The notes: generated by a model from the sequence alone, not told the origin. A DNA stretch of 64,000 nucleotides from Zygnema circumcarinatum SAG 698-1b (GCA_037447605.1 CM074807.1:1674001-1738000); one strand, 5' to 3'; numbered from the stretch's first letter, positions 1 to 64,000 are shown. A program made the numbers and translations.

Positions 1-94
1 TCTGCGCGCGTGGGAGGGAGGGTCCTTCTGGAGGGGCAGGAGGTCGGGAAGGGCTTCAGGGCTGCGGTTGCGGCAGCAGGGGACGGTTGCAGGC

Positions 95-2508
95 ATGGTG
101 CAGACGGCGTTGGAAGAGCTAGGGAAGGACGGGGCGTTTGTAAGGAAGGATTCTATTTTTCGTGATTTCATCACTGAGGACGGGTCCAGCGGGTTCCCTG
201 CAGAGGCTGGAAGGTGAGCTGTGAGCTGTGCTGAGCAGCGCTGTGATTAGCAGGCTTGTTTGAGAAGTTTGGACATTAGCGTAGAGGGAATAGAAGATGG
301 AATTTCTCTCGTTTTGAGAATGTAGGGTGATTATTTCTATCAAGAAAATAAAGCATTTTTCTTTTTTGTCTTGTGGACTTTTTTGGACTCCGTTCATGCC
401 TTCTCTAGACCTGACCTGAGCTGCCAACATAGTAGCTGTCTGGAATGGGCGAGGAAGTGCCAGCTGTGCACGGAACTGATCGCTGAATTGTTGTAAGCAT
501 GCAGATATCACCTTTACATAAGCTATGCTTGTCCTTGGGCCTCAAGGTGCTACGCTTTTCTTAAGCTGAAAGGCTTGGAGGATGTGATTGGTCTCACCGT
601 AAGGTCCAAATCAGAATACTTCCAATTTTCGAATTCATTCTGCCTGTTGGTCTATACTGCTAAGAAGAATATTAACGCTGCCGGTTGCGTTTTCCTCCAC
701 AATCACCCCAATCTATGATTTCCTTATTTCTGTAGGTGACTAAACCGAAATGGGAGAAGACCAAAGAAGGGGAGAATCATATGGGGTGGCCTATTGCCAG
801 CTCTCCCGACGACGAAGCTGGAGCAACTGTTGACTCGGTTAACCATGCAAAGACTGTGCGCGAACTCTATGAGTTGACAGATTCCAACACCACCAAGTTT
901 TCAGTACCGGTAGGTTGTAAATTTCTTGAACATAGTCCGTAGTTGTATATAAATGTTAAAGGACACCTTCCTCATGTTGGTTTTTTGCTAGAGCTTTTTT
1001 CATGACCCTCGTACGTCCTAGTCAACATATTTTACTTTGTGGTTACAATTTGGCGGGTTTGCATCTGCTTTCGTTCTTGCACAGGCATTTTTTTGTGGGC
1101 GATTGTAAAACAGTTGCTTTATGTTTCTCACCAAGCTAGCGACACTTCTCCTTCCTAGTCTTCCGAAGGTTTCACAGAAATGTATGGCAGGGCTTTTCCC
1201 CTTGGCAGACTCCAATAACATTGATAGGTGATATTCAACTCTCTTCTGAATTGCTAGTAAAACTGTCTTTCTGTTGTTCCTGGTTAGGTGCTGTGGGACA
1301 AAGTGAAGAAAACCATTGTGAATAACGAAAGCAAGGAAATTACCCGCATGTTCAACGACCAGTTCAACAAATTCGCGAAGAATCCCACTTTGGACCTTTA
1401 TCCCAAGGAGCTTCGGGATAACATTGACGAGGTGAACGAATGGGTTTATGACAAGATCAATAATGGAGTTTACAAGTGTGGCTTTGCAACCAAGCAAGCG
1501 CCCTATGAGACGGTAGGTTGCAATCCCTTCCATATGTTACTGCAGTGAAAGCTTCTCTGAAGCGTTACTATTAACTAAACCGCCTGTGACGGAAGGCTAC
1601 CTTGTTGTTTAGATTCTCCAAAGCTAGCAGTCACCAGCTATAGGCTTGATTTCGACTTCAAGACCTGCCTCGTTTCACCTTCGTGATTGATTTTGATCAC
1701 TTGGGTATGAGGATTGCAGGCATTTCACGAGCTTTTTGATGCTCTCGACAGGTGTGAAGAGATTTTGTCAAAACAAAGATATATTGCGGGCCATATTCTA
1801 ACAGAGGCAGACATTCGATTGTTTGTCACTTTGATTCGCTTTGACGAGGTGAGACCAGCCCTCCCACTATTGCAATGCTGTCTGTCCCCAAATCAGATTG
1901 ACTTCCCGTATGTTTCATCATGATCAAAGTTCCATCAAGGTATCTTTGCTTCTGCTGGGCTGCTGCTGCATCGAGAGTTCAATAGCTTGACTTGCTGATT
2001 CCCAATTGGTTTTCTAGATGCCTTCTGATTGCGATTTCCGTAGTTATACTGGAGACCTTTACCCTCAAAATTGCTGTCCTTTTTCTCCTGAAGCACAACC
2101 TCTAAATCATCCATACAGGACAAGTGTCATGTTTTCCCCTCATTCTGTCCTTTCTATTTAACTCTTGTTATCATTGTTGAAACGCTCAACAAGGAGTCCC
2201 TGACCAGCCTAGGTAGGCATATTACAAACTGAAAAAAAGGAATGACAGAGCCTGAGGTGTGCCCCCTTTGGCAGGTCTATGTGGTGCATTTCAAGTGCAA
2301 CAAGAGGCTGATCCGAGAGTACCCCAACCTGTTCAACTACACCAAGGACGTGTACCAGATCCCGGGCATAGCGGACACTGTAAACATGGCGCACATCAAG
2401 AAGCACTACTATGGCAGCCACCCCTCCATCAACCCCTTTGGAGTCATTCCCTTGGGATGGACCATCGACTACTCCGCCCCTCACGACCGGAACAGGTTCT
2501 CAAAGTGA
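95..2508 (+). CDS. Glutathionyl-hydroquinone reductase (GST omega-like/Xi class, ECM4/YqjG family), 6 exons
   Basis: Exons 95-213, 505-598, 736-909, 1288-1512, 1720-1848 and 2275-2508 join in frame at GT-AG junctions. Motifs: [15 protein letters not shown] (catalytic CPWA), [53 protein letters not shown]. The frame is open upstream of the ATG at 95 to the window edge, so a targeting peptide may start outside the window. Confidence 0.95.
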
Positions 2509-3166
2509 TGTACATTGTGTGTGTTTTAGGGACCGAGTTTGTAGAACCGACAGTCTCTGTGCAGGACCTGCGCGGAAATGTTCGAAGTCAGGAGAGCATC
2601 TACACGGATTGTCGATTCTTGACATGTTCAGACACTTCAGTTGCTGTCATTTGCCCACTGGCGAGGCCATTTTTGTAAGCACACCTTGGTCTATATGGAT
2701 GTGCCGTTTCAAAATTCTATACCCATTTCATTGGTCATCATTGCCAGTGTTGCTCATGGCGTTGTTCTTGACACTTTGTCTTCTCTTTGAACGTTTTCCT
2801 TCGCTTCCCTTCGTCACATTCTCTTGGATCAACCTCATGCTGTATTGCAAGGGAACACACTAAGAACAGTTTACCTCTAACATGTAACAATAAATCAAGT
2901 ATGAGGCAAAAGTCACTGGCATAGACTGTTTCAGTTTGACTTTGCAGCAGTGGGGACCTACTCAAAATGCCTCCCTCCATTCTGCTTGACCGAAAATTGC
3001 GCAGCGAGAAATGAACTTATAATGTGTGTTTGCCCTCCGCTTATCTTAAGTCTGCCGCTTCTCTAGGACCAGAGTAAAAAAATTAGCAAAACTGTTACCC
3101 CGTGTCTCATGTGGTAGTGTTTAAAAATTTTCCTGTGCGCTGGTTGCCACGTCGAGAGAGGTCACG

Positions 3167-6100
3167 TCACGCTGCCCCAGAGGCCGCAAACCGCTGGAGA
3201 TGAAGCGCCACCGCTTGTGCGAGGGAGTCTGCCGCCCCTCTTGAAGCCGCCTCAGCATAGACACGCACAGCATCTTCCGTTCCGGAGCAAAGGCGCGGCC
3301 TTGCGCATGCTTGCCTGCGTCCCCACCCCCCTCGTATGCTAAAATGAGGCGAGCACTCAAGCATCCATAAGCAGGTATGCGATTCAAGCCTGCTTAAGTA
3401 ATCAACGCAAAAGAGCGCCGTTTATTTCGCCTAGCAGGTGAAGCTACAGCGTTCACCCTCTCAATGGTGTTTGAGATTCCGACCCAGTGGGTCCTTATAG
3501 CAACAACCGAGGTGCCCTCGACGAGGCTGCTAAGGTGCTCACCGACTTCACCATCAATGGCTTCCTGCAATCCTGCCGGTTGTACTACCCGCGTCTCTGC
3601 ATCCGTGGTGGTTATGGCTCTGCGATCTGCTACCTTTACCTGCATAGCTACATCAAAATTAGACCCGGAGTTTGAAACAGAAAGCAGGAGACTAAAACTT
3701 ACACGGAAGCAATAACAAAGACAACAGTTGTGGACAATTGGCAAAGGTTGGAATAGAGGGAGGACAGAGAGCGTTGCCATGAAATTTGACCATCACTTGC
3801 CTTGAGTTGTCGACTGGGAAGGTCAGCATACAGGCGACTCCAGTTCTCAATGGTCCATCCTCGGTAATGCAGCACAGTCTCCACAAGCAAAATATTGCTC
3901 AGAGCATCACCTACTGCCTGGTTCACCATCTCGCTTAGGGCTATCAGCCTTTTGATGGCACGTCTGTGCACTTCTCCACCTGCAATGAAGTTCAAGAGGC
4001 AGTTCCATCACTTTTGTCAGCACACGGCAGGCATAGGAAGCTCGTCCATCCTGCTTGGTTGAGATCGAAAAGGGAACTCAACCCCACGGATGTTTCTATG
4101 AAAACCTGCAAGGTTAATCTTGCATTGACACGCTCACCGTGCCATAGCACACTCTATTATTTCGCCTTAACGCAAATTTGCCACCACTTCGTTCTCAATT
4201 GCCTATACTGAGCACTTGAGTAGTAGGCGTAGTCTGAAAGGCTACGAATGGTTTGAAAGTTACTATAATAGAACGTAAATGGCCACTCCTGCAGCACGAG
4301 ACACATCACTTCCATGTTGGCCTGCTTCAAAAACAATATCTGTGCACCCTCCAGCATAAGCTGCCCAGAAACCTCAGGTTCATTTAGCAGTTCAAATAGG
4401 TATCACACCTGTGGTCTCATCCTTCATATCCCCCTTCAGCCATTCCAGGAACTGCTCGCGGAATAACACCGTCCCGTGCCCATTGGCTTCAAAGTATACT
4501 CCAATGTCGAAGGCCAGTGCTGCTTCATGCAGGTACTTAACCCCTGTTGGGGTCCGAACCACTTGGAGACCCAACTGTTCCGTGATGAACACAGTCGAGG
4601 CTCCGTTGGCATAGGCGGTCTGAACGACTCCCACAGTCACCATTCCATACCCATGGACATAGAAAGCTCTACCATCACCTGACTCGAGCCCTATACTGTT
4701 TTTCTGCGCTCCTCTAAGAATTTGGAGTTGCTCTCCAATAAAAGAGGCTGCCAGCACTGCTATCTTGTCTCCGTCAAGAAGATGAAACTGTGGGCTTGTG
4801 ACAGGTCCTCCAAAGTAGAAGTAGACAAGCCTATCGGCATCTCCGTCCACACTGACACATCTGCGAGGAGGAAATCACCATTTCAGCCCCTAATTAGAGC
4901 AGTCACAGCATGCACAGCATCATTAAAAGACAGCAGGATAGCCAAGCACACCATGGGATACATAGAGCAACTGAAGACAACTGAAGGCAACTGAAGAGTG
5001 TGACTTATAACAGACATTGCGTTTTGTGTACAGAGAGGCTACAGTGCATACTTTGACAACTTAACACAGTCGACTTATCCTAAAACATAAGGAAGTAGGT
5101 ACACCTCTCATGGAGGCTCCTTCAAAAAGAACCTGCAAAAGGATCATTTTGGTCTCCTACCTCTTCCCAATGTCTTGCACGGGATCAAAGCCTTCAGGGG
5201 CCCTCTGTTCCTTCTGCACAAAGTCTGCGCCCATTCCTTTATTGAGCACACCTCCCAACCAGGCTGATTCCGAACTTCCATAGTAAGTGCTTGAGATACC
5301 ACGAAAGGAGTCAACGCCGCAGCTTTCAAAGCCCCAACTCCACTTGCACCGTCTACCAACAATGGCTGCTTCAGCTTGTCAGAGGTGAGCGGTGTACGGG
5401 AGGGCGGCAGCAGGCCACACAGGAGAGTGTAAGATGTCGCCAGTGCCTTAAAATATGCCTCTTCTGTGGAAGGAGCACCTCTGTTGGTTGCTCTGACCAG
5501 CCAATGCAGCTGAGGGGTCGTAAGGACTCCCATGTCAACTGCCTCGACACCGGCGATAGACGAGATGCCCTGAAGAAGTGTGACATGAGTCAGTGGAAAA
5601 AAGGGAATGGTGGGATAGGTTACAACAACATAGGACCATGAAAAGCCCCTGACATTCAGTAAAATCTTGGTAACTTAGTTGGAAGTTTCATCACACGTAG
5701 CTGAATGAACACAATAGAAGGCAGATATGAAAACTATCTGCACAGCTTCCGGATACGTAGGGATTGCCGATGTGATTCGCAATGACCATGCAATCGTATC
5801 TAGTTGTTACCCTGCGTAATTCCACACTTCTATTCACAAGTAGTACACAATCATACGTGGACAGATTTTCCAGCTAACTCACACAAGCTCGCTTATGATA
5901 GCGACACAGAAGAATACTACAAACACATGGGTTGCTTGCCTGGGAAGCCGACTTAGCCAAACGCTCTCCACTGGGCCTTGTATCCCTGGCCAATAGTACA
6001 AGGCCTCTCTGACTAACAACCTGTATCTTCTCGTGCTCTACAATGTCGTCAACCACCTGCAATGCAAAGTGAACACCCAGAAAACTGCACCAAAGGTCTG

Positions 6101-7502
6101 TGCAGTGAGCAGAGGAAGAGGTGCCTGCATAATTTAATGAAGGCTCAGGCTAAATGACAGAAAGAGTCGTTCACTGCTTTTGAACTAGCTAGATGAGAGA
6201 AGTGTATGAAACATTCGTTACAAAGCATACATCAGGTAAGAGAGCAGCAGAAGAGAATCGCGTCCATCAAAGTCCCTAAATTGTCAGCTCCGAGAACTGA
6301 AGGCAGCCGGAAATGCTTTATGAAATATCCAATCTATGTATGGCTTAAGTTGCACACCTGGCAAACTGCTGCTGCATCATGTGCATTGGCGAGACGGTCA
6401 GCACGTGATTCCCAGGCAATGTTGAGCATTCCGCCTTCAGGGTCAGACAGCTTCACTCCGTTGTCCTTCACAGGGTTGTGTGACGCTGTCACCACGACTC
6501 CAGTACACTGGCAAGTGTGCAGAGATCTCAAGGCGGCTAGCACTCCCATACGGAATACAGTTGAATCGAGAAGCTCTGCCTCAGCTCGAAAGCCGGCTGT
6601 TCCATAGGAGAAGAAAATGCCTGGAAGATAGCAGCCAATAGCATGATTGAAGAAATGTCCGAGGTGCAGACGCACAGAACAAGGCGATTTCCACGACATG
6701 AAGTGCATCAGCAGTGGACAGAGACAATTGCATGGGCTCCAGGGTAGACACGACTTACTGAAAGCCGAGTTCACATTTCCAGGAGGGCTTGGTTCCATCG
6801 GCAAAACCATAGGGAAATTATTGCTTCCTTGCTTTAAGACATTCTTCCAAATAAGGTTTCCTTAAAGTTATCATAAGCACGAGCTGAAAATAAGTTAAAC
6901 TTTATTTACTTCTCTTATGAAAATGGTTATAACTCTCATGCTGGGTGGACGAAGCATCCGCATTTCCATTTTATCTGGTTGACTTTTTTGCGCTACTGCC
7001 TCGATCAACACAAGTATCCAAAAAAAAATGATACAGCATTAGGACTTCTAAAAGGCCAGAAATTCCTGCATTGTTTTATGATCCAGATTTAGCAAAAACA
7101 AGACTCTTCTCTCAACTGAAAGCAGTCACGCTGCTCCTTAGTTAGCCCCTGAACAAGACGACTCGCTAAACAATACACACCTTCCGGCTTCGGAAAAAGA
7201 GCCGAAGCTTCCTCCAATCCGGCGAATGAGGCCCTATTGCTCTCCCCTCCGCCCATGGCCACAGCCCTGCTCGAAGCCTGCCTCCGGGAGAAGCCCCTCA
7301 ACGACAAAGACGACGACGGTCTCCTGCGCAGTCTGAGCTTGCGCCCTCGCGAGGACGAGGAGGAGGAGGAGGAGGAGGAGGAGGAGGAGGAGGAGGAGGC
7401 GGAGGACAGGGCGAGGGAGGAGACGGGCGAGCGCGCGGGAGCGCAGAGCAGCGCGCGGCGCACGGCGCAGGAGAGGCAGAGGGAGAGGGAAAGGGAGGAC
7501 AT
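3167..7502 (-). CDS. AGM1: Phosphoacetylglucosamine mutase (AGM1/PGM3/DRT101 family), multi-exon, with a long Ser/Arg-rich N-terminal extension and an apparent frameshift in the last exon
   Basis: [14 protein letters not shown] (phospho-Ser loop) and DNGVKL at ~6350-6620. DGASGVG at ~5350. [32 protein letters not shown] and [14 protein letters not shown] at 4410-4850. [13 protein letters not shown] and Y.DLPSRQLK at 3800-3960. [13 protein letters not shown] at ~3250. First exon 7502 (or 7256)-7181 joins exon 2 at 6620 in phase 1. Confidence 0.93.
7355..7400 (+). repeat. (GAG)n microsatellite encoding poly-Ser in the AGM N-terminal extension
   Basis: Perfect GAG run visible in the sequence. 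Confidence 0.95.
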
Positions 7503-7559
7503 GCCGCGGAGGGCGCCCTCCGCCTTCAGAACTTCGGCTTTCGGGTTTGAGGGTCTGTG

Positions 7560-7900
7560 TTGACGTTTAGGGTTAGGGTTTGAAGAATTACTGTACGGTA
7601 GGGTTCAGGTTTCGGAGTTTTGGGGTTTCTGGGTTTAAAGGTTCAAGGTTTACGTTTTGGGGTTTTAGGGTGAAGGGTCGGTCTCAGGGTCAGGATTCAG
7701 GGTTTAGGTTTTAGGTTTTAGGTTTCTAGAGTTCAGGATTTCAGGCACATGGATGGCCCAGGATTCGGGGTTGGGTGGTAGGGTCTAGAATCCAGGACGA
7801 GGTTCGTGGCTTACTGCTTCAAGGTCAAAGTTTGGAGTATTGTGTGTTAGGGTTGAAAGTTCAGAGTGGGGTGTTAGGGTTCAGGGTTCAGGGAGAGCCG
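7560..7900 (+). repeat. Degenerate telomere-like (TTTAGGG-type) tract upstream of AGM
   Basis: Repeated tttagg/ttaggg/ttcaggg units, which read CCCTAAA-like on the AGM sense strand. Confidence 0.7.
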
Positions 7901-8174
7901 AGGTGGAAAACACTACCACTTTTACCTATATTTGTAAACGGTTTTGATCAATTCAATTGAATTCAAGTTCACATTTTTGCAATGTTTCTGTTTGCGTCAA
8001 GCCCGAGCCCTGAAGACCCGGAGTCGGACGATTACGCTCGACTGCTTTCGTTAATTTCTTTTAAAAGTGTGAGCTTGCAGACAGCTCGCAGCAGTTGTCA
8101 CTGGTTAAACAGTGCTCGGGGTGCGTGACAAATGGTCCCTTGCAGGGCAGAGAGATGACAAGCTGAGGCGACCG

Positions 8175-8435
8175 GAGGGGGGGGAGGGGAGGGGAGGGGA
8201 GGGGAGGGGAGGGGAGGGAGGGAGGGAGGGAGGGAGGGAGGGAGGTGAGAGGGAGGGAGGGAGAGGGAGGGAGGGAGGGAGGGAGAGGGAGGGAGGGAGG
8301 GAGGGGAGAGGGAGGGAGGGAGGAGGGAGGGAGGGAGGGAGGGAGGGAGGAGGGAGGGAGGGAGGGAGGGAGAGGGAGGGAGGGAGAGGGAGGGAGGGAG
8401 GGAGGGAGGGAGGGAGGGAGGGAGGGAGGGAGGCG
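8175..8435 (+). repeat. (GGGA/GAGG)n purine-rich low-complexity tract
   Basis: Near-pure G/A tetramer repeat; it explains the spurious long Pro/Ser and Gly/Glu/Arg ORFs here. Confidence 0.95.
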
Positions 8436-9117
8436 GGTGGGCAGGCGGAGAGGGCAGGTCCTGGAGGGAACAGGTGCGGCCTGCTTGCTTTATTACTGTG
8501 AGAGAGAGAGAGAGATAAGTGTGCTCGTTATTCTGTATATGACCTAAGTGGGGCAAGGCAAGAGTAAGGCTCTTCAAGAAATTGTTGTACGGACGGAGTA
8601 TGAGTTGGTCGGCGTGGCGGCTCTGCTCGTTCTCGCTGTGGCGTGCGGACGGGCGGAAGGTGGGTCGGTAGGGCGGGAGTGGGAGAGGGAGGGAGGGAGA
8701 GAGGGAGGGAGGGGTGGGGGAGAGGAGAGTAGAGGTGGAGGGTTCGCGGACATGGACCCTGAGAGTGAGGGAGAAGGTCCGTGCTATAGTGCTGGACAGG
8801 AGAAACGAGGAGAATGAGTGTAGAGCAGGAGGAGTTGAGAAAATGGTAGAAGAGGGAGGTTTGTGGAGATGTGGGAAGTCGGGGAGGAGAGGCGGAGAGT
8901 GGAGGAGGAGAAATTGGGAGGGGAAGCACGGATAAAACTTGATTTTTTTTTCGAAACAGACAGTGGAGAGTGTAAGGGTAGAAGACTGTAAGTACGTGAG
9001 GAGGGAGTGGTGACAAAAGTGTGGGAAAGGTTCAGATTGGAAGAGTAACCCGTGTTCAACCTGTACCCCGCTAGCCAACTGAGGAGACATAATCACTTCA
9101 ATCTCAGTTGATTTCAC

Positions 9118-12100
9118 ATGATTGTTGTTGTCTTCTTTTACAACAGTGAAACTTGTGTGGTTTTCCATACGCTGGCATTGCTGCTTGTACTCGTCCTGCA
9201 TTCCGCATTGTCCAACTCCGCTTCTACGAGGAATGGGAGACATCGTCCACTAGGAAGGTCCATTCTGTTGTATTCGAAGATACTGATATACGTACCTGCA
9301 CTTGTTCCTTTCGTTATGTTTCGCTGTGCAGGGGGATGCACGGGGCTGGCAGATACATTTGACTTTGTCGCAACTAAAGATTCTTACGGGAATGACATTA
9401 ACAGTCTCTTTGTTTCTTCCGTGGAAGAATGCGCTCAGCAATGCACACAGTCCTGCCGATGTGTCTGTTTTTCTATTACCAAAACAAACACTTACGGTTA
9501 CGGATTCGGAAACAAGTTCATATGTTGGCTGAAATATGCAATTAGCATTCTCAAGGATAATGGCGGTGAAAACACATACCTACGCAAGAGTAAGTCATCA
9601 AATCTTCTGAGTTGGTATTTCTGCTCTAGTAGATAGTGTCTGCCATTGCGTAGGTTTTTTAATGTCTTTCTCCACTAATAGTCTTTCAGCTAATTTCTTT
9701 GCTCAGAACTTGCGGTACAGGAAAAAGCCAAGCTTCATGATTCACATCTGAAGGGAAATGAACTGTTCACCTACTAATCTTCGCTTTCAATTTTGAATTT
9801 AATGGGAGAGAAAAATGGGAGATTACACAATGAGAGGGAGTGAGGGATCGAGAAGAACGGTAAGAGGAAAGTTCTGGCGAAAGGTTTGGATAGACAGAAG
9901 CTGAGGAACAGGGAGAGTAGGCGGAGAGAGTCATTCTGTTAAGCGAATGGGGCTGATATGCATGCTGCTTCTGCTCGCCAGCACATCACATACCATGCAT
10001 CTCAACTGTTTCCTTCATCGTGATCTACATAATTTGATGCATTTTAAAGACACGGATGACTTTGAAACGCGACAATCTCTGTCAAAAGGAAGAATCAACC
10101 TAAATGCAGATAATCGAACTTTTTCGGTACGATGCGCCGTCAATTGGAATTAGTCCTGAATGCGACCATTTCTCCCCTCTCTATCTGGTTTGGGTGGTGA
10201 ATGCTTTTTTCAGAGCTTGGTTCTTACCCTTGTGCTGGACTCTTAAACGAATATGACCGCTATGATTATTTGAACTCAGAAGGGTTTGAAATAGGCGAGG
10301 ACCAATATGTAAGCTCCATCGCTTATTGCGAAGCGTTCTGCAACAGAGAATGCCTCTGCCTCGCCTATTCAGTCATCGATCGAGGTGATGGTGGCTTTAC
10401 ATGCTCAATAAAATACCGTACTGGCGACGAGAATATCAACCGGGGTGTTGTTCAAGCGACGAGATATGGGTATGTGTTCAATGGCAGGTCAAGATATCAA
10501 GTCTATTACAGGTGCAGAAAAACAAGTCGAGCATCAAAGGTTCTAGGTTTGGTTCATTCAGGTTGCAAAGCTGATTACATGAAGTAGAATAAAGCGCACG
10601 ATGGAAAGTACACAAGACATTCAGCACAAAAGGGTAGAGAAGGACCGACTCGTGAAGCATGCCAGACTCCGAAACATTTTTCGGTTTGGCCCTGTAGCTT
10701 GTTGTGAGAGCATGTCTTTGTTTCCCGCCAAACTAAAGCTAATTTGTGTCATATCTTAGCGCAATCTGCACTTACATCATTGCAATCAACGGGTATTGCA
10801 GGCAATTTGGCTTTCAACAGGCCCGCTTTTCAGTCCAGTACTTTCAACACTAATCGGTTCGGGCCATATCCAGCACTGAATGCGGTGGATGGCTTCCTTG
10901 ATGGTGTATGTTCNNNNNNNNNNTCTTTGGAGGCTATGGAGGTACGTCGTCTGCTCTTCCTGCAAACCAACTCCCTCCTGTTGCAACTCCGACGTGCCGG
11001 GAACGTGTGTCGCAAGGGAAATAAAAAGTTGCAGAAGATTACAGAAGATAAATCTAGGGCGGAGTGGAAAAGAAGGAATCTCCCTCTAGCCTCGCCATTT
11101 CAGCCTTTTCTCGTATTTCTTTTAGATAATCCGATCCAGAATATGTACTAATCAGGAATCCGATCGAAAGTCCTTCATGGAGCCACTTTTAGATCGTCAG
11201 AGCTCGCCTTGTTCCATGGCTAAGAAAGGCGATCTTTCGGAAGACGATCAGGTCCTCTGACTGAAACATGGAGCGCCTTTGTAAAATTCCACCATTTCAT
11301 TTCATGGAGCACACAGACGACGCGAGAGTTTCGAAGGAAGGGATTGCCGCGTTTCCAACTATGACAGCATCCGGCGGCTCCTTTATTACCTTCACGGCTT
11401 CGGGAGCTGCAAGACCATCTCTCGCTCTCCTCCCACTCCCCCTCTCTTCCCCGCACCTCTTCCTCTTCTTGTCGCTTCCTTCTCGACCGTCCTCACTCTC
11501 TGCTGCACAGAAGGAGAGGGCTCTGTTGCAATATTGCATTGCAGAAGCTATGCGTCTCAGAGCATTTCCTTCGCTCTCATTTTTAAGTTTCCCCAAATTT
11601 TTAGAAATATAGGATAGTTAGGGTTTTGAGGGTCTCCTCTGCGCTTATGCCTTGTGGCAGCTCTCCCTCCTCTCCCCTGTTCAGAACTCTCCTCTCCACT
11701 TGATGCCAGTCCTCACACCACGTTCTGCTTCTGCAGTGGAGGTAAAAGGTGATGAACATTTTAGAAGATAAGGGAGGGATGGAAACCAAGAGAACTCCCG
11801 ATAGCCTCTCGGTGCGGAATGTTTATCGAATCAGTTTAAATACCGTTTTTCTGGAACGAAACCTCTTCCATATTTCCTCCTAGAACCACTCTTAGCCTCT
11901 TCAATCTAATCCACAGCTGAAACAAGGCAAGCTCCTGGACGTTGAACGGATTTTTCAACTGAAGAAGCTCACGAAGCGCCCTTTCAGTTCCACAATTCAC
12001 AGAGCAGCGCGCACATGGAGGATGCGAGAGCGTCAAAGAGAGAGCAAGCGCCACATCTCAGACTATGACAACATCCATATGCTCGTCCCTTGCCACCATT

Positions 12101-15100
12101 AATCCATACATCAGTTCTTCACATACGAAGGTAGCTGCCAGAGCATCCACCTCCTCTCCTCTCTCTCCCTCGTCCACTCGCTGCTCCCTTCTCGGCTGAC
12201 CTCTACTTGTGCTTCAAGAGCGGGAGAGGATGTTGCTGCATCTGCCGAAGTAGCACGGAAAAAGCCAATGCTGCCAGCGGCCTCGCATTTCTACCATCAT
12301 TCATCCATACATCAGATCTTCATATAGCGCTTCAAGAGCCGCAAGAGCATCCTTTTTTTCTCCTTCCTCTCCCTCTCCCTCTCGCTCTCCCTAGCCCTCT
12401 CCCTCACCTTTTCACGACCGACCTCACTTCCTGCTTCAACAGCGAGAGAGGGTGCTGCTGCTGCTGTCGAAGTAGCATCGCAGAAGCCATGCCTCTCAGA
12501 GCTTTTCCATCGCTCTCAATTTTAGGTTTCCCAAACTCTTATAATTTTTCATTCTAAACTTTTACATGTTTACATCTCCCCCATATCTAAAGCGTATTAT
12601 GGTTTATAGGTTCGCTCTCGGCGCTGCTGCGAGATGACAGCTCTCCCTCCTTCCCCCTCTTCAGATATCGCCTCTCCGCTCGATGCCAGCTCTCCATCAG
12701 CTCCTTCTGCAAATTTAGGGTTCGTAGGGTCATCAGAGCTTTAAGGGTTTCCCCAGCTGGAATTCAGAACTGCGATGAGGATCTGAAGGGAGTCCTGAAG
12801 CGAGTACATTCGCAAAACGTTATAAATTTAACGGCAGAAGGAGGCTCCCTGCCTGCTGTTCCGCAGAAAGCAGTCCACGATATAGACGACGAGCTGCACG
12901 TGCAGGATAAAATTGCATGGAAAATTGGGGTTGAATTTGTTTAAAATCAATTACATATATTCTCCTACCCGCATCTCGTTTTGCAGGAGAAGTGTGCGCT
13001 AACACAATCATCGTTCGTTATGGCAGTGATATACTATTGTTTAGTTGTGCTGTTGTGCGTCAAACCGTATGCTGAAGCCACTGCTACGAAAAGAATTCAA
13101 GAAAGGTTATAGCTGGGAACGTCTCGGCCTAAATATTCCTATGAATAGGATGTGCGTGATTGTATGATTCTAACTCTTCCCAAAAGATTGCCGATTACAT
13201 ACATAGGCTGAATGATTAACCGATATATGAAGTTCGTTCGTTTCCACCTCTCTTTGTGCATAAATCCACATTGCAGAAAATTTGGCTCTGCAAAAGCCTG
13301 CCTTGCAGTCCAGCGGTACAACTGACCCGGCTTGGCGAGCGGTGGACGGCTCTGATGGCGGCGGCATCTATTCTTCGGGCACATGCGCAAGCACGAGCCC
13401 AGCCCCCTCCAACTGGTGGAGGGTGGACCTGGGCGCGAGCGCACGAGTGGACTCGGTCGAGCTGTGGGGCCGCACCGACTGCTGCGCAGACCGCATGAAC
13501 GGAGCGGCCGTGTGGATCGGCAACAGCGGGTCCACATGGAACGCCGACAGCAACGAGGAGTGCGACCCCGGGACCGTCTTCCTCTACTCGAACGCGAGCA
13601 GCGGCTTCCCCTTCGTCAAGAGCTGCGCCCTCTCCTTCGGACGATTCCTCTGGGTGGTCATCGCCAACGGCCAGCCGCTCACTTTGTGCGAGGTGAAGGC
13701 TTTTGGAGCGATTTCAGGAGCGCTGGGAGGTACGCCCTCTGGAATACCGCCTGCTCCTTCACAGCTTTTTTTTTTTTTAATTCCTCGAACAAAACAAAGG
13801 GGGTGAAGAGGAGGAGCTGCACCCATGCCTGCGGAGCGGCGGATAGCCCTAAACCCTAAACCGTACACCATACACCGTATACCCTACACCTTAAACCCTA
13901 CAGCTGCCCCCCCTTCCCCTCCCCCCCTCCAAACCCTAAAACCTTAAACCCTAAACCGTAAGCCTACACCCTACACGCTACTGAACCCTACACTCGTCCG
14001 CCGGCCCCGCCAGCGAGCGCAGCCGCCGCGTGCGGTCACGCGGCTCGCGCCCGTGCACGCCCGCGCAGACCGCAACCCTAATTCTGCGTTCCCCCGCTCA
14101 GTCGCGGAACCCCGACGCCTACTCCCTACAAAAGTCATTTGAAATTAGAACTACTGCAATATTGTATGCATGTCATACAGGCGCTTCTGCAGGTCAAGTG
14201 ACTGTAGACTTCGTCTGGCAACGAAGTTTAGTATCTTGAAACATAGTGCATCGTGAGCGTGCATCTTTTTTTCGCTCAGATGTATAACACAGACGGTGTT
14301 TTTCTTGCCTTAGATTTATCCATGAGGGTCCGATTATTACAATGACTTGCCAATTCTCACCGATCATCAGCAAGACTGTCGCTGGATGGCTCCTTCGTTT
14401 CCTAAGAAAGGAGGTATTTTGTTTTTGGCAAGTTCTAGAACCAATGTTCAATGTTTCACTGCAAACTCGGCCCAAACGCGTTTGACGTAGATGTTGGACT
14501 CATGCTCCATTCCACATTCAATGTACCTCCTTGGCTTAGATACAAGGGAGGTTCAACAGAGATAGCAAATGCCTCGTTTTTTCCTCCCCTTCTCTCCCTT
14601 CTCTTCGTCACTATCTCTCGCTTTGGCCGAAGGCAAACGGGCAAGGGACCGTGACAGACCACACACTCACGGATCGGGGACGTGCTGCCTTGACATTGTG
14701 GTTGCTTTCTCGGAGAGAGTCCCTAGCTTTGACGGGCCTAGCGATACGTTTAAATTTCGCACTGTAGTCGCATGGTTAACCCAAGATTCTGATTTGCGTA
14801 TGTGCGCCCGCTCCTTCACTATGTTCGGCTGTGCAGGAGCATGTGTTGGAGGCCTAGCAGAGGCGTACGACTATGTCTCAAATACGTTTGCTAATTTAAA
14901 TGATATTGGCAGCGCTTTAGTTTCTTCTGCGGGAGAATGCAAGCAGCTTTGCACAGGCTTCTGCCAATGTGTCGGTTTTTCTATAACCCAAGGAAACGGT
15001 TACGGAGACGGAAGCCAATTCCAATGCTGGCTCAAATATGCAACAGTCCCTCTCATGAATAGTAGCTCTGCTCACACCTACATACGCAGAAGTAAGCCAC

Positions 15101-18100
15101 TGTACCCTGGTTTGAATCCTTGGTTCTGTTCAAGTCAATAGTGTCTGAAATGGTTGAGTATTCTGACACGTCTGAGCTGTGCCTTCACCAATAGAATCGT
15201 AACAAATGTCTTTGCTCGACTTTGACTGTATAGGAAAGAGTTAGGGCTCATGTTTTACATGTATCGAGTGTCCAACTCAGGGCCATATACGATTCAATTT
15301 TGGTTATTCTTGTGAGAGTATGCTGACCCATGTCAGAACTTGGCAAATTTTATGATCTGGTTTGTTTGCTTCAACGCTCGCAGAGTTCTCTCCGCCTCCT
15401 CGAAGGTCGCCTCCATCTCCCCCTCCATCTCCCCCTCCATCTCCCCCTCCATCTCCCCCTCCATCTCCCCCTCCATCTCCCCCTCCATCTCCCCCTCCAT
15501 CTCCCCCTCCATCTCCCCCTCCATCTCCCCCTCCATCTCCGCCTCCTCCGCGATCACCGCCACCTCGGCCTCCTCCGAGGCCGCCCCCGCCGCCACTCTC
15601 TCCGGAGGGTAAGAAAGGTACATATGCTGTTGCTTTGCTCGGTTCTTATCTTTTTTCCCCTAAAGAACCTAAGATTCTCGACGGGATGCCTAGAGACTTG
15701 AACGGTATTTTAACCCGACGAGAATATGCGGCGATGTCGTCCTCGTTACTTCAAACCCTAAGCTGGGCCGTCCAGCCATGTAGGAAATGTGTCATGTTTT
15801 GGACAGCGGGAGCTGTCTCAGCCTCCAGTTGCCTATTGGGCTTACTGTGTGACTTAAAACTAATATAAGACTTCTCCATGGCTGTCGTCTGAATATTGAT
15901 ACAGTTGTTGCTCTCTTGGAGTTCAAGCGGGCGATCGCAAACGATGTTCTTAGAAACTGGAAGGCAGCAACCCCTGTATGCAGCTGGGACGGTATAGTAT
16001 GCACCACAACATTGCCGACAAGAGTCAACAATCTGTGAGAATCCTTCCCTTTCACCTCTTCATTCTGTTGAAGTGAGCTCGAGTATGGAGAAATTGATTA
16101 TTGTGGCTCTTGAAGTTCAAGAAAAACAGATGTACAAAACGTTAATTTCCTGCACTTCGATGCAACTAACGTTAAGCCACAAAAGCAAAATATTGACTCA
16201 GAATCATTCACATTTTGACCTCTGCTGTAAAAATAGTGGTTTCCTATCTGAAATGGGAAATCCTTTTTAGATTTAAGAGTCTCGTAGTAAATGAATCTGT
16301 GTGGAGTGTTGAGATTAAGGAATTCGGGTTCAGAGCTTGAGAGACGAAACGAAGGTAAGGCTTAGGGATCGGTATTTGAGAGGGAGAATGAACAGATCAG
16401 GCTTCCAAGGCTACAGTTAGGGTTCAGGGTTGGCGGCCTTTCATCTATGAGAGAGCTTCAGGGGTCCCAAGGGCGGGACGACCTCCATGGGGAGGTCTTC
16501 AGGGCTTGAGGGTGAAGCTCTGTGAGAGAGAGTCTTCAAGGACACAAGAGGGGAGGGCCTGTGAAAGGGGCAAAAGGGTGAAGCCAAGGGGCTTCGGGTA
16601 GGTTGCCGTTCACAAATGAGGAGGATCAGCGAGCAAAAGGGTGAACAAATGAAGCGTGGAGGCTTCGGGAGTAATCGCATAGGGACACAAAATGGGGTGA
16701 TATTGGTGCTTCAGAAGTGCGGCCATGTAGGCCATGAGGGAAAGCCGTGGGGGCGCTTAAAGGTGCTGTCACGAGGGCTCAAGGAAGAAGTCAAGAGGAT
16801 TCAAGGGAGATGGCAAGGGGGCTTGATGATACAGAAGAGTGACATTGTGAGAATGGCCGGGAGTGACATTTTGCGAAAGATTAAGAGTGACGTTGTGAAG
16901 AGGGGTCAGAGAGTGTTACAGACGAGAGAGAGAGAGAGACAGAGAGTGAAAGACAGAGAGGTGAGAGTCAAGGAGAGAGTGGTGTAGTGACAAGGCTTTC
17001 GGATCATAGGGCTGAAGCTGTGGGGAACCTAAGACGAGCGAAAAGTGGGAGATTTGGAAGTTAGAGGCTTGCTGTCTATGATTGTACGGTTTGAGCTTTG
17101 AGAATTAAAGCGAAGAAAATAGGTGGGACATAAGGTGCAATGGGAAAAACCAAAAAGGAACACAGAAATACAACTGAAGACTTACGTCTGACGAAGTATG
17201 CCACTTATTATGTCCGACATGAAAAAAATCTCGTTGAGAGGATTAGAATTTTCCAAGGCGGCCAACTGAAGTGAGTGTGTCGGTTTTGACAGCTTATTGA
17301 GTGGAGGTCCGCTGAGCAGTCAGTTGATCGCCACGATTTCACCCTCTATCGGCATCCTTACAGCTTTGGTGGAACTGTGAGCATTCCTTCCTCTTTTTTG
17401 AAATGCCAAAGTTTGACCTATGGCCAACGTTGGCATTTTTTCACATGAATGCTTTCGTGCATGATTGCGAAATCTGTATTTGGCAAACTCCTTATACCTG
17501 GGTGCACGCCGCTCACTCATAACTATATTTGTTGTGGACTTATCATCGAACAAGCCACACGAACTTCCTCAAGAAAGGCAAGAGCATGTATTGTGAGGTC
17601 GGTGGGTTCGCACTTGCTACGGGGTGTAGCCCGTGAAATTGCAAATTTAAACGTTATCTGTAGGGTTTGATCAGCTCGTTGGGATTCTGTAACCTTTCCC
17701 ACGAAATTTTGTTCCCAGGAAGATCGAGGTGAACGTGCATGCCTGCATTCGCGGTCGCACCTCCCAACGATGTGCACAGAGGCCATATTGCAACATGATT
17801 TTATTTTCGTTATTCCAAAAGATAAAACCGCCGTGCTTTGATTAAGTCTAAAAGTGATAAATGTTTGAGTGAACATTGACATGTTCGATGGAGCCAGGAC
17901 TGTGCCTCCATGGGTTGCATGCAAAAATCGGCTATACAAATTTTCGATACAACTAGATCTGGGTTGGGTAATTTAAAATACTCCAGAGAAGTAGTCAAAT
18001 TTCGAATGCGTGACCTGAATCTGTAATATGAAAAAGTATTTTCTTTCAAGTGTTTTTGCCTTACTTGTACCTTCTGGCTGTGCAACTGCCATTATCGACT

Positions 18101-21100
18101 GCTCAGATGCGCTTTGTAGCAACGTTGCAGGGATTTGTCGAACAACAAGCTCAGCGGAGTCATCCCCGACACGCTCGGCCAACTTCAGAATTTGAAAAAA
18201 TTGTAATACCCAATTTACATCATTCATCATTATTTATTTATTTGTATTTTTTTTGTAATATCCAATTTTCATCATTCTTTTGGGAATGGTTAAAATGTGG
18301 TAACTCGCCTGCTACAATCAAGAAGTATGAAAGAATGGCTTCTTTCTTTGAAGAAATGGACGCCTATTCTGCCATTGGCTATTTCGTTTCATTTCCCAAA
18401 ATCGGTCGGTTTCATCGTATCTTGCTTCGACAGGAATTTTGTCTATACGATTTACTTGCTTACTATGGGTGGCTTTCACTATGGCAGGTCTTTGTCAAAT
18501 AATCTGTTGACGGGCGCTATCCCCTCTTCCTTCAGCAACTTGACCTCTCTTACAGAGATGTAAGAATTTGCCGAGATTACGAGTGTTTGCATTTCTGATG
18601 TGGGCGCTAAGAAAAGCAAGGCTGCTTGACCGAACGGAATTTCAATCCTGCGGAGATGTTGTGAGTCGAAGAGTGAATCTGAACCATGTCCACTGAAACA
18701 AATCGGATTGACCTTGACTACTTTCTCGGCTACTTTCTTGCAGATCACTGTCACTAAATCAGCTTACTGGGAGGATTCCCTCCTTCTTCGGAAACCTTCA
18801 GGCCCTTTTGAGCCTGTGAGTGTCATTCTGGTCCTTACTATTTTACTTTGCTGTTTCAGAAACCACTATTAGTTTCTGACATCATGCAATAAGACATAGT
18901 GCAACAACTAACTAGATGTAAATTACCATAAGGCAAGTGCTCGCAATTGAAAACGACCAAGCAAACTCGTCCATCGGTCCTATATCGGAATGAACGGAGA
19001 ACTGGCGACTCTAATGAGAGAGGCTTCAGAATGAGAGGCACGGGAAGGTTTTAAAATCAATCAGCGTTTTGTGCATGGTAGTTCAAACTTGTTTTCGAAA
19101 ACGTAGGAGTTGATGAATGAAGCTTTTCTTCAAAATTTCTTAAACATATGGGGAACACCACATTGGAAAACGCAGGTGACTGATAATTAGTATTTTTTAT
19201 TGAGGGAAATTGGACATGGCGCATGCTGGGCTCACAGAAACCTTGGAAGCAATCAACTGAGCGGCCCAATTCCTGCTTCGATCGGTGCACTCAGAGCCCT
19301 CCAAGAGCTGTGAGTTAGTCTGCTTCAAGCCTTATCAATCACTATCGCAGAAATCGTAATTTCTGCCAAGAAAGGGATTCTGCGCATCTATATGACAATG
19401 AGCTCATCTCGAATACTCGCCACTTTGCATGTCTTGGTGATGTCAATGCCCAAAGTTTCGATCCGATTTACAATGGCCAAAGATGTACCCTTATTTTTAT
19501 GTTGCTTCGTCTCCGTGGCGGACGTGACAGGCGTTTATTAAACAATCAATTGACTGGAAACATTCCAACAAGTTTTGGAGGACTCCTATCCATTCGGACT
19601 TTGTGAGCAAACCGAACAATGACTTCGTTGATCTGAATAGATGAAAGGAAGCTCATGATGACGAGCTTACAATGAAATTGTAGAAAGTAGGACTATTGCA
19701 CTTGGCGTCTTTTTTTCAGCATTCACTGGAGTCCTCTCACCGTCGCAAAACAACACACTAGAATTGGAGACAAATAACTTTAGAAAGTCGGTAAACTGTT
19801 GGGATGTGAAGCAACTGTTGAAGTGAATTTTCTTGCAGATCTTTATCAAACAACTCGCTCATCGGCCCAATCGTGTTTGACTTCGGATTACTCGTAAACG
19901 TGGCCTTGAGCTTCGACAACAATTACTTTTCGGGTGAACTTTCGATTACTGTGAATGGCGAGCCACGGAACTGCGCTGGAATTGACGTAAACTGTTTTTC
20001 TGGTTTAGATTCAGACTGCAGCGAGCAAAGAGATGACAATTCCTGCAAGAACTTCTGTAATGCAAAACAGCCGCAGGGCGCGTGTGGTGGTAACGGGTTC
20101 TGCTCTTACAATGAGAGTCAGCCCTTTTGTACTTGTAATGTTGGGTACAACAGCAGTACAGATAAGAGCACTTGTGTTTTTGGTGAGTTCTCGACTCTGC
20201 TTTCCTATTCTGATTGGTTTCGGTGTGGAATATATTCTGGTTCAGAGTCTTCTCGCATGTCACCCAGTCAAGGGTAAACGTTTTGAGGACATTTCCAAAA
20301 TGATCATCCAAGATGTCACTGCTTCAAAAACGATATGCGATGCATGTTTATTCTACAGTTTTAAGTCCCTAGATTACGCATGTTATACAGCAGAAATCCT
20401 CTTCATAATTTTGCATTGCTCCTGTCGACCTGTAGTGGCCCGAGGGCTCGGCTTAAACGCAACCCTCCCCATCACACCGTCTCCAAAATCGAACCGCTAT
20501 TTCCGATATGCGACGACGGGATATTTGCGGCAGCGGAGCGGCAAGGCTTCGTGGCTCGTGGCCACCGCGTGGAATTGGACGGATGAAGGAGCGGTGCAGG
20601 GGGTCAAGGATCAAGGGACCTGCAGTCAGTGCTTACCTCCTGCTTCTGCGTTTGAAAGTCCTAAGGCATTATTATGGCTGTGTTGTCCTTCTCGTCACAT
20701 GGTCAAGGATTACTTCTACATTGCATTCGCTTTCGTCTTCAACAAGCTCAAGCTTGGCACTGTAGAGACATAGAGCCATACTGTCTTTTGCCGTTTGAGA
20801 CATTGTAGAGCAGCATGCTGACATTAGGACATACAGAACTCATATGCATGTCAGAGGCTGATTCAGATGCTGCTTTCTTGCAGACGCTTGTTGGGTATTT
20901 TCTGCGATATCTGCGATTGAAAGTGCAATTTTCATCGTGAACGGAGGGAAAGTTCCAATCCCCCAACTGGCAGAACAGCAGGTCCTGACCTGCTCCCCCG
21001 GCGGCAAGACCTGCTTGTCGGGGGGATGGCCCCAAGAGACGCTCGACTATGCGGCCAACAATGGACTCACTTTGGCGGCGAACTTCACGGGACAAGCGAG

Positions 21101-24100
21101 CTGCGGAAAGGTAGAAACAAATGCGAAATCTGAGAAGGAATCATGGCATTTTAATTTGAGTTTTACGATCTAGCAAAAGGAGGTAGAAGAAAGAAAGAGA
21201 GACCTGCACAGGAACAAAGCAATTTTAGCTCGTTTTTTTGGTTTTCCAGTCTGCAAGAAGGAAACGAAGAGCACAGAGTCAGGATGCTTGAATCCCCTGA
21301 ATTTTCTCTCTCCTTCATGGCATCAGACATTTTTGCATAATCAGGAATCACTTCTTCATGGAGATGGATTTGATTTTTATAATGGGTAAGTAAGTTGCAG
21401 GGTGACAATAGGTTGAAAATTACATCGTTTGAGCAAGTGGCCTTCAACGGCTGGCTAGGCTTACTGCTCATTCTGCAGCAGCAACCGGCCATTGTGAATG
21501 TGGAAGCGAGCGGTGCCAACTTCATCAACTACAACGGAGTTAGTAATAACTTGGCTCCCTTGAACACTCGTCATTTCTTTATTTTTCAGTTCGATCCTCT
21601 ACCATTTGGGAAAAACGACCTTTCTGCTTCGATATTCTCAAGACGCTCATGTCATGACTCTGAAGTGTTGGCATCAGCGACATTGCTTACAGAACTTCAT
21701 TTCCCATATTCATTTGACAAAACACTCATGTTTAACAGCAAAATCCATTTCGTTGCAGGACGTATTTGACGATGAAGATTGCTTCTCCAACGGAGTGGAT
21801 CACAGCGTGGTGGTGGTCGGCTACGACTTGAGCGCGGATCCACCCTTTTGGATCATCCGCAACTCGTGGGGCCAAAACTGGGGCGAGCAGGGCTACATGC
21901 GGATCAAAATATCCGCCGGTTTGGGGATATGCGGGATCAACAGCCTTCCTGCTCTCATGCCGGTAGTGAAGTCTGCGGGTGAGAGGGGTTCAGCACTCGC
22001 TTCTTCATTGCCTTGAATGTTGGCGTTGTAGCGTCTTTATACGCGAGGAAACTAAGCAACCTCAAACCTCCGAACTTTATCTTGGAGGGCTAATTTTCGT
22101 CATTAGAAGTTTTGCGAACTGCCTTTGACGCTTGGATATAATCAAACAACATCTTGCATCATTCAACGAGGGGTGGATGTTTTGGAAGGAGATTAGCCAA
22201 CCTCCTAAAGATATTAAAAAAAAATAGCACAAAATCAGCCATGTCTAAGTTTACATGTTGAGGCATCTCTTGAGAACATGTCTAACTATGCACATGAGGT
22301 AATGTTACACGCCACATGCGGCTTTGATTGCGAGGTACAAGGCTAAGACTGTTCTTGTGGTTGTCCCATCAAATTCAATCAATCACCTAAACGACGTTTT
22401 TCACAGAGCTAACTGGTCAGTTTGTTGAGAGGATGGCGACATTTCTCGAAACTCAGCGAGAGAATGTGTGTACGCTTGATTTTTTGGACTTTGTCGACCA
22501 TTTCACCCTCTCAGTCTCAGCTTTTAGCAAGGAATAAGTATTGATCTTGTTCGTACTCTCGTGTCTGATGGGTGCAGATGATGATCCATGCTTTACAAGA
22601 AACTACGCCAGTACAGTTCTGACGGCCACAATTGGACCAGGTACAATGAACCCGTGCGGAAATGGTGTGTGTACTGTAAATGGTCCAACGAACCTATGCC
22701 GCTGCTCGAAGGGCTTCACGGCAGTGACCAACAGCGACAACTCGCAAACATGTGCACCACGTGGGTGACCAATTCCGTTATTGTGTCGATGTTCACGTCT
22801 GCGCATGTCTGTCATTGAATGAACTAACCTTCGAATTCCTTCTTCATCAAATGGTGTACCACTCCGTGCATCATTTCTGATCAACGCGTTTGCATGTAAC
22901 AACCCAGACCAATGACGTACAGTGTAATTGCTCTTCACCTCTGAGTTCCATTCACTTCAATGCAAGTCTAGTCTTCCAAAAGGCGCTGCTTCATTGCTGT
23001 TCCATGTCGTACGAGTCGACCCTAAAAATCCTAAAAACCCTAAAAACCCTAAAAACAAAACCTCCTCCTCCTCCTCCTCCTCCTCCTCCTCCCTCTCCTC
23101 TCCCTCTCCCTCTCCCTCTCCCTCTCCCTCTCCCGCGCAGTCTCCCCCTGCACCTTCGCCGCGCGCAACCCCTGCGGCGCGGGCACGTGTCTCAACGCGG
23201 CGGCGCCACCTGGCACGTACGCCTGCGCGTGCCCGCTCGGGTACGCCGCCGACTCGCCGGACGGCGCCCACACGTGCGTGCCAGGTCAGATCGTCTTGTC
23301 CTTTCTGAAACCGATGAAATGGTTCGTAAGAAAGGTCATGACTGCACGGTTCATTCTGCACCAATTATCAATTTCACATTGGAGGAGCGTTATAGCGATG
23401 CAATCGAACGCAACCTCTTCTTGAGTTGAAGAACATGGAAGATGAATAGTGGCGGGTCCAGAACTGGAGGTTAGGAGGGGGTTGACCAGTGAGTTGGGAA
23501 AACAAATCTGAAATTTGAGTGTATTTTTGCTATTCAAAGGCGATCAGTCGGTAACAGCTTTTCAAAATTTGAGTGTGGGTTAAGGGCCCCCCAGCACCCC
23601 CCCGGGGATCGGCCTCCGACCCAAAGTATGTATATAACAGTCTTACCTAAACAATCACACGAATGTCTTATCACTTTTTGCTACTCTTTTTCTCAATGAA
23701 ACTACGACTCGTTTCTGAGGGCTTACCAACCCATAGCTCTGATTGGTTTGTATGTCGACTTCAGCCGCAATAGCTACAGGATTGCAGTACATTACTGTGC
23801 CAGCCGGCGCCAACATGAGTTGCTACGACATATTTAACATGTATGGCATCAAGGGAGACGTTTTCGTAGCCCAAAATCAGGTCAGTAAGAGAGCGCACAT
23901 CTCTCACAAGAAACTTTCGTAGATCTCTCGCACTTGTCGCAAATTTACATCTAGGAAAGGCTACAAGCTGGTGTTTTTACAACCTCTGTTTCTTCCCCTA
24001 CTACGCTCTCTTTGTGCTCATGTTTGCTGTGTTCATGCCACAATCTCTTGTGCGCTTTGCAGAGGCTGAATTGCCTATTGCCCTTGCCGGGGGGTACAGT

Positions 24101-25323
24101 GGTGAATGTCACCAATTTCAAAAACTGTTCTGTGGTGTACGCTGTCAATGAGGTCAGCTTCCATCTTCTGTGTCTCCACTTATTAAGCTCCTCTTGATTT
24201 CTATTCTCCGAGTTTAATGTCTGACTCATGTTGTACGGCTCTGCTGAGGGTTGACTTCTCCGTTCCTACTTTTTCTTCAGGGTGACACGTGTGAGGCAAT
24301 TGCATCATATTTCAACATTACCTCGATATATGGGCTCGGCTCTCCCAATCCGGACTTGGACTGCTCGCAGCTCCGACCTTTCCAGCAGGTACAGCCTATG
24401 AACGTGGAAGGGGCGAGGCTCAATTCTTAACATGTTCGCTAAAATTCATCTGATAAGATGAAAGCGTGAAGCACAGCATAGCTTGTGTGCTCAAATGGCT
24501 TCATATTGTGAACGGCTATTTGCTTAAACGCACTGCTGCTTAATAATAAAGTCAAAACAACTTTTCTTGAAGATCTGATCGAATTCTAGAAGCAGCGCGA
24601 AAAATACGTACTAATTAAATTCTGCAGTGTACGAGGCACGGCATGCCATCATGAAAAGACTTGAGTGGTATCGAATTATGGGTGCAGGTCTGCATTCAGA
24701 GGGGAGCTCTTGTCTATCCGGGGCCATGCACAAACCTTTACGATGTCCAGTCCGAGGAATCCTGCTTCTCCATCATAAGCAAATACCTGAACGGAAGCAT
24801 TTGGAAGTTCTACACACTCAATCCCGGAGTGTATTGCGGCAAGTTGTTTCTCTCCCCGAGCGGCAGCGCTCCGATTGGGCAGCAGGTAAGAAAAGGACAA
24901 AGGAAAGCGTAGGGTCATGCATATGTGAAAATCGTTACCATTATCGTTTGCATTTCCCTTTAAAAAGTTTATATCAACATGGACTGAGTGAATGAAGGTG
25001 TGGTCGGCTTTTGTGGTTGAATTGGGTGTGTGGCGGTCTTGTCAATCGCAGAATGATTTGTTTTTTTTTTTTTTTTCTAACAACTGAACTATGTCTTACC
25101 TGCATCCTCCTTGCAGGTCTGTCTGGAAGCTGCCGATCTCGGCGCCAGTCCCACCTGTACCGGCAACACATACACGTTGAAGACAGGAGATAAATGCGCT
25201 AGTCTTAGTAAATGCTTCACAAAAAGGGAGAGTTTTAAAAAGCTCAATCGCTTCGCGTGCACTGGTTTAGCCTTGAAAAAGAACAAGATTATTTGTGTTC
25301 CTAAGACGAGCTCATGCTCGTAA
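9118..25323 (+). CDS. Giant secreted mosaic protein: SP-PAN-PAN-FTP-FTP-PAN-(SPPP)n-LRRNT-7xLRR-EGF-papain C1A protease-EGF-EGF-4xLysM (~1,600 aa predicted)
   Basis: Manually assembled exons: ~9118 (signal), 9332-9589, 10214-10525, 10802-10941 (spans N-gap), 13277-13729, 14837-15091, 15384-15608, 15905-16034, 17293-17376, 18131-18202, 18488-18559, 18744-18815, 19238-19309, 19531-19602, 19839-20182, 20436-20624, 20884-21110, 21401-21538, 21759-21978, 22578-22760, 23141-23284, 23774-23880, 24063-24152, 24281-24388, 24688-24885, 25117-25323 (TAA). All junctions from 13277 on are GT-AG with matching phases. The 5' part (9118-10941) is phase-compatible but contains a gap, and the signal-exon junction is unresolved. 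Confidence 0.8.
9332..10525 (+). other. Two PAN/apple-like domain exons (9332-9589, 10214-10525)
   Basis: Pattern s.eeC...C...C.C..fs.......C.LK....: VSSVEECAQQCTQSCRCVCFSI..CWLKY and VSSIAYCEAFCNRECLCLAYSV..CSIKY. Confidence 0.7.
10802..10941 (+). other. F-type lectin (FTP/fucolectin) exon 1, interrupted by a 10-N gap
   Basis: GNLAFNRPAFQSS...ALNAVDG before the gap. After the gap, (V)FGGYG|gtacgt matches the end of the second FTP exon (AFG..LG|gtacgc). The gap probably hides ~300 nt of the domain. Confidence 0.7.
13277..13729 (+). other. F-type lectin (FTP/F5-F8 type C) domain exon 2
   Basis: NLALQKPALQSS..AWRAVDG..CAST..NWWRVDLG..V.L.GRTDCCADRMNGAAVWIG..C..GRFLWV..LTLCEVKAFG. Confidence 0.9.
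13850..13990 (+). repeat. Intronic telomere-like CCCTAAA tract
   Basis: ccctaaaccctaaaccg... and aaaccctaaaaccttaaaccctaaacc. Confidence 0.8.
14837..15091 (+). other. PAN/apple-like domain exon 3 (paralog of 9332-9589)
   Basis: VSSAGECKQLCTGFCQCVGFSI..GYGDGSQFQCWLKY..TYIR aligns residue by residue with PAN exon 1. Confidence 0.75.
15384..15608 (+). repeat. 12-bp tandem repeat (TCTCCCCCTCCA, ~11 copies) encoding an extensin-like (Ser-Pro3)n stalk exon
   Basis: Splice phases on both sides (cag|15384, 15608|gtaag, both phase 1) select the SPPP frame. Confidence 0.85.
15905..20182 (+). other. Plant-type extracellular LRR region: LRRNT_2 cap, 7 repeats, Cys-rich C-cap and EGF-like module
   Basis: VVALLEFKRAI..LRNWK..VCSWDGIVC; ATISPSIGILTALVEL; DLSNNKLSGVIPDTLGQLQNLKKL; SLSNNLLTGAIPSSFSNLTSLTEM; SLSLNQLTGRIPSFFGNLQALLSL; NLGSNQLSGPIPASIGALRALQEL; RLLNNQLTGNIPTSFGGLLSIRTL; then CGGNGFC..FCTCNVGY..C. 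Five repeats are exact 72-nt phase-2 exons. Confidence 0.92.
20436..21978 (+). other. Papain-family (C1A) cysteine protease catalytic domain, 4 exons
   Basis: WNWTDEGAVQGVKDQGTC|NACWVFSAISAIES (oxyanion Gln, catalytic Cys); LAEQQVLTC; CLSGGWP; VDHSVVVVGY (His); [20 protein letters not shown] (Asn); GICGI. Confidence 0.93.
22578..23284 (+). other. Two EGF-like exons (22578-22760, 23141-23284)
   Basis: NPCGNGVC..LCRCSKGF..QTCAP and NPCGAGTC..YACACPLGY..HTCVP. Confidence 0.8.
23774..25323 (+). other. Four Cys-containing LysM repeats (C-terminus)
   Basis: YAVNEGDTCEAIASYFNI..NPDLDCSQLRPFQQVCI; YDVQSEESCFSI..LNPGVYC..GQQVCL; YTLKTGDKCASL..LNRFAC..KIICV; plus a more divergent first repeat. Confidence 0.82.
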
Positions 25324-26819
25324 ACAAGCGGCTGCATGAGGCAATGGCGTGTTTGGGCATGACCGGCTGAAAGACAGCAAGAGGGCATTTCCAACTTGTA
25401 GGGTATGTGAGGCAGGAGGGGGTGGTTATGACTTTTGGGGTATTTCAGACAGCAAGAGTGTGTTTTCTACTTCTGGGGAATTTTACTGGGACGGCTGCAA
25501 CGGCGGGCCCTGCTCCACCCGCTCGTGGAACACAGTGTGCTATGGCGGAACGGACTTGCAATGGTCGTAGAGGAAGATGGCCCCATATAGTGCACAGGAA
25601 AGGATCAATATCGAGAGCCCATGTGAAAACATAACAAAGTAAAGTAAAGCGGTTGAGAAAAGAGCGTTGCTTGATGCAATGTTGTTGTAGAGGGGGCTAA
25701 GCCTCCTTTAAGCATAAACATACATAAATTAAAATGAAATAAAAATAAAAACAAAAAAAAAGGCTGAATTTTCAAAATCTGAGGGGGGGCTTAGCCTCCC
25801 CACCTTGTATTTGCAGGTCCGCCAATGTGAACGAAGTGCCATCCATGGTCATGGCCCACGCGGACGGGCATCGTTGGATGCATGTGCGTTGCATGATGTG
25901 GCGTGCATGCGCGATATACATACATATATACATACATACATACATGTGATGGTCCATCCATGACATCCATGGTTCATCGCGCGCTGGAGTCTGGACCTTG
26001 ACCGACCGCCCGGAAGCGAAGGTGGCAGAACAGCACAGAACCCGCAACCCGTGAGTGAAGCTTTCCTCTGTTCTGCTCTGAGCAGGCGCGCAGACGGCGC
26101 TGCTGCTGCTGCTGCTGCTGCTGGTTTGCGGACCCTGAAGCCTTTTCTGCATTCGCAGACAGAGCGTTCCGTTTCTGCAGATAGAGGGCTGCTCTTCTGC
26201 AGGCTGCTCTTTAGTCGTCCGTTACGTACGGCTCTGCGCAACGGGAGCAGCAGAATTGCAGGCGAAGCTGGTCCGCCTTGGAAGGGGGCGGAGAGGAGTC
26301 CGTCCATCATTTCTGTGAGCGGCAGGTGAGTGCTTAATTCAAGGAGAGGGCTTTCGCCTTTCAGTCGGTGGGCTTTGGATTTGGAGATCTGGACTGGTTT
26401 ATTTGAAAAGCACACCTTTTGTGTTCGCGGTCCTTTCTGCCTACGGTTTGAAGGGAAACGCGATAAACGGCGTCGCTGCTTGCTTGGCTTAATCAGTTGA
26501 AATTATCCTTTCAGGTCTGTCTTCTGGATTTTAGTTAGTTTGCATGCCATCAAGTGATGCCCATGTTGAGGTTGATGTGTCCGTCTGTACGTCTCCAGGA
26601 GTCCATGTCCTTCAGGTGGCCAATCCGCCTGTAGCTGCTCCGTGACTGTTTCCCTCACAAGATGCTGATGAAGGTGACTGAGAGTTCGCGTTTCTATTAG
26701 AACAGTTGACGAAAGCGATTCCCAATATGCGCCTCACTCACGCTAATTGTGGTGCCTGCGTGTTTCTGTATTTTTGCTGGCTCAGGGTATCGAAAGCCTG
26801 CAATTCAAATTGTTCAGGC

Positions 26820-28896
26820 ATGCCACGATCCCCTTCCCCCTCACGCTCTCCTGTTAGGAGGAGCCGGCGATGGTCTCCGTCGCGGTCTCCAGATGCGCGG
26901 CACAGTAAGCGTGGCAGGCGGGATCGCTCCCCGAGGGCCAGGTGGGGGGGCCGTTCCTGCTTCTGCCCACGCCGTCAGTCATCACTATTCCACTTAGCCC
27001 GTGTTTCCCACTCAGTGCTTAAGTTGACAATCCAGCCCTTACGACCACAAGGGACTCCCGACGTTTCAGCGGTTGACGCTTCGCCCGTGTCCAAGGGGGG
27101 AAAATGAATCAAACTAGTAGCAGCAGGTGACTGTGGACTGTGTAATCCATCGTCTGCTTATGCCCCCTTAGGAGGCCTGTTCGCTGGGGTTGGAACGACC
27201 TATTATCCCCCTGATGCTGCCTGAGAGGGCGTCGTTGTCATAGTGCATGGCATGACAGGCAGCCATGCGAGAGCTGCCGGTTGCCGGGATTTGCTTCGAG
27301 AGCTTCTGCTGCTGCTGTGGGTCGGTACGGTACGCCTTCTGCTGAGCCCTTGGCCTGGAGGTCTCCTTCCTCAGACATCATGGTATTGTTTAGATTCATA
27401 CCTCACTCCAGTCGGCCAGTCTGCCATGTGACACTGCATGATGATGCTTGAGCCTGTCGGAGGGTGTGCTTGTGGAGAATGAAATAAGGTGGCTGAGTGA
27501 GTGAGGGCTTACAGGGTTAACCCCTCCACCATGTAGCTCCACGTGTAGCTCAGGCGGGTTTGGACTTCCTGCACAATCGGGCACTTAAGACCGTTGTGCT
27601 AGGGACGTAGCTGATTATGGCTTGATATCCCACAAGTGGGAGGGATGCAAAAAGGCATTTCTCCCGCATCCGCAATAAAACCTATTCACAACATTCCGAC
27701 TGGGCTAAATTTCCTTTTAGAACATCGCGGGGTGTAGGCCTCCCAAAGTTAAACTGGAGTGGTCACCTCCAGAAGTCAAGCAGATTTCATCTGTTTGACC
27801 GACAGTTTGTCCATGAGAGAATGTTTACCCTTGCTTCTGACAATGTGTCTGTGTTGCAGGCGCTCCCCTTCTCCGTGGCGCAGCAACAAGAGGCGCAGTC
27901 GCAGTCCCATCCGGCCCCGCTCACCCAGAAAATCAGGGAGTCCTTTAGTGTCCAATGAGCGCAGACGTGCTCTCGAAAAAGCTCGGGAGGAAGAAGAGCG
28001 TGAGAAGAAGAGGTAATAGATTATTTCTGTCAACTTACTTGTCGAGTGGATGGTCCTTAGTGAAGGCGTTCGGAATGGACTGACTGGTTCTATAAACTGA
28101 ATTCGTATTTCTGCACTGCTATTAGTGTAAATAGCAATTTTGCGTCATCATCTTTAAAAAAATAGTTCTTCTGATAGGAACACGGTCTTTGGGTTTATCT
28201 GATTTAGAAATGCGTTGCGCTTCACTGCAGGCGGCAGCAGGAGGCAGAATTACAGCTTATCGAAGAGGAAACGGCACGACGAGTTGAAGAAGCTATTCGG
28301 AAGCGGGTAGAGGAGGAACTAAGTTCTGCAAAGATAAAGGCTGAAATTGCTGCGAAGGTAGAAGAAGGCAGACGTAAAATGTTTGACGAAGTTGCTGCTC
28401 AGCTCGCTGCGGAAAAGGAGGCCCAGCTTGCCACGGAGCGACAAAAGGAGGTATGCAAAAGTGTCTTGAGGTAGTCTGGATCAATAATGCCTAGGTTATT
28501 TCAGGCAGTACCTCCAACTGTTGCATTATTGGCAATTAGCTTGACAGAGGTTCAGTTGGCTAAGCAAAGATGACAGCCTTGTGCAAGTAACTGGGTTTGG
28601 CTAACTTTGGGAGCGATGAATGTGGCGTGCAGGAGGCCGCGAGAAAGGAAAAAGAGGAACTGGAGCGGATGTTGGAGGAGAATCGTCGCAAGGTGGAGGA
28701 GGCACAGAGGAAGGCTGCGGAGGAACAGGCACGTGAAGAAGAGCAGAGATATAAAGAGCTGGAGGCTTTGCAGAAGCAGAAGGAAGAGGCAGCTCGGCGG
28801 AAGAAGTTAGAAGAGGAGCAAGCGAGGCTGGAGCAGATGAAGGTGTTGGGGAAGAAAAATGCTCGACCAAAGTTGTCCTTCAGTTTAGGAAAGTGA
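26820..28896 (+). CDS. ARGLU1: Arginine/glutamate-rich protein 1 (ARGLU1/UPF0430 family), 4 exons
   Basis: RS-rich N-terminus (MPRSPSPSRSPVRR..). Exons ~26820-26941, 27861-28012, 28231-28450, ~28633-28896. Motifs LIEEETARRVEEAIRKRVEEEL, ELERMLEENRRKVEEAQRK and the C-terminal LGKKNARPKLSFSL. Confidence 0.93.
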
Positions 28897-30003
28897 ATCA
28901 CAACATATTTTGTAAATCAGCCTCCCCATCCTGTTTGCTTAAGAGTCGAAAAGGAAGTTTTCGCAGTGGTAATTCCTTGGCCTGTAAGAACATTGTTCGG
29001 TCTTTGGAGCTCAGAATAGCATTTGAGGATAGGATCTTCCCTTTTGTTATCAAAAAAATCAGGTTAGGTAGAAACAGTAAGCAGGTGTTGTAGGCAGTTA
29101 TTGGAAACCATGTTGGTTTCAATGTTGTCTCCCTTCAATCCGGTCTTGTTTGGTCATGTCTAATGTCCTCTCTGGGTCAATCAGAAATGAAGGTGTTGTT
29201 GGCTTCAAGCAATTGCTGTTCGAGGAGACACTTTTGGAGCCCTACTTGACCCAATGAAGGCCATTCTTTGTGCTGTCGAATGCCTCATGCGCACTTTTGC
29301 CTGCTTGAAAGGACAAAAAACGATTGGCCTTTCCAATGCCACACCATTGATTTCAAAGCAAAATGCGGCAACCTTTGCTCGCGATTGTCCAAAAAGGCTA
29401 ACGAATGGTGAAAGAAAGGATCACAAAATATTTTGCACCGAACTCATTTGAAAGCTACATGTGATTCTTCTGCACCCCTAGCCTCGCCGAGGGGAGTTTA
29501 GTAGTACTGATCTGCAATTTTTTGAGTAAAATTTTGTTGACGTTTGACAAGCCCTAATTTCCTCTGCCTCTGCACTTCAGCATGTGTGCGCCGTAGAGGG
29601 AAGGTACAGTGAGTGAGTGTTCAGTCCCTGTGTCACGGACTCACAGACTCGCAGTGGAGAGCACATCCAACCAGTGGGGGGGATTCAAGGCGGGAGCTTC
29701 AAGCTCAGGCCAGACAGCTATCTCGCATGCCGGCACGGCACTGTATGTTATGGCGGTGGCAAAGAGGCAAAAACTTTACGTTGTCTTTGGAGGCTGAACG
29801 GCTCGCTGAAACCGACCGCGGGGCTTAGCAGGATGGGTTAGAACGCCGTAGTCTGCAAGACAGCAAGAGGATGTCAATCCATTACAAAGGGGGTTTCGGT
29901 TGATGAGGAAGGGAGAGTTCCCGATTCTGCAATTGTGCGGTTGTTCGAAGCATTCTCTCTGTGAAGGCGAAAAGAAAGAAAGAGTCTGGGAAGGCGGGCG
30001 GTG

Positions 30004-33000
30004 ATGGCCCGGCATGATGCTCTCGCTGCCACGGGCCTCTGGGCCCTTGCAGACGAGTTTGAAGAGGCAGGCTGCGTTCCGCAGGTGTGTTTCTTTCTTC
30101 AACACTTTTCATTTTTGCTTCCGTGAGTGATTTGCTGAGCGAGCCTACTCCCACTCTGCAAAGTTCGACTTATTCACTTCCCCAGCAAACACATGATATG
30201 CCAGCATATTGAATGAGCTGGTTTAGGCTGACATAGTCTTCACTCGGATTCAATTTTGGCATCAGCTTGGAGGGCTTTGGTACAGGCGGTCAAGTGCCTG
30301 GAGGCCATCTGTCAAAGTGATGTGTTGTTTCAGCCATGGATTGAAGCCAAGACGCGAGTTAGGGTTGCTCAACTGCTGCTTGAACATTGCGATAACACCA
30401 AGGCCGCTCAGAGTCATTTAGAGCGCGCCGTAAATACCTTACCCATTCTTCCAAGCTTTCACTTTGAATAGCTATCATACCAAGTGTTTACTATATTTGA
30501 TGTCATCCTTTTCAGCTCAAATAGGCTCGTCCGTCCACTTTGCAAGGCTCATGAGGGGCCTGATTTTTTTGCATACATCAGCATTAAAAATATGTTCTTG
30601 AAAGAGCTGTTATAAATAAACAGAAGTGGGACCAACCCATAGCAATACAGTTGTCGAAGTCGATACAATCGAAGAAACGGATTTAACTTTGAAAATAACT
30701 ATCTTGTTTACTGTGACGTAATTGATTGCTCTTGACGTTGTTCGCTCGGTTTGGGTTTGGGGATGAACTTCCAGCTTGTCGTGGTGAAGCAAGTACCAGG
30801 TTGTTTGGGCCTTAAATGCAGTGTTATCAGCCTCCTTAGCCATTGTTATGGTCTTTCTCGAGCACTTCATTTACAAAAACAAATGCTCACACGAGGTCTT
30901 GAACTCACAAAAGGTAGCCCTCAAATGTGAGATTTCCTCTCTCTCTACTGCATCTTCTTGCTGCTTGCTTGTATTTAATTGCCCATTTGAAGTGGTAACA
31001 TTTAACTAGATAGCAGAGCACTTAACTTCCCACCAATGTGTGAAGACAAGTTTCCTTGTGATCGAATGAGATTGGCATGAATGAGATGAAATTTGGAACA
31101 AAAAGTATTCGCCAAAAATGGTTCTGGTTTATGTAGAACCAGACCACTTTATGACTGACTCAAGCCTGTTCTGCAGGGTGTCAGTTTAATTTAAAGACGT
31201 TTCACCTGTTTTCATACCGCTTATGATGATGGTTCATTCTGCGTGTTTGGGTTCACACGTTAAATTGACTACTTTGCTGGTCTTTTCTTAGACAGTGGTC
31301 CATGGGTGTATATTGACACGTTCATTTCGCGGTTTCTAGGGAGGGGATCCTACTGTGGACATGCAACTTTGCCCTGCAGTTAGGAGGGGCTCAAATGGAA
31401 GAAGGTGAATTCCAGGCTGCAGTAGCAACATTCAACATGGGATGCAATGTGGGAAAGAGTATCGGCCGCAATGATCTACAGGTCTGGTTTTTTTTTCTCT
31501 CCCGCATCCTAAGGGAAAGTTTTCTGTTGACTTTTGTCGGAGTCTTTTGTTGTTTCCACTCTCGATTATGCTGTTAGCAATGCCACTTCACTGTGTTTTT
31601 GCACTTTGTAACTTTTCCAATGCTAAAAGTAGCGCATTTGTACCTTCATGCGATCCCTGCCAATTGGGTGTCCGCTGGGAGTGTTGGGTAGGGAAGCAGC
31701 TGCTCTTTGCTGTGCCCATAGTGCATATCCTTCTCACGGGGAATGCAGCGCCCTCCATAGTAGCCGCAGCCGTACAAGCCTGCCGAGCTTTGGTGGGATT
31801 GCTCTCTTCAGAGCAGGTATATAAAGTTGTTCTTGGCTTACTTTTAGTTGCCTCAATGCGAGCTTAGGAACTACAGTGAACTTGCAACACATGGGGAGCG
31901 TCAGGTGTTTACAACATTAATAACGCAGCATCATCTTTTGCAGTAGACCATGCTCTTTTAAAGTCGCTTGTCAGAATCTGCCATATCGGCGTGTATCCAG
32001 GAAAAGTTCCTTTTCTCTGAGCAGCGACTCCTTAGTTCTTGGACGACTCTTGTACCTGATTCAGAGTTCTTTTCCACGTGCCAAGCGTTGGCCCCTTGCA
32101 GAGACAGGTGCACACTGGGCTCCTCGTTTATTGGGAGCTATTGCAGGCTATGTGGATGCTTCATATTTGCGATTATAAATCACTCAAAGCGCTTTTGCAG
32201 TCCATGGAACAATGCATCAGCAGCAGTTCAACTGCGAGGGGGTGCGCAGCACCTGCACAGCCCCCCTCCGCCCCCCCTCCAAACAAGCAGATTGCACAGT
32301 CTCAAGAACAGCATATTCCTCCTTCTGTTGTTTGCACGCTACCTGGCAATCTAAAGCCCTTCTGCAACAAGAGGGGCCGCTTGCTGTTGGCCCCTCCTCC
32401 TTTAGATGCGGATTGGCTGCCGTTGGCAGTCGTGTACATTGTGGTGGACCTCCTCGCGTTGGCCTGTCTGCGATTGGACGGAGAGAAGTCAAAACTCATT
32501 GAGCGGCAAATCGTGTGTTTGAACCGCATCAAAGGCAAGTGCATCTCTGATCGCCGTCGTTTGTTCGGATATCTTTCCGGTGGCAGAACTTCGGTTTGGG
32601 GAGCACTCTCTGTGATCTTGCCCCTTGACGCTTTGGTTGAACCTAGTGGGTACATTTTTGCCTGATAAGCTACAGGACTGCCCGCAGTTTTGCAATTAAA
32701 GCTTACCTTATGGATGGGTGGTGCAGGGGAGCTTCTGAAGATGGGCGTTCTGGACAACTCTACAGGTAGTTGGCAGTTCACACTCGATGTTGGTTTCTTG
32801 CTCAGAGAGGGAATTTTGGGAAGGTGTCAACGTCTTCTCTACGTGTTCTTAGCCATCTTTGACTGCCCAAGTAGCGCTCTGGAGGTAACAGTCTCATGAG
32901 AATTACGAATACGCTACGGCGATTTCAATCATGATTTCAACGTTTGTTTTCTCAAAATTCTGAGGTTGTAGCCACCTCTGGGCGGCCACCTCACCAGTCG

Positions 33001-35614
33001 GGCATTTCGACCTTCAACAAACTTGATCATGTGGTTTTTTCCTTGGTTAGGTTTGTCAAATTGAATTTGAGATGGAGACCTTTCTCGCCTTCTTCTTCTG
33101 GTATGTGCAGTGGGTCTTATGCCTCACTCACATGTAGGAGTCCGTGCTGTTGTTGTTGCGTCCCTGCAGAGGCTGGTTTGGAACAATGGGCTTTGGAGGA
33201 AGTGAGCATATACCTCCACCTGTACGTTTTCTTGCTGGAAGAGCGCGCCCTCATGGAGTTTCAGCGGACTGCATGGCTGCAGGCACAACAGGTACGGAGG
33301 CAGCAGGGAGAGGAGAGAGGAGGAGACAGGAGAGAGAGAGAGAGGGAGAGGGAAGGGAGAGGAGAGGTGCAGACAGCAGTCTCAGTGGCTGAAGCTTCAT
33401 CATTAACATCATGCAGAACTTGACCTGCAGTGGTCGAACCATGAGACTTTTAAAGCATTCTCAAAGTGGATAGAGCTGGTATTCGTTATCCGTTTGCCTA
33501 TTTGGGAGGAAACATAAGCGATTGACGAGACATTGAGGAAGTAGTCATTATTTTCTGGCACCATTTTTGCCATATCTCAGTCGCTGGAGGTCTACGTTTC
33601 GGTCGCATGTCCGATCTGTTTCAAGGTGCTGAATGTCATTAGATTGGAATGGTTCGAGGACATGTTCTGGTTGTGGCTGAGTCTCTCAGACATTCTGCTT
33701 GAGTTAGAGAGAACTTGGACGACCTTAGCTTACATTGTTCCAATGTCATAACTTTGACTTTGCAAATTGCTACTTCCTCGAAGTACATTGTACATGATTT
33801 ACATGGGCTGTACTTTTGAGGGACCATATTTGCAGACTGTTGCTGAAATCGTAGATTTGATGGGGCGATTCCCGATGATCTTGGAAGGACGAAAAAGTGA
33901 ATTGCATGTGCTGCTAGGCCTATACGCCCACTGCACCGGTAATTTCCAGGAAGCCGTCGCTCACTTTGTTGCTTCCAAGGTTAGTTTTGATTCAAACCCC
34001 ACTAGGAGCATATATATTGGATCCCACAGTAGCTCACTCCTTCGTTCACAACTATCTGGGAGTAGCATCGATGAAGCATGATACTGTGTGGGGTATGTGA
34101 TTGTCTTTTCAGTCCAATATCTGAAAGCGGAGGTGTTTTTTTTCCTTCAAACTCAACCCCAGTGCATGTTCGGACGTGAAAGTTGCTCCTGTCCATCTTT
34201 TCCCCTCAGTTTCACTGGGTTTTCCACCCGCAGGGGTCTGCCTCCGGCAAGGAGACCAAAGCCCTCTGCGACATCTTTGCAGCCATGTCCTGCCTCGCCC
34301 TTGGTACTGCCGACGCTTTGTCGCGGGTGGGTCCCGTTGTAGCTCAACCTGCCTCCTACCTGCATCTTTTATATATGGACTTTAGGCGGTGGTCTATGGA
34401 GGCAGGATTCTTCAAGAAAGGTATCTAGTTTATGGCATTTAACGGTTTCAACATCTACTCTGATGGGTCTTCCTTCCCTTTGCCAGGCTCTGGACCACAT
34501 AGGACCGGCATATGGACAGGCGGAAAGCCTTCAGCAGCCGCGAGTCATCGCCGGAGCGTTGTGTGGGATGGGCCTCTTTCGGTTTCAGCAGGGAGAACAC
34601 GCAGACGCAAGGTAGGTGCCCCTAGCCGGCTGCATGCACAATGCCCCACTCTCTTCATTCGCATCTTTGTCGAGTATTGCCCGTTAGCATCCGCTCTCTG
34701 CTTTTCGCTTTCTTCTCCCTCGTATCCCTGAACGATTCATTAGAGCCAGTCCTCTGAAAGCCGCTTAGTGGCTCAAGTGAAGCAATGCCCTTAGCCCGTT
34801 CTTTCTCATCGTTCACTTCAACTTTGGCTCCGTGGAAGGCCATCCTGCGATCCTTTGTGCCGAAGCTGACAGAGAGAGAGGGGCCGGGGCAGACTCCGCT
34901 TGGGCCGCGGTCTGAAGCTCGCCCACGAGCGGCTCGGCAGCCACCACCTTTTGGCGCAGTTTTTGGTGCCCTTGGGGGCGATCGCGCAGCGGCTCAACGA
35001 CGCGCAGCAGGCGCGGGAAGTCCTCCACTCGGCGCTGGTCACGGCTAAGAGTTCGGGCAGCGTTCCGGAACAATGCAGGGCTCTGCAGGCTCTGGAAGGT
35101 GCGCTACAAAGCGTTTTTTTGGTTTTACCCAATGAGTTGAGGGAGCTGCAGTTTTGGTCTCGACAGTGAAGTACAATGAGAAGATGATGTAGCGTAAGGA
35201 AGCAGATTGTGAAAGTTTTTTTGAGGCCAATGAAGCAATACATGGGAATCGACATTGATTAGGTGGAGCTGACTGGATTCATTGTGGGCCATGCAGAGGT
35301 TTATACCAGTTTGGGTGAAGCTGGAGGTCTATTGGAAACGCAGAGGAGTCTGCAAAAAAAGGCGCATCAGTTGGAGCAAGTGAAGCAGCTTCTGAGAAGC
35401 AGTCCCCTCCACAACCAGTTGCTGCAGGTGAGACCTTTTTCATTTTTCCCATGGCAATCTCCTTTGACTGCAAGAACACCACTGCTTTCTCCGTGAAGTT
35501 GAAGAGCCTATTTTCATCCAGCTAAACGTTTTCTCCCGTTTTTTCTTCAGCTGCCGCCAGCTTCTTCTAGCTCTGCTTACCATACGTGTTTGCTCTTTGC
35601 AGTACAACATATGA
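30004..35614 (+). CDS. SCC4: Cohesin loader subunit SCC4/MAU2, multi-exon
   Basis: GLWALADEF..|AVKCLEAICQS....IEAKTRVRVAQLLLEH..A.SHLERA; SLLSHCYG; LWTCNFALQL; RFPMILEG..LHVLLGLYAH..G.F.EA..HF; RLGRGLKLAHERLGSHHLLAQFL..LG..A..L.D..QAREVLHSAL. The final exon (YNI*, ~35603-35614) is less certain. Confidence 0.9.
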
Positions 35615-36459
35615 GCCCAAACTTCTGCACATGGGTTGAGACCCTGCATGGTGCACAAGAAGACATGGCTCGTATATTGAGGAACTGCACATGCTGCTTC
35701 ACGCTTCGTTGCCTTTAAGCTAGAGGCTTCTCATAAACAGTCGAGAGAAGCTTTCTCAGCAATAGGAAACCCATGGCTCAGTCTGTGTGACGAGTTATGT
35801 GGCACATTCCTACCCTCCCTTTGATTGGTGAGGCAAGGCAAAAGGACCACTGAATGTTCAGAGCAGGGTTCTGCCAGCAGTTATTCGGCCTCCATGCCGA
35901 TCTGTCCGCCATCCTGTCAATCCCAACATGTGTAAATATCTTCGTTGCCGCTTGTCCTTGCCGCCAAATATATGTTTTGAAGCTGAAATGTATCCGGGCT
36001 GTGGTCACCTTTTTGTTCCATTCTCTAGTAGAGTCGAGTGAATTAGATGAACTGTGAATTACCCACTGTGGTGGCGTCATGTGGAAGGGCATGTCCATCC
36101 AGAGTGCAGGTTCGCACTGCTTTTCTCTTTACGCTGCTCTCTCTGACTGCAGCAACTGAATTGCCAATTCGGAGCTTGCCAAGTTCAGGCACCATGTTGT
36201 AAGGTGAAGGATCGGCTCTCAAGCTGCTCACGATTGGCCACGACCAATGTGGCCGAATAAAAGGCGAGATTGCGAACAAAGCCGCTTGAGAAGACAGTGG
36301 GCTATCAGGATTCTCAGCACAACAGGGGGGCTGTTTGGTCACCTGAGAAAGGCACTAGAATTAACAGCATAAAGCTGTGCCCATGTCGACATTGGCAGCT
36401 CATGACAAGGGGAGGTTAGAGAATCTGACGGCTAACCGCTCACCTTATCCTCAAATCAC

Positions 36460-36880
36460 TCCCCTTTCATGCCCCTCTCTCCCACTCCCTCTCCCACTCC
36501 TCTCCCACACCCCTCTCTCACACCCTTCACCCACTCTCTCTCCCACTCCTCTCCGACACACACTCTCCCACTCCCTCTCCCACTCCTCTCTCGCACCTCT
36601 CCCACTCCTCTCCCACACCCCTCTCTCACACCCCTGCCCCACTCCTCTCCAACACCCTTCTCCTACTCCCTTTCCCACTCCCTCTCTCTCTCCCACCCCT
36701 CTCCCACACCCCTCTCTCACACCCCTGTCCCACTCCTCTCCAACACACTTCTCCCACTCCTCTCCCACAGGCCTCTCTCATACCCCTGTCCCACTCCTCT
36801 CCAACACCCTTCTCCCACTCCCTCTCCCACTCCCTCTCTCACTCCTCTCCAACACCCTTCTCCCACTTCCTCTCCAATTC
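36460..36880 (+). repeat. Imperfect CT-rich minisatellite (ctctcccact / ctctcacacc units)
   Basis: Repeated ~10-12 nt pyrimidine-rich units. Confidence 0.9.
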
Positions 36881-37152
36881 CATCGGACATCGGTTAGCTG
36901 GTGTCCAAATAGACATGAATGAGAGTGACAAGAATGAATACATCTAAACAAACCTGCAGGACTGTTTCCTGCTTTTTGGAAAGTGTGCCTGGAAACTACT
37001 CGATGCACTTAAGGACTGCATATCTCCCCTTCCTGCTGTTAATGGGCCTTAATGCTTTAAAGAAAAACTCAAAATCTACATTTAACACCGAGTTGATGCA
37101 CCACTAGCTAGGATTACAAAACAAAAAGGGAGGAGACTTCTGTACAGGCCGC

Positions 37153-38212
37153 TCAGTCCTGCGCAGCCTTTCCTTCCTCGCGCTTGCCTTCATTGCCCTC
37201 TGCCGCTATTCTTGCAAAGTCAAGTCCGCGAAATCGTGGATGGGAATCAATGTATCGAGCCCCATATGCCAGGCCATAGCCCCAACCAATGCCAATTCCT
37301 ATGCCACAGCCACCGCCTGCAGTGAAAGAAACTGGGAAATGATCCAACGAGGAAGCAAAAAAAGCTGATGCCTTGCCAAGGCTAGGGTTGAGGGTTTAAA
37401 TCCACATGTGCACATCAAACAGCCAGATGCGGATCATCATCATGCGCACATCCGCATGATCTTAGGATCATTGCCTAAGGTCATAATTTTGTCCCAAACT
37501 TCGTTCTATTCCTCATAAAGCACAGAACGAAGCTAGCATCTCATAAAAAATGCTTAAGAGCTTATGATATAGACAATAAATTAATTTGCCTCAAGAACCC
37601 GGGAGACCTTACCAACGCCGATACCAAAAGGCTGCAGAGGAGCACCTGGCAACCAAACCATTCCCACGAGAATAAATTGTACCTCAATCATCAAGAAAAG
37701 AAACAATCTCCAACAATTACGCAAGCACTCCATGGATGAGACGGCCATGATTCTACAAATGCGCTTAAAGGATTGTGAACCACGGGCTATACAGGACAAC
37801 TAACTTCAATTGCAACTGAGCATACTAATGATGCGGGAAATACACACAGAAACACAGCAATTTTTTTTCAAATAGAGACACGAACTCCTGCAAGCGTGAA
37901 TTTGTGATTCAATCAAAGATTTCAAAAAAGGACCTTCACGCATCACTGCCTTGGACCCTCACCGGCATCCCTGCCGGCCCCCTCCTTCCCAGCAAGTCCT
38001 CAAAGAAGCTTACCGCCAAATCCGAAGCCCACCCCGAATCCGCAACCAATTCCAATCCCTGGAACCAAAAGACGAGAGTCAGGATACAAGCACCAGCAAA
38101 ACAGCGACGCCTATGACTGACCAAGCCTTTCCGTGCGCTGCTTTTTTCACCACATGAGGGGATGCAGCTCACCGAGTCCCACCCCTCGGCCTCCGAAGGG
38201 AGACACTCCCAT
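37153..38212 (-). CDS. TGD5: TRIGALACTOSYLDIACYLGLYCEROL 5-like small Gly-rich protein, 4 exons
   Basis: MGVSPFGGRGVGL|GIGIGCGFGVGFGFG|GAPLQPFGIGV|GGGCGIGIGIGWGYGLAYGARYIDSHPRFRGLDF. All junctions are phase 1 GT-AG. This matches the TGD5 pattern GVGCGFGVGWGFGG.P....G.G.GGGCGVGLGLGWGFG. Confidence 0.85.
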
Positions 38213-38480
38213 CGTGCGGAGAGAGAGAGAGAAGCCCTCTCACTCGCCTCCCTCCCTCGAGAGGAGAGAGAGAGAGAGGAAGGAGAGAAGTTTTCTCAGT
38301 TTCCTTTCTGACGTCCAAAGGTCAAAAAACTCAGTTTGCGGCTGAAAACTTGGAAACCGAAAATATGGAGAGGACTCAAAGCAGCAGCCACTCCGCCGGT
38401 TACTGCCGCCAGACCCAACCGTTTCAGGCTGTACCAAAAGTACAAATGACCTGGAATGACGCAATTATGTACTTTATGAG

Positions 38481-41400
38481 TAGGGATGGCTTAATTACGA
38501 CTATATAATCTATATTATATTATATAACTGTGACGACTAAATAACGGCTGTTATATAATACTTTACCACGCCTTTACAACATGTACGGTCGTACGGTCGT
38601 ACCACTGTACGGTATTATGCGGTGAAGACAGAGTGAACCAGACGGACGCATTTCGCAACGCTGTAGCACAAGATAAGTGGGGTTAAACAAAGACTGCTGA
38701 GCTAGCTGCAGGTGCTGTACGGCCACACGCGCGTCCGTGCTGAAACTAATGAAGGGTTGGGTTGGTTCTGTGGGTCTGCCTGCAGCATAGAGCCAGGATC
38801 CGGGGGATTCAGAGGTACGCGCAGCGGAAGACGTAGGGATCCTGAAGATGTTCCCACCGGCGGCTGGACTCGATGCGCGAAGAGCCCTTCCTTGGGNNNN
38901 NNNNNNGGGCCGCGCGAGGCGAGTCGGCGGCCGTCTGGAGAAGCTTCCGCGTACATTCGGAAATGGGGAGTATCGGCGGGATCGGAGGTGGAGGAGGGAG
39001 TAAGACAAATTCGAAATCGAAAGTTACGGCCGACAGGCGCAATGTGGGCGAGCGGCAAAGTGGCGGGAGACAGACCAATGAGGAGCCGTCATGGCAGAGG
39101 GGTATGAGGAGAGCGCGCTGCCTGCCCAAACGCTCACCATTCGTGGGGAACCGATGCGGCACGATGTCGATTCCGATGTGAACGCCAGCCTGCGTGCCGC
39201 ACGCAGCGCGAGCCCCCGATGCGGCAACCTGGGATTTCCACCGGGTCGACACAGCAGGGGCCCAACCACGGCAGCGTTGAGTCGGCTTTGGCCGGATTCC
39301 TGAGCTGAAACCAGCCGATGCGGCTGCTACCCGACCGGGCGAGAGCACGCTGCCGCGCCTTTGAAGTCGGTGAGTTGTCGGCCTGCGCCTTGTCTCCGAG
39401 GTGGTGGGAGGCCATGGAATCTGGAGGGGTCCGGAAGCGGAGGGCCAGGAGCCAAGCCGGACGATCCACCCGGGGAGGCGCGTCATCGCAGAAGAGGGGC
39501 TCAGGAGAGAGCAGGTCAAGGGAATGCGGAGCCACGCCACAGAGGAGCTCGCAGGGAGAGAAGCCCGTGGAGGAGTGGACGGAGGCGTCACACGGTGAGA
39601 CCAGGAGGGACTGACCGCGTCAGTCCGCCTCCAATCTCGCACAGCGCGGACGCACGCATCCTTGACCGTCTGAATGGTACGTTCTGCCAGCCCATTCTGC
39701 CAGGGGGAGTAGGGGCTGGAGGTGTGGTGAATGATGCGGAAGTCCTGCATGAGCTTGGCGAATGCCCCCTTGTATTCGGTGCCGTTGTCAGAGTGGACAG
39801 AGTAGGGGAGAGAGTGGCGGTGAATGATGGCCGTCAGGAGGCGGGCAGAGTGGACGGAATGCTTAGATTCTGTAGCGTGAACCTCTACCCACTTGGTGTA
39901 TCTGTCCACGGCTAGGAAGACCCGAATGTAGCCAGAGGGGGTGCCGAGCTGGGGGATAGAAAAGGTGTCGATGTTCCAATCTTCGGCGACGCCGCGTATC
40001 GGGATCTCACCCATCTCGAGGGGTTGGCGGTCGGGGGGAGCAGAGCGCTTGCGCGTTGGCAGCGGGTGCAGGTTTCAATGTAGCGGCTCACCGCGCCATG
40101 GAGGCCGGGTGCCCAGCAGTAGTGTCTCCCGCAGTGCAGAGCGCACCACCCTCCTTCTGCTGAGGCTGAAGCGCGCAGTAGCGGGATCGTGCGACGCCCA
40201 TGATTCCACGCCGCCAGACACGGGACGCAGGCTCGCAGGATGTACAGAACCCGTCCGTCATCATCGACAGAGAAAGTTCGAGCGCGACAGCCGAGCCTCT
40301 CCGGCATCCGCCACAAGGGGGGAGGCGCGCCGGGTCATAACGTAGCGCAGAAGGGAGGAGTCTGAATGGACGTCATTGGCGCTGGGGAAATGGGGAGGAA
40401 GTAAGGGAGCGTCGCCATCGTCATCCATGAGGATTTCCCACGGATCCGCATGGGGGTGGCCGTGGGTGAAGTCAGGGTCCTCCCAGCGATGGAGGGTGAT
40501 GGCGGTGGCCGGAACATCGGTTGCACCCACCGCGAGCAGGACATCATGCAGGGCTTGAGCGGCAATAAAAATCTCAATGGGAAGATGCTCAGGGTTCAAG
40601 AGGGTGGGTGGAGGAATGGGTTCAGGAACGGCCGGATCGTGACAGAGGAGGGGAGCCGAAGGATTGCGACTGAGGCCATCAGCATTGCCGTGACTACGGC
40701 CGGGACGGTGGGTGACCTTAAGCACATTATACTCCTCCAACTTCATCACCCATCGTTAACTTAGGTCGGAAGGAACAGCCACCATGGACGAGGTGAGGAT
40801 GTGCTGTCAGCCGGCACCACAACGGGCTGGCAGGCCGTGAGAGTCAAACTCTCGAGTGCCCAGAAGGACAGCTGCGCTCCTCAGCAGGGCTACACTGGGT
40901 CTTGGTTTCTTGAACAGGCCCGTGGCGCAAAACTGACCGGGTGTTCCCCATCTGAGAATGCTTGGCTGGCCACTGCCCCAAAGCCTGTCTGACTCCAGTC
41001 GGCGTCAATAATGGTGGGAAGGGTGGGGTCAAATTGATGCAGGCAAGGAGCCTGAAGGAGGGCACTCTTGAGCGCGTGGAAGGCCAAATCCTGCGCTCGG
41101 CTCCATTCGTATTGGACTCCGTGCTTCTCCAAGGCATGTAGGGGACGTGCGATAAGGGCATAGCCCTTGATGAACCGGCGATAGAATGAGGTGAGCCCCA
41201 AGAAAGACTTGAGCTGAGTGAGGGTCTGTGGAATCGGCATAAGGGCAATCGCTTCAATCTTATCGAGTGATGGTTTCAGGCCATTGATGCCGAGGCGGTG
41301 CCCGAGATGAGTGATCTCCTGGTGGCCCCATTTGCACTTCTTGGGTGCAATCTTCAGACGCGCACTGATGAGCTGTTGCAGGACTTGGTCAATGTGTTGC

Positions 41401-44053
41401 AGGTGGGAGGACCAGTCCTTGCTGTGGATCGAAGCATCATCCACGTAAGGCCTCGGAGAAGTGCACGACAAGGCGACACCCCGGCCAGGCGCGCCTGAGC
41501 TTGACGCATCTCAGCCTTGAACTGGAGCACCGCCCAGCGGCAGCAGCGCGCGCTGCCGAAGCCCCGCCCTGCAGCGGTCGGCCGCGCAGTGGGACCTGCC
41601 GATAAGGACTCCTGATGTCAAGTGCCGAGAACCACCGGTCATTAGGGGAGACGTGGAGAATCAGGTCCATATCCGGATGTGTAAGGGATTCCCATCGTTA
41701 TTGCATTCAGCTTCGTAGTCCCTACAGTAAGCGGAGTGTGCCATCCGGCCGGAGAACGCCGGGCTGGCCCACGGCCCTTCTCCGTGTCCATCAACCCGGG
41801 ATCGACGCTCTCGCGACCGTCGCTCCACATTCGGCCTGCTGCGCGCGGAAAGCGGAGGAGTCAGGGTCATCATGGGAGTCCATCCCCGCATCGATGTGGT
41901 GCCCAATCAGGTGAGCTCTGCCATGTCGAGCTAACGTTGTGTTGTAAAACCAGGTGATTTCGGCGACACTTGGCGCAGTTGAGAATGCGTGATCGACCCG
42001 AGCACCGCAGGCCGCAATCGGGCTCTGCGGTCTTCACTCCGGGCTCTACTCCTCATCACTGATGGTCTCATGGGGTGGAAAGGTGGGTGTAGGTATCACT
42101 GGCGGCAACAGTTCTTCCGTCGGCGTACCGAGAGCTGGACTCGGAGGAGCAGGAGGGGGAGTCTCGTCATCGGTATCAGAATTGGCCGATCCATAAGAAG
42201 AATGGGAGCCGCCACGCAGCGTGAAATATCCGTGCACAGACCGCGTGGCGCGGCGCTGGAAGGCGGAGGTGGTGAGGGACTCGAGGATGATGGGGAAGGA
42301 GCATTCTGTCCCGCCAGCAGATAAGTGCAGTTGACATGTAGCAAAGTCGATTTGTGCTCCCATCGCGATGAGCCAATTTGAGCCCAGGCAGCACAGAATA
42401 GTGTTCGAGCCGCCGTGATGACCGCATCACCGCTGGTCCCATCTTCGCCAAGACTTGATGACCACTTGGGTGCTGCCCAATCCCTTCAGGTAAGCTCCCT
42501 TCACCCCCCACATTTCGGGGAATGGGCTCAAGAGTCTTGGCCAACTCGACCCCTTCAGCCTTCATCACAGGCTTGGACAGAACTGTGCGCATGGCTCCTG
42601 TGTCGATCATGGCTTTGCTGGGATGACCGTTGAGCCATACATTCACAATGATTGGCACGTTGGGTGTGGGGATCAGAGGGAAGCATCTGAAACGCGAGAA
42701 GGATGGCGGGGGAGAGCGAACCGGGTTGGTAAGGCGCTGGAGCCATGTGGGTGGCCGGCACAGCGGCCGGCGAGGGACGGTCAGGAGGGGCCATAGGAAA
42801 TCTGGGAGGCCGTAGGTGCCGCGCGCCAGCTTTTGAACCACGCACCTGGTACAAGCTGCATCAACTGTGATAAGGTAATGCCGATCTTAGCCTTGTCTCC
42901 CATGAGTTGATGAACCATGCGTTCAATCAGGGATAGGCCGTCTGTTGGGGGGGGTGGTCGACGATCGGCTGCTTGGGGGTAGAAACGGGCTGCCCGAGGG
43001 CGATGGGGAGGATTGACGTGCATCTCTTCGGTCGCCGGTGCCGTCGGCTCTGGCTGCGCCGGTGTCGGCTCCTCTTCATTGAGATCTTCAATTTCCTCCT
43101 CAGGCAGGGATCCCAAGGGGTGACCCGTGGAGGGAGGAAGGACTGAAGTTCTTCGGGCAGGGGTGGCGACCGGTGGAGCCGTGCCCGAGGAACTGGCGCC
43201 GTTGACAGTGGCAGGGAGGAATGGCAGGGGATGAGAATGAGGATCGCTTCGGTTGACAGGGAGCCTGCGCAGGGCAGTTGCAATCTCGGCGATCCGGGCC
43301 TGAGCATCAGCTTCAGAAGTGATGGGGGATTCTGACAAAGCCGGTTGAAATGCCGCGGCAACNNNNNNNNNNCACTCGAGAGTCTCCGCATGCACACACG
43401 GGCATCATGTCCCGTGATCTGGCAGAAGGTGCAGGTCCATGGTCCGCAACGCAGCCGTGGATTGTGAGTTAGGCCACAGGCCAGACAGACGCCCTCTGGA
43501 ACCCCTGCCTCTGTCATCCGCCGGCGCAGATCGGCCCTGGCAGCTTCTCTCTCTTCGGGCGTGCGATCGGAATAAGGAGCCCGATATCCTGGACGCGAGA
43601 CATCTGGTATGTGAGGATTCACTGCCGGCTCAATGGGATGCGCCGNNNNNNNNNNAATCGGCGGCCTCAGGCGGTGTTCCCGGGTGCGCCTTGCTGGATG
43701 GTGTGCTGTTCCGTGGGCCGCCAACGCATGGCGCCGCCTTCTCTCAATCTCCGTTGGCAGCTCCTGGATTCCGTTGATCCGTGACACGGAAGAGGCATAC
43801 GTCAAGTACAATTGAACTGACGCAAATCCGTCGAACGCAGCTCCGTTACGCTACAACGCCAACGCCAAAACGACCTAATTTTGGTATGGTACGACCGTAC
43901 GACCGTACGAGTAAGGTCGTACGGTCGTTAATTGTTCAAAACGGGTGGGTATAATATATGTAATAAAGTGTTTTACTTTGTACTATATCACTACTTTTAA
44001 ACCCGTTGTAAAGTATATAATATAGTCGGACTATATAACTCGGGCCATCCCTA
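38481..44053. mobile_element. hAT-superfamily element (non-autonomous), bounded by TIRs and an 8-bp TSD, containing a Gypsy core
   Basis: TIR TAGGGATGGC (38481-38490) and GCCATCCCTA (44044-44053), resembling Ac TAGGGATG. TSD TTTATGAG at 38473-38480 and 44054-44061. Perfect 22-bp subterminal inverted repeat GTACGGTCGTACGGTCGTACCA (38583-38604 / 43887-43908). AT-rich cgactata motifs at both ends. Confidence 0.9.
38907..43645 (-). mobile_element. Decayed Ty3/Gypsy retrotransposon gag-pol (gag Zn-knuckle, protease, RT, RNase H, integrase) with frameshifts
   Basis: CTFCQITGHDARVC (~43390-43435); VNVWLNGHPSKAMIDTGA (~42600-42660); FSALD..YRQV (~41600); YVDD..W..HLQH..QVL..L..A.L.I...KC.W....I..LGH (~41300-41450); IDADWSQTGFGAV; KLEEY..V.HRPGRSHGNADGLSR (~40680-40750); integrase CxxC, AVDRYTKW, SDNGTEY, PWQNGLAER (39660-40090). 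The PR-RT-RH-INT order is Gypsy. Confidence 0.93.
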
Positions 44054-44314
44054 TTTATGAGACGTTATAGAGCGTACCATCAACTGATAGTGACGTATGC
44101 CGAATGACGTGTGACGCAGCTAAAGCTTTTCCGAAGGCTTCATGAAATCATATGAGCCTCCACGAAGAAGTGCTGAGCTCTTAATTACAGGGGTCTGAAG
44201 GCTGGAGGAATGGCTTAAAGTGCCAAGGATGAGATTAGAGGAGGCCCACAGTCTGCTCTCTTGCGGTCTATATTGAGGAGATTGTTTTAGGGGAGAAGGC
44301 ACGCAGCGGTTGTG

Positions 44315-45490
44315 ATGGCTATTTCGAACTTTGTCATTACTTGCATTGGAGTGGGTGCGGCTATCGTCTTGTTGCGTGGAGACGTCAAGCGCACAGCTGT
44401 AACTTTCAGGAGGAATGTGCGCCAGATAAGGCAATGGCTGGAAGAGGAGCAGCAACATACGGCTGCTCAAAGGTGAGAGCGGGGCATTCAGGTCATAGCA
44501 ATTTGCGGGCAATCTGGAAAGGATGCTGCCAGCCTGCTCGAATTGAGCAGAGATTTTTGGAGAGTAGGAAATCATATGCTTGAAAGTACGGCAGTCAGTT
44601 GTTTCGGGTCATTGCTTGCATGATCAAGCATGAGGCTGTTTTGTTTTGTTTCGTTGAATGTGATGGAACATAAGCCATTGTGCTCATCATTATTGATGGT
44701 GTTTTGACCTGCACGTGCACAGTGCACTGGTTTTACTTCATGGCTCTTTAAAGTTGTGAGCTGTTCGAAAGGTTTTGAAAGATTGTGACTGATTGTTTTT
44801 TGTGACGACGGACCGTTTTCTTGGCACTACACATACGTTCAGCTCAATTATATCCATCGTCAATATAGTGTTTTCCCACTTTGTGTAATGCTTGGATAAC
44901 TTCAATTTTATTGTAATTTCGGTTCATTGTAGTATCTGAGCTTCGATTTGTAGAAAGGTGATTTCTACAGAGAATTCTACAGCAGCTGCTGACGATCTTT
45001 TTCAGCAGCACCGTCCTCACTCTGAAAGTCGGAGATGAGAAGCACGTTGTGCGTTTTAGGCCGTTACTTGCTGTGTCATCTGCATGTTAAGTTAGAAGTT
45101 GCCATGCAAAATTGTGGTTAGGAGACTAATACTGATAACGTAAGAAAGGTATCCTCTCGAGGTCTGCTTGCCCCACGTCAGCTATGCTGCTCTCGGATTT
45201 ATCATGAATAGTGTTTCAAAACATTTCCCTTTGTTATTCTTGGTTAAAGGCAGGAGCCTTCTCGTTCTAACTCGTTACTTGCATGTAAAACTCATGCTGC
45301 TGTTGACCTCTACAATATTTTAAAACTCAAGACAGTGTGAGTTTGTCTGTGAGGTTTTCTTCTTAGGCGTCCAAATGATGCTGTTATTCCATTTTGCGAG
45401 TTTTGCAGAGGCACAGAAACTCGAGTGAAGGAGATTGAGTCAAGACCTGAGGAAGCATCCCAACAGAAGACTCCCGACAAAGCACCATAA
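44315..45490 (+). CDS. Small conserved plant-type membrane protein (~80 aa; N-terminal TM helix, amphipathic helix, charged tail), 2 exons
   Basis: MAISNFVITCIGVGAAIVLLRGDVKRTAVTFRRNVRQIRQWLEEEQQHTAAQR (44315-44472) joined in phase 2 to GTETRVKEIESRPEEASQQKTPDKAP* (45409-45490). I recognise the LLR.DVK.SA..FRRNV..I..WLEEE pattern from plant proteins but not a gene name. Confidence 0.75.
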
Positions 45491-46329
45491 GTTGCTTTGC
45501 CATGTGACAACTTCCGCACGATTGTTGCCGAGATCATGCTATGGTTTGTATGTTATGGTGGCTTTCTAACCCCTCCTGCATGTAGAAGATTTTTAGGGTT
45601 TTAGATACCGAAGCAGGAACTAGATGCGAGAAATCATTTATGCAGTTCTGCGAAAGCTGCTATTTGCCCCTCGTAACCTTGTACAAATGAGAAAACAAAA
45701 GTTCCCCAGAAGCATATCAGTTTGCTTACGAAGTACCTGCAAGAAAGAGTATGGTTTGCTTGATTTTGGGAGCATGAAGACGGAGAGCAGGTGGACAGGA
45801 TGAAGTCCTGCGTCATGTACTATGATAAGCTATTATGTCTGCGAGTGTCTGAAGGAAAAAAAAAAAAAAAAGGGGGGGGGGGGAAACTGGCAGGGTGTTC
45901 AGAGTTTTTTGCTTCACTTTGCTCTCTATGTTAGCTGCCTGTTTCAGTTTCAGTACCGCTGAAGTCACCTCTACTGCAGGCTTCAGGCTTCAGGGGCCAT
46001 CTTCCCCATTTCAGCGCTCTCTGCATGCTTGCACACAAGGAGTTTCCAAATGCCTCTTTCGATCAAATAAGCATCACGCTCTTTCGGCGAAGATGAAGGA
46101 AGCAAGAGTGGCATGTACCACATGTTCAAAAAATGCGCTGTCGCTTTATGTATAGACATCAACTCATTTACGTCCTAATCAAGTAAATCCTTTTTCTACC
46201 TACGCTGAAAGGCTCTCTCTAATCCATTTCCCCACCCCGTACCTCCACCATATCCTCTGCAGCTGTGCCCTGACCAACGAAAAAATTGGCTCTACCCACA
46301 TTGAAAATAAACACTTGTCCCAACCACGG

Positions 46330-49300
46330 CTATGAAAAGATGTCTTTAAACAACACTGGGTTCGTTCCGCTAGTAATCACCCCTGCTTGCCTGGCAACTG
46401 CATCCTTCTGCAGAGCTGCCTCGCTTGAAGGGCCCTTCTTTACCAGCCCAGCGGCTGGCCCACTTGCTAAGCCTGGCAAGGGCCCTCCATCCGATAGGGA
46501 CAACAGATTCAGCTCTCCCACCGCACCATGCGCCGAAGTTCCATTACCTGACGTAAGGGCCGGACTGATATCTACACTGAGGAGGCCTTCCAACTGCTTG
46601 AACGGGTCTACAGAGGGCTGCTGTGGAGGAGCAGGCTCATCATCCCCAAAATTAAGGAGGTCTGGGGGGGGAGGGGGGGCTTCTTTGGGAGGGGCTGGAG
46701 CAGCATGCTTGCTCTCTCCTCCCCCTGAGCCTGGTCTGGCCTGTTCACTCTTTGCTGCAGAAGGCTTGCCAGCCTTTGATCCAGCCGCTCTCCCAACCCC
46801 TCCTCCTTCTCCTGCTCTCACGCCCCCAAACAAAGAGGCTGCCAGCTTCTGCTTTTCCTCAGAAACCTCTGGTTTCTTGCGCCTATCACCGTACCGTGGG
46901 GGTGGCTCATATGCAGCACCTCCAGAAGGCTCCCGACTGAAGCTTCCCGAGTCTGCGGGAGCGGCTCCATTGCTATGCGGATTCCTTTCTGACGATGACG
47001 CCGCGGATGCTGCGGGAGTGTATGTTGGCCGCCCCCACTTCTTCTGTACGCCGTCCAACCGCAGACGCGCCGACTCGGGTTTGCTTAAGTCCACCTCAGG
47101 AAGAGCCGCCTTTTCTCCCTTGTAAGGGACCAAGTCTCCATGGCTGCTCCTTCTAGGTAAGTTCCTGTCTTGCTCGACCAAGCTGCCGCTTGAGCTTGAA
47201 GATGGCAGAGCAAGTGGAGGGGTGGAGGCCCTCACAGGGATGGTTGGCTTCTCATAAGCTTCAAAGCGAAGCGATCTCTCTGCTGGATGCTCATGTGAGT
47301 CAGCATTAGCGGTAACCATAGAGCTGGCATTGCCGTTCCTTTCACTTTCAGGAAGGTATGGCTTCGCTCCTTTCTCAAGGGCTTCTCGCACAAAATTGTC
47401 AAGAAACGAGAGGCTCTTATCCACCTGCACATGCCAACATAATCCATCAGTTGGTGGATATCCCAGCCATACATGTTTCTCTCGCAGTGTCATTAACAGC
47501 AATCTCACCCTTTAAGGTCCATATCTTTCAGCACCATAACACTATCAAGTCACCGTCATTCGAACTGAATCCGTTTGGAACCTACACCACCTTCTGGGAT
47601 AAGTTATGCAAAGATCAAACAACCTCGATAAGTATACAATTCTCCTGTACATATGCAGAGGCATACCTCAATGTCCTCGCAACTGGCATCGCGAGGCAGA
47701 ACACTCGCCACGGTCTCGGGAGTGAGGCCCATAAGGGACTGCAGCTCATAGGCCCTTTGCTGAAGATCCGTGGAGTGCGATGCAGACAAGTCATCTATGA
47801 GGGAACGCACCTGCCCCTCAACAGAAAACATGTCAGCGATTTAAACGAGACAGAAAAAGGTTGGCGCAACAGGACAACCTGCCAACCGGTAACTGCTGCT
47901 GCCCACACAAAAAGAAGATCAGTGGAATAGAGAGCATGCTCAGTTTTAAAGTAAGGCCAAATTGGGAAGGGGCAGGCTTGCAAATGGATGCAGGCATCCA
48001 ATGCAAGCCCACCGATTTGTGAGCATGACGTGGACCCACAGAGCATATAATAGTAACGCATTGTAAACAACCAAAAAAGGGAACATGTGTTATGACAGCT
48101 ACTGAAACAGAGGAAGGAGCATGGATGACACTCCTATCACCTTAAAGCACTAAATAACAATGCCAGTGATATTTCAAGACTGGATCCACGCACACCAAAA
48201 AGCCACAGACACATTCAGTCTCCAAACTCCCAAGGAAGAAAGTAACATATATCTTCCACCGGCCATTGCAGCTTTCATGTGTTAAGCAAAAGGGCCTTGC
48301 CTCCGGGAAGAGACGGGGCCGCCGACCCGCGCCAATCTCAAAGGCGATGATCTTCGTGATGGCACTGATTGCATAGCCCTGTTGTGGGAACAATGAATAC
48401 GCAACAGAAGGCTGAAATATGTGAGCTTCTTGCTGCCAGGGAAAGCAGGGGCAATTGAACAAGCTAAAATCCCTATTAACTCATTTGGAACGTCATTATA
48501 TGTGGAAACTCGGGAGCAAATTTAGTCATTCTAAGTTTTCAGAGATGAGTAAATGAAGGCGAGTTAATCACACTAGTGCCTGGTTGGTGGTTTTTTGCTA
48601 CTGCAGGTATCAAGGATCAGAATGATTTGGCACTTTCAGATTCTTTACGGACTTGGTCCTGGAGTAAGGAGGATGATGCATTGTAAAATTGAAGTAGAAG
48701 GCAAACTGAGCAAGTATTGGCACCATACTTATTTTATCTCTTGTAGTGGGCTCTAATTTACAGAATAAGGGCCACTTCTGTTCAAGATATTGCCATGTTT
48801 GACACTTTCAACTATTCGAAGAAACAGGTTGGTTTTGGTTACCCTATATGATTGGTCATTATATGTGAAAGGGATGAACATTTTGGAGGCATAAAAGTCA
48901 AACTGGATAGTATAATAAATATCTGGCCCCTAACAGAGCCTGAGAGATTACTTCCTTTGTAAGTCCAAAACCCACCAGAACAACGTCATCCGTTGAATGG
49001 CTTTCAGCCACATCACAAAGGCGAGAAATGATATCTTCAGTACTGTGAGTGCCATCGGCAGTTCCATACTCTCCAAGGACCCAACAGATGACCTGCCCAG
49101 CCAGGAGTACAGTGAGGCTTTGGGAGAAATTCTGAGAAAGGGATAGCTCAGGCAGCTCAGAACTCAATGTCCATTACAAGGAGCTCCTTCAGGCAGCACA
49201 TGCAAGCTTTTGCAAGATTGAAATCAAGGCTGGAACCGAGATTTATCCTAATTTCTTCAAATTAAAAAGCATAGATATTGAGTAGTGACTAGTATTTGAC

Positions 49301-52300
49301 TAGTACAGGACAAGGGATGCATACATCCACATAAACACCCATCTTCACCCATAACATCACTTTCCTTAGGTCCAGTGTAACCATCATGAAGCACAACAGG
49401 CCATCCTTTGAAGCTCAAAAGAAACAAACGAAATGCCTTGCAAACAAGGAAATGATCCCAACCTGCAAAAGGATTGAAGGCAGTTTGGGCTCCTCCAACA
49501 GCTTTAAATACGACTCCACCTGCTCCGTCAAAAAAGTAGGATCCAATCCCATGTCCCCAGAAGTTATGGCAGCGAAAGCACAAAGCTTTTACTACTCAGT
49601 CGAGAAAGAGACCCGAAAATTCTGACTGTTTTTATAGGCAGGCAGTCCTGCTTACCGCCGACGAGCGCAGGAGCGTGTCCGCATCGTCGTCGTCCTCCCC
49701 ACTGCCCTCCGCGATGAGACGCATGAGATCGTGAGCTGCTTTGGGGCGAACAAGGTCCCCTGCCAGCTCAAATACTGAATTCATGGTCTGCAGGGCAGCA
49801 GAGCAAGTGTCAGCAAAAAGGAAAATAGAAGCTTCAGTTTGTGTCATATTCGGTTGTTGGCCCTTAAAGGCTGTTTCTCACTGCTGTCGAGAGGATCGGG
49901 CTATTTTCCGTCAAGGGTGATAAAAGACAGGGAGGGGATCAGCTTAGTTTGGACTCCCAAGCGGGTGTGCTTCATGCCTAAGTAATGCAGATGCAGGACA
50001 CAATTTGCTGTTTGGATCAATTTGAGCAACAGAGCTAAAATGACTGAAACCGCAGCAGTGGAAGCCACGTGTCTGCATAAACAAGCTCCGGCCGCTCACC
50101 TGAATGAACCACTGGTTGGTGGGGGCATAGCGCTCTGCGAGCTCAATGATCCGCGATGCGATCTCCAGCTTGCCATGAGCATCCTGGACTGTTCCCATGT
50201 ACTGAATCATGCGTTCTACAATAACTTCTACATTGACTGCACTTGTCATCTTGTACAACAGGTCTAACGTCTTCCTCTTCAGAGTGTCATCAGGATCCTG
50301 CCACAAAACCAATTACAGAAAAAAAAAACAGTTGAGGCTTCTTGAGAAAAATCGGAGGTAGATGCACCAAAGACGTACAAATAACCGCTACGGCCTGGAA
50401 AAAGCTATTGCCTAACTCTTTTAAGAGAACGGCTTCGCCAAATTTTATCTTATTCTACTTCCCAGGGCCTTTTGGTGGTGAAAAGATAAAATTCGGAGAA
50501 CCCTACCTATCTCTGCCAACCTGCGTCAGTCCCCATTCAGGAACGTGCCTTCACCAGCTAACGGTCAGATATTAGAGGAAGACAAGATGGGGTCTAACTG
50601 CTCCAATTTGTCCTGATGGCCAGACATGTCCTATTAAGTAGGGGATTGCATCGAAGAAGCAGAATCATTTACTCGCAGAACCACAGGGCGAGTCCCTCAC
50701 AGCAGCAAGTCTCCTGATGCGAGAACTTCCTCGCACATCAAGCACGAATGTACTAAGAGGTGTTCTTCTCAGAAAATGGGCAAGTGAACAAACCTCAAGA
50801 CAGTCGATAACTGCCAGCTGATGTTCGTTTGCAAACTCGGAGTTGATCTTGACCACACGCCCGAGAGCATCGATACCCATGTACTTCAGATTGTGACTGT
50901 CACTCTGCGGCCGGGTCAGCACAAAACAGAGAGGTTAAGGCAGTCTGCTATTCCCATCCAGCCTCGACTAGTGTAGCCCTTCCTTAAATTTTATTGTACT
51001 ACAAGCGTCGAAAAAAAAAAATGATATCCGTGCCCCTTACCCAACGCAAGGTAATGCTTAAAGCCAGGAGTCATTCTGTTTGAAATATGAGAATAGAAAA
51101 TGAAGGCAAATAGTAGCCTGCTTGACAATTTCACCAGGTCTAATGATAGCACGGTGAGAATAGAAGACATCTTTCAGGTGAACTCCATCCAAAGAGGAAC
51201 AATGTCTATCTCCCCTATCGAACAAAATAACAGCTTCTCCTTAGCTGGCTAATTCTCATATCGGATGACCAACTCTCTGCTCTTGAAGAAGATGACAACA
51301 GAGAAGTTCCTGGGGGGTCTTGCTTCTAAGGTCACATAAGGGGACGAAAGATAACGACAAGAAATTGATTGAGATAGTGATATTGATCTCAAGATAACAA
51401 TGTAGCCTCAAAACTGAGTTTCACAACTCAAGCCTCACGCAATAGGCTACAAGGAAAACGTTGGTGAGGGGCCATCCTAAATCAGAATTGACTAGAACAA
51501 AGTCGATACCAAGCAGATAGAGTTTCACACCTTCAAAAAACGAGAAGTGATGTCGGCACAAGTGACAAGCAGCTTTGTGCTGGGAAAGATGCTAGTGATT
51601 GTGCAGCAGCACTCGTAAAGTATTGCGTTGCCAATGTTGATGCTCGAGTCGCTGCGCTTCAAGACATCGGTCAAGACTGCGTACATGTGTTCACTGGCTC
51701 CCTTATCATTTGCTCCCAGCAGTGCAAGGATCTTTAAAAGTTTTATCTGCTCCCATCAAGTACAGTTCTTCAAGGTCAGCTCAAAAAGAGAATTAGAAAA
51801 GGGAAGTTGGAAAGCACGAACCAACGGGGAGTGACATGTCTGTTCAGGCAAAAACGAGCTTTTTTCTTTTTGAATTTTTTGCCTCTTGTACACTCTATAC
51901 CAACCCTTGCAGGCTATATCTCCACCCGGGCTATTATTTTCTAAGAAGATACATTGAGAAAAATGAGACATATATACTTTGGCACTATTTGTGACAAGAA
52001 TACAGATTGACATTTTTGTCATTTGGATTTTTTGACATTTTTGAAGTCACTAACAGCAATGAATGCATGCGCTAGCAAATGAACTGATAGCTCTCTTGGT
52101 TGAGTCAGCTGTTCTTGCAGTTAGCTGGCAAGCTCAGGACTTCTGCCTCATTCACGTACAGGCTCAAGATTGTTTCTTTAATTCTGCAAAAAAGAACAGC
52201 TCTAAAAATTCGGCTTCACATAGGAAATCAGTGCGCTCAGCTTAGCTTCACCAAACATAGAATAACGTACCTGCACAAAAGGAGCTGAAGTCTTATGATA

Positions 52301-53695
52301 ATTATATGCATTAGGCAGACGACTCTCTGCCACTTGCTTCAGTATGCTTACAAAGCTAGCCACAAGATTTTTGTAGCTAGCGACATCCGCGCTGACAAGG
52401 TCGTATAGGGCGCACAAAGCGGCACTCATCACACTCGGATCTTTGTCACAGAGCACCTGCCAGAACACCAAATTCCCCCAATTCTCGTCAAATAATTTCC
52501 AAGTGATCCAAACGGTCACAGCTGCAAAGGAGATAATCGACTTATTGCTCCTCTGAAGTTCGGTCAAAACCCTATAATCTAGCTGCTAGAGAACATAATT
52601 CTAAAGGAGCTCAGCCAAGGGAAAAATAAGGTCAGATTAAGGAGTCCTCGACCTTGAAAGCCTGTATTTCAGTCTGATCCCAGCAAAGAAATCGAAGTGT
52701 TGACTATGAACAACTTCAAGGGCGAACAAAGTGATAGGCTGCGAAGCCACCATCGATTGCTAAAGACAGGTTTGAAAACCTGTTCCCGAACGAATAAAGC
52801 TGCTCACTCACTCGGTATTCGAATCCTTTGCCGCCTAGAAATTAAAAAAAAGAGAACTGGGGACTCCGTTCGAGAAACAAATGAAATGAATGGCTGTGCT
52901 TCAAACATCACCGCCTAAATGAAGAGGTTCACTGCATAACTGTTTTACGTTTACAAAATACACTTGATCGGTGTTTGCTCAAGGGTAAGTTGTATGCGGA
53001 TTTACATGATACAGCCATGTGACCCCAAATTGCCGTGCAAAGAGTACATGAGACAACAAGGTTTTCTGGCTTTTAAAACGGGACCTCACCTGCCGGAACT
53101 TTGGCACAACATGCGACACACTTGATGGAGATTTCTGATAGAAGTGATGAAGGGCCATGACGGACTTCTTGCGGACAACTTCTTTGGGATGGTTCAGCAG
53201 CTCCACAACTTGCGGAAGCACAGCAGGAATTGTCTCTTCATTGATCAGCTTGCAGACAGCGCCCAGCGCAGCACAAACCACGAGGTGGTTGTCAGACTTG
53301 AGATCTTTTTGAATGGTGTTCACAATGAGGATGATGAGATCATGGTTCTCGTCCAGAAATAGCGTAACTGCAAGATAGCCCGTCTTCTTCAGCAGCAAGT
53401 TGTCATCATGAGTCATTTTGACTGCATGAATGTATCCAAACGATGCATCATGACCCAGCATTTCCACATACACGAGCCGAATTATGTACTCCTTCATCTT
53501 GCGCTTTGGCACATCCGGTTCTGCAATTTTTTTTTTGAGCGTTTCAATCTCTGAAGTGACAATCCGATCCTCTTCCGCTTTTGACTTAGCCTCTCCGATG
53601 GCCTTCACCAGGTCCAGAAACTCCTTGGACGACCCCCAGGATCCCTGCCCCGCCATGGCCAGCTCCCTTCCCACGAAAGTTTTGAGCTGCTCCAT
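46330..53695 (-). CDS. AP4E1: AP-4 adaptor complex subunit epsilon, multi-exon
   Basis: MEQLKTFVGREL..SKEFLDLVKAIGEAKSKAEEDRIV..KMKEYIIRLVYVEMLGHDASFGYIHAVK; SDSHNLKYMGIDALG; DPDDTLKRKTLDLLYKMT; ELAERYAPTNQWFIQ; VICWVLGEYG; STDLQQRAYE; RLDGVQKKWGRP; PPPPPDLL; C-terminal LFKDIFS*. Confidence 0.96.
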
Positions 53696-54413
53696 GGCGC
53701 CCTCCTCCCTCCTCCCTCCTCCAGCAAGTCCACCCGCGCGAGCAGAAGAACGAGGCTTGCACCAACCCCCCTTCGAGCAGCAGCCATCGCCGCACATCAC
53801 CTTTTGTTATGTCGCGGATGCGCACAGCACGCATCATCGGATGTTACCACACCATACATATTCGTACCATGGATAAAAAAGTACACAATATTGTACGTAT
53901 GGAAAGTACTGTACGGTTTGTTGTCTTTCTGCACGGCAGCATGAAGGCGGCCAACGGCGATGAGAGAGGGCTCTGAGAGGGATGCTTTTCTGCTCCGCTT
54001 GAAGGCTCGTGGCGGCTTTGGGCTCAACAAAGAGTGGCTGCAAACTGGGGGGAGTCACCGCATAACTACCACATGGCATTTCAAATCGTCTGTGGTCGAC
54101 ACATTCATCGTTTAAGATCATTCCGGGCACACGAGTTGCTCTTTATTACAACCTATTTTCTGTGAGAAAATGGCACCCTGCATGGAAACAGGAGACCAAA
54201 ACAGGCTCTATTGACAAAGCGAATTTTCAGACCTATTCTTTTGTTCTTCACTCATCCAACCTGGCCTGGCCCAGCCTGGGCTCTAATTGGAAGCTGCTTG
54301 TATATACGCACATGCACAGAGAATAGGCGGAGGAATGGGCGCTATCAATAATTTTCCTTTTCAAAACGAAGAGTTTCGGAGCCTCTACTGTCGAGAAGAT
54401 GCACGCAAAAGGT

Positions 54414-57400
54414 CTAATCAACCGGATGTTTGTCGGCGCGTTGCGACGTGTGGTGTGCAGTGATTAGGAGGAGAGAGAGCAGAGAGCTTGCAATGAATAT
54501 GGCGTCAAACCAGCGGTGATAAAAGTTGAACTGAATGTCGCCTCCAAGCACCTCCTTTATAATGTTCCTGAAGATGTCACACAACATCTTGTCAAAATCA
54601 GAGCCCGCCATCAAGCCAGAGCCATGCCACGTCCTTTCCGCCATCAATTATCATGTGAACATAACTGTAGCACGCAGAAAAAAGGGAGCCCATAAATAAT
54701 ACTTTATTTGTATCATCCTGTCGACAAACCCTGTGGTGTTGCTCTCTCAAGCAGAAGGGAGGGAGGGTCGTACCCATATCTTTGTGGCAGGCTCTTGCGA
54801 ATGAGCAGCACAGAAGACACAAAGTACATTCCCATTATTTCTGTCAAAAAGAGGACCACATTGCTAGAGGTGCCACTCCCCCCGCCTGACACCGCAAAAA
54901 GGAACTGCACAAACCACAAAAGCCCTTGCATGTCCCCGTTGGATTGGATCTTCAATAGAATTTGTGTGAACTTCATGGCCTGAGCTCGTCACAATGATAT
55001 CCTATCCCGCCTCTACTTTGCGTCCTAGCTTGCTGCAAAAGACATGTATGCGAAGTTTGTTGTGCCCCACCTCCTTGATGCACAGTCAGCAATTCACGAT
55101 TGCAACTCGAGGCGCTTAACTCACCTTCATAAGGTTGGAGAGGAAACCACGCAGGGAGATGGTTATGAGCATTCCAATAAATAGCAGCGAGATGTACTGC
55201 ATTGTGCATCCCCACCCCCCCACCAATGAGTTGAATCCGCATAGAATACAAAGTGGCACTTATTCATCCGTAGGGGCATGCAAATCCTTCCTTGGGAGGG
55301 CGACAATTCAAAAGTTTTAAACTTCATTCTGGGCTTCTGCAGATGCATCAACAGTAACGTTAGCATGCATCATTGAATCTCATATGGCAGGCCCACAATT
55401 TGGCTCGATACATTGCTCTAACCACTGTTGTCTCATTTTTAAAGCAGAGACTAGCCATCATCGGCAGTGCTCACTCGAGGCATTAGGCGTTGGAAAGAGG
55501 AGGAGTCTCACCTGTGACCAGAGAGGCACGTTAAGGGCAATGTGGAAAAAGTGAAGCAGAAAACTGATAGTGGCTGTCACGGGATCACCGCTGCCCAACT
55601 GCACCCTTCCATGACCTGCTCAAAAGCGTGGCCTCCTAAAAGCCTAAAGATGGGCACAGCAGTGGCAAACCCTCGCTCCTGCTTCTGCTTCACTTGCTTC
55701 CAACATGGATGCGACTTTCGTACCTCTTTGAAGATCACACTCCTCATAGACTGCAAAAAAACAAGAACAACCTTCAGGAACTGGACTAGGAGCAAGCCTA
55801 CATGCAGTATAATAAGCATTTTGAACAAGAGTGTCATTGAAAGACTGCCACACCATTGATAAGCCCGTCGAGCAAGGGACTTACACTGTACATCTTGTAC
55901 ACACAATATACTGAGCATGCGTAGCCCAGTAAGTTCTTCACATGCCCCTTCCAAGTTCGGGAGTAGGCCATGGCCTCCTGCACAGTCAAATACATTAAAG
56001 TAAGCTCTTTGCTGTGACATTTCGCCCAAAGTGCCCGTCAGCAGCTTGAGAGTGCTCGCACCTTTGCCTGCCGCAGTTCGCAGATGTCCAAGAAAAGGCT
56101 CTTTGATAGGTCCTCCAAGGCTCGCACTTCCGCCTCCACGCCCTTCATATCTGCATCAGCTCCCCAGCCAAACTCGTTTTTATTCCCTCCAATAGAACAG
56201 TTTTGGTTGAGGTCTATCAAGCAGGAGAAATAAAATAAAAGCATGAGAAATCTACGAAAGTGATGCCAATTTCCACCAATATCAGCAAGACAGGTCCCTA
56301 TTGGAACGTGCGGTATGATTCCCTCTCTCTCTCGTAGCCCCTCCAGCAGCTCTCCAGCTCTGTCAGAAGCCCTGCCTTGGATGGGGGAGCTGCCCACCAC
56401 AGTGCCCACCAGCCGCTGCAGAAAGGAGGCCTCCTCTGCATCTCGAGCCTGCCAGGCCAAGCTCGGCATAAGAACGTCTGCCTGTTCAAAAACGCACTGC
56501 TAACGGATTCTAGTTGGATAATGTTTGTATAATGGATCAAGACCTTGAAATCCCCCAGCCTATGCTGCAACTCACAAAGCTCCTAGAGGAGGTAACGCTC
56601 AAGACTAGCAATCGAGAGAAGACTGTTGTAAAGAGATGGAGATTATGGTCTCACCTGTTGCTTGCCCTGCTTGCGCTCGCGATCAATTCGTGCCAAAACT
56701 ATTCTCTTCTTCTTGCTTACACATAACTCCATGGCCTGCATTAGCCGCCTCTCCAAAATGGCTATGTCTTCCTCCTCAATCTCTCTGCACCCATTGAAAG
56801 GCATACTGCACAGTTAGTGAGAGCAACAAAAGACAGCCTGACTCTTGCTGGCGATCGCCATGCGATGAAGAGATGAGTAGAGATAGAACGAATATCACCT
56901 TATGAACAGTGAGAGGTAGCTGTACGGCAGATTAACGGCACCATAACCAGAAAGCACGGCCATGAGAGAGACACCAATGACACCCACTCTACTGACTAGC
57001 TGGGCGATAGTGAAAAAACCTGCAGAACCGGGACAGAAGTTAGTAAGCCAATCGGGGCAGCTTAGAAACCGTCAGTCTCTTCAAAACCATTGCCTCCATG
57101 AATGCGGTCACAAACTGAACGATGCTGTGGGTTTTTGTTCGAAATTGCTTTCTGAAAGGCTGAGGACTACAGGACCAGTCTCATGTCCCCCTTTAAGTAG
57201 TAAAGGAGAAAACTGCATACCTTTGTCAGGGGAAGGCATAGGGAAATGAATGCCCATGCGCCAAAACGCATACAGAAAGCTTGCCAGAAAAAGAAGAGCT
57301 CCAAGTGCAGCTCGTCCTCTCTGCATGCCTGCGCGTTTCCAACCGCACCGTTAGCCCATTGGCAGTTACAACATCCAGCTGAACAAAGGTGAACTAAGCG

Positions 57401-58678
57401 TAGTCAAACCCTGATACTAGGAAACGAAATGGACCCAGAAAGCTGATGCTAATTTTCTTCTGCACGCTAATGAACACAGTAGCGAGAAAACTGAGCCTGA
57501 TCCGAAGAATTGAGCAGGAGGAAGCTGCGCAATCCTTGTATTTACACTAGAAGTGAATACCTCTTGGCATGGTTGATATAACTTGGCATGAGGATCAACA
57601 CAATTCAGAAAAAACTGATCTGAGGAGAACATACCAGTGTTGCATAGGATCATGAAGCAGTGATAGTATGGCAAAACGAAAACCAAAATCGTAATGAGAC
57701 AAAAGAGGTCGATTCTCCAGTTAAGCAGCCGAGTGCTGCATGCCAACCACAGTATGACATGCCATCAGCGCTGCATGTTTCCATGCTCTTCACATCCCTC
57801 ACGTACCACCTCATGAGCCATTTGTCATTTATAGGCCTTATCTAACTGCTTCTCCCATTTAAAATCTGTGGCAGGGTCCTACTAGATGGTGATTTTTATT
57901 GTGTTCGATCTATCTAGTTGCCTTTATATGCACTATAGTGTGTATATTATTGTAGACCAAATTCCCAAATGACCTACCTTTTTTTCCTTTAAAGATGAAA
58001 AAAAAATCCAATGAAAAAATTTCATGTAAGCCCAGCAAATTAGCTGAATCTGATCAAACTAAAAAATAAACAAATGGACGGCGCATTGAGAGTGAACTTG
58101 GTAGTTAGATTTGTGTTAGCTGAACAAATGTATCCCTTGACTCATGTTGTTGATGCTCGTGTTCTTGACAATGCCCTCAGCGACAATGCCATTAACTTGG
58201 CATTTTCAGACTTTTAGCTACGAGATGTCTGGCAAATAGCATTCCGGCACTCCATTCCTTAGTCTACTGTCGGAATCTGTAGCGGAAATTCCATCCCGCT
58301 ACTTGTTCCAACAGCAAATTTTGAAATTGGACCTTAATTATTAATAACAAAGGTAGAATATCAAATTTCCCAAAAACCGAGAATCGAGCACGACGAATTG
58401 GCAATGTAAGATGAATTTAATCCGAAAATTTCAATGGTCACAAGAAGAAGGGCGAGCCATGCAGACCTGCGATCAAGCAGGGGCAGAATCTCGAAGAGCA
58501 CGAGCTGGAGCAGGTTGCAGGAGAGCGCGAAAACCGTGCAGAAGAGCACGTCCGGAGCGAGCAGCTTCTGCTCGTAGTCCTTGTACAGCTTGGTGTGGAG
58601 GAACCACCAGGCCGCGCCCGCCAGCGCGCCCAGCGAGCCCGCCACAAGCCCCGCCTCTGCCGCCCGCTGCAAGAACAT
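54414..58678 (-). CDS. GTG1: GPCR-type G protein GTG1/GTG2 (GPR89/Golgi pH regulator family), multi-exon
   Basis: [34 protein letters not shown]; [20 protein letters not shown]; [20 protein letters not shown]; [35 protein letters not shown]; [24 protein letters not shown]; [26 protein letters not shown]. Confidence 0.96.
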
Positions 58679-59229
58679 GGCGCCCGCCCCTTCCCCCTTC
58701 CCCTCCCTCCCTCCCTATCCCTCTCTCTCTCTCCCTCCCTCCGCACCGCCCTCACCAAGGGCCCTCTGCGCTCATCAGCTCGGCGGCCATAGCCAGCCCC
58801 CTGGCCGCTCCTCCTCGTACAGGCCGGCCCTCGTCGCCATCATTCCCTCGTTTTCACCATTCGCTCTTCCCGCAAATGTCGCGCGCTCTGCCCGACAGAC
58901 GACCTTCCTGACGATATCGATACGCCGCGATGCATATCGTATCGTCATAAAAAGTCATACCGCATAAGGTACCTTTCCGATACGATATTTGACCATTGGC
59001 AGGCAGGTGGGCAGTCAAGCGCCCCTCCCTCCCTCCCAGTTGTCGCCTCTCTCCCTCTGTCGTCCCGCGTCCCTCTCTGCCTCCTGCTCTTCCCCCCTCT
59101 CTCTATCTCTCCCTCCTACACCCTCTTTCTTTCTTTGTATTCATCTCTTTCTCTCTCTTTCTTTCCATCTCTCCCTCTCTCTCTCTCTCTCGCGCGCTCC
59201 CTCTCTCCTGTGCGGCGGTGCCACGTGGC

Positions 59230-61927
59230 ATGGCGCCAAAGCGCCCGGGCGGCGCGCAGGGTGCCAAGTCCTCTCGGAAGCGCGGCAGGGGGAGGTACTA
59301 CGCCCTCGGGGTACGCCGCCCGCCTTGACCCTTAGTCCTCATTCCTTAACCCTAATTCTTAAACCTTAAACCCTGAGTCTGAAATCCTAACTACACCCTG
59401 TACTCTAGAACTTGCGTCCTCCACTCCCTAAACTCTATCATTAAACCCTAATCTCTGTACCTTTCAATCTTGAACCAGGAATTCCTGAACCCTGAGCCGT
59501 AGACTCTCAATCTTACACCCTCACCCTTGAAGCCCGAGCTTCCGAATCAGTTGCCGCTAAAAAAAATCTCAAAAACCAAAACAACAAAAAGATAAAATGA
59601 AACTGACATTGCAGATAACATAGCATCTGCTTAGCTGTAGTCTATTCCTTCTCAAGAATAGACTGAAATTTTATGCGTCCTTTCCTGCCCCCTCTCCGAC
59701 AGAGCGCGAAGGGCGGCCATGGCGGCCACGGCATCCCCTTCGGGCGGGAGGGCGTGCTCGTGACGTGTCCGGGCGGGCGCGAGCGGAACTGCACGCGGGA
59801 GGTTCTCAGCCTCCTCCTTCAGGTGCCCCCTCCGACCCTTAACCCTCAACCCTCAGCCCCTCTCTTTGCGCCGCAAGCTTAAACCCTGATCAGGCCGCAA
59901 ACCCTGAGTGTGGAACCCTAAATCCTAATCAGACCTGATCAAACTCTAGGACTCGAACCCTAAACCTGAAGCCGTACAGTCTAAAGCTCTAAACCTAAAC
60001 CTAATCTCTAACCTTGAAGCTTAAACCCTGAACCTACGCTCTAACTCCCTAGACTTAAACCCTGAAGTTTGAACCTTGAGCGCTAACTGTAACTTCTAAA
60101 TCTTAAAACGCCTAAAGTTCTTAATCCTAAAGCTAAGCCTTGAACGGACTTATTGACACCCTACAGCCACTCTGAACCCTAAACCAAATCAGGGACTTTA
60201 TCCTCTTAAAACCCTAAACCTTTAGCCCGAACCCTAACCTCGGAACCTTAAACCTGTACACTTTGAATCCTGAACCCTGAATCTTTGAACTCTAAGACTC
60301 CTAATCCTAAACCTGAACTCTGAAATCCTAAAATTTTGAAATTTTTTACGTTTAAATAGATCCCTAGAGATTTTGAAAAAGCTTCCGCGAAAATCTTGAA
60401 TAGTGGCAGATGCTCGGACCTCTCTCTCTCTCTTCCTCTCTCTCTTCGCTCTCTCACAGTCTCTCTGCCCCGTTGCCTTCTCTCCCTCTCTTGCATCTCA
60501 CTCCAGCTCCTCTGTCCTCAGCTTTCTCCTCCAATCCCTCGCCTTTCTCCGAACTGAGAGTGATCCAAGAAAAGTTCTTTTCCCCAAATCAAGAAGGCAT
60601 GAATACTATTTAACGAAGGAACTTGCAGCTAAAGGAATAAGTTTTAGAACTTGAGGTTTTTGAATATTGCAACTCTACCTTTGAAGTTTAAACATCGAAC
60701 GTTACGTTCTGGAGTTTAAAATTGAAGTTCAGATCTTGAAGCTCTATGATAGCAAATTCTCTGTGAACCTGAACTGAACTTTGACAGTTCCATGTAACGG
60801 CAGTTCTGGGAGGACGCGACTGGCGAAAATGCAACAGCAGAAGCACCTAGAACTGGGATGGAGGAGGGAGAAAATGATGTAGAAGATGATGACGTAGAGG
60901 ACGAAGATGATGAGGAGGAGGAGGGAGAGCACGGTGATGAGGGAGAGGAGAGGGAGGAGGGGGGGGATGGAGAGGGAGGTAAGCAGGGAGAGGGGAAAAT
61001 TGAGGGGGGAGAGAGAGGGATAGAAGAGAGTAAGGAAGAGGGTAGTGGATCGCGAGAGAAGGATAATATCGGAGGAGATATCGACAAGTTAATCGAGTCG
61101 GAAATGGACGACATTCGGACGATGAAGAAGGTAAATTTCTTTTCTGGTTTCTTTTTATTTTTAACTTTTTGTTTGTTGTTATTTATCTTTTCTTACTATT
61201 TTCTTTATCGGCAGGTATTCAAGGGAATGGGAGTAGTGCTAAGAGTAGGGTTAATGTTAGTGCTAGCATTAGGATAAAAGTCAGGGCTCGATTAAGGTTA
61301 ATTGCAGGGCTAGAATTAGGGATGACGTTAAGGCTAATAAGGTTAAGAATTAGGCTTAGAGTAAGGGTTGGAATTAGGGCTAGGAAAGGGTTTAAAATAT
61401 GGCTAGAATTCGGATTAAATCAGGGCCAGAATTAGGGTTGAAGTTAGAGCTGGATATGGGTGAAAGTTAAGGATAGGCTTAGATTTTTGCTAAAATTAGG
61501 GCTAGAAATAGGATTAAAGTTAGGGCTAGAAATAGGGTAATATTAGGCTTAGAATTAGGGTTAAATCAGGTCTAGAACTACACTTAAGGTTAAAGTTGAC
61601 ATTGGACAAAGTGGCATTAGGTTCTCTTTCATACCTTTGAAAGGTTGAAGAACGTAATGCCTGAAAGAATCTAAGCTCTTAACTTCTTATCTCTTTGTCT
61701 CGTCTCTTCCTTTCTTTATTTCCTTGTTTTTTTTTTTCTGGGTAAAAATAGGCTCGATTCTCGCCAGTCAACTCGGGCTGCAAGGGACTTGTCTTTATCG
61801 AACACAGGAGAGAGAGAGAGAGCGACTTGTCTACCACTTCACTTGCAGAGGCGATAGTCCGGAAGACTATGGAAACCAAACTAACTCAGACAAGGTCTCT
61901 CTCTTTTTCTCTCTCTCTATCTCTCCC

Positions 61928-61975
<48 letters not shown>

Positions 61976-63812
61976 ATCTCTCCCTCTCTCTCTGTATCTC
62001 TCCCTCTCTCTGACGAATTAGTCCTATTTGCCTCTGATACTTCTTTGTCTTTGTGAAGACGAGATCCTTTGGCTTTTAGGTTTCTGGAACTTGATGGAAA
62101 TTGCATCCATCCTTTTCTTGGTGTGTCAGTGTATTTATATTTTTCATACTTACAGTCGTCTTCCTTTTTTATATTTATTTATTTTGGGTATGTGGCACAG
62201 ATACACAATGAAGCTGCTTCCCGTTGAATCCACCTGCTATGCCTCGGTCTCTGAGATCAAGCAGGCCATGGCTCCGCTTGTGGAGCGCCATTTTTCCGTC
62301 AAGGAGGGAGAGAAGCCTCTGACTGTAAGTTTCCTCTCTCTATCCCTCCCCCCTTCTCTCCCTCCCCCCTCCCGCCTCTTTTTACCTCTCTGCATGTCTT
62401 TCTGCTCCTCCGTCTACCTCCCTCTCATACTCCCTCTCCCTCCCCCTTCCCTGCCGAGCTCCCTTTCGTTCTCGCTCTGCCCCTCCTCCCACACACTCTC
62501 CCTCTCCTTCCCCTCCGCTTTCCTCCCTCCCTCGCCTCCACCCACTTCCCCTTCCTCCCCTCTCACCTTCCTCTCTCTCTCCCATGCCCTTCCCCTCCCC
62601 TCCCCTCCCCTTCCCCCTTCCCCTTCCCCTTCTCCCCCTTCTCCCTCGCCCTCTCACACGTTCCATGGTGCGCAGTTTGCCGTTGTGTTAGAGGTGCGCG
62701 CGCACTCGGGGTTGGACAAAATGGCTGTCATAACGGCGGTGGCGGAGATGGTCCCAAAGCCGCACAAAGTTGATTTGAGCCATCCGGAGAGAAGCATTCT
62801 GGTACAGGTGGTCAAGGTGAGGGAGGGCTCTCTCTCGCTCGCTCTCTTTCTCCCCCTCGCTCTCTCTCCCTCCCTCTCTCTTCCTCGCTATTTATCTCTC
62901 CTGCCCCGCCCTTAAACGATTTCTTCATGTTCTGTCTTTGAGGCCCCATCCTCCCTCTCTCTCCCACTTTTCTAGAGTCGACCGTTCCTATCCCTCTTTC
63001 TCTCCCCTCCCGCCCTTTTTTATCTTATCCCATTGGTTTTCTCTTTCTCTCCAACTTTCCTCGCTCCCCTCTCCTTGCTCGCTTCTCTCTATCTTTCACC
63101 GTTTACTCTTTCCCTCCCTCATTTTCACTCTTTCTGGTCCCCATCTCTTTCCCCCTACTCACCTCAACCTACCCTCTTCCCTCACCCCTCTCTCTCTCTT
63201 TCTAACCCCTTCCCCCGCTCGCCCCTCCTCTCTCTCCCCCTCTCTTTCTCTTCCCCTTTCCCCACCTATCCACCTCTTCTCTCTCCCGCTCCCTTGATTG
63301 TCCCTGCTCCCCCCCTCTTTCGCCCCTCTCTGTCACGCTCTCTGTGTCTCTCCCCCCTAACTCCCGCGGTTCCTCCTTTGCAGACCACCTGCACTCTCGC
63401 TGTGGTGCGAGAATTCAAAACTTTGGCAAAATACAATTTGCGCCAGATTGTCTGTCCGGAAGATAATCTGCCAAAAGCCGAAAAGTTTGCCCATGGAAAA
63501 TCAGAACGGAAATTTTCCACGTACGGGAAAAGGGAGAGGAAAGCTGCTTCTGCTTCTGCTTCTAAGGAAAGTGATATTGAGAACGCTCAGAAGGATGTAA
63601 AATGTGGCAGCGATGAACATGTTGTGAGCGATGTTGGAAACTCTAAGGGAGGGAGGGACGGGAAGGGAGAGAATGCGGCGGAGCGGGAGAGGGAGGCGGA
63701 GGTGAGGGAGAGGGAGAGGGAGAGGGAGGGAGAGGGAGCGGGGGGGGAACAGGGGGATGGGGATGGGGTGGAGAGAGGGAGAGTAGAAGGGAGGGAGGTT
63801 GGTGAGGAATGA
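59230..63812 (+). CDS. THUMPD1: THUMP domain-containing protein 1 (Tan1-like tRNA acetylation adaptor), 7 exons
   Basis: Exons 59230-59310, 59703-59822, 60804-61130, 61752-61893, 62201-62324, 62676-62816 and 63384-63812 join in frame. Motifs GVLVTCPGGRER, RF..VNSGCKGLVFI, KLLPVESTCYA, FAVVLEVR..VAEMVPKPHKVDLSHPERSILVQVVK..C.L.VV..F..LAKYNLR. Confidence 0.92.
59340..60330 (+). repeat. Degenerate CCCTAAA-type telomere-like tracts in THUMPD1 introns 1-2
   Basis: Dense aaccctaa/aaccttaa/accctga units. Confidence 0.85.
61230..61590 (+). repeat. Degenerate TTAGGG-type telomere-like tract in THUMPD1 intron 3 (opposite orientation to introns 1-2)
   Basis: Dense ttaggg/ttagggct/ttagaattaggg units. 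Confidence 0.85.
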
Positions 63813-64000
63813 ACCTCCTGCCTGACAAGGGGTTGGAAGGAGTGGCAGGTAGGGAGGCATTGTGACGTTCCGATGCAATTAAAAAAATTGCATCCGTTAG
63901 TGGTGTTCATAACATGTGAGTGTCACGTCACGCATGCGTCATCAAGGCCATCTTGACAGTTCTAACCATCGAAAAAGACGTGCGCTGTTAGAAGCATCAA

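Follow-up and report, generated by a model that had tools for sequence, protein, structure and literature searches.

The window, a 64,000-nucleotide stretch of the genome of the green alga Zygnema circumcarinatum SAG 698-1b, contains a real and expressed LRR-papain-LysM gene that is probably lectin-headed. The locus is probably a single gene for a secreted protein of ~1,600 residues that most likely acts in extracellular defence, with the order signal peptide, two PAN domains, two F-type lectin domains, a third PAN domain, a stiff Ser-Pro3 rod, a plant-type LRR region (cap and eight repeats), a first EGF-like module, a papain-type protease, two further EGF-like modules and four disulfide-stabilised LysM modules. 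No living lineage is closer to land plants than the conjugating green algae, and the locus bears on the extent to which the extracellular immune toolkit of plants was already in place before land plants arose.

Gene structure and transcripts

The locus is bounded by two genes of housekeeping type. Upstream is a minus-strand phosphoacetylglucosamine mutase gene that ends near 7.6 kb and downstream is an ARGLU1-like gene that starts from 26.7 kb. The features identified between them, all on the plus strand, are as follows.

9118-9244, +, exon 1: ATG and signal-peptide-like hydrophobic stretch (hydropathy peak at residues 12-31), with an in-frame stop just upstream
9332-9589, +, PAN/apple domain 1 exon: phase 1-1, splice sites TGTGCAG and GTAAGT
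10214-10561, +, PAN/apple domain 2 exon: alternative end at 10525, phase 1 either way
10802-10941, +, F-type lectin domain 1 exon: split by the assembly gap at 10914-10923, ends in phase 1
13277-13729, +, F-type lectin domain 2 in a single exon: phase 1-1, PDB and Pfam matches
14837-15091, +, PAN/apple domain 3 exon: phase 1-1, Pfam PAN_4 at E 5e-5, just below cut-off
15384-15608, +, Ser-Pro3 rod (extensin-like stalk) exon: phase 1-1, about eleven SPPP units and then RPPP-type units
15905-16034, +, plant-type LRR N-terminal cap exon: phase 1-2, Pfam LRRNT_2 at 37.6 bits (cut-off 20.7)
17293-17376, 18131-18202, 18488-18559, 18744-18815, 19238-19309, 19531-19602, +, six LRR exons: phase 2-2
19839-20182, +, last two LRRs and Cys-rich EGF-like module 1: joints on both sides, weak EGF-type Pfam matches
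20436-20624, 20884-21110, 21401-21538, 21759-21978, +, papain (C1A) protease in four exons: all joints RNA-backed
22578-22760, 23141-23284, +, EGF-like modules 2 and 3: phase 1-1
23765-23880, 24063-24152, 24281-24388, 24688-24885, 25117-25323, +, four Cys-stabilised LysM modules in five exons: RNA-backed joints, ending in TAA

The original prediction of 22 exons in consistent phases and ~1,220 codons, from 13277 to the TAA at 25323, was reproduced on recounting. Every acceptor is AG and every donor GT, and the exons sum to 3,671 nt, or 1,223 codons and the TAA, with no internal stop. Upstream of these, GTCCAC at 9245 alone among the phase-1 donors would take another, odd hydrophobic stretch out of exon 1. 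Alternatively, exon 1 may run unspliced through to 9589, without the 87-nt intron predicted within 9118-9331. The head region also includes a 2.3-kb repeat-rich interval that holds the assembly gap, which leaves ~300 nt of the first F-type lectin exon unread. Both ends of this exon are present and both are in phase 1. The stretch ahead of the gap (10802-10913) is the beginning of an F-type lectin domain, with 47% identity to the start of the second one. The stretch after it (10924-10941) reads FGGYG followed by GTACGT, and the second lectin exon ends with GALG followed by GTACGC. Because the post-gap end mirrors that of the second lectin exon and ends in phase 1, the gap is placed within one single exon. 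A stop or frameshift may lie within the unread nucleotides.

Logan contigs of four runs, which come from three studies, were aligned to 19400-25399. These runs carry the labels 'RNA?' or '?', and they are taken to be RNA on account of the spliced joints. The contigs contain the GT..AG joints 19602|19839 and 20182|20436 (each present in 3-4 runs), 20624|20884, 21110|21401, 21538|21759, 21978|22578 (present in 4 runs), 23284|23765, 23880|24063, 24152|24281, 24388|24688, and 24885|25117. For a further joint, 22760|23141, there are loose ends only, which spell the start of the next exon (the row was dropped at a repeat). In total, spliced contigs from up to four runs and three studies support 12 junctions as well as the 3' end, and they extend into the 3' UTR, to 25399. 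Depth over the aligned region is near zero in introns vs 50-500 in exons. One contig of 1,303 nt runs from the LRR exons through EGF-like module 1 to the third papain exon. The contig sequence upstream of 19839 is 444 nt long, exactly the six predicted LRR exons (84 + 5 x 72), and a loose end ahead of 19531 spells the end of exon 19238-19309. The RNA junction mapping that had been proposed as a check thus recovered the predicted junctions in 19400-25399, one of them by loose ends. Since spliced contigs cover all the junctions that follow the sixth LRR exon, the LRR-EGF-papain-EGF-EGF-LysM x4 body is one transcript, and the predicted union of LRR and LysM in one polypeptide is borne out at transcript level. 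Expression was seen in each of the four runs, for which apparently no microbial challenge is specified. A low-depth isoform with the joint 20181|20883, in which the oxyanion-Gln exon is skipped, was also observed.

Domains of the predicted protein

The PAN and F-type lectin domains of the original prediction were recovered by profile, PDB and fold matches. PAN1 matched Pfam PAN_4 at E 1.7e-5 and PAN_1 at E 2.7e-4, each match falling slightly short of its cut-off, and PAN2 matched PAN_2 at 22.4 bits (cut-off 21.1). PAN1 and PAN3 share 48-49% identity, and the Cys pattern is conserved among all three. An AlphaFold model of PAN3 (pLDDT 69, pTM 0.64) gave as best fold matches the apple domains of factor XI/prekallikrein, HAI-1 and the PAN domains of Eimeria/Toxoplasma (prob ~1.0, TM 0.58). 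F-type lectin 2 matched PDB entries 3CQO (FBP32, E 1.8e-29), 1K12 (eel agglutinin, E 9.8e-13) and 2J1R (E 2.4e-8) over the whole domain, and Pfam F5_F8_type_C_2 at E 7e-15. In the alignment to solved fish lectins, CAST stands opposite CTHT/CTHS and the complete His-Arg-Arg fucose-binding triad was not found; both Arg are kept. Fucose binding by this domain appears doubtful because the binding-site His is replaced by Ser. The corresponding position of F-type lectin 1 falls in the N gap. The rod following the third PAN domain had been called an extensin stalk; its SPPP repeats stand, and Tyr cross-linking motifs are absent, there being no Tyr in its translation. With the repeats present and Tyr absent, the rod is by its sequence extensin-like and not a cross-linking extensin.

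The plant-type extracellular LRR was predicted correctly, with an LRRNT_2 cap and eight 24-residue repeats of the LxxLxLxxNxLxGxIP type, the strict motif being found in 4/8. Six of these are carried at one repeat per exon, in one exon of 84 nt and five of 72 nt. The predicted EGF and LysM modules are probably present too, with Pfam scores below cut-off. EGF-like module 3 matched cEGF, EGF_CA and EGF at E 5e-5 to 2e-3, the cEGF and EGF_CA matches lying at E 5e-5 to 2e-4, and the matches of modules 1 and 2 were weaker. The LysM modules matched Pfam LysM at E 0.013 and 0.026 as exon fragments. A profile of all four LysM matched the LysM of 5BUM (E 5e-5), 4PXV (E 1.4e-4) and LytE (E 3e-3), and by this comparison the tail modules are tentatively assigned to the LysM of fern chitinase-A type. 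The AlphaFold model of the LysM region (pLDDT 46) was too poor for use.

The papain domain had been described as intact, and its Gln, Cys, His and Asn are complete. PF00112 Peptidase_C1 was matched on two exons at 42.8 and 64.3 bits (cut-off 20.7; E 8e-11 and E 2e-17), and the domain gave 165 PDB matches. The catalytic Cys lies opposite residue 25 of ficin/caricain, and the catalytic His and Asn align with those of actinidin and cysteine proteinase B. The motifs QGTCNACW, DHSVVV and IRNSWG, with the Gln six residues before the Cys, and the Cys positions matching three papain disulfides are readable in the translation. The protease is apparently active. The first papain exon consists of a linker of ~62-63 residues and the mature N-terminus. 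An I29 prodomain had no Pfam match in this linker exon (E up to 1) or in the preceding exon (E up to 5).

The hydropathy profile and exon inventory agree with a secreted protein that has neither a transmembrane segment nor a kinase, as had been proposed. Apart from the signal-peptide-like start at 9118, one LRR strand and the catalytic helix, no TM-like hydropathy was found in 19-residue windows. The protein ends directly after LysM4 with no hydrophobic C-terminal tail by hydropathy, and no kinase exon was found in the gene model.

Single-gene reading and proposed role

The head (PAN-PAN-FTP-FTP-PAN) is plausibly on the same mRNA as the body, because its exons are internal and of phase 1-1, no second signal-peptide exon was found, and the locus is bounded by housekeeping genes. 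Every head exon has a (T/G)GCAG-type acceptor and a GT donor. The phase match is weak evidence for the link, since every shuffled module here has phase 1-1, so that the phases would also fit if two genes were involved. An arrangement of two adjacent genes, a secreted lectin gene (signal peptide, PAN, PAN, F-type lectin and further modules, perhaps ending in the rod) and a separate LRR-papain-LysM gene, seems improbable. It would accommodate the extent of the contig comparison, which covers 19400-25399 and matches predicted exons back to 17293, and the repeat-rich interval with its gap inside the head. However, it leaves the body lacking both a start codon and a signal peptide. A phase-compatible first exon with an ATG and a hydrophobic stretch was not found in any intron within 10942-17292, and the exons from 9332 to 19602 are all internal, each with an acceptor, a donor and no stop. 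The single-gene reading is preferred, and the modular phase-1 exons point to the swapping of heads by exon shuffling.

All functional statements on the protein are ones that we infer. It would sit in the wall or mucilage, with the LysM tail anchoring it on GlcNAc polymers (microbial chitin or peptidoglycan) and the head on other glycans or proteins. The LRR-EGF part would bind a protein partner, substrate or inhibitor, and the protease would cleave proteins at that anchored surface. A seek-and-cleave role in immunity or mating is putative. Extracellular defence is most likely, because of the analogy with the apoplastic papain-like proteases of land plants and with the pheromone-induced C1A protease of Volvox. 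An endogenous job, in which wall or mucilage proteins of the alga itself are remodelled or lysed at division, conjugation or zygospore formation and the lectin and LysM modules bind self glycans, is possible but unlikely. GlcNAc polymers are not known from the walls of conjugating green algae, and the tail modules match the chitin-binding LysM of chitinase A from fern and horsetail. Yet a Ser-Pro3 rod and modules of the PAN and F-type lectin kinds are characteristic of wall glycoproteins in algae, the gene is expressed in the four runs apparently without a specified microbial challenge, and the Volvox C1A protease responds to sex pheromone (PMC2474614). It is very improbable that the papain domain is non-enzymatic and instead lures protease inhibitors of pathogens or acts as a binding module, an event that the LRR in cis would report. 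Its catalytic residues and three-disulfide Cys positions are all retained, and the protein lacks a membrane or kinase part that could relay a signal, whereas the LRR-EGF part occupies the place of the missing prodomain and the low-depth isoform skips the exon of the oxyanion Gln. In C1A proteases, the I29 prodomain is normally required for folding.

Three pieces of the immune toolkit, a plant-type LRR, LysM and a papain-like protease, are found on one soluble chain, to which lectin modules of animal and bacterial flavour are added. The layout, with one module per exon in phase 1, illustrates how proteins of this kind can be built and given new heads. Should the protease prove active and glycan-targeted, the family would represent a new class of extracellular proteases with targeted action and would offer a tractable model in which to study domain shuffling, be it in immunity or in wall biology.

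Comparison with known systems

The uniqueness of architecture implied by the original prediction does not hold for the LRR-EGF-papain-EGF-EGF-LysM body, which is colinear at 40-64% identity in a Logan contig of SRR9302961 (locus L004) from another organism. The order there is the same, with the C-terminal part of the LRR, the Cys-rich module, a Pro-rich linker, a four-part papain, two EGF-like modules and then the beginning of LysM1. The contig differs in its intron pattern and is AT-richer (39% G+C). No paper describing this family was found in full-text literature searches, and no experimental study of any member was found in the literature.

Among proteins of known structure, the F-type lectins 3CQO (striped bass FBP32) and 1K12 share two binding-site Arg and the CC motif with F-type lectin 2 and differ from it in having the binding-site His where it has Ser. 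The LysM of fern/horsetail chitinase A (4PXV, 5BUM) are the best sequence matches to the tail profile and share the Cys positions in CT..Y.V..GD.C..I and NP.L.C. In chitinase A the LysM are attached to a GH18 chitinase, whereas here they are attached to a protease and chitin binding is putative.

VcPap-11, a pheromone- and wound-induced cysteine protease of Volvox carteri with chitin-binding LysM-type repeats and a hydroxyproline-rich spacer, was reportedly described by Amon, Haas and Sumper in 1998, and is said to be devoid of LRR, EGF, PAN and F-type lectin modules. PMC2474614 (citing Amon et al. 1998) presents VcPap-11 as a pheromone-induced C1A protease outside the cathepsin B/F/H/L groups, and LysMs are documented in a companion Volvox chitinase (Kitaoku et al. 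2019, as cited in PMC13473537). By description, VcPap-11 is, like the protein here, a secreted algal C1A protease; it differs in its domain order and comes from a chlorophyte and not a streptophyte.

In tomato, the apoplastic papain-like protease Rcr3 works with the LRR receptor-like protein Cf-2 in defence. The common trait is an extracellular C1A protease together with a plant-type extracellular LRR. Rcr3 and Cf-2 are two proteins, the protease having an I29 prodomain and the LRR being membrane-anchored, whereas the protein here is one soluble chain with no prodomain, membrane segment or kinase. It is quite improbable, though conceivable, that this fusion of papain, LRR sensor, LysM and variable lectin heads represents a single-chain forerunner or parallel of the 'guarded protease' arrangement of land plants.

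Gene model and transcript of the LRR-to-LysM body

The DNA of the window is eukaryotic, with short GT..AG introns, and its plus strand carries stop-free blocks with recognisable domains between 9118 and 25323. The original prediction assigned these blocks to one gene, whose exons from 13277 to 25323 were said to splice into a single open frame, with four upstream exons as plausible further parts. This description agrees with the exon-by-exon rebuilding of the model, in which each of the 22 exons has an AG acceptor and a GT donor and the exons sum to 3,671 nt, giving 1,223 codons with no internal stop and then TAA. The exon of the LRR cap is of phase 1-2 and each LRR exon of phase 2-2. No second copy of the body (LRR, EGF1, papain, EGF2, EGF3 and four LysM modules) was found in the window.

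In seven runs from the same organism, about half the words sampled from 15300-25299 are present, and Logan contigs from four of these runs, representing three studies, were placed on 19400-25399. These runs carry the label "RNA?" or "?", and their cDNA origin is shown by the spliced joints. Eleven joints, all GT..AG, agree with the model to the base. A twelfth, from 22760 to 23141, was seen as loose ends that carry the first letters of the following exon, its row having dropped out at a simple repeat. Depth was 50-500 in exons and near zero in introns across this region, and the contigs extend to 25399. A single contig of 1,303 nt spans the LRR exons, EGF1 and papain exons 1-3; its 444 nt 5' of 19839 equal the six predicted LRR exons summed (84 + 5 x 72), and its loose end is the end of exon 19238-19309. 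The joints and the 444-nt match therefore establish the LRR, EGF, papain, EGF, EGF and four LysM modules as one spliced, expressed transcript, and for this part of the gene junction mapping upheld the original prediction.

Several variants were also present in the contigs. A joint from 20181 to 20883, found in one run at low depth, skips in frame the 189-nt papain linker exon, which holds the linker and, with the oxyanion Gln, the N-terminus of the mature protease; this isoform would be protease-dead. The intron 23285-23764 was partly or wholly retained in contigs of three runs (region 23255-23791), and an alternative donor at 23625 was joined to 23765 in one run. At 21457-21893, contigs 95-99% alike carry consistent variant letters, with a loose end that spells the exon start at 21759 in variant form. 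These contigs show that the papain exons of one or more very close paralogues or alleles are expressed too.

The lectin-bearing head and the limits of the locus

Upstream of the LRR exons, the exons from 9332 to 15608 encode two PAN domains, two F-type lectin domains (FTP1 and FTP2), a third PAN domain (PAN3) and a Ser-Pro rod, and all are of phase 1-1. Their acceptors are of the (T/G)GCAG type, like the RNA-verified acceptors, and each exon ends at a GT donor. The PAN2 exon ends at 10525 or 10561; a strong-looking donor at 10470 was rejected since it is in the wrong phase. The FTP1 exon is interrupted by a run of N at 10914-10923. The segment 10802-10913 has an ATTGCAG acceptor of phase 1, encodes the first part of an F-type lectin domain and shares 47% identity with the first part of the FTP2 exon. 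The 18 nt 3' of the gap encode FGGYG and are followed by GTACGT in phase 1, compared with GALG and GTACGC at the end of the FTP2 exon. As the lectin-like start and end on either side are in phase with each other, the gap sits within a single exon of which both ends are present. By comparison with the 453-nt FTP2 exon, the unread part is about 300 nt, which would be expected to complete the lectin domain.

None of the exons from 9332 onward through the LRR exons is able to begin a protein. No interval of 10942-17292 contains an ATG that leads into a hydrophobic stretch and a phase-compatible donor, and the only exon found of this type is that at 9118. A GTCCAC donor at 9245 in this exon would excise an 87-nt intron; left unspliced, the sequence adds a second, odd hydrophobic stretch. 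The donor GT at 9258 was rejected for its wrong phase. The neighbouring genes bound the locus on both sides:

3397-7604, minus strand: phosphoacetylglucosamine mutase gene (AMG1_III, E 9e-37), with its 5' end near 7.6 kb; upstream boundary
26700-28900, plus strand: ARGLU1-like gene rich in Arg and Glu (Pfam ARGLU, E 4e-21), with an Arg/Ser-rich exon before it; downstream boundary

Because the head exons are all of internal type, no other first exon was found and the locus is bounded by these neighbours, head and body are best read as a single gene of some 1,600 codons. Matching phases by themselves give weak evidence for this reading, because every module shares phase 1.

Other features of the locus were also recorded. 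The mutase, an enzyme of UDP-GlcNAc synthesis, is divergent from the LysM-bearing gene across a repeat-rich spacer of about 1.5 kb, and this adjacency is probably a coincidence. The shared upstream region contains, at 8100-9050, a purine-rich simple repeat (GC skew +0.42), which accounts for a spurious minus-strand ORF of 381 codons at 8098-9243; this ORF overlaps the start codon at 9118, consists of Ser/Leu/Pro simple-repeat text and was rejected as a gene. Within the 1.26-kb intron that separates the LRR cap from the first LRR exon, 16300-17250 has a strong plus-strand purine bias (GC skew +0.24) and holds long stop-free frames rich in Gly, Glu, Arg and Lys; it is possibly a decayed repeat or element. 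An LRR-like stretch (DLSSNK...) without an acceptor lies in frame 1 at 17530-17590, inside the intron 17377-18130, and looks like a decayed LRR pseudo-exon.

Domains and relatives

Pfam scans of single exons identified PAN, F5/8-type-C (NedA-like), LRRNT_2 and Peptidase_C1 domains, with weaker matches for EGF and with LysM below threshold on the exon fragments. The FTP2 exon matches solved F-type lectins along its entire length, including FBP32 (E 1.8e-29) and eel agglutinin (E 1e-12). The predicted lectin domain is borne out. Fucose binding is doubtful for FTP2, which has Ser at the position of the binding-site His of the solved lectins; both Arg are retained. For the AlphaFold model of PAN3 (pLDDT 69), the best matches are the apple domains of factor XI and prekallikrein, HAI-1, the S-locus receptor kinase and PAN modules of apicomplexans. 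In the LRR part, a cap with a significant LRRNT_2 match precedes eight plant-type repeats of 24 residues. The papain domain retains the Gln, Cys, His and Asn residues and the Cys positions of the three papain disulfides; the protease is catalytically complete by sequence, as had been proposed. No I29 prodomain was found ahead of it. A profile of the four LysM modules matches the LysM of chitinase A from horsetail (E 5e-5) and fern (E 1.4e-4), with Cys positions in common; a model of the LysM3 exon from a four-row alignment reached pLDDT 46. In line with the prediction, no membrane segment or kinase was found in the gene product, nor was a hydrophobic tail. Overall, the analysis shows that the protein is secreted, soluble and built of many modules, that its papain active site is complete and that it is expressed in several data sets.

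Relatives were sought in protein and sequence collections. A phmmer search of the whole library, with the F-type lectin exon as query, returned only multi-lectin proteins, at most 43% identical and without the other domains of the gene, and word-indexed searches with pieces of PAN3 and the papain linker gave no match. The transcripts of this organism are therefore absent from the protein collections searched. With the last papain exon, a scan of JGI metagenomes found three ordinary papain-like genes lacking the accessory domains, and the ESM Atlas gave papain fragments only. The same exon matches one protein, 64% identical, in a Logan contig of run SRR9302961 (L004), a genomic contig of 2,377 nt and 39% G+C. 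This contig encodes the C-terminal part of an LRR, a Cys-rich module, a Pro-rich linker, papain, a pair of EGF-like modules and the beginning of a LysM, in the same order as the body studied here. Its intron pattern differs, and its last papain part and EGF2 are not separated by an intron. The linker, of Ser-Pro type, stands immediately ahead of its protease. Judged from this colinear contig, the body is present in at least one other organism. The original interpretation is supported in part: the architecture, with the head as a probable part of it, is real, and its supposed uniqueness does not hold.

Possible role and known C1A proteases

With its rod and lectin modules, the protein would be located in the wall or mucilage. 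GlcNAc polymers from fungi, bacteria or oomycete-like parasites may be what the LysM tail docks on, and other glycans or proteins what the head docks on; the LRR-EGF part may bind a protein partner and the protease would cut at the docked surface. We infer defence as the likeliest role, followed by remodelling of the wall at division or conjugation; a papain part acting as a non-catalytic bait is a distant third. The layout of one module per exon in phase 1 points to exon shuffling.

In the full-text literature on papain and LysM in zygnematophytes or charophytes, and on F-type lectins in streptophytes, no paper on this fusion family was found, and the family is apparently unpublished. The gene is a member of the secreted modular C1A proteases of algae and plants. 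Among these is a Volvox C1A protease, published in 1998, in which LysM-type repeats that bind chitin are reportedly borne on a spacer rich in hydroxyproline. This protease is the nearest published case; it is induced by the sex pheromone and lies outside the usual cathepsin groups (PMC2474614).
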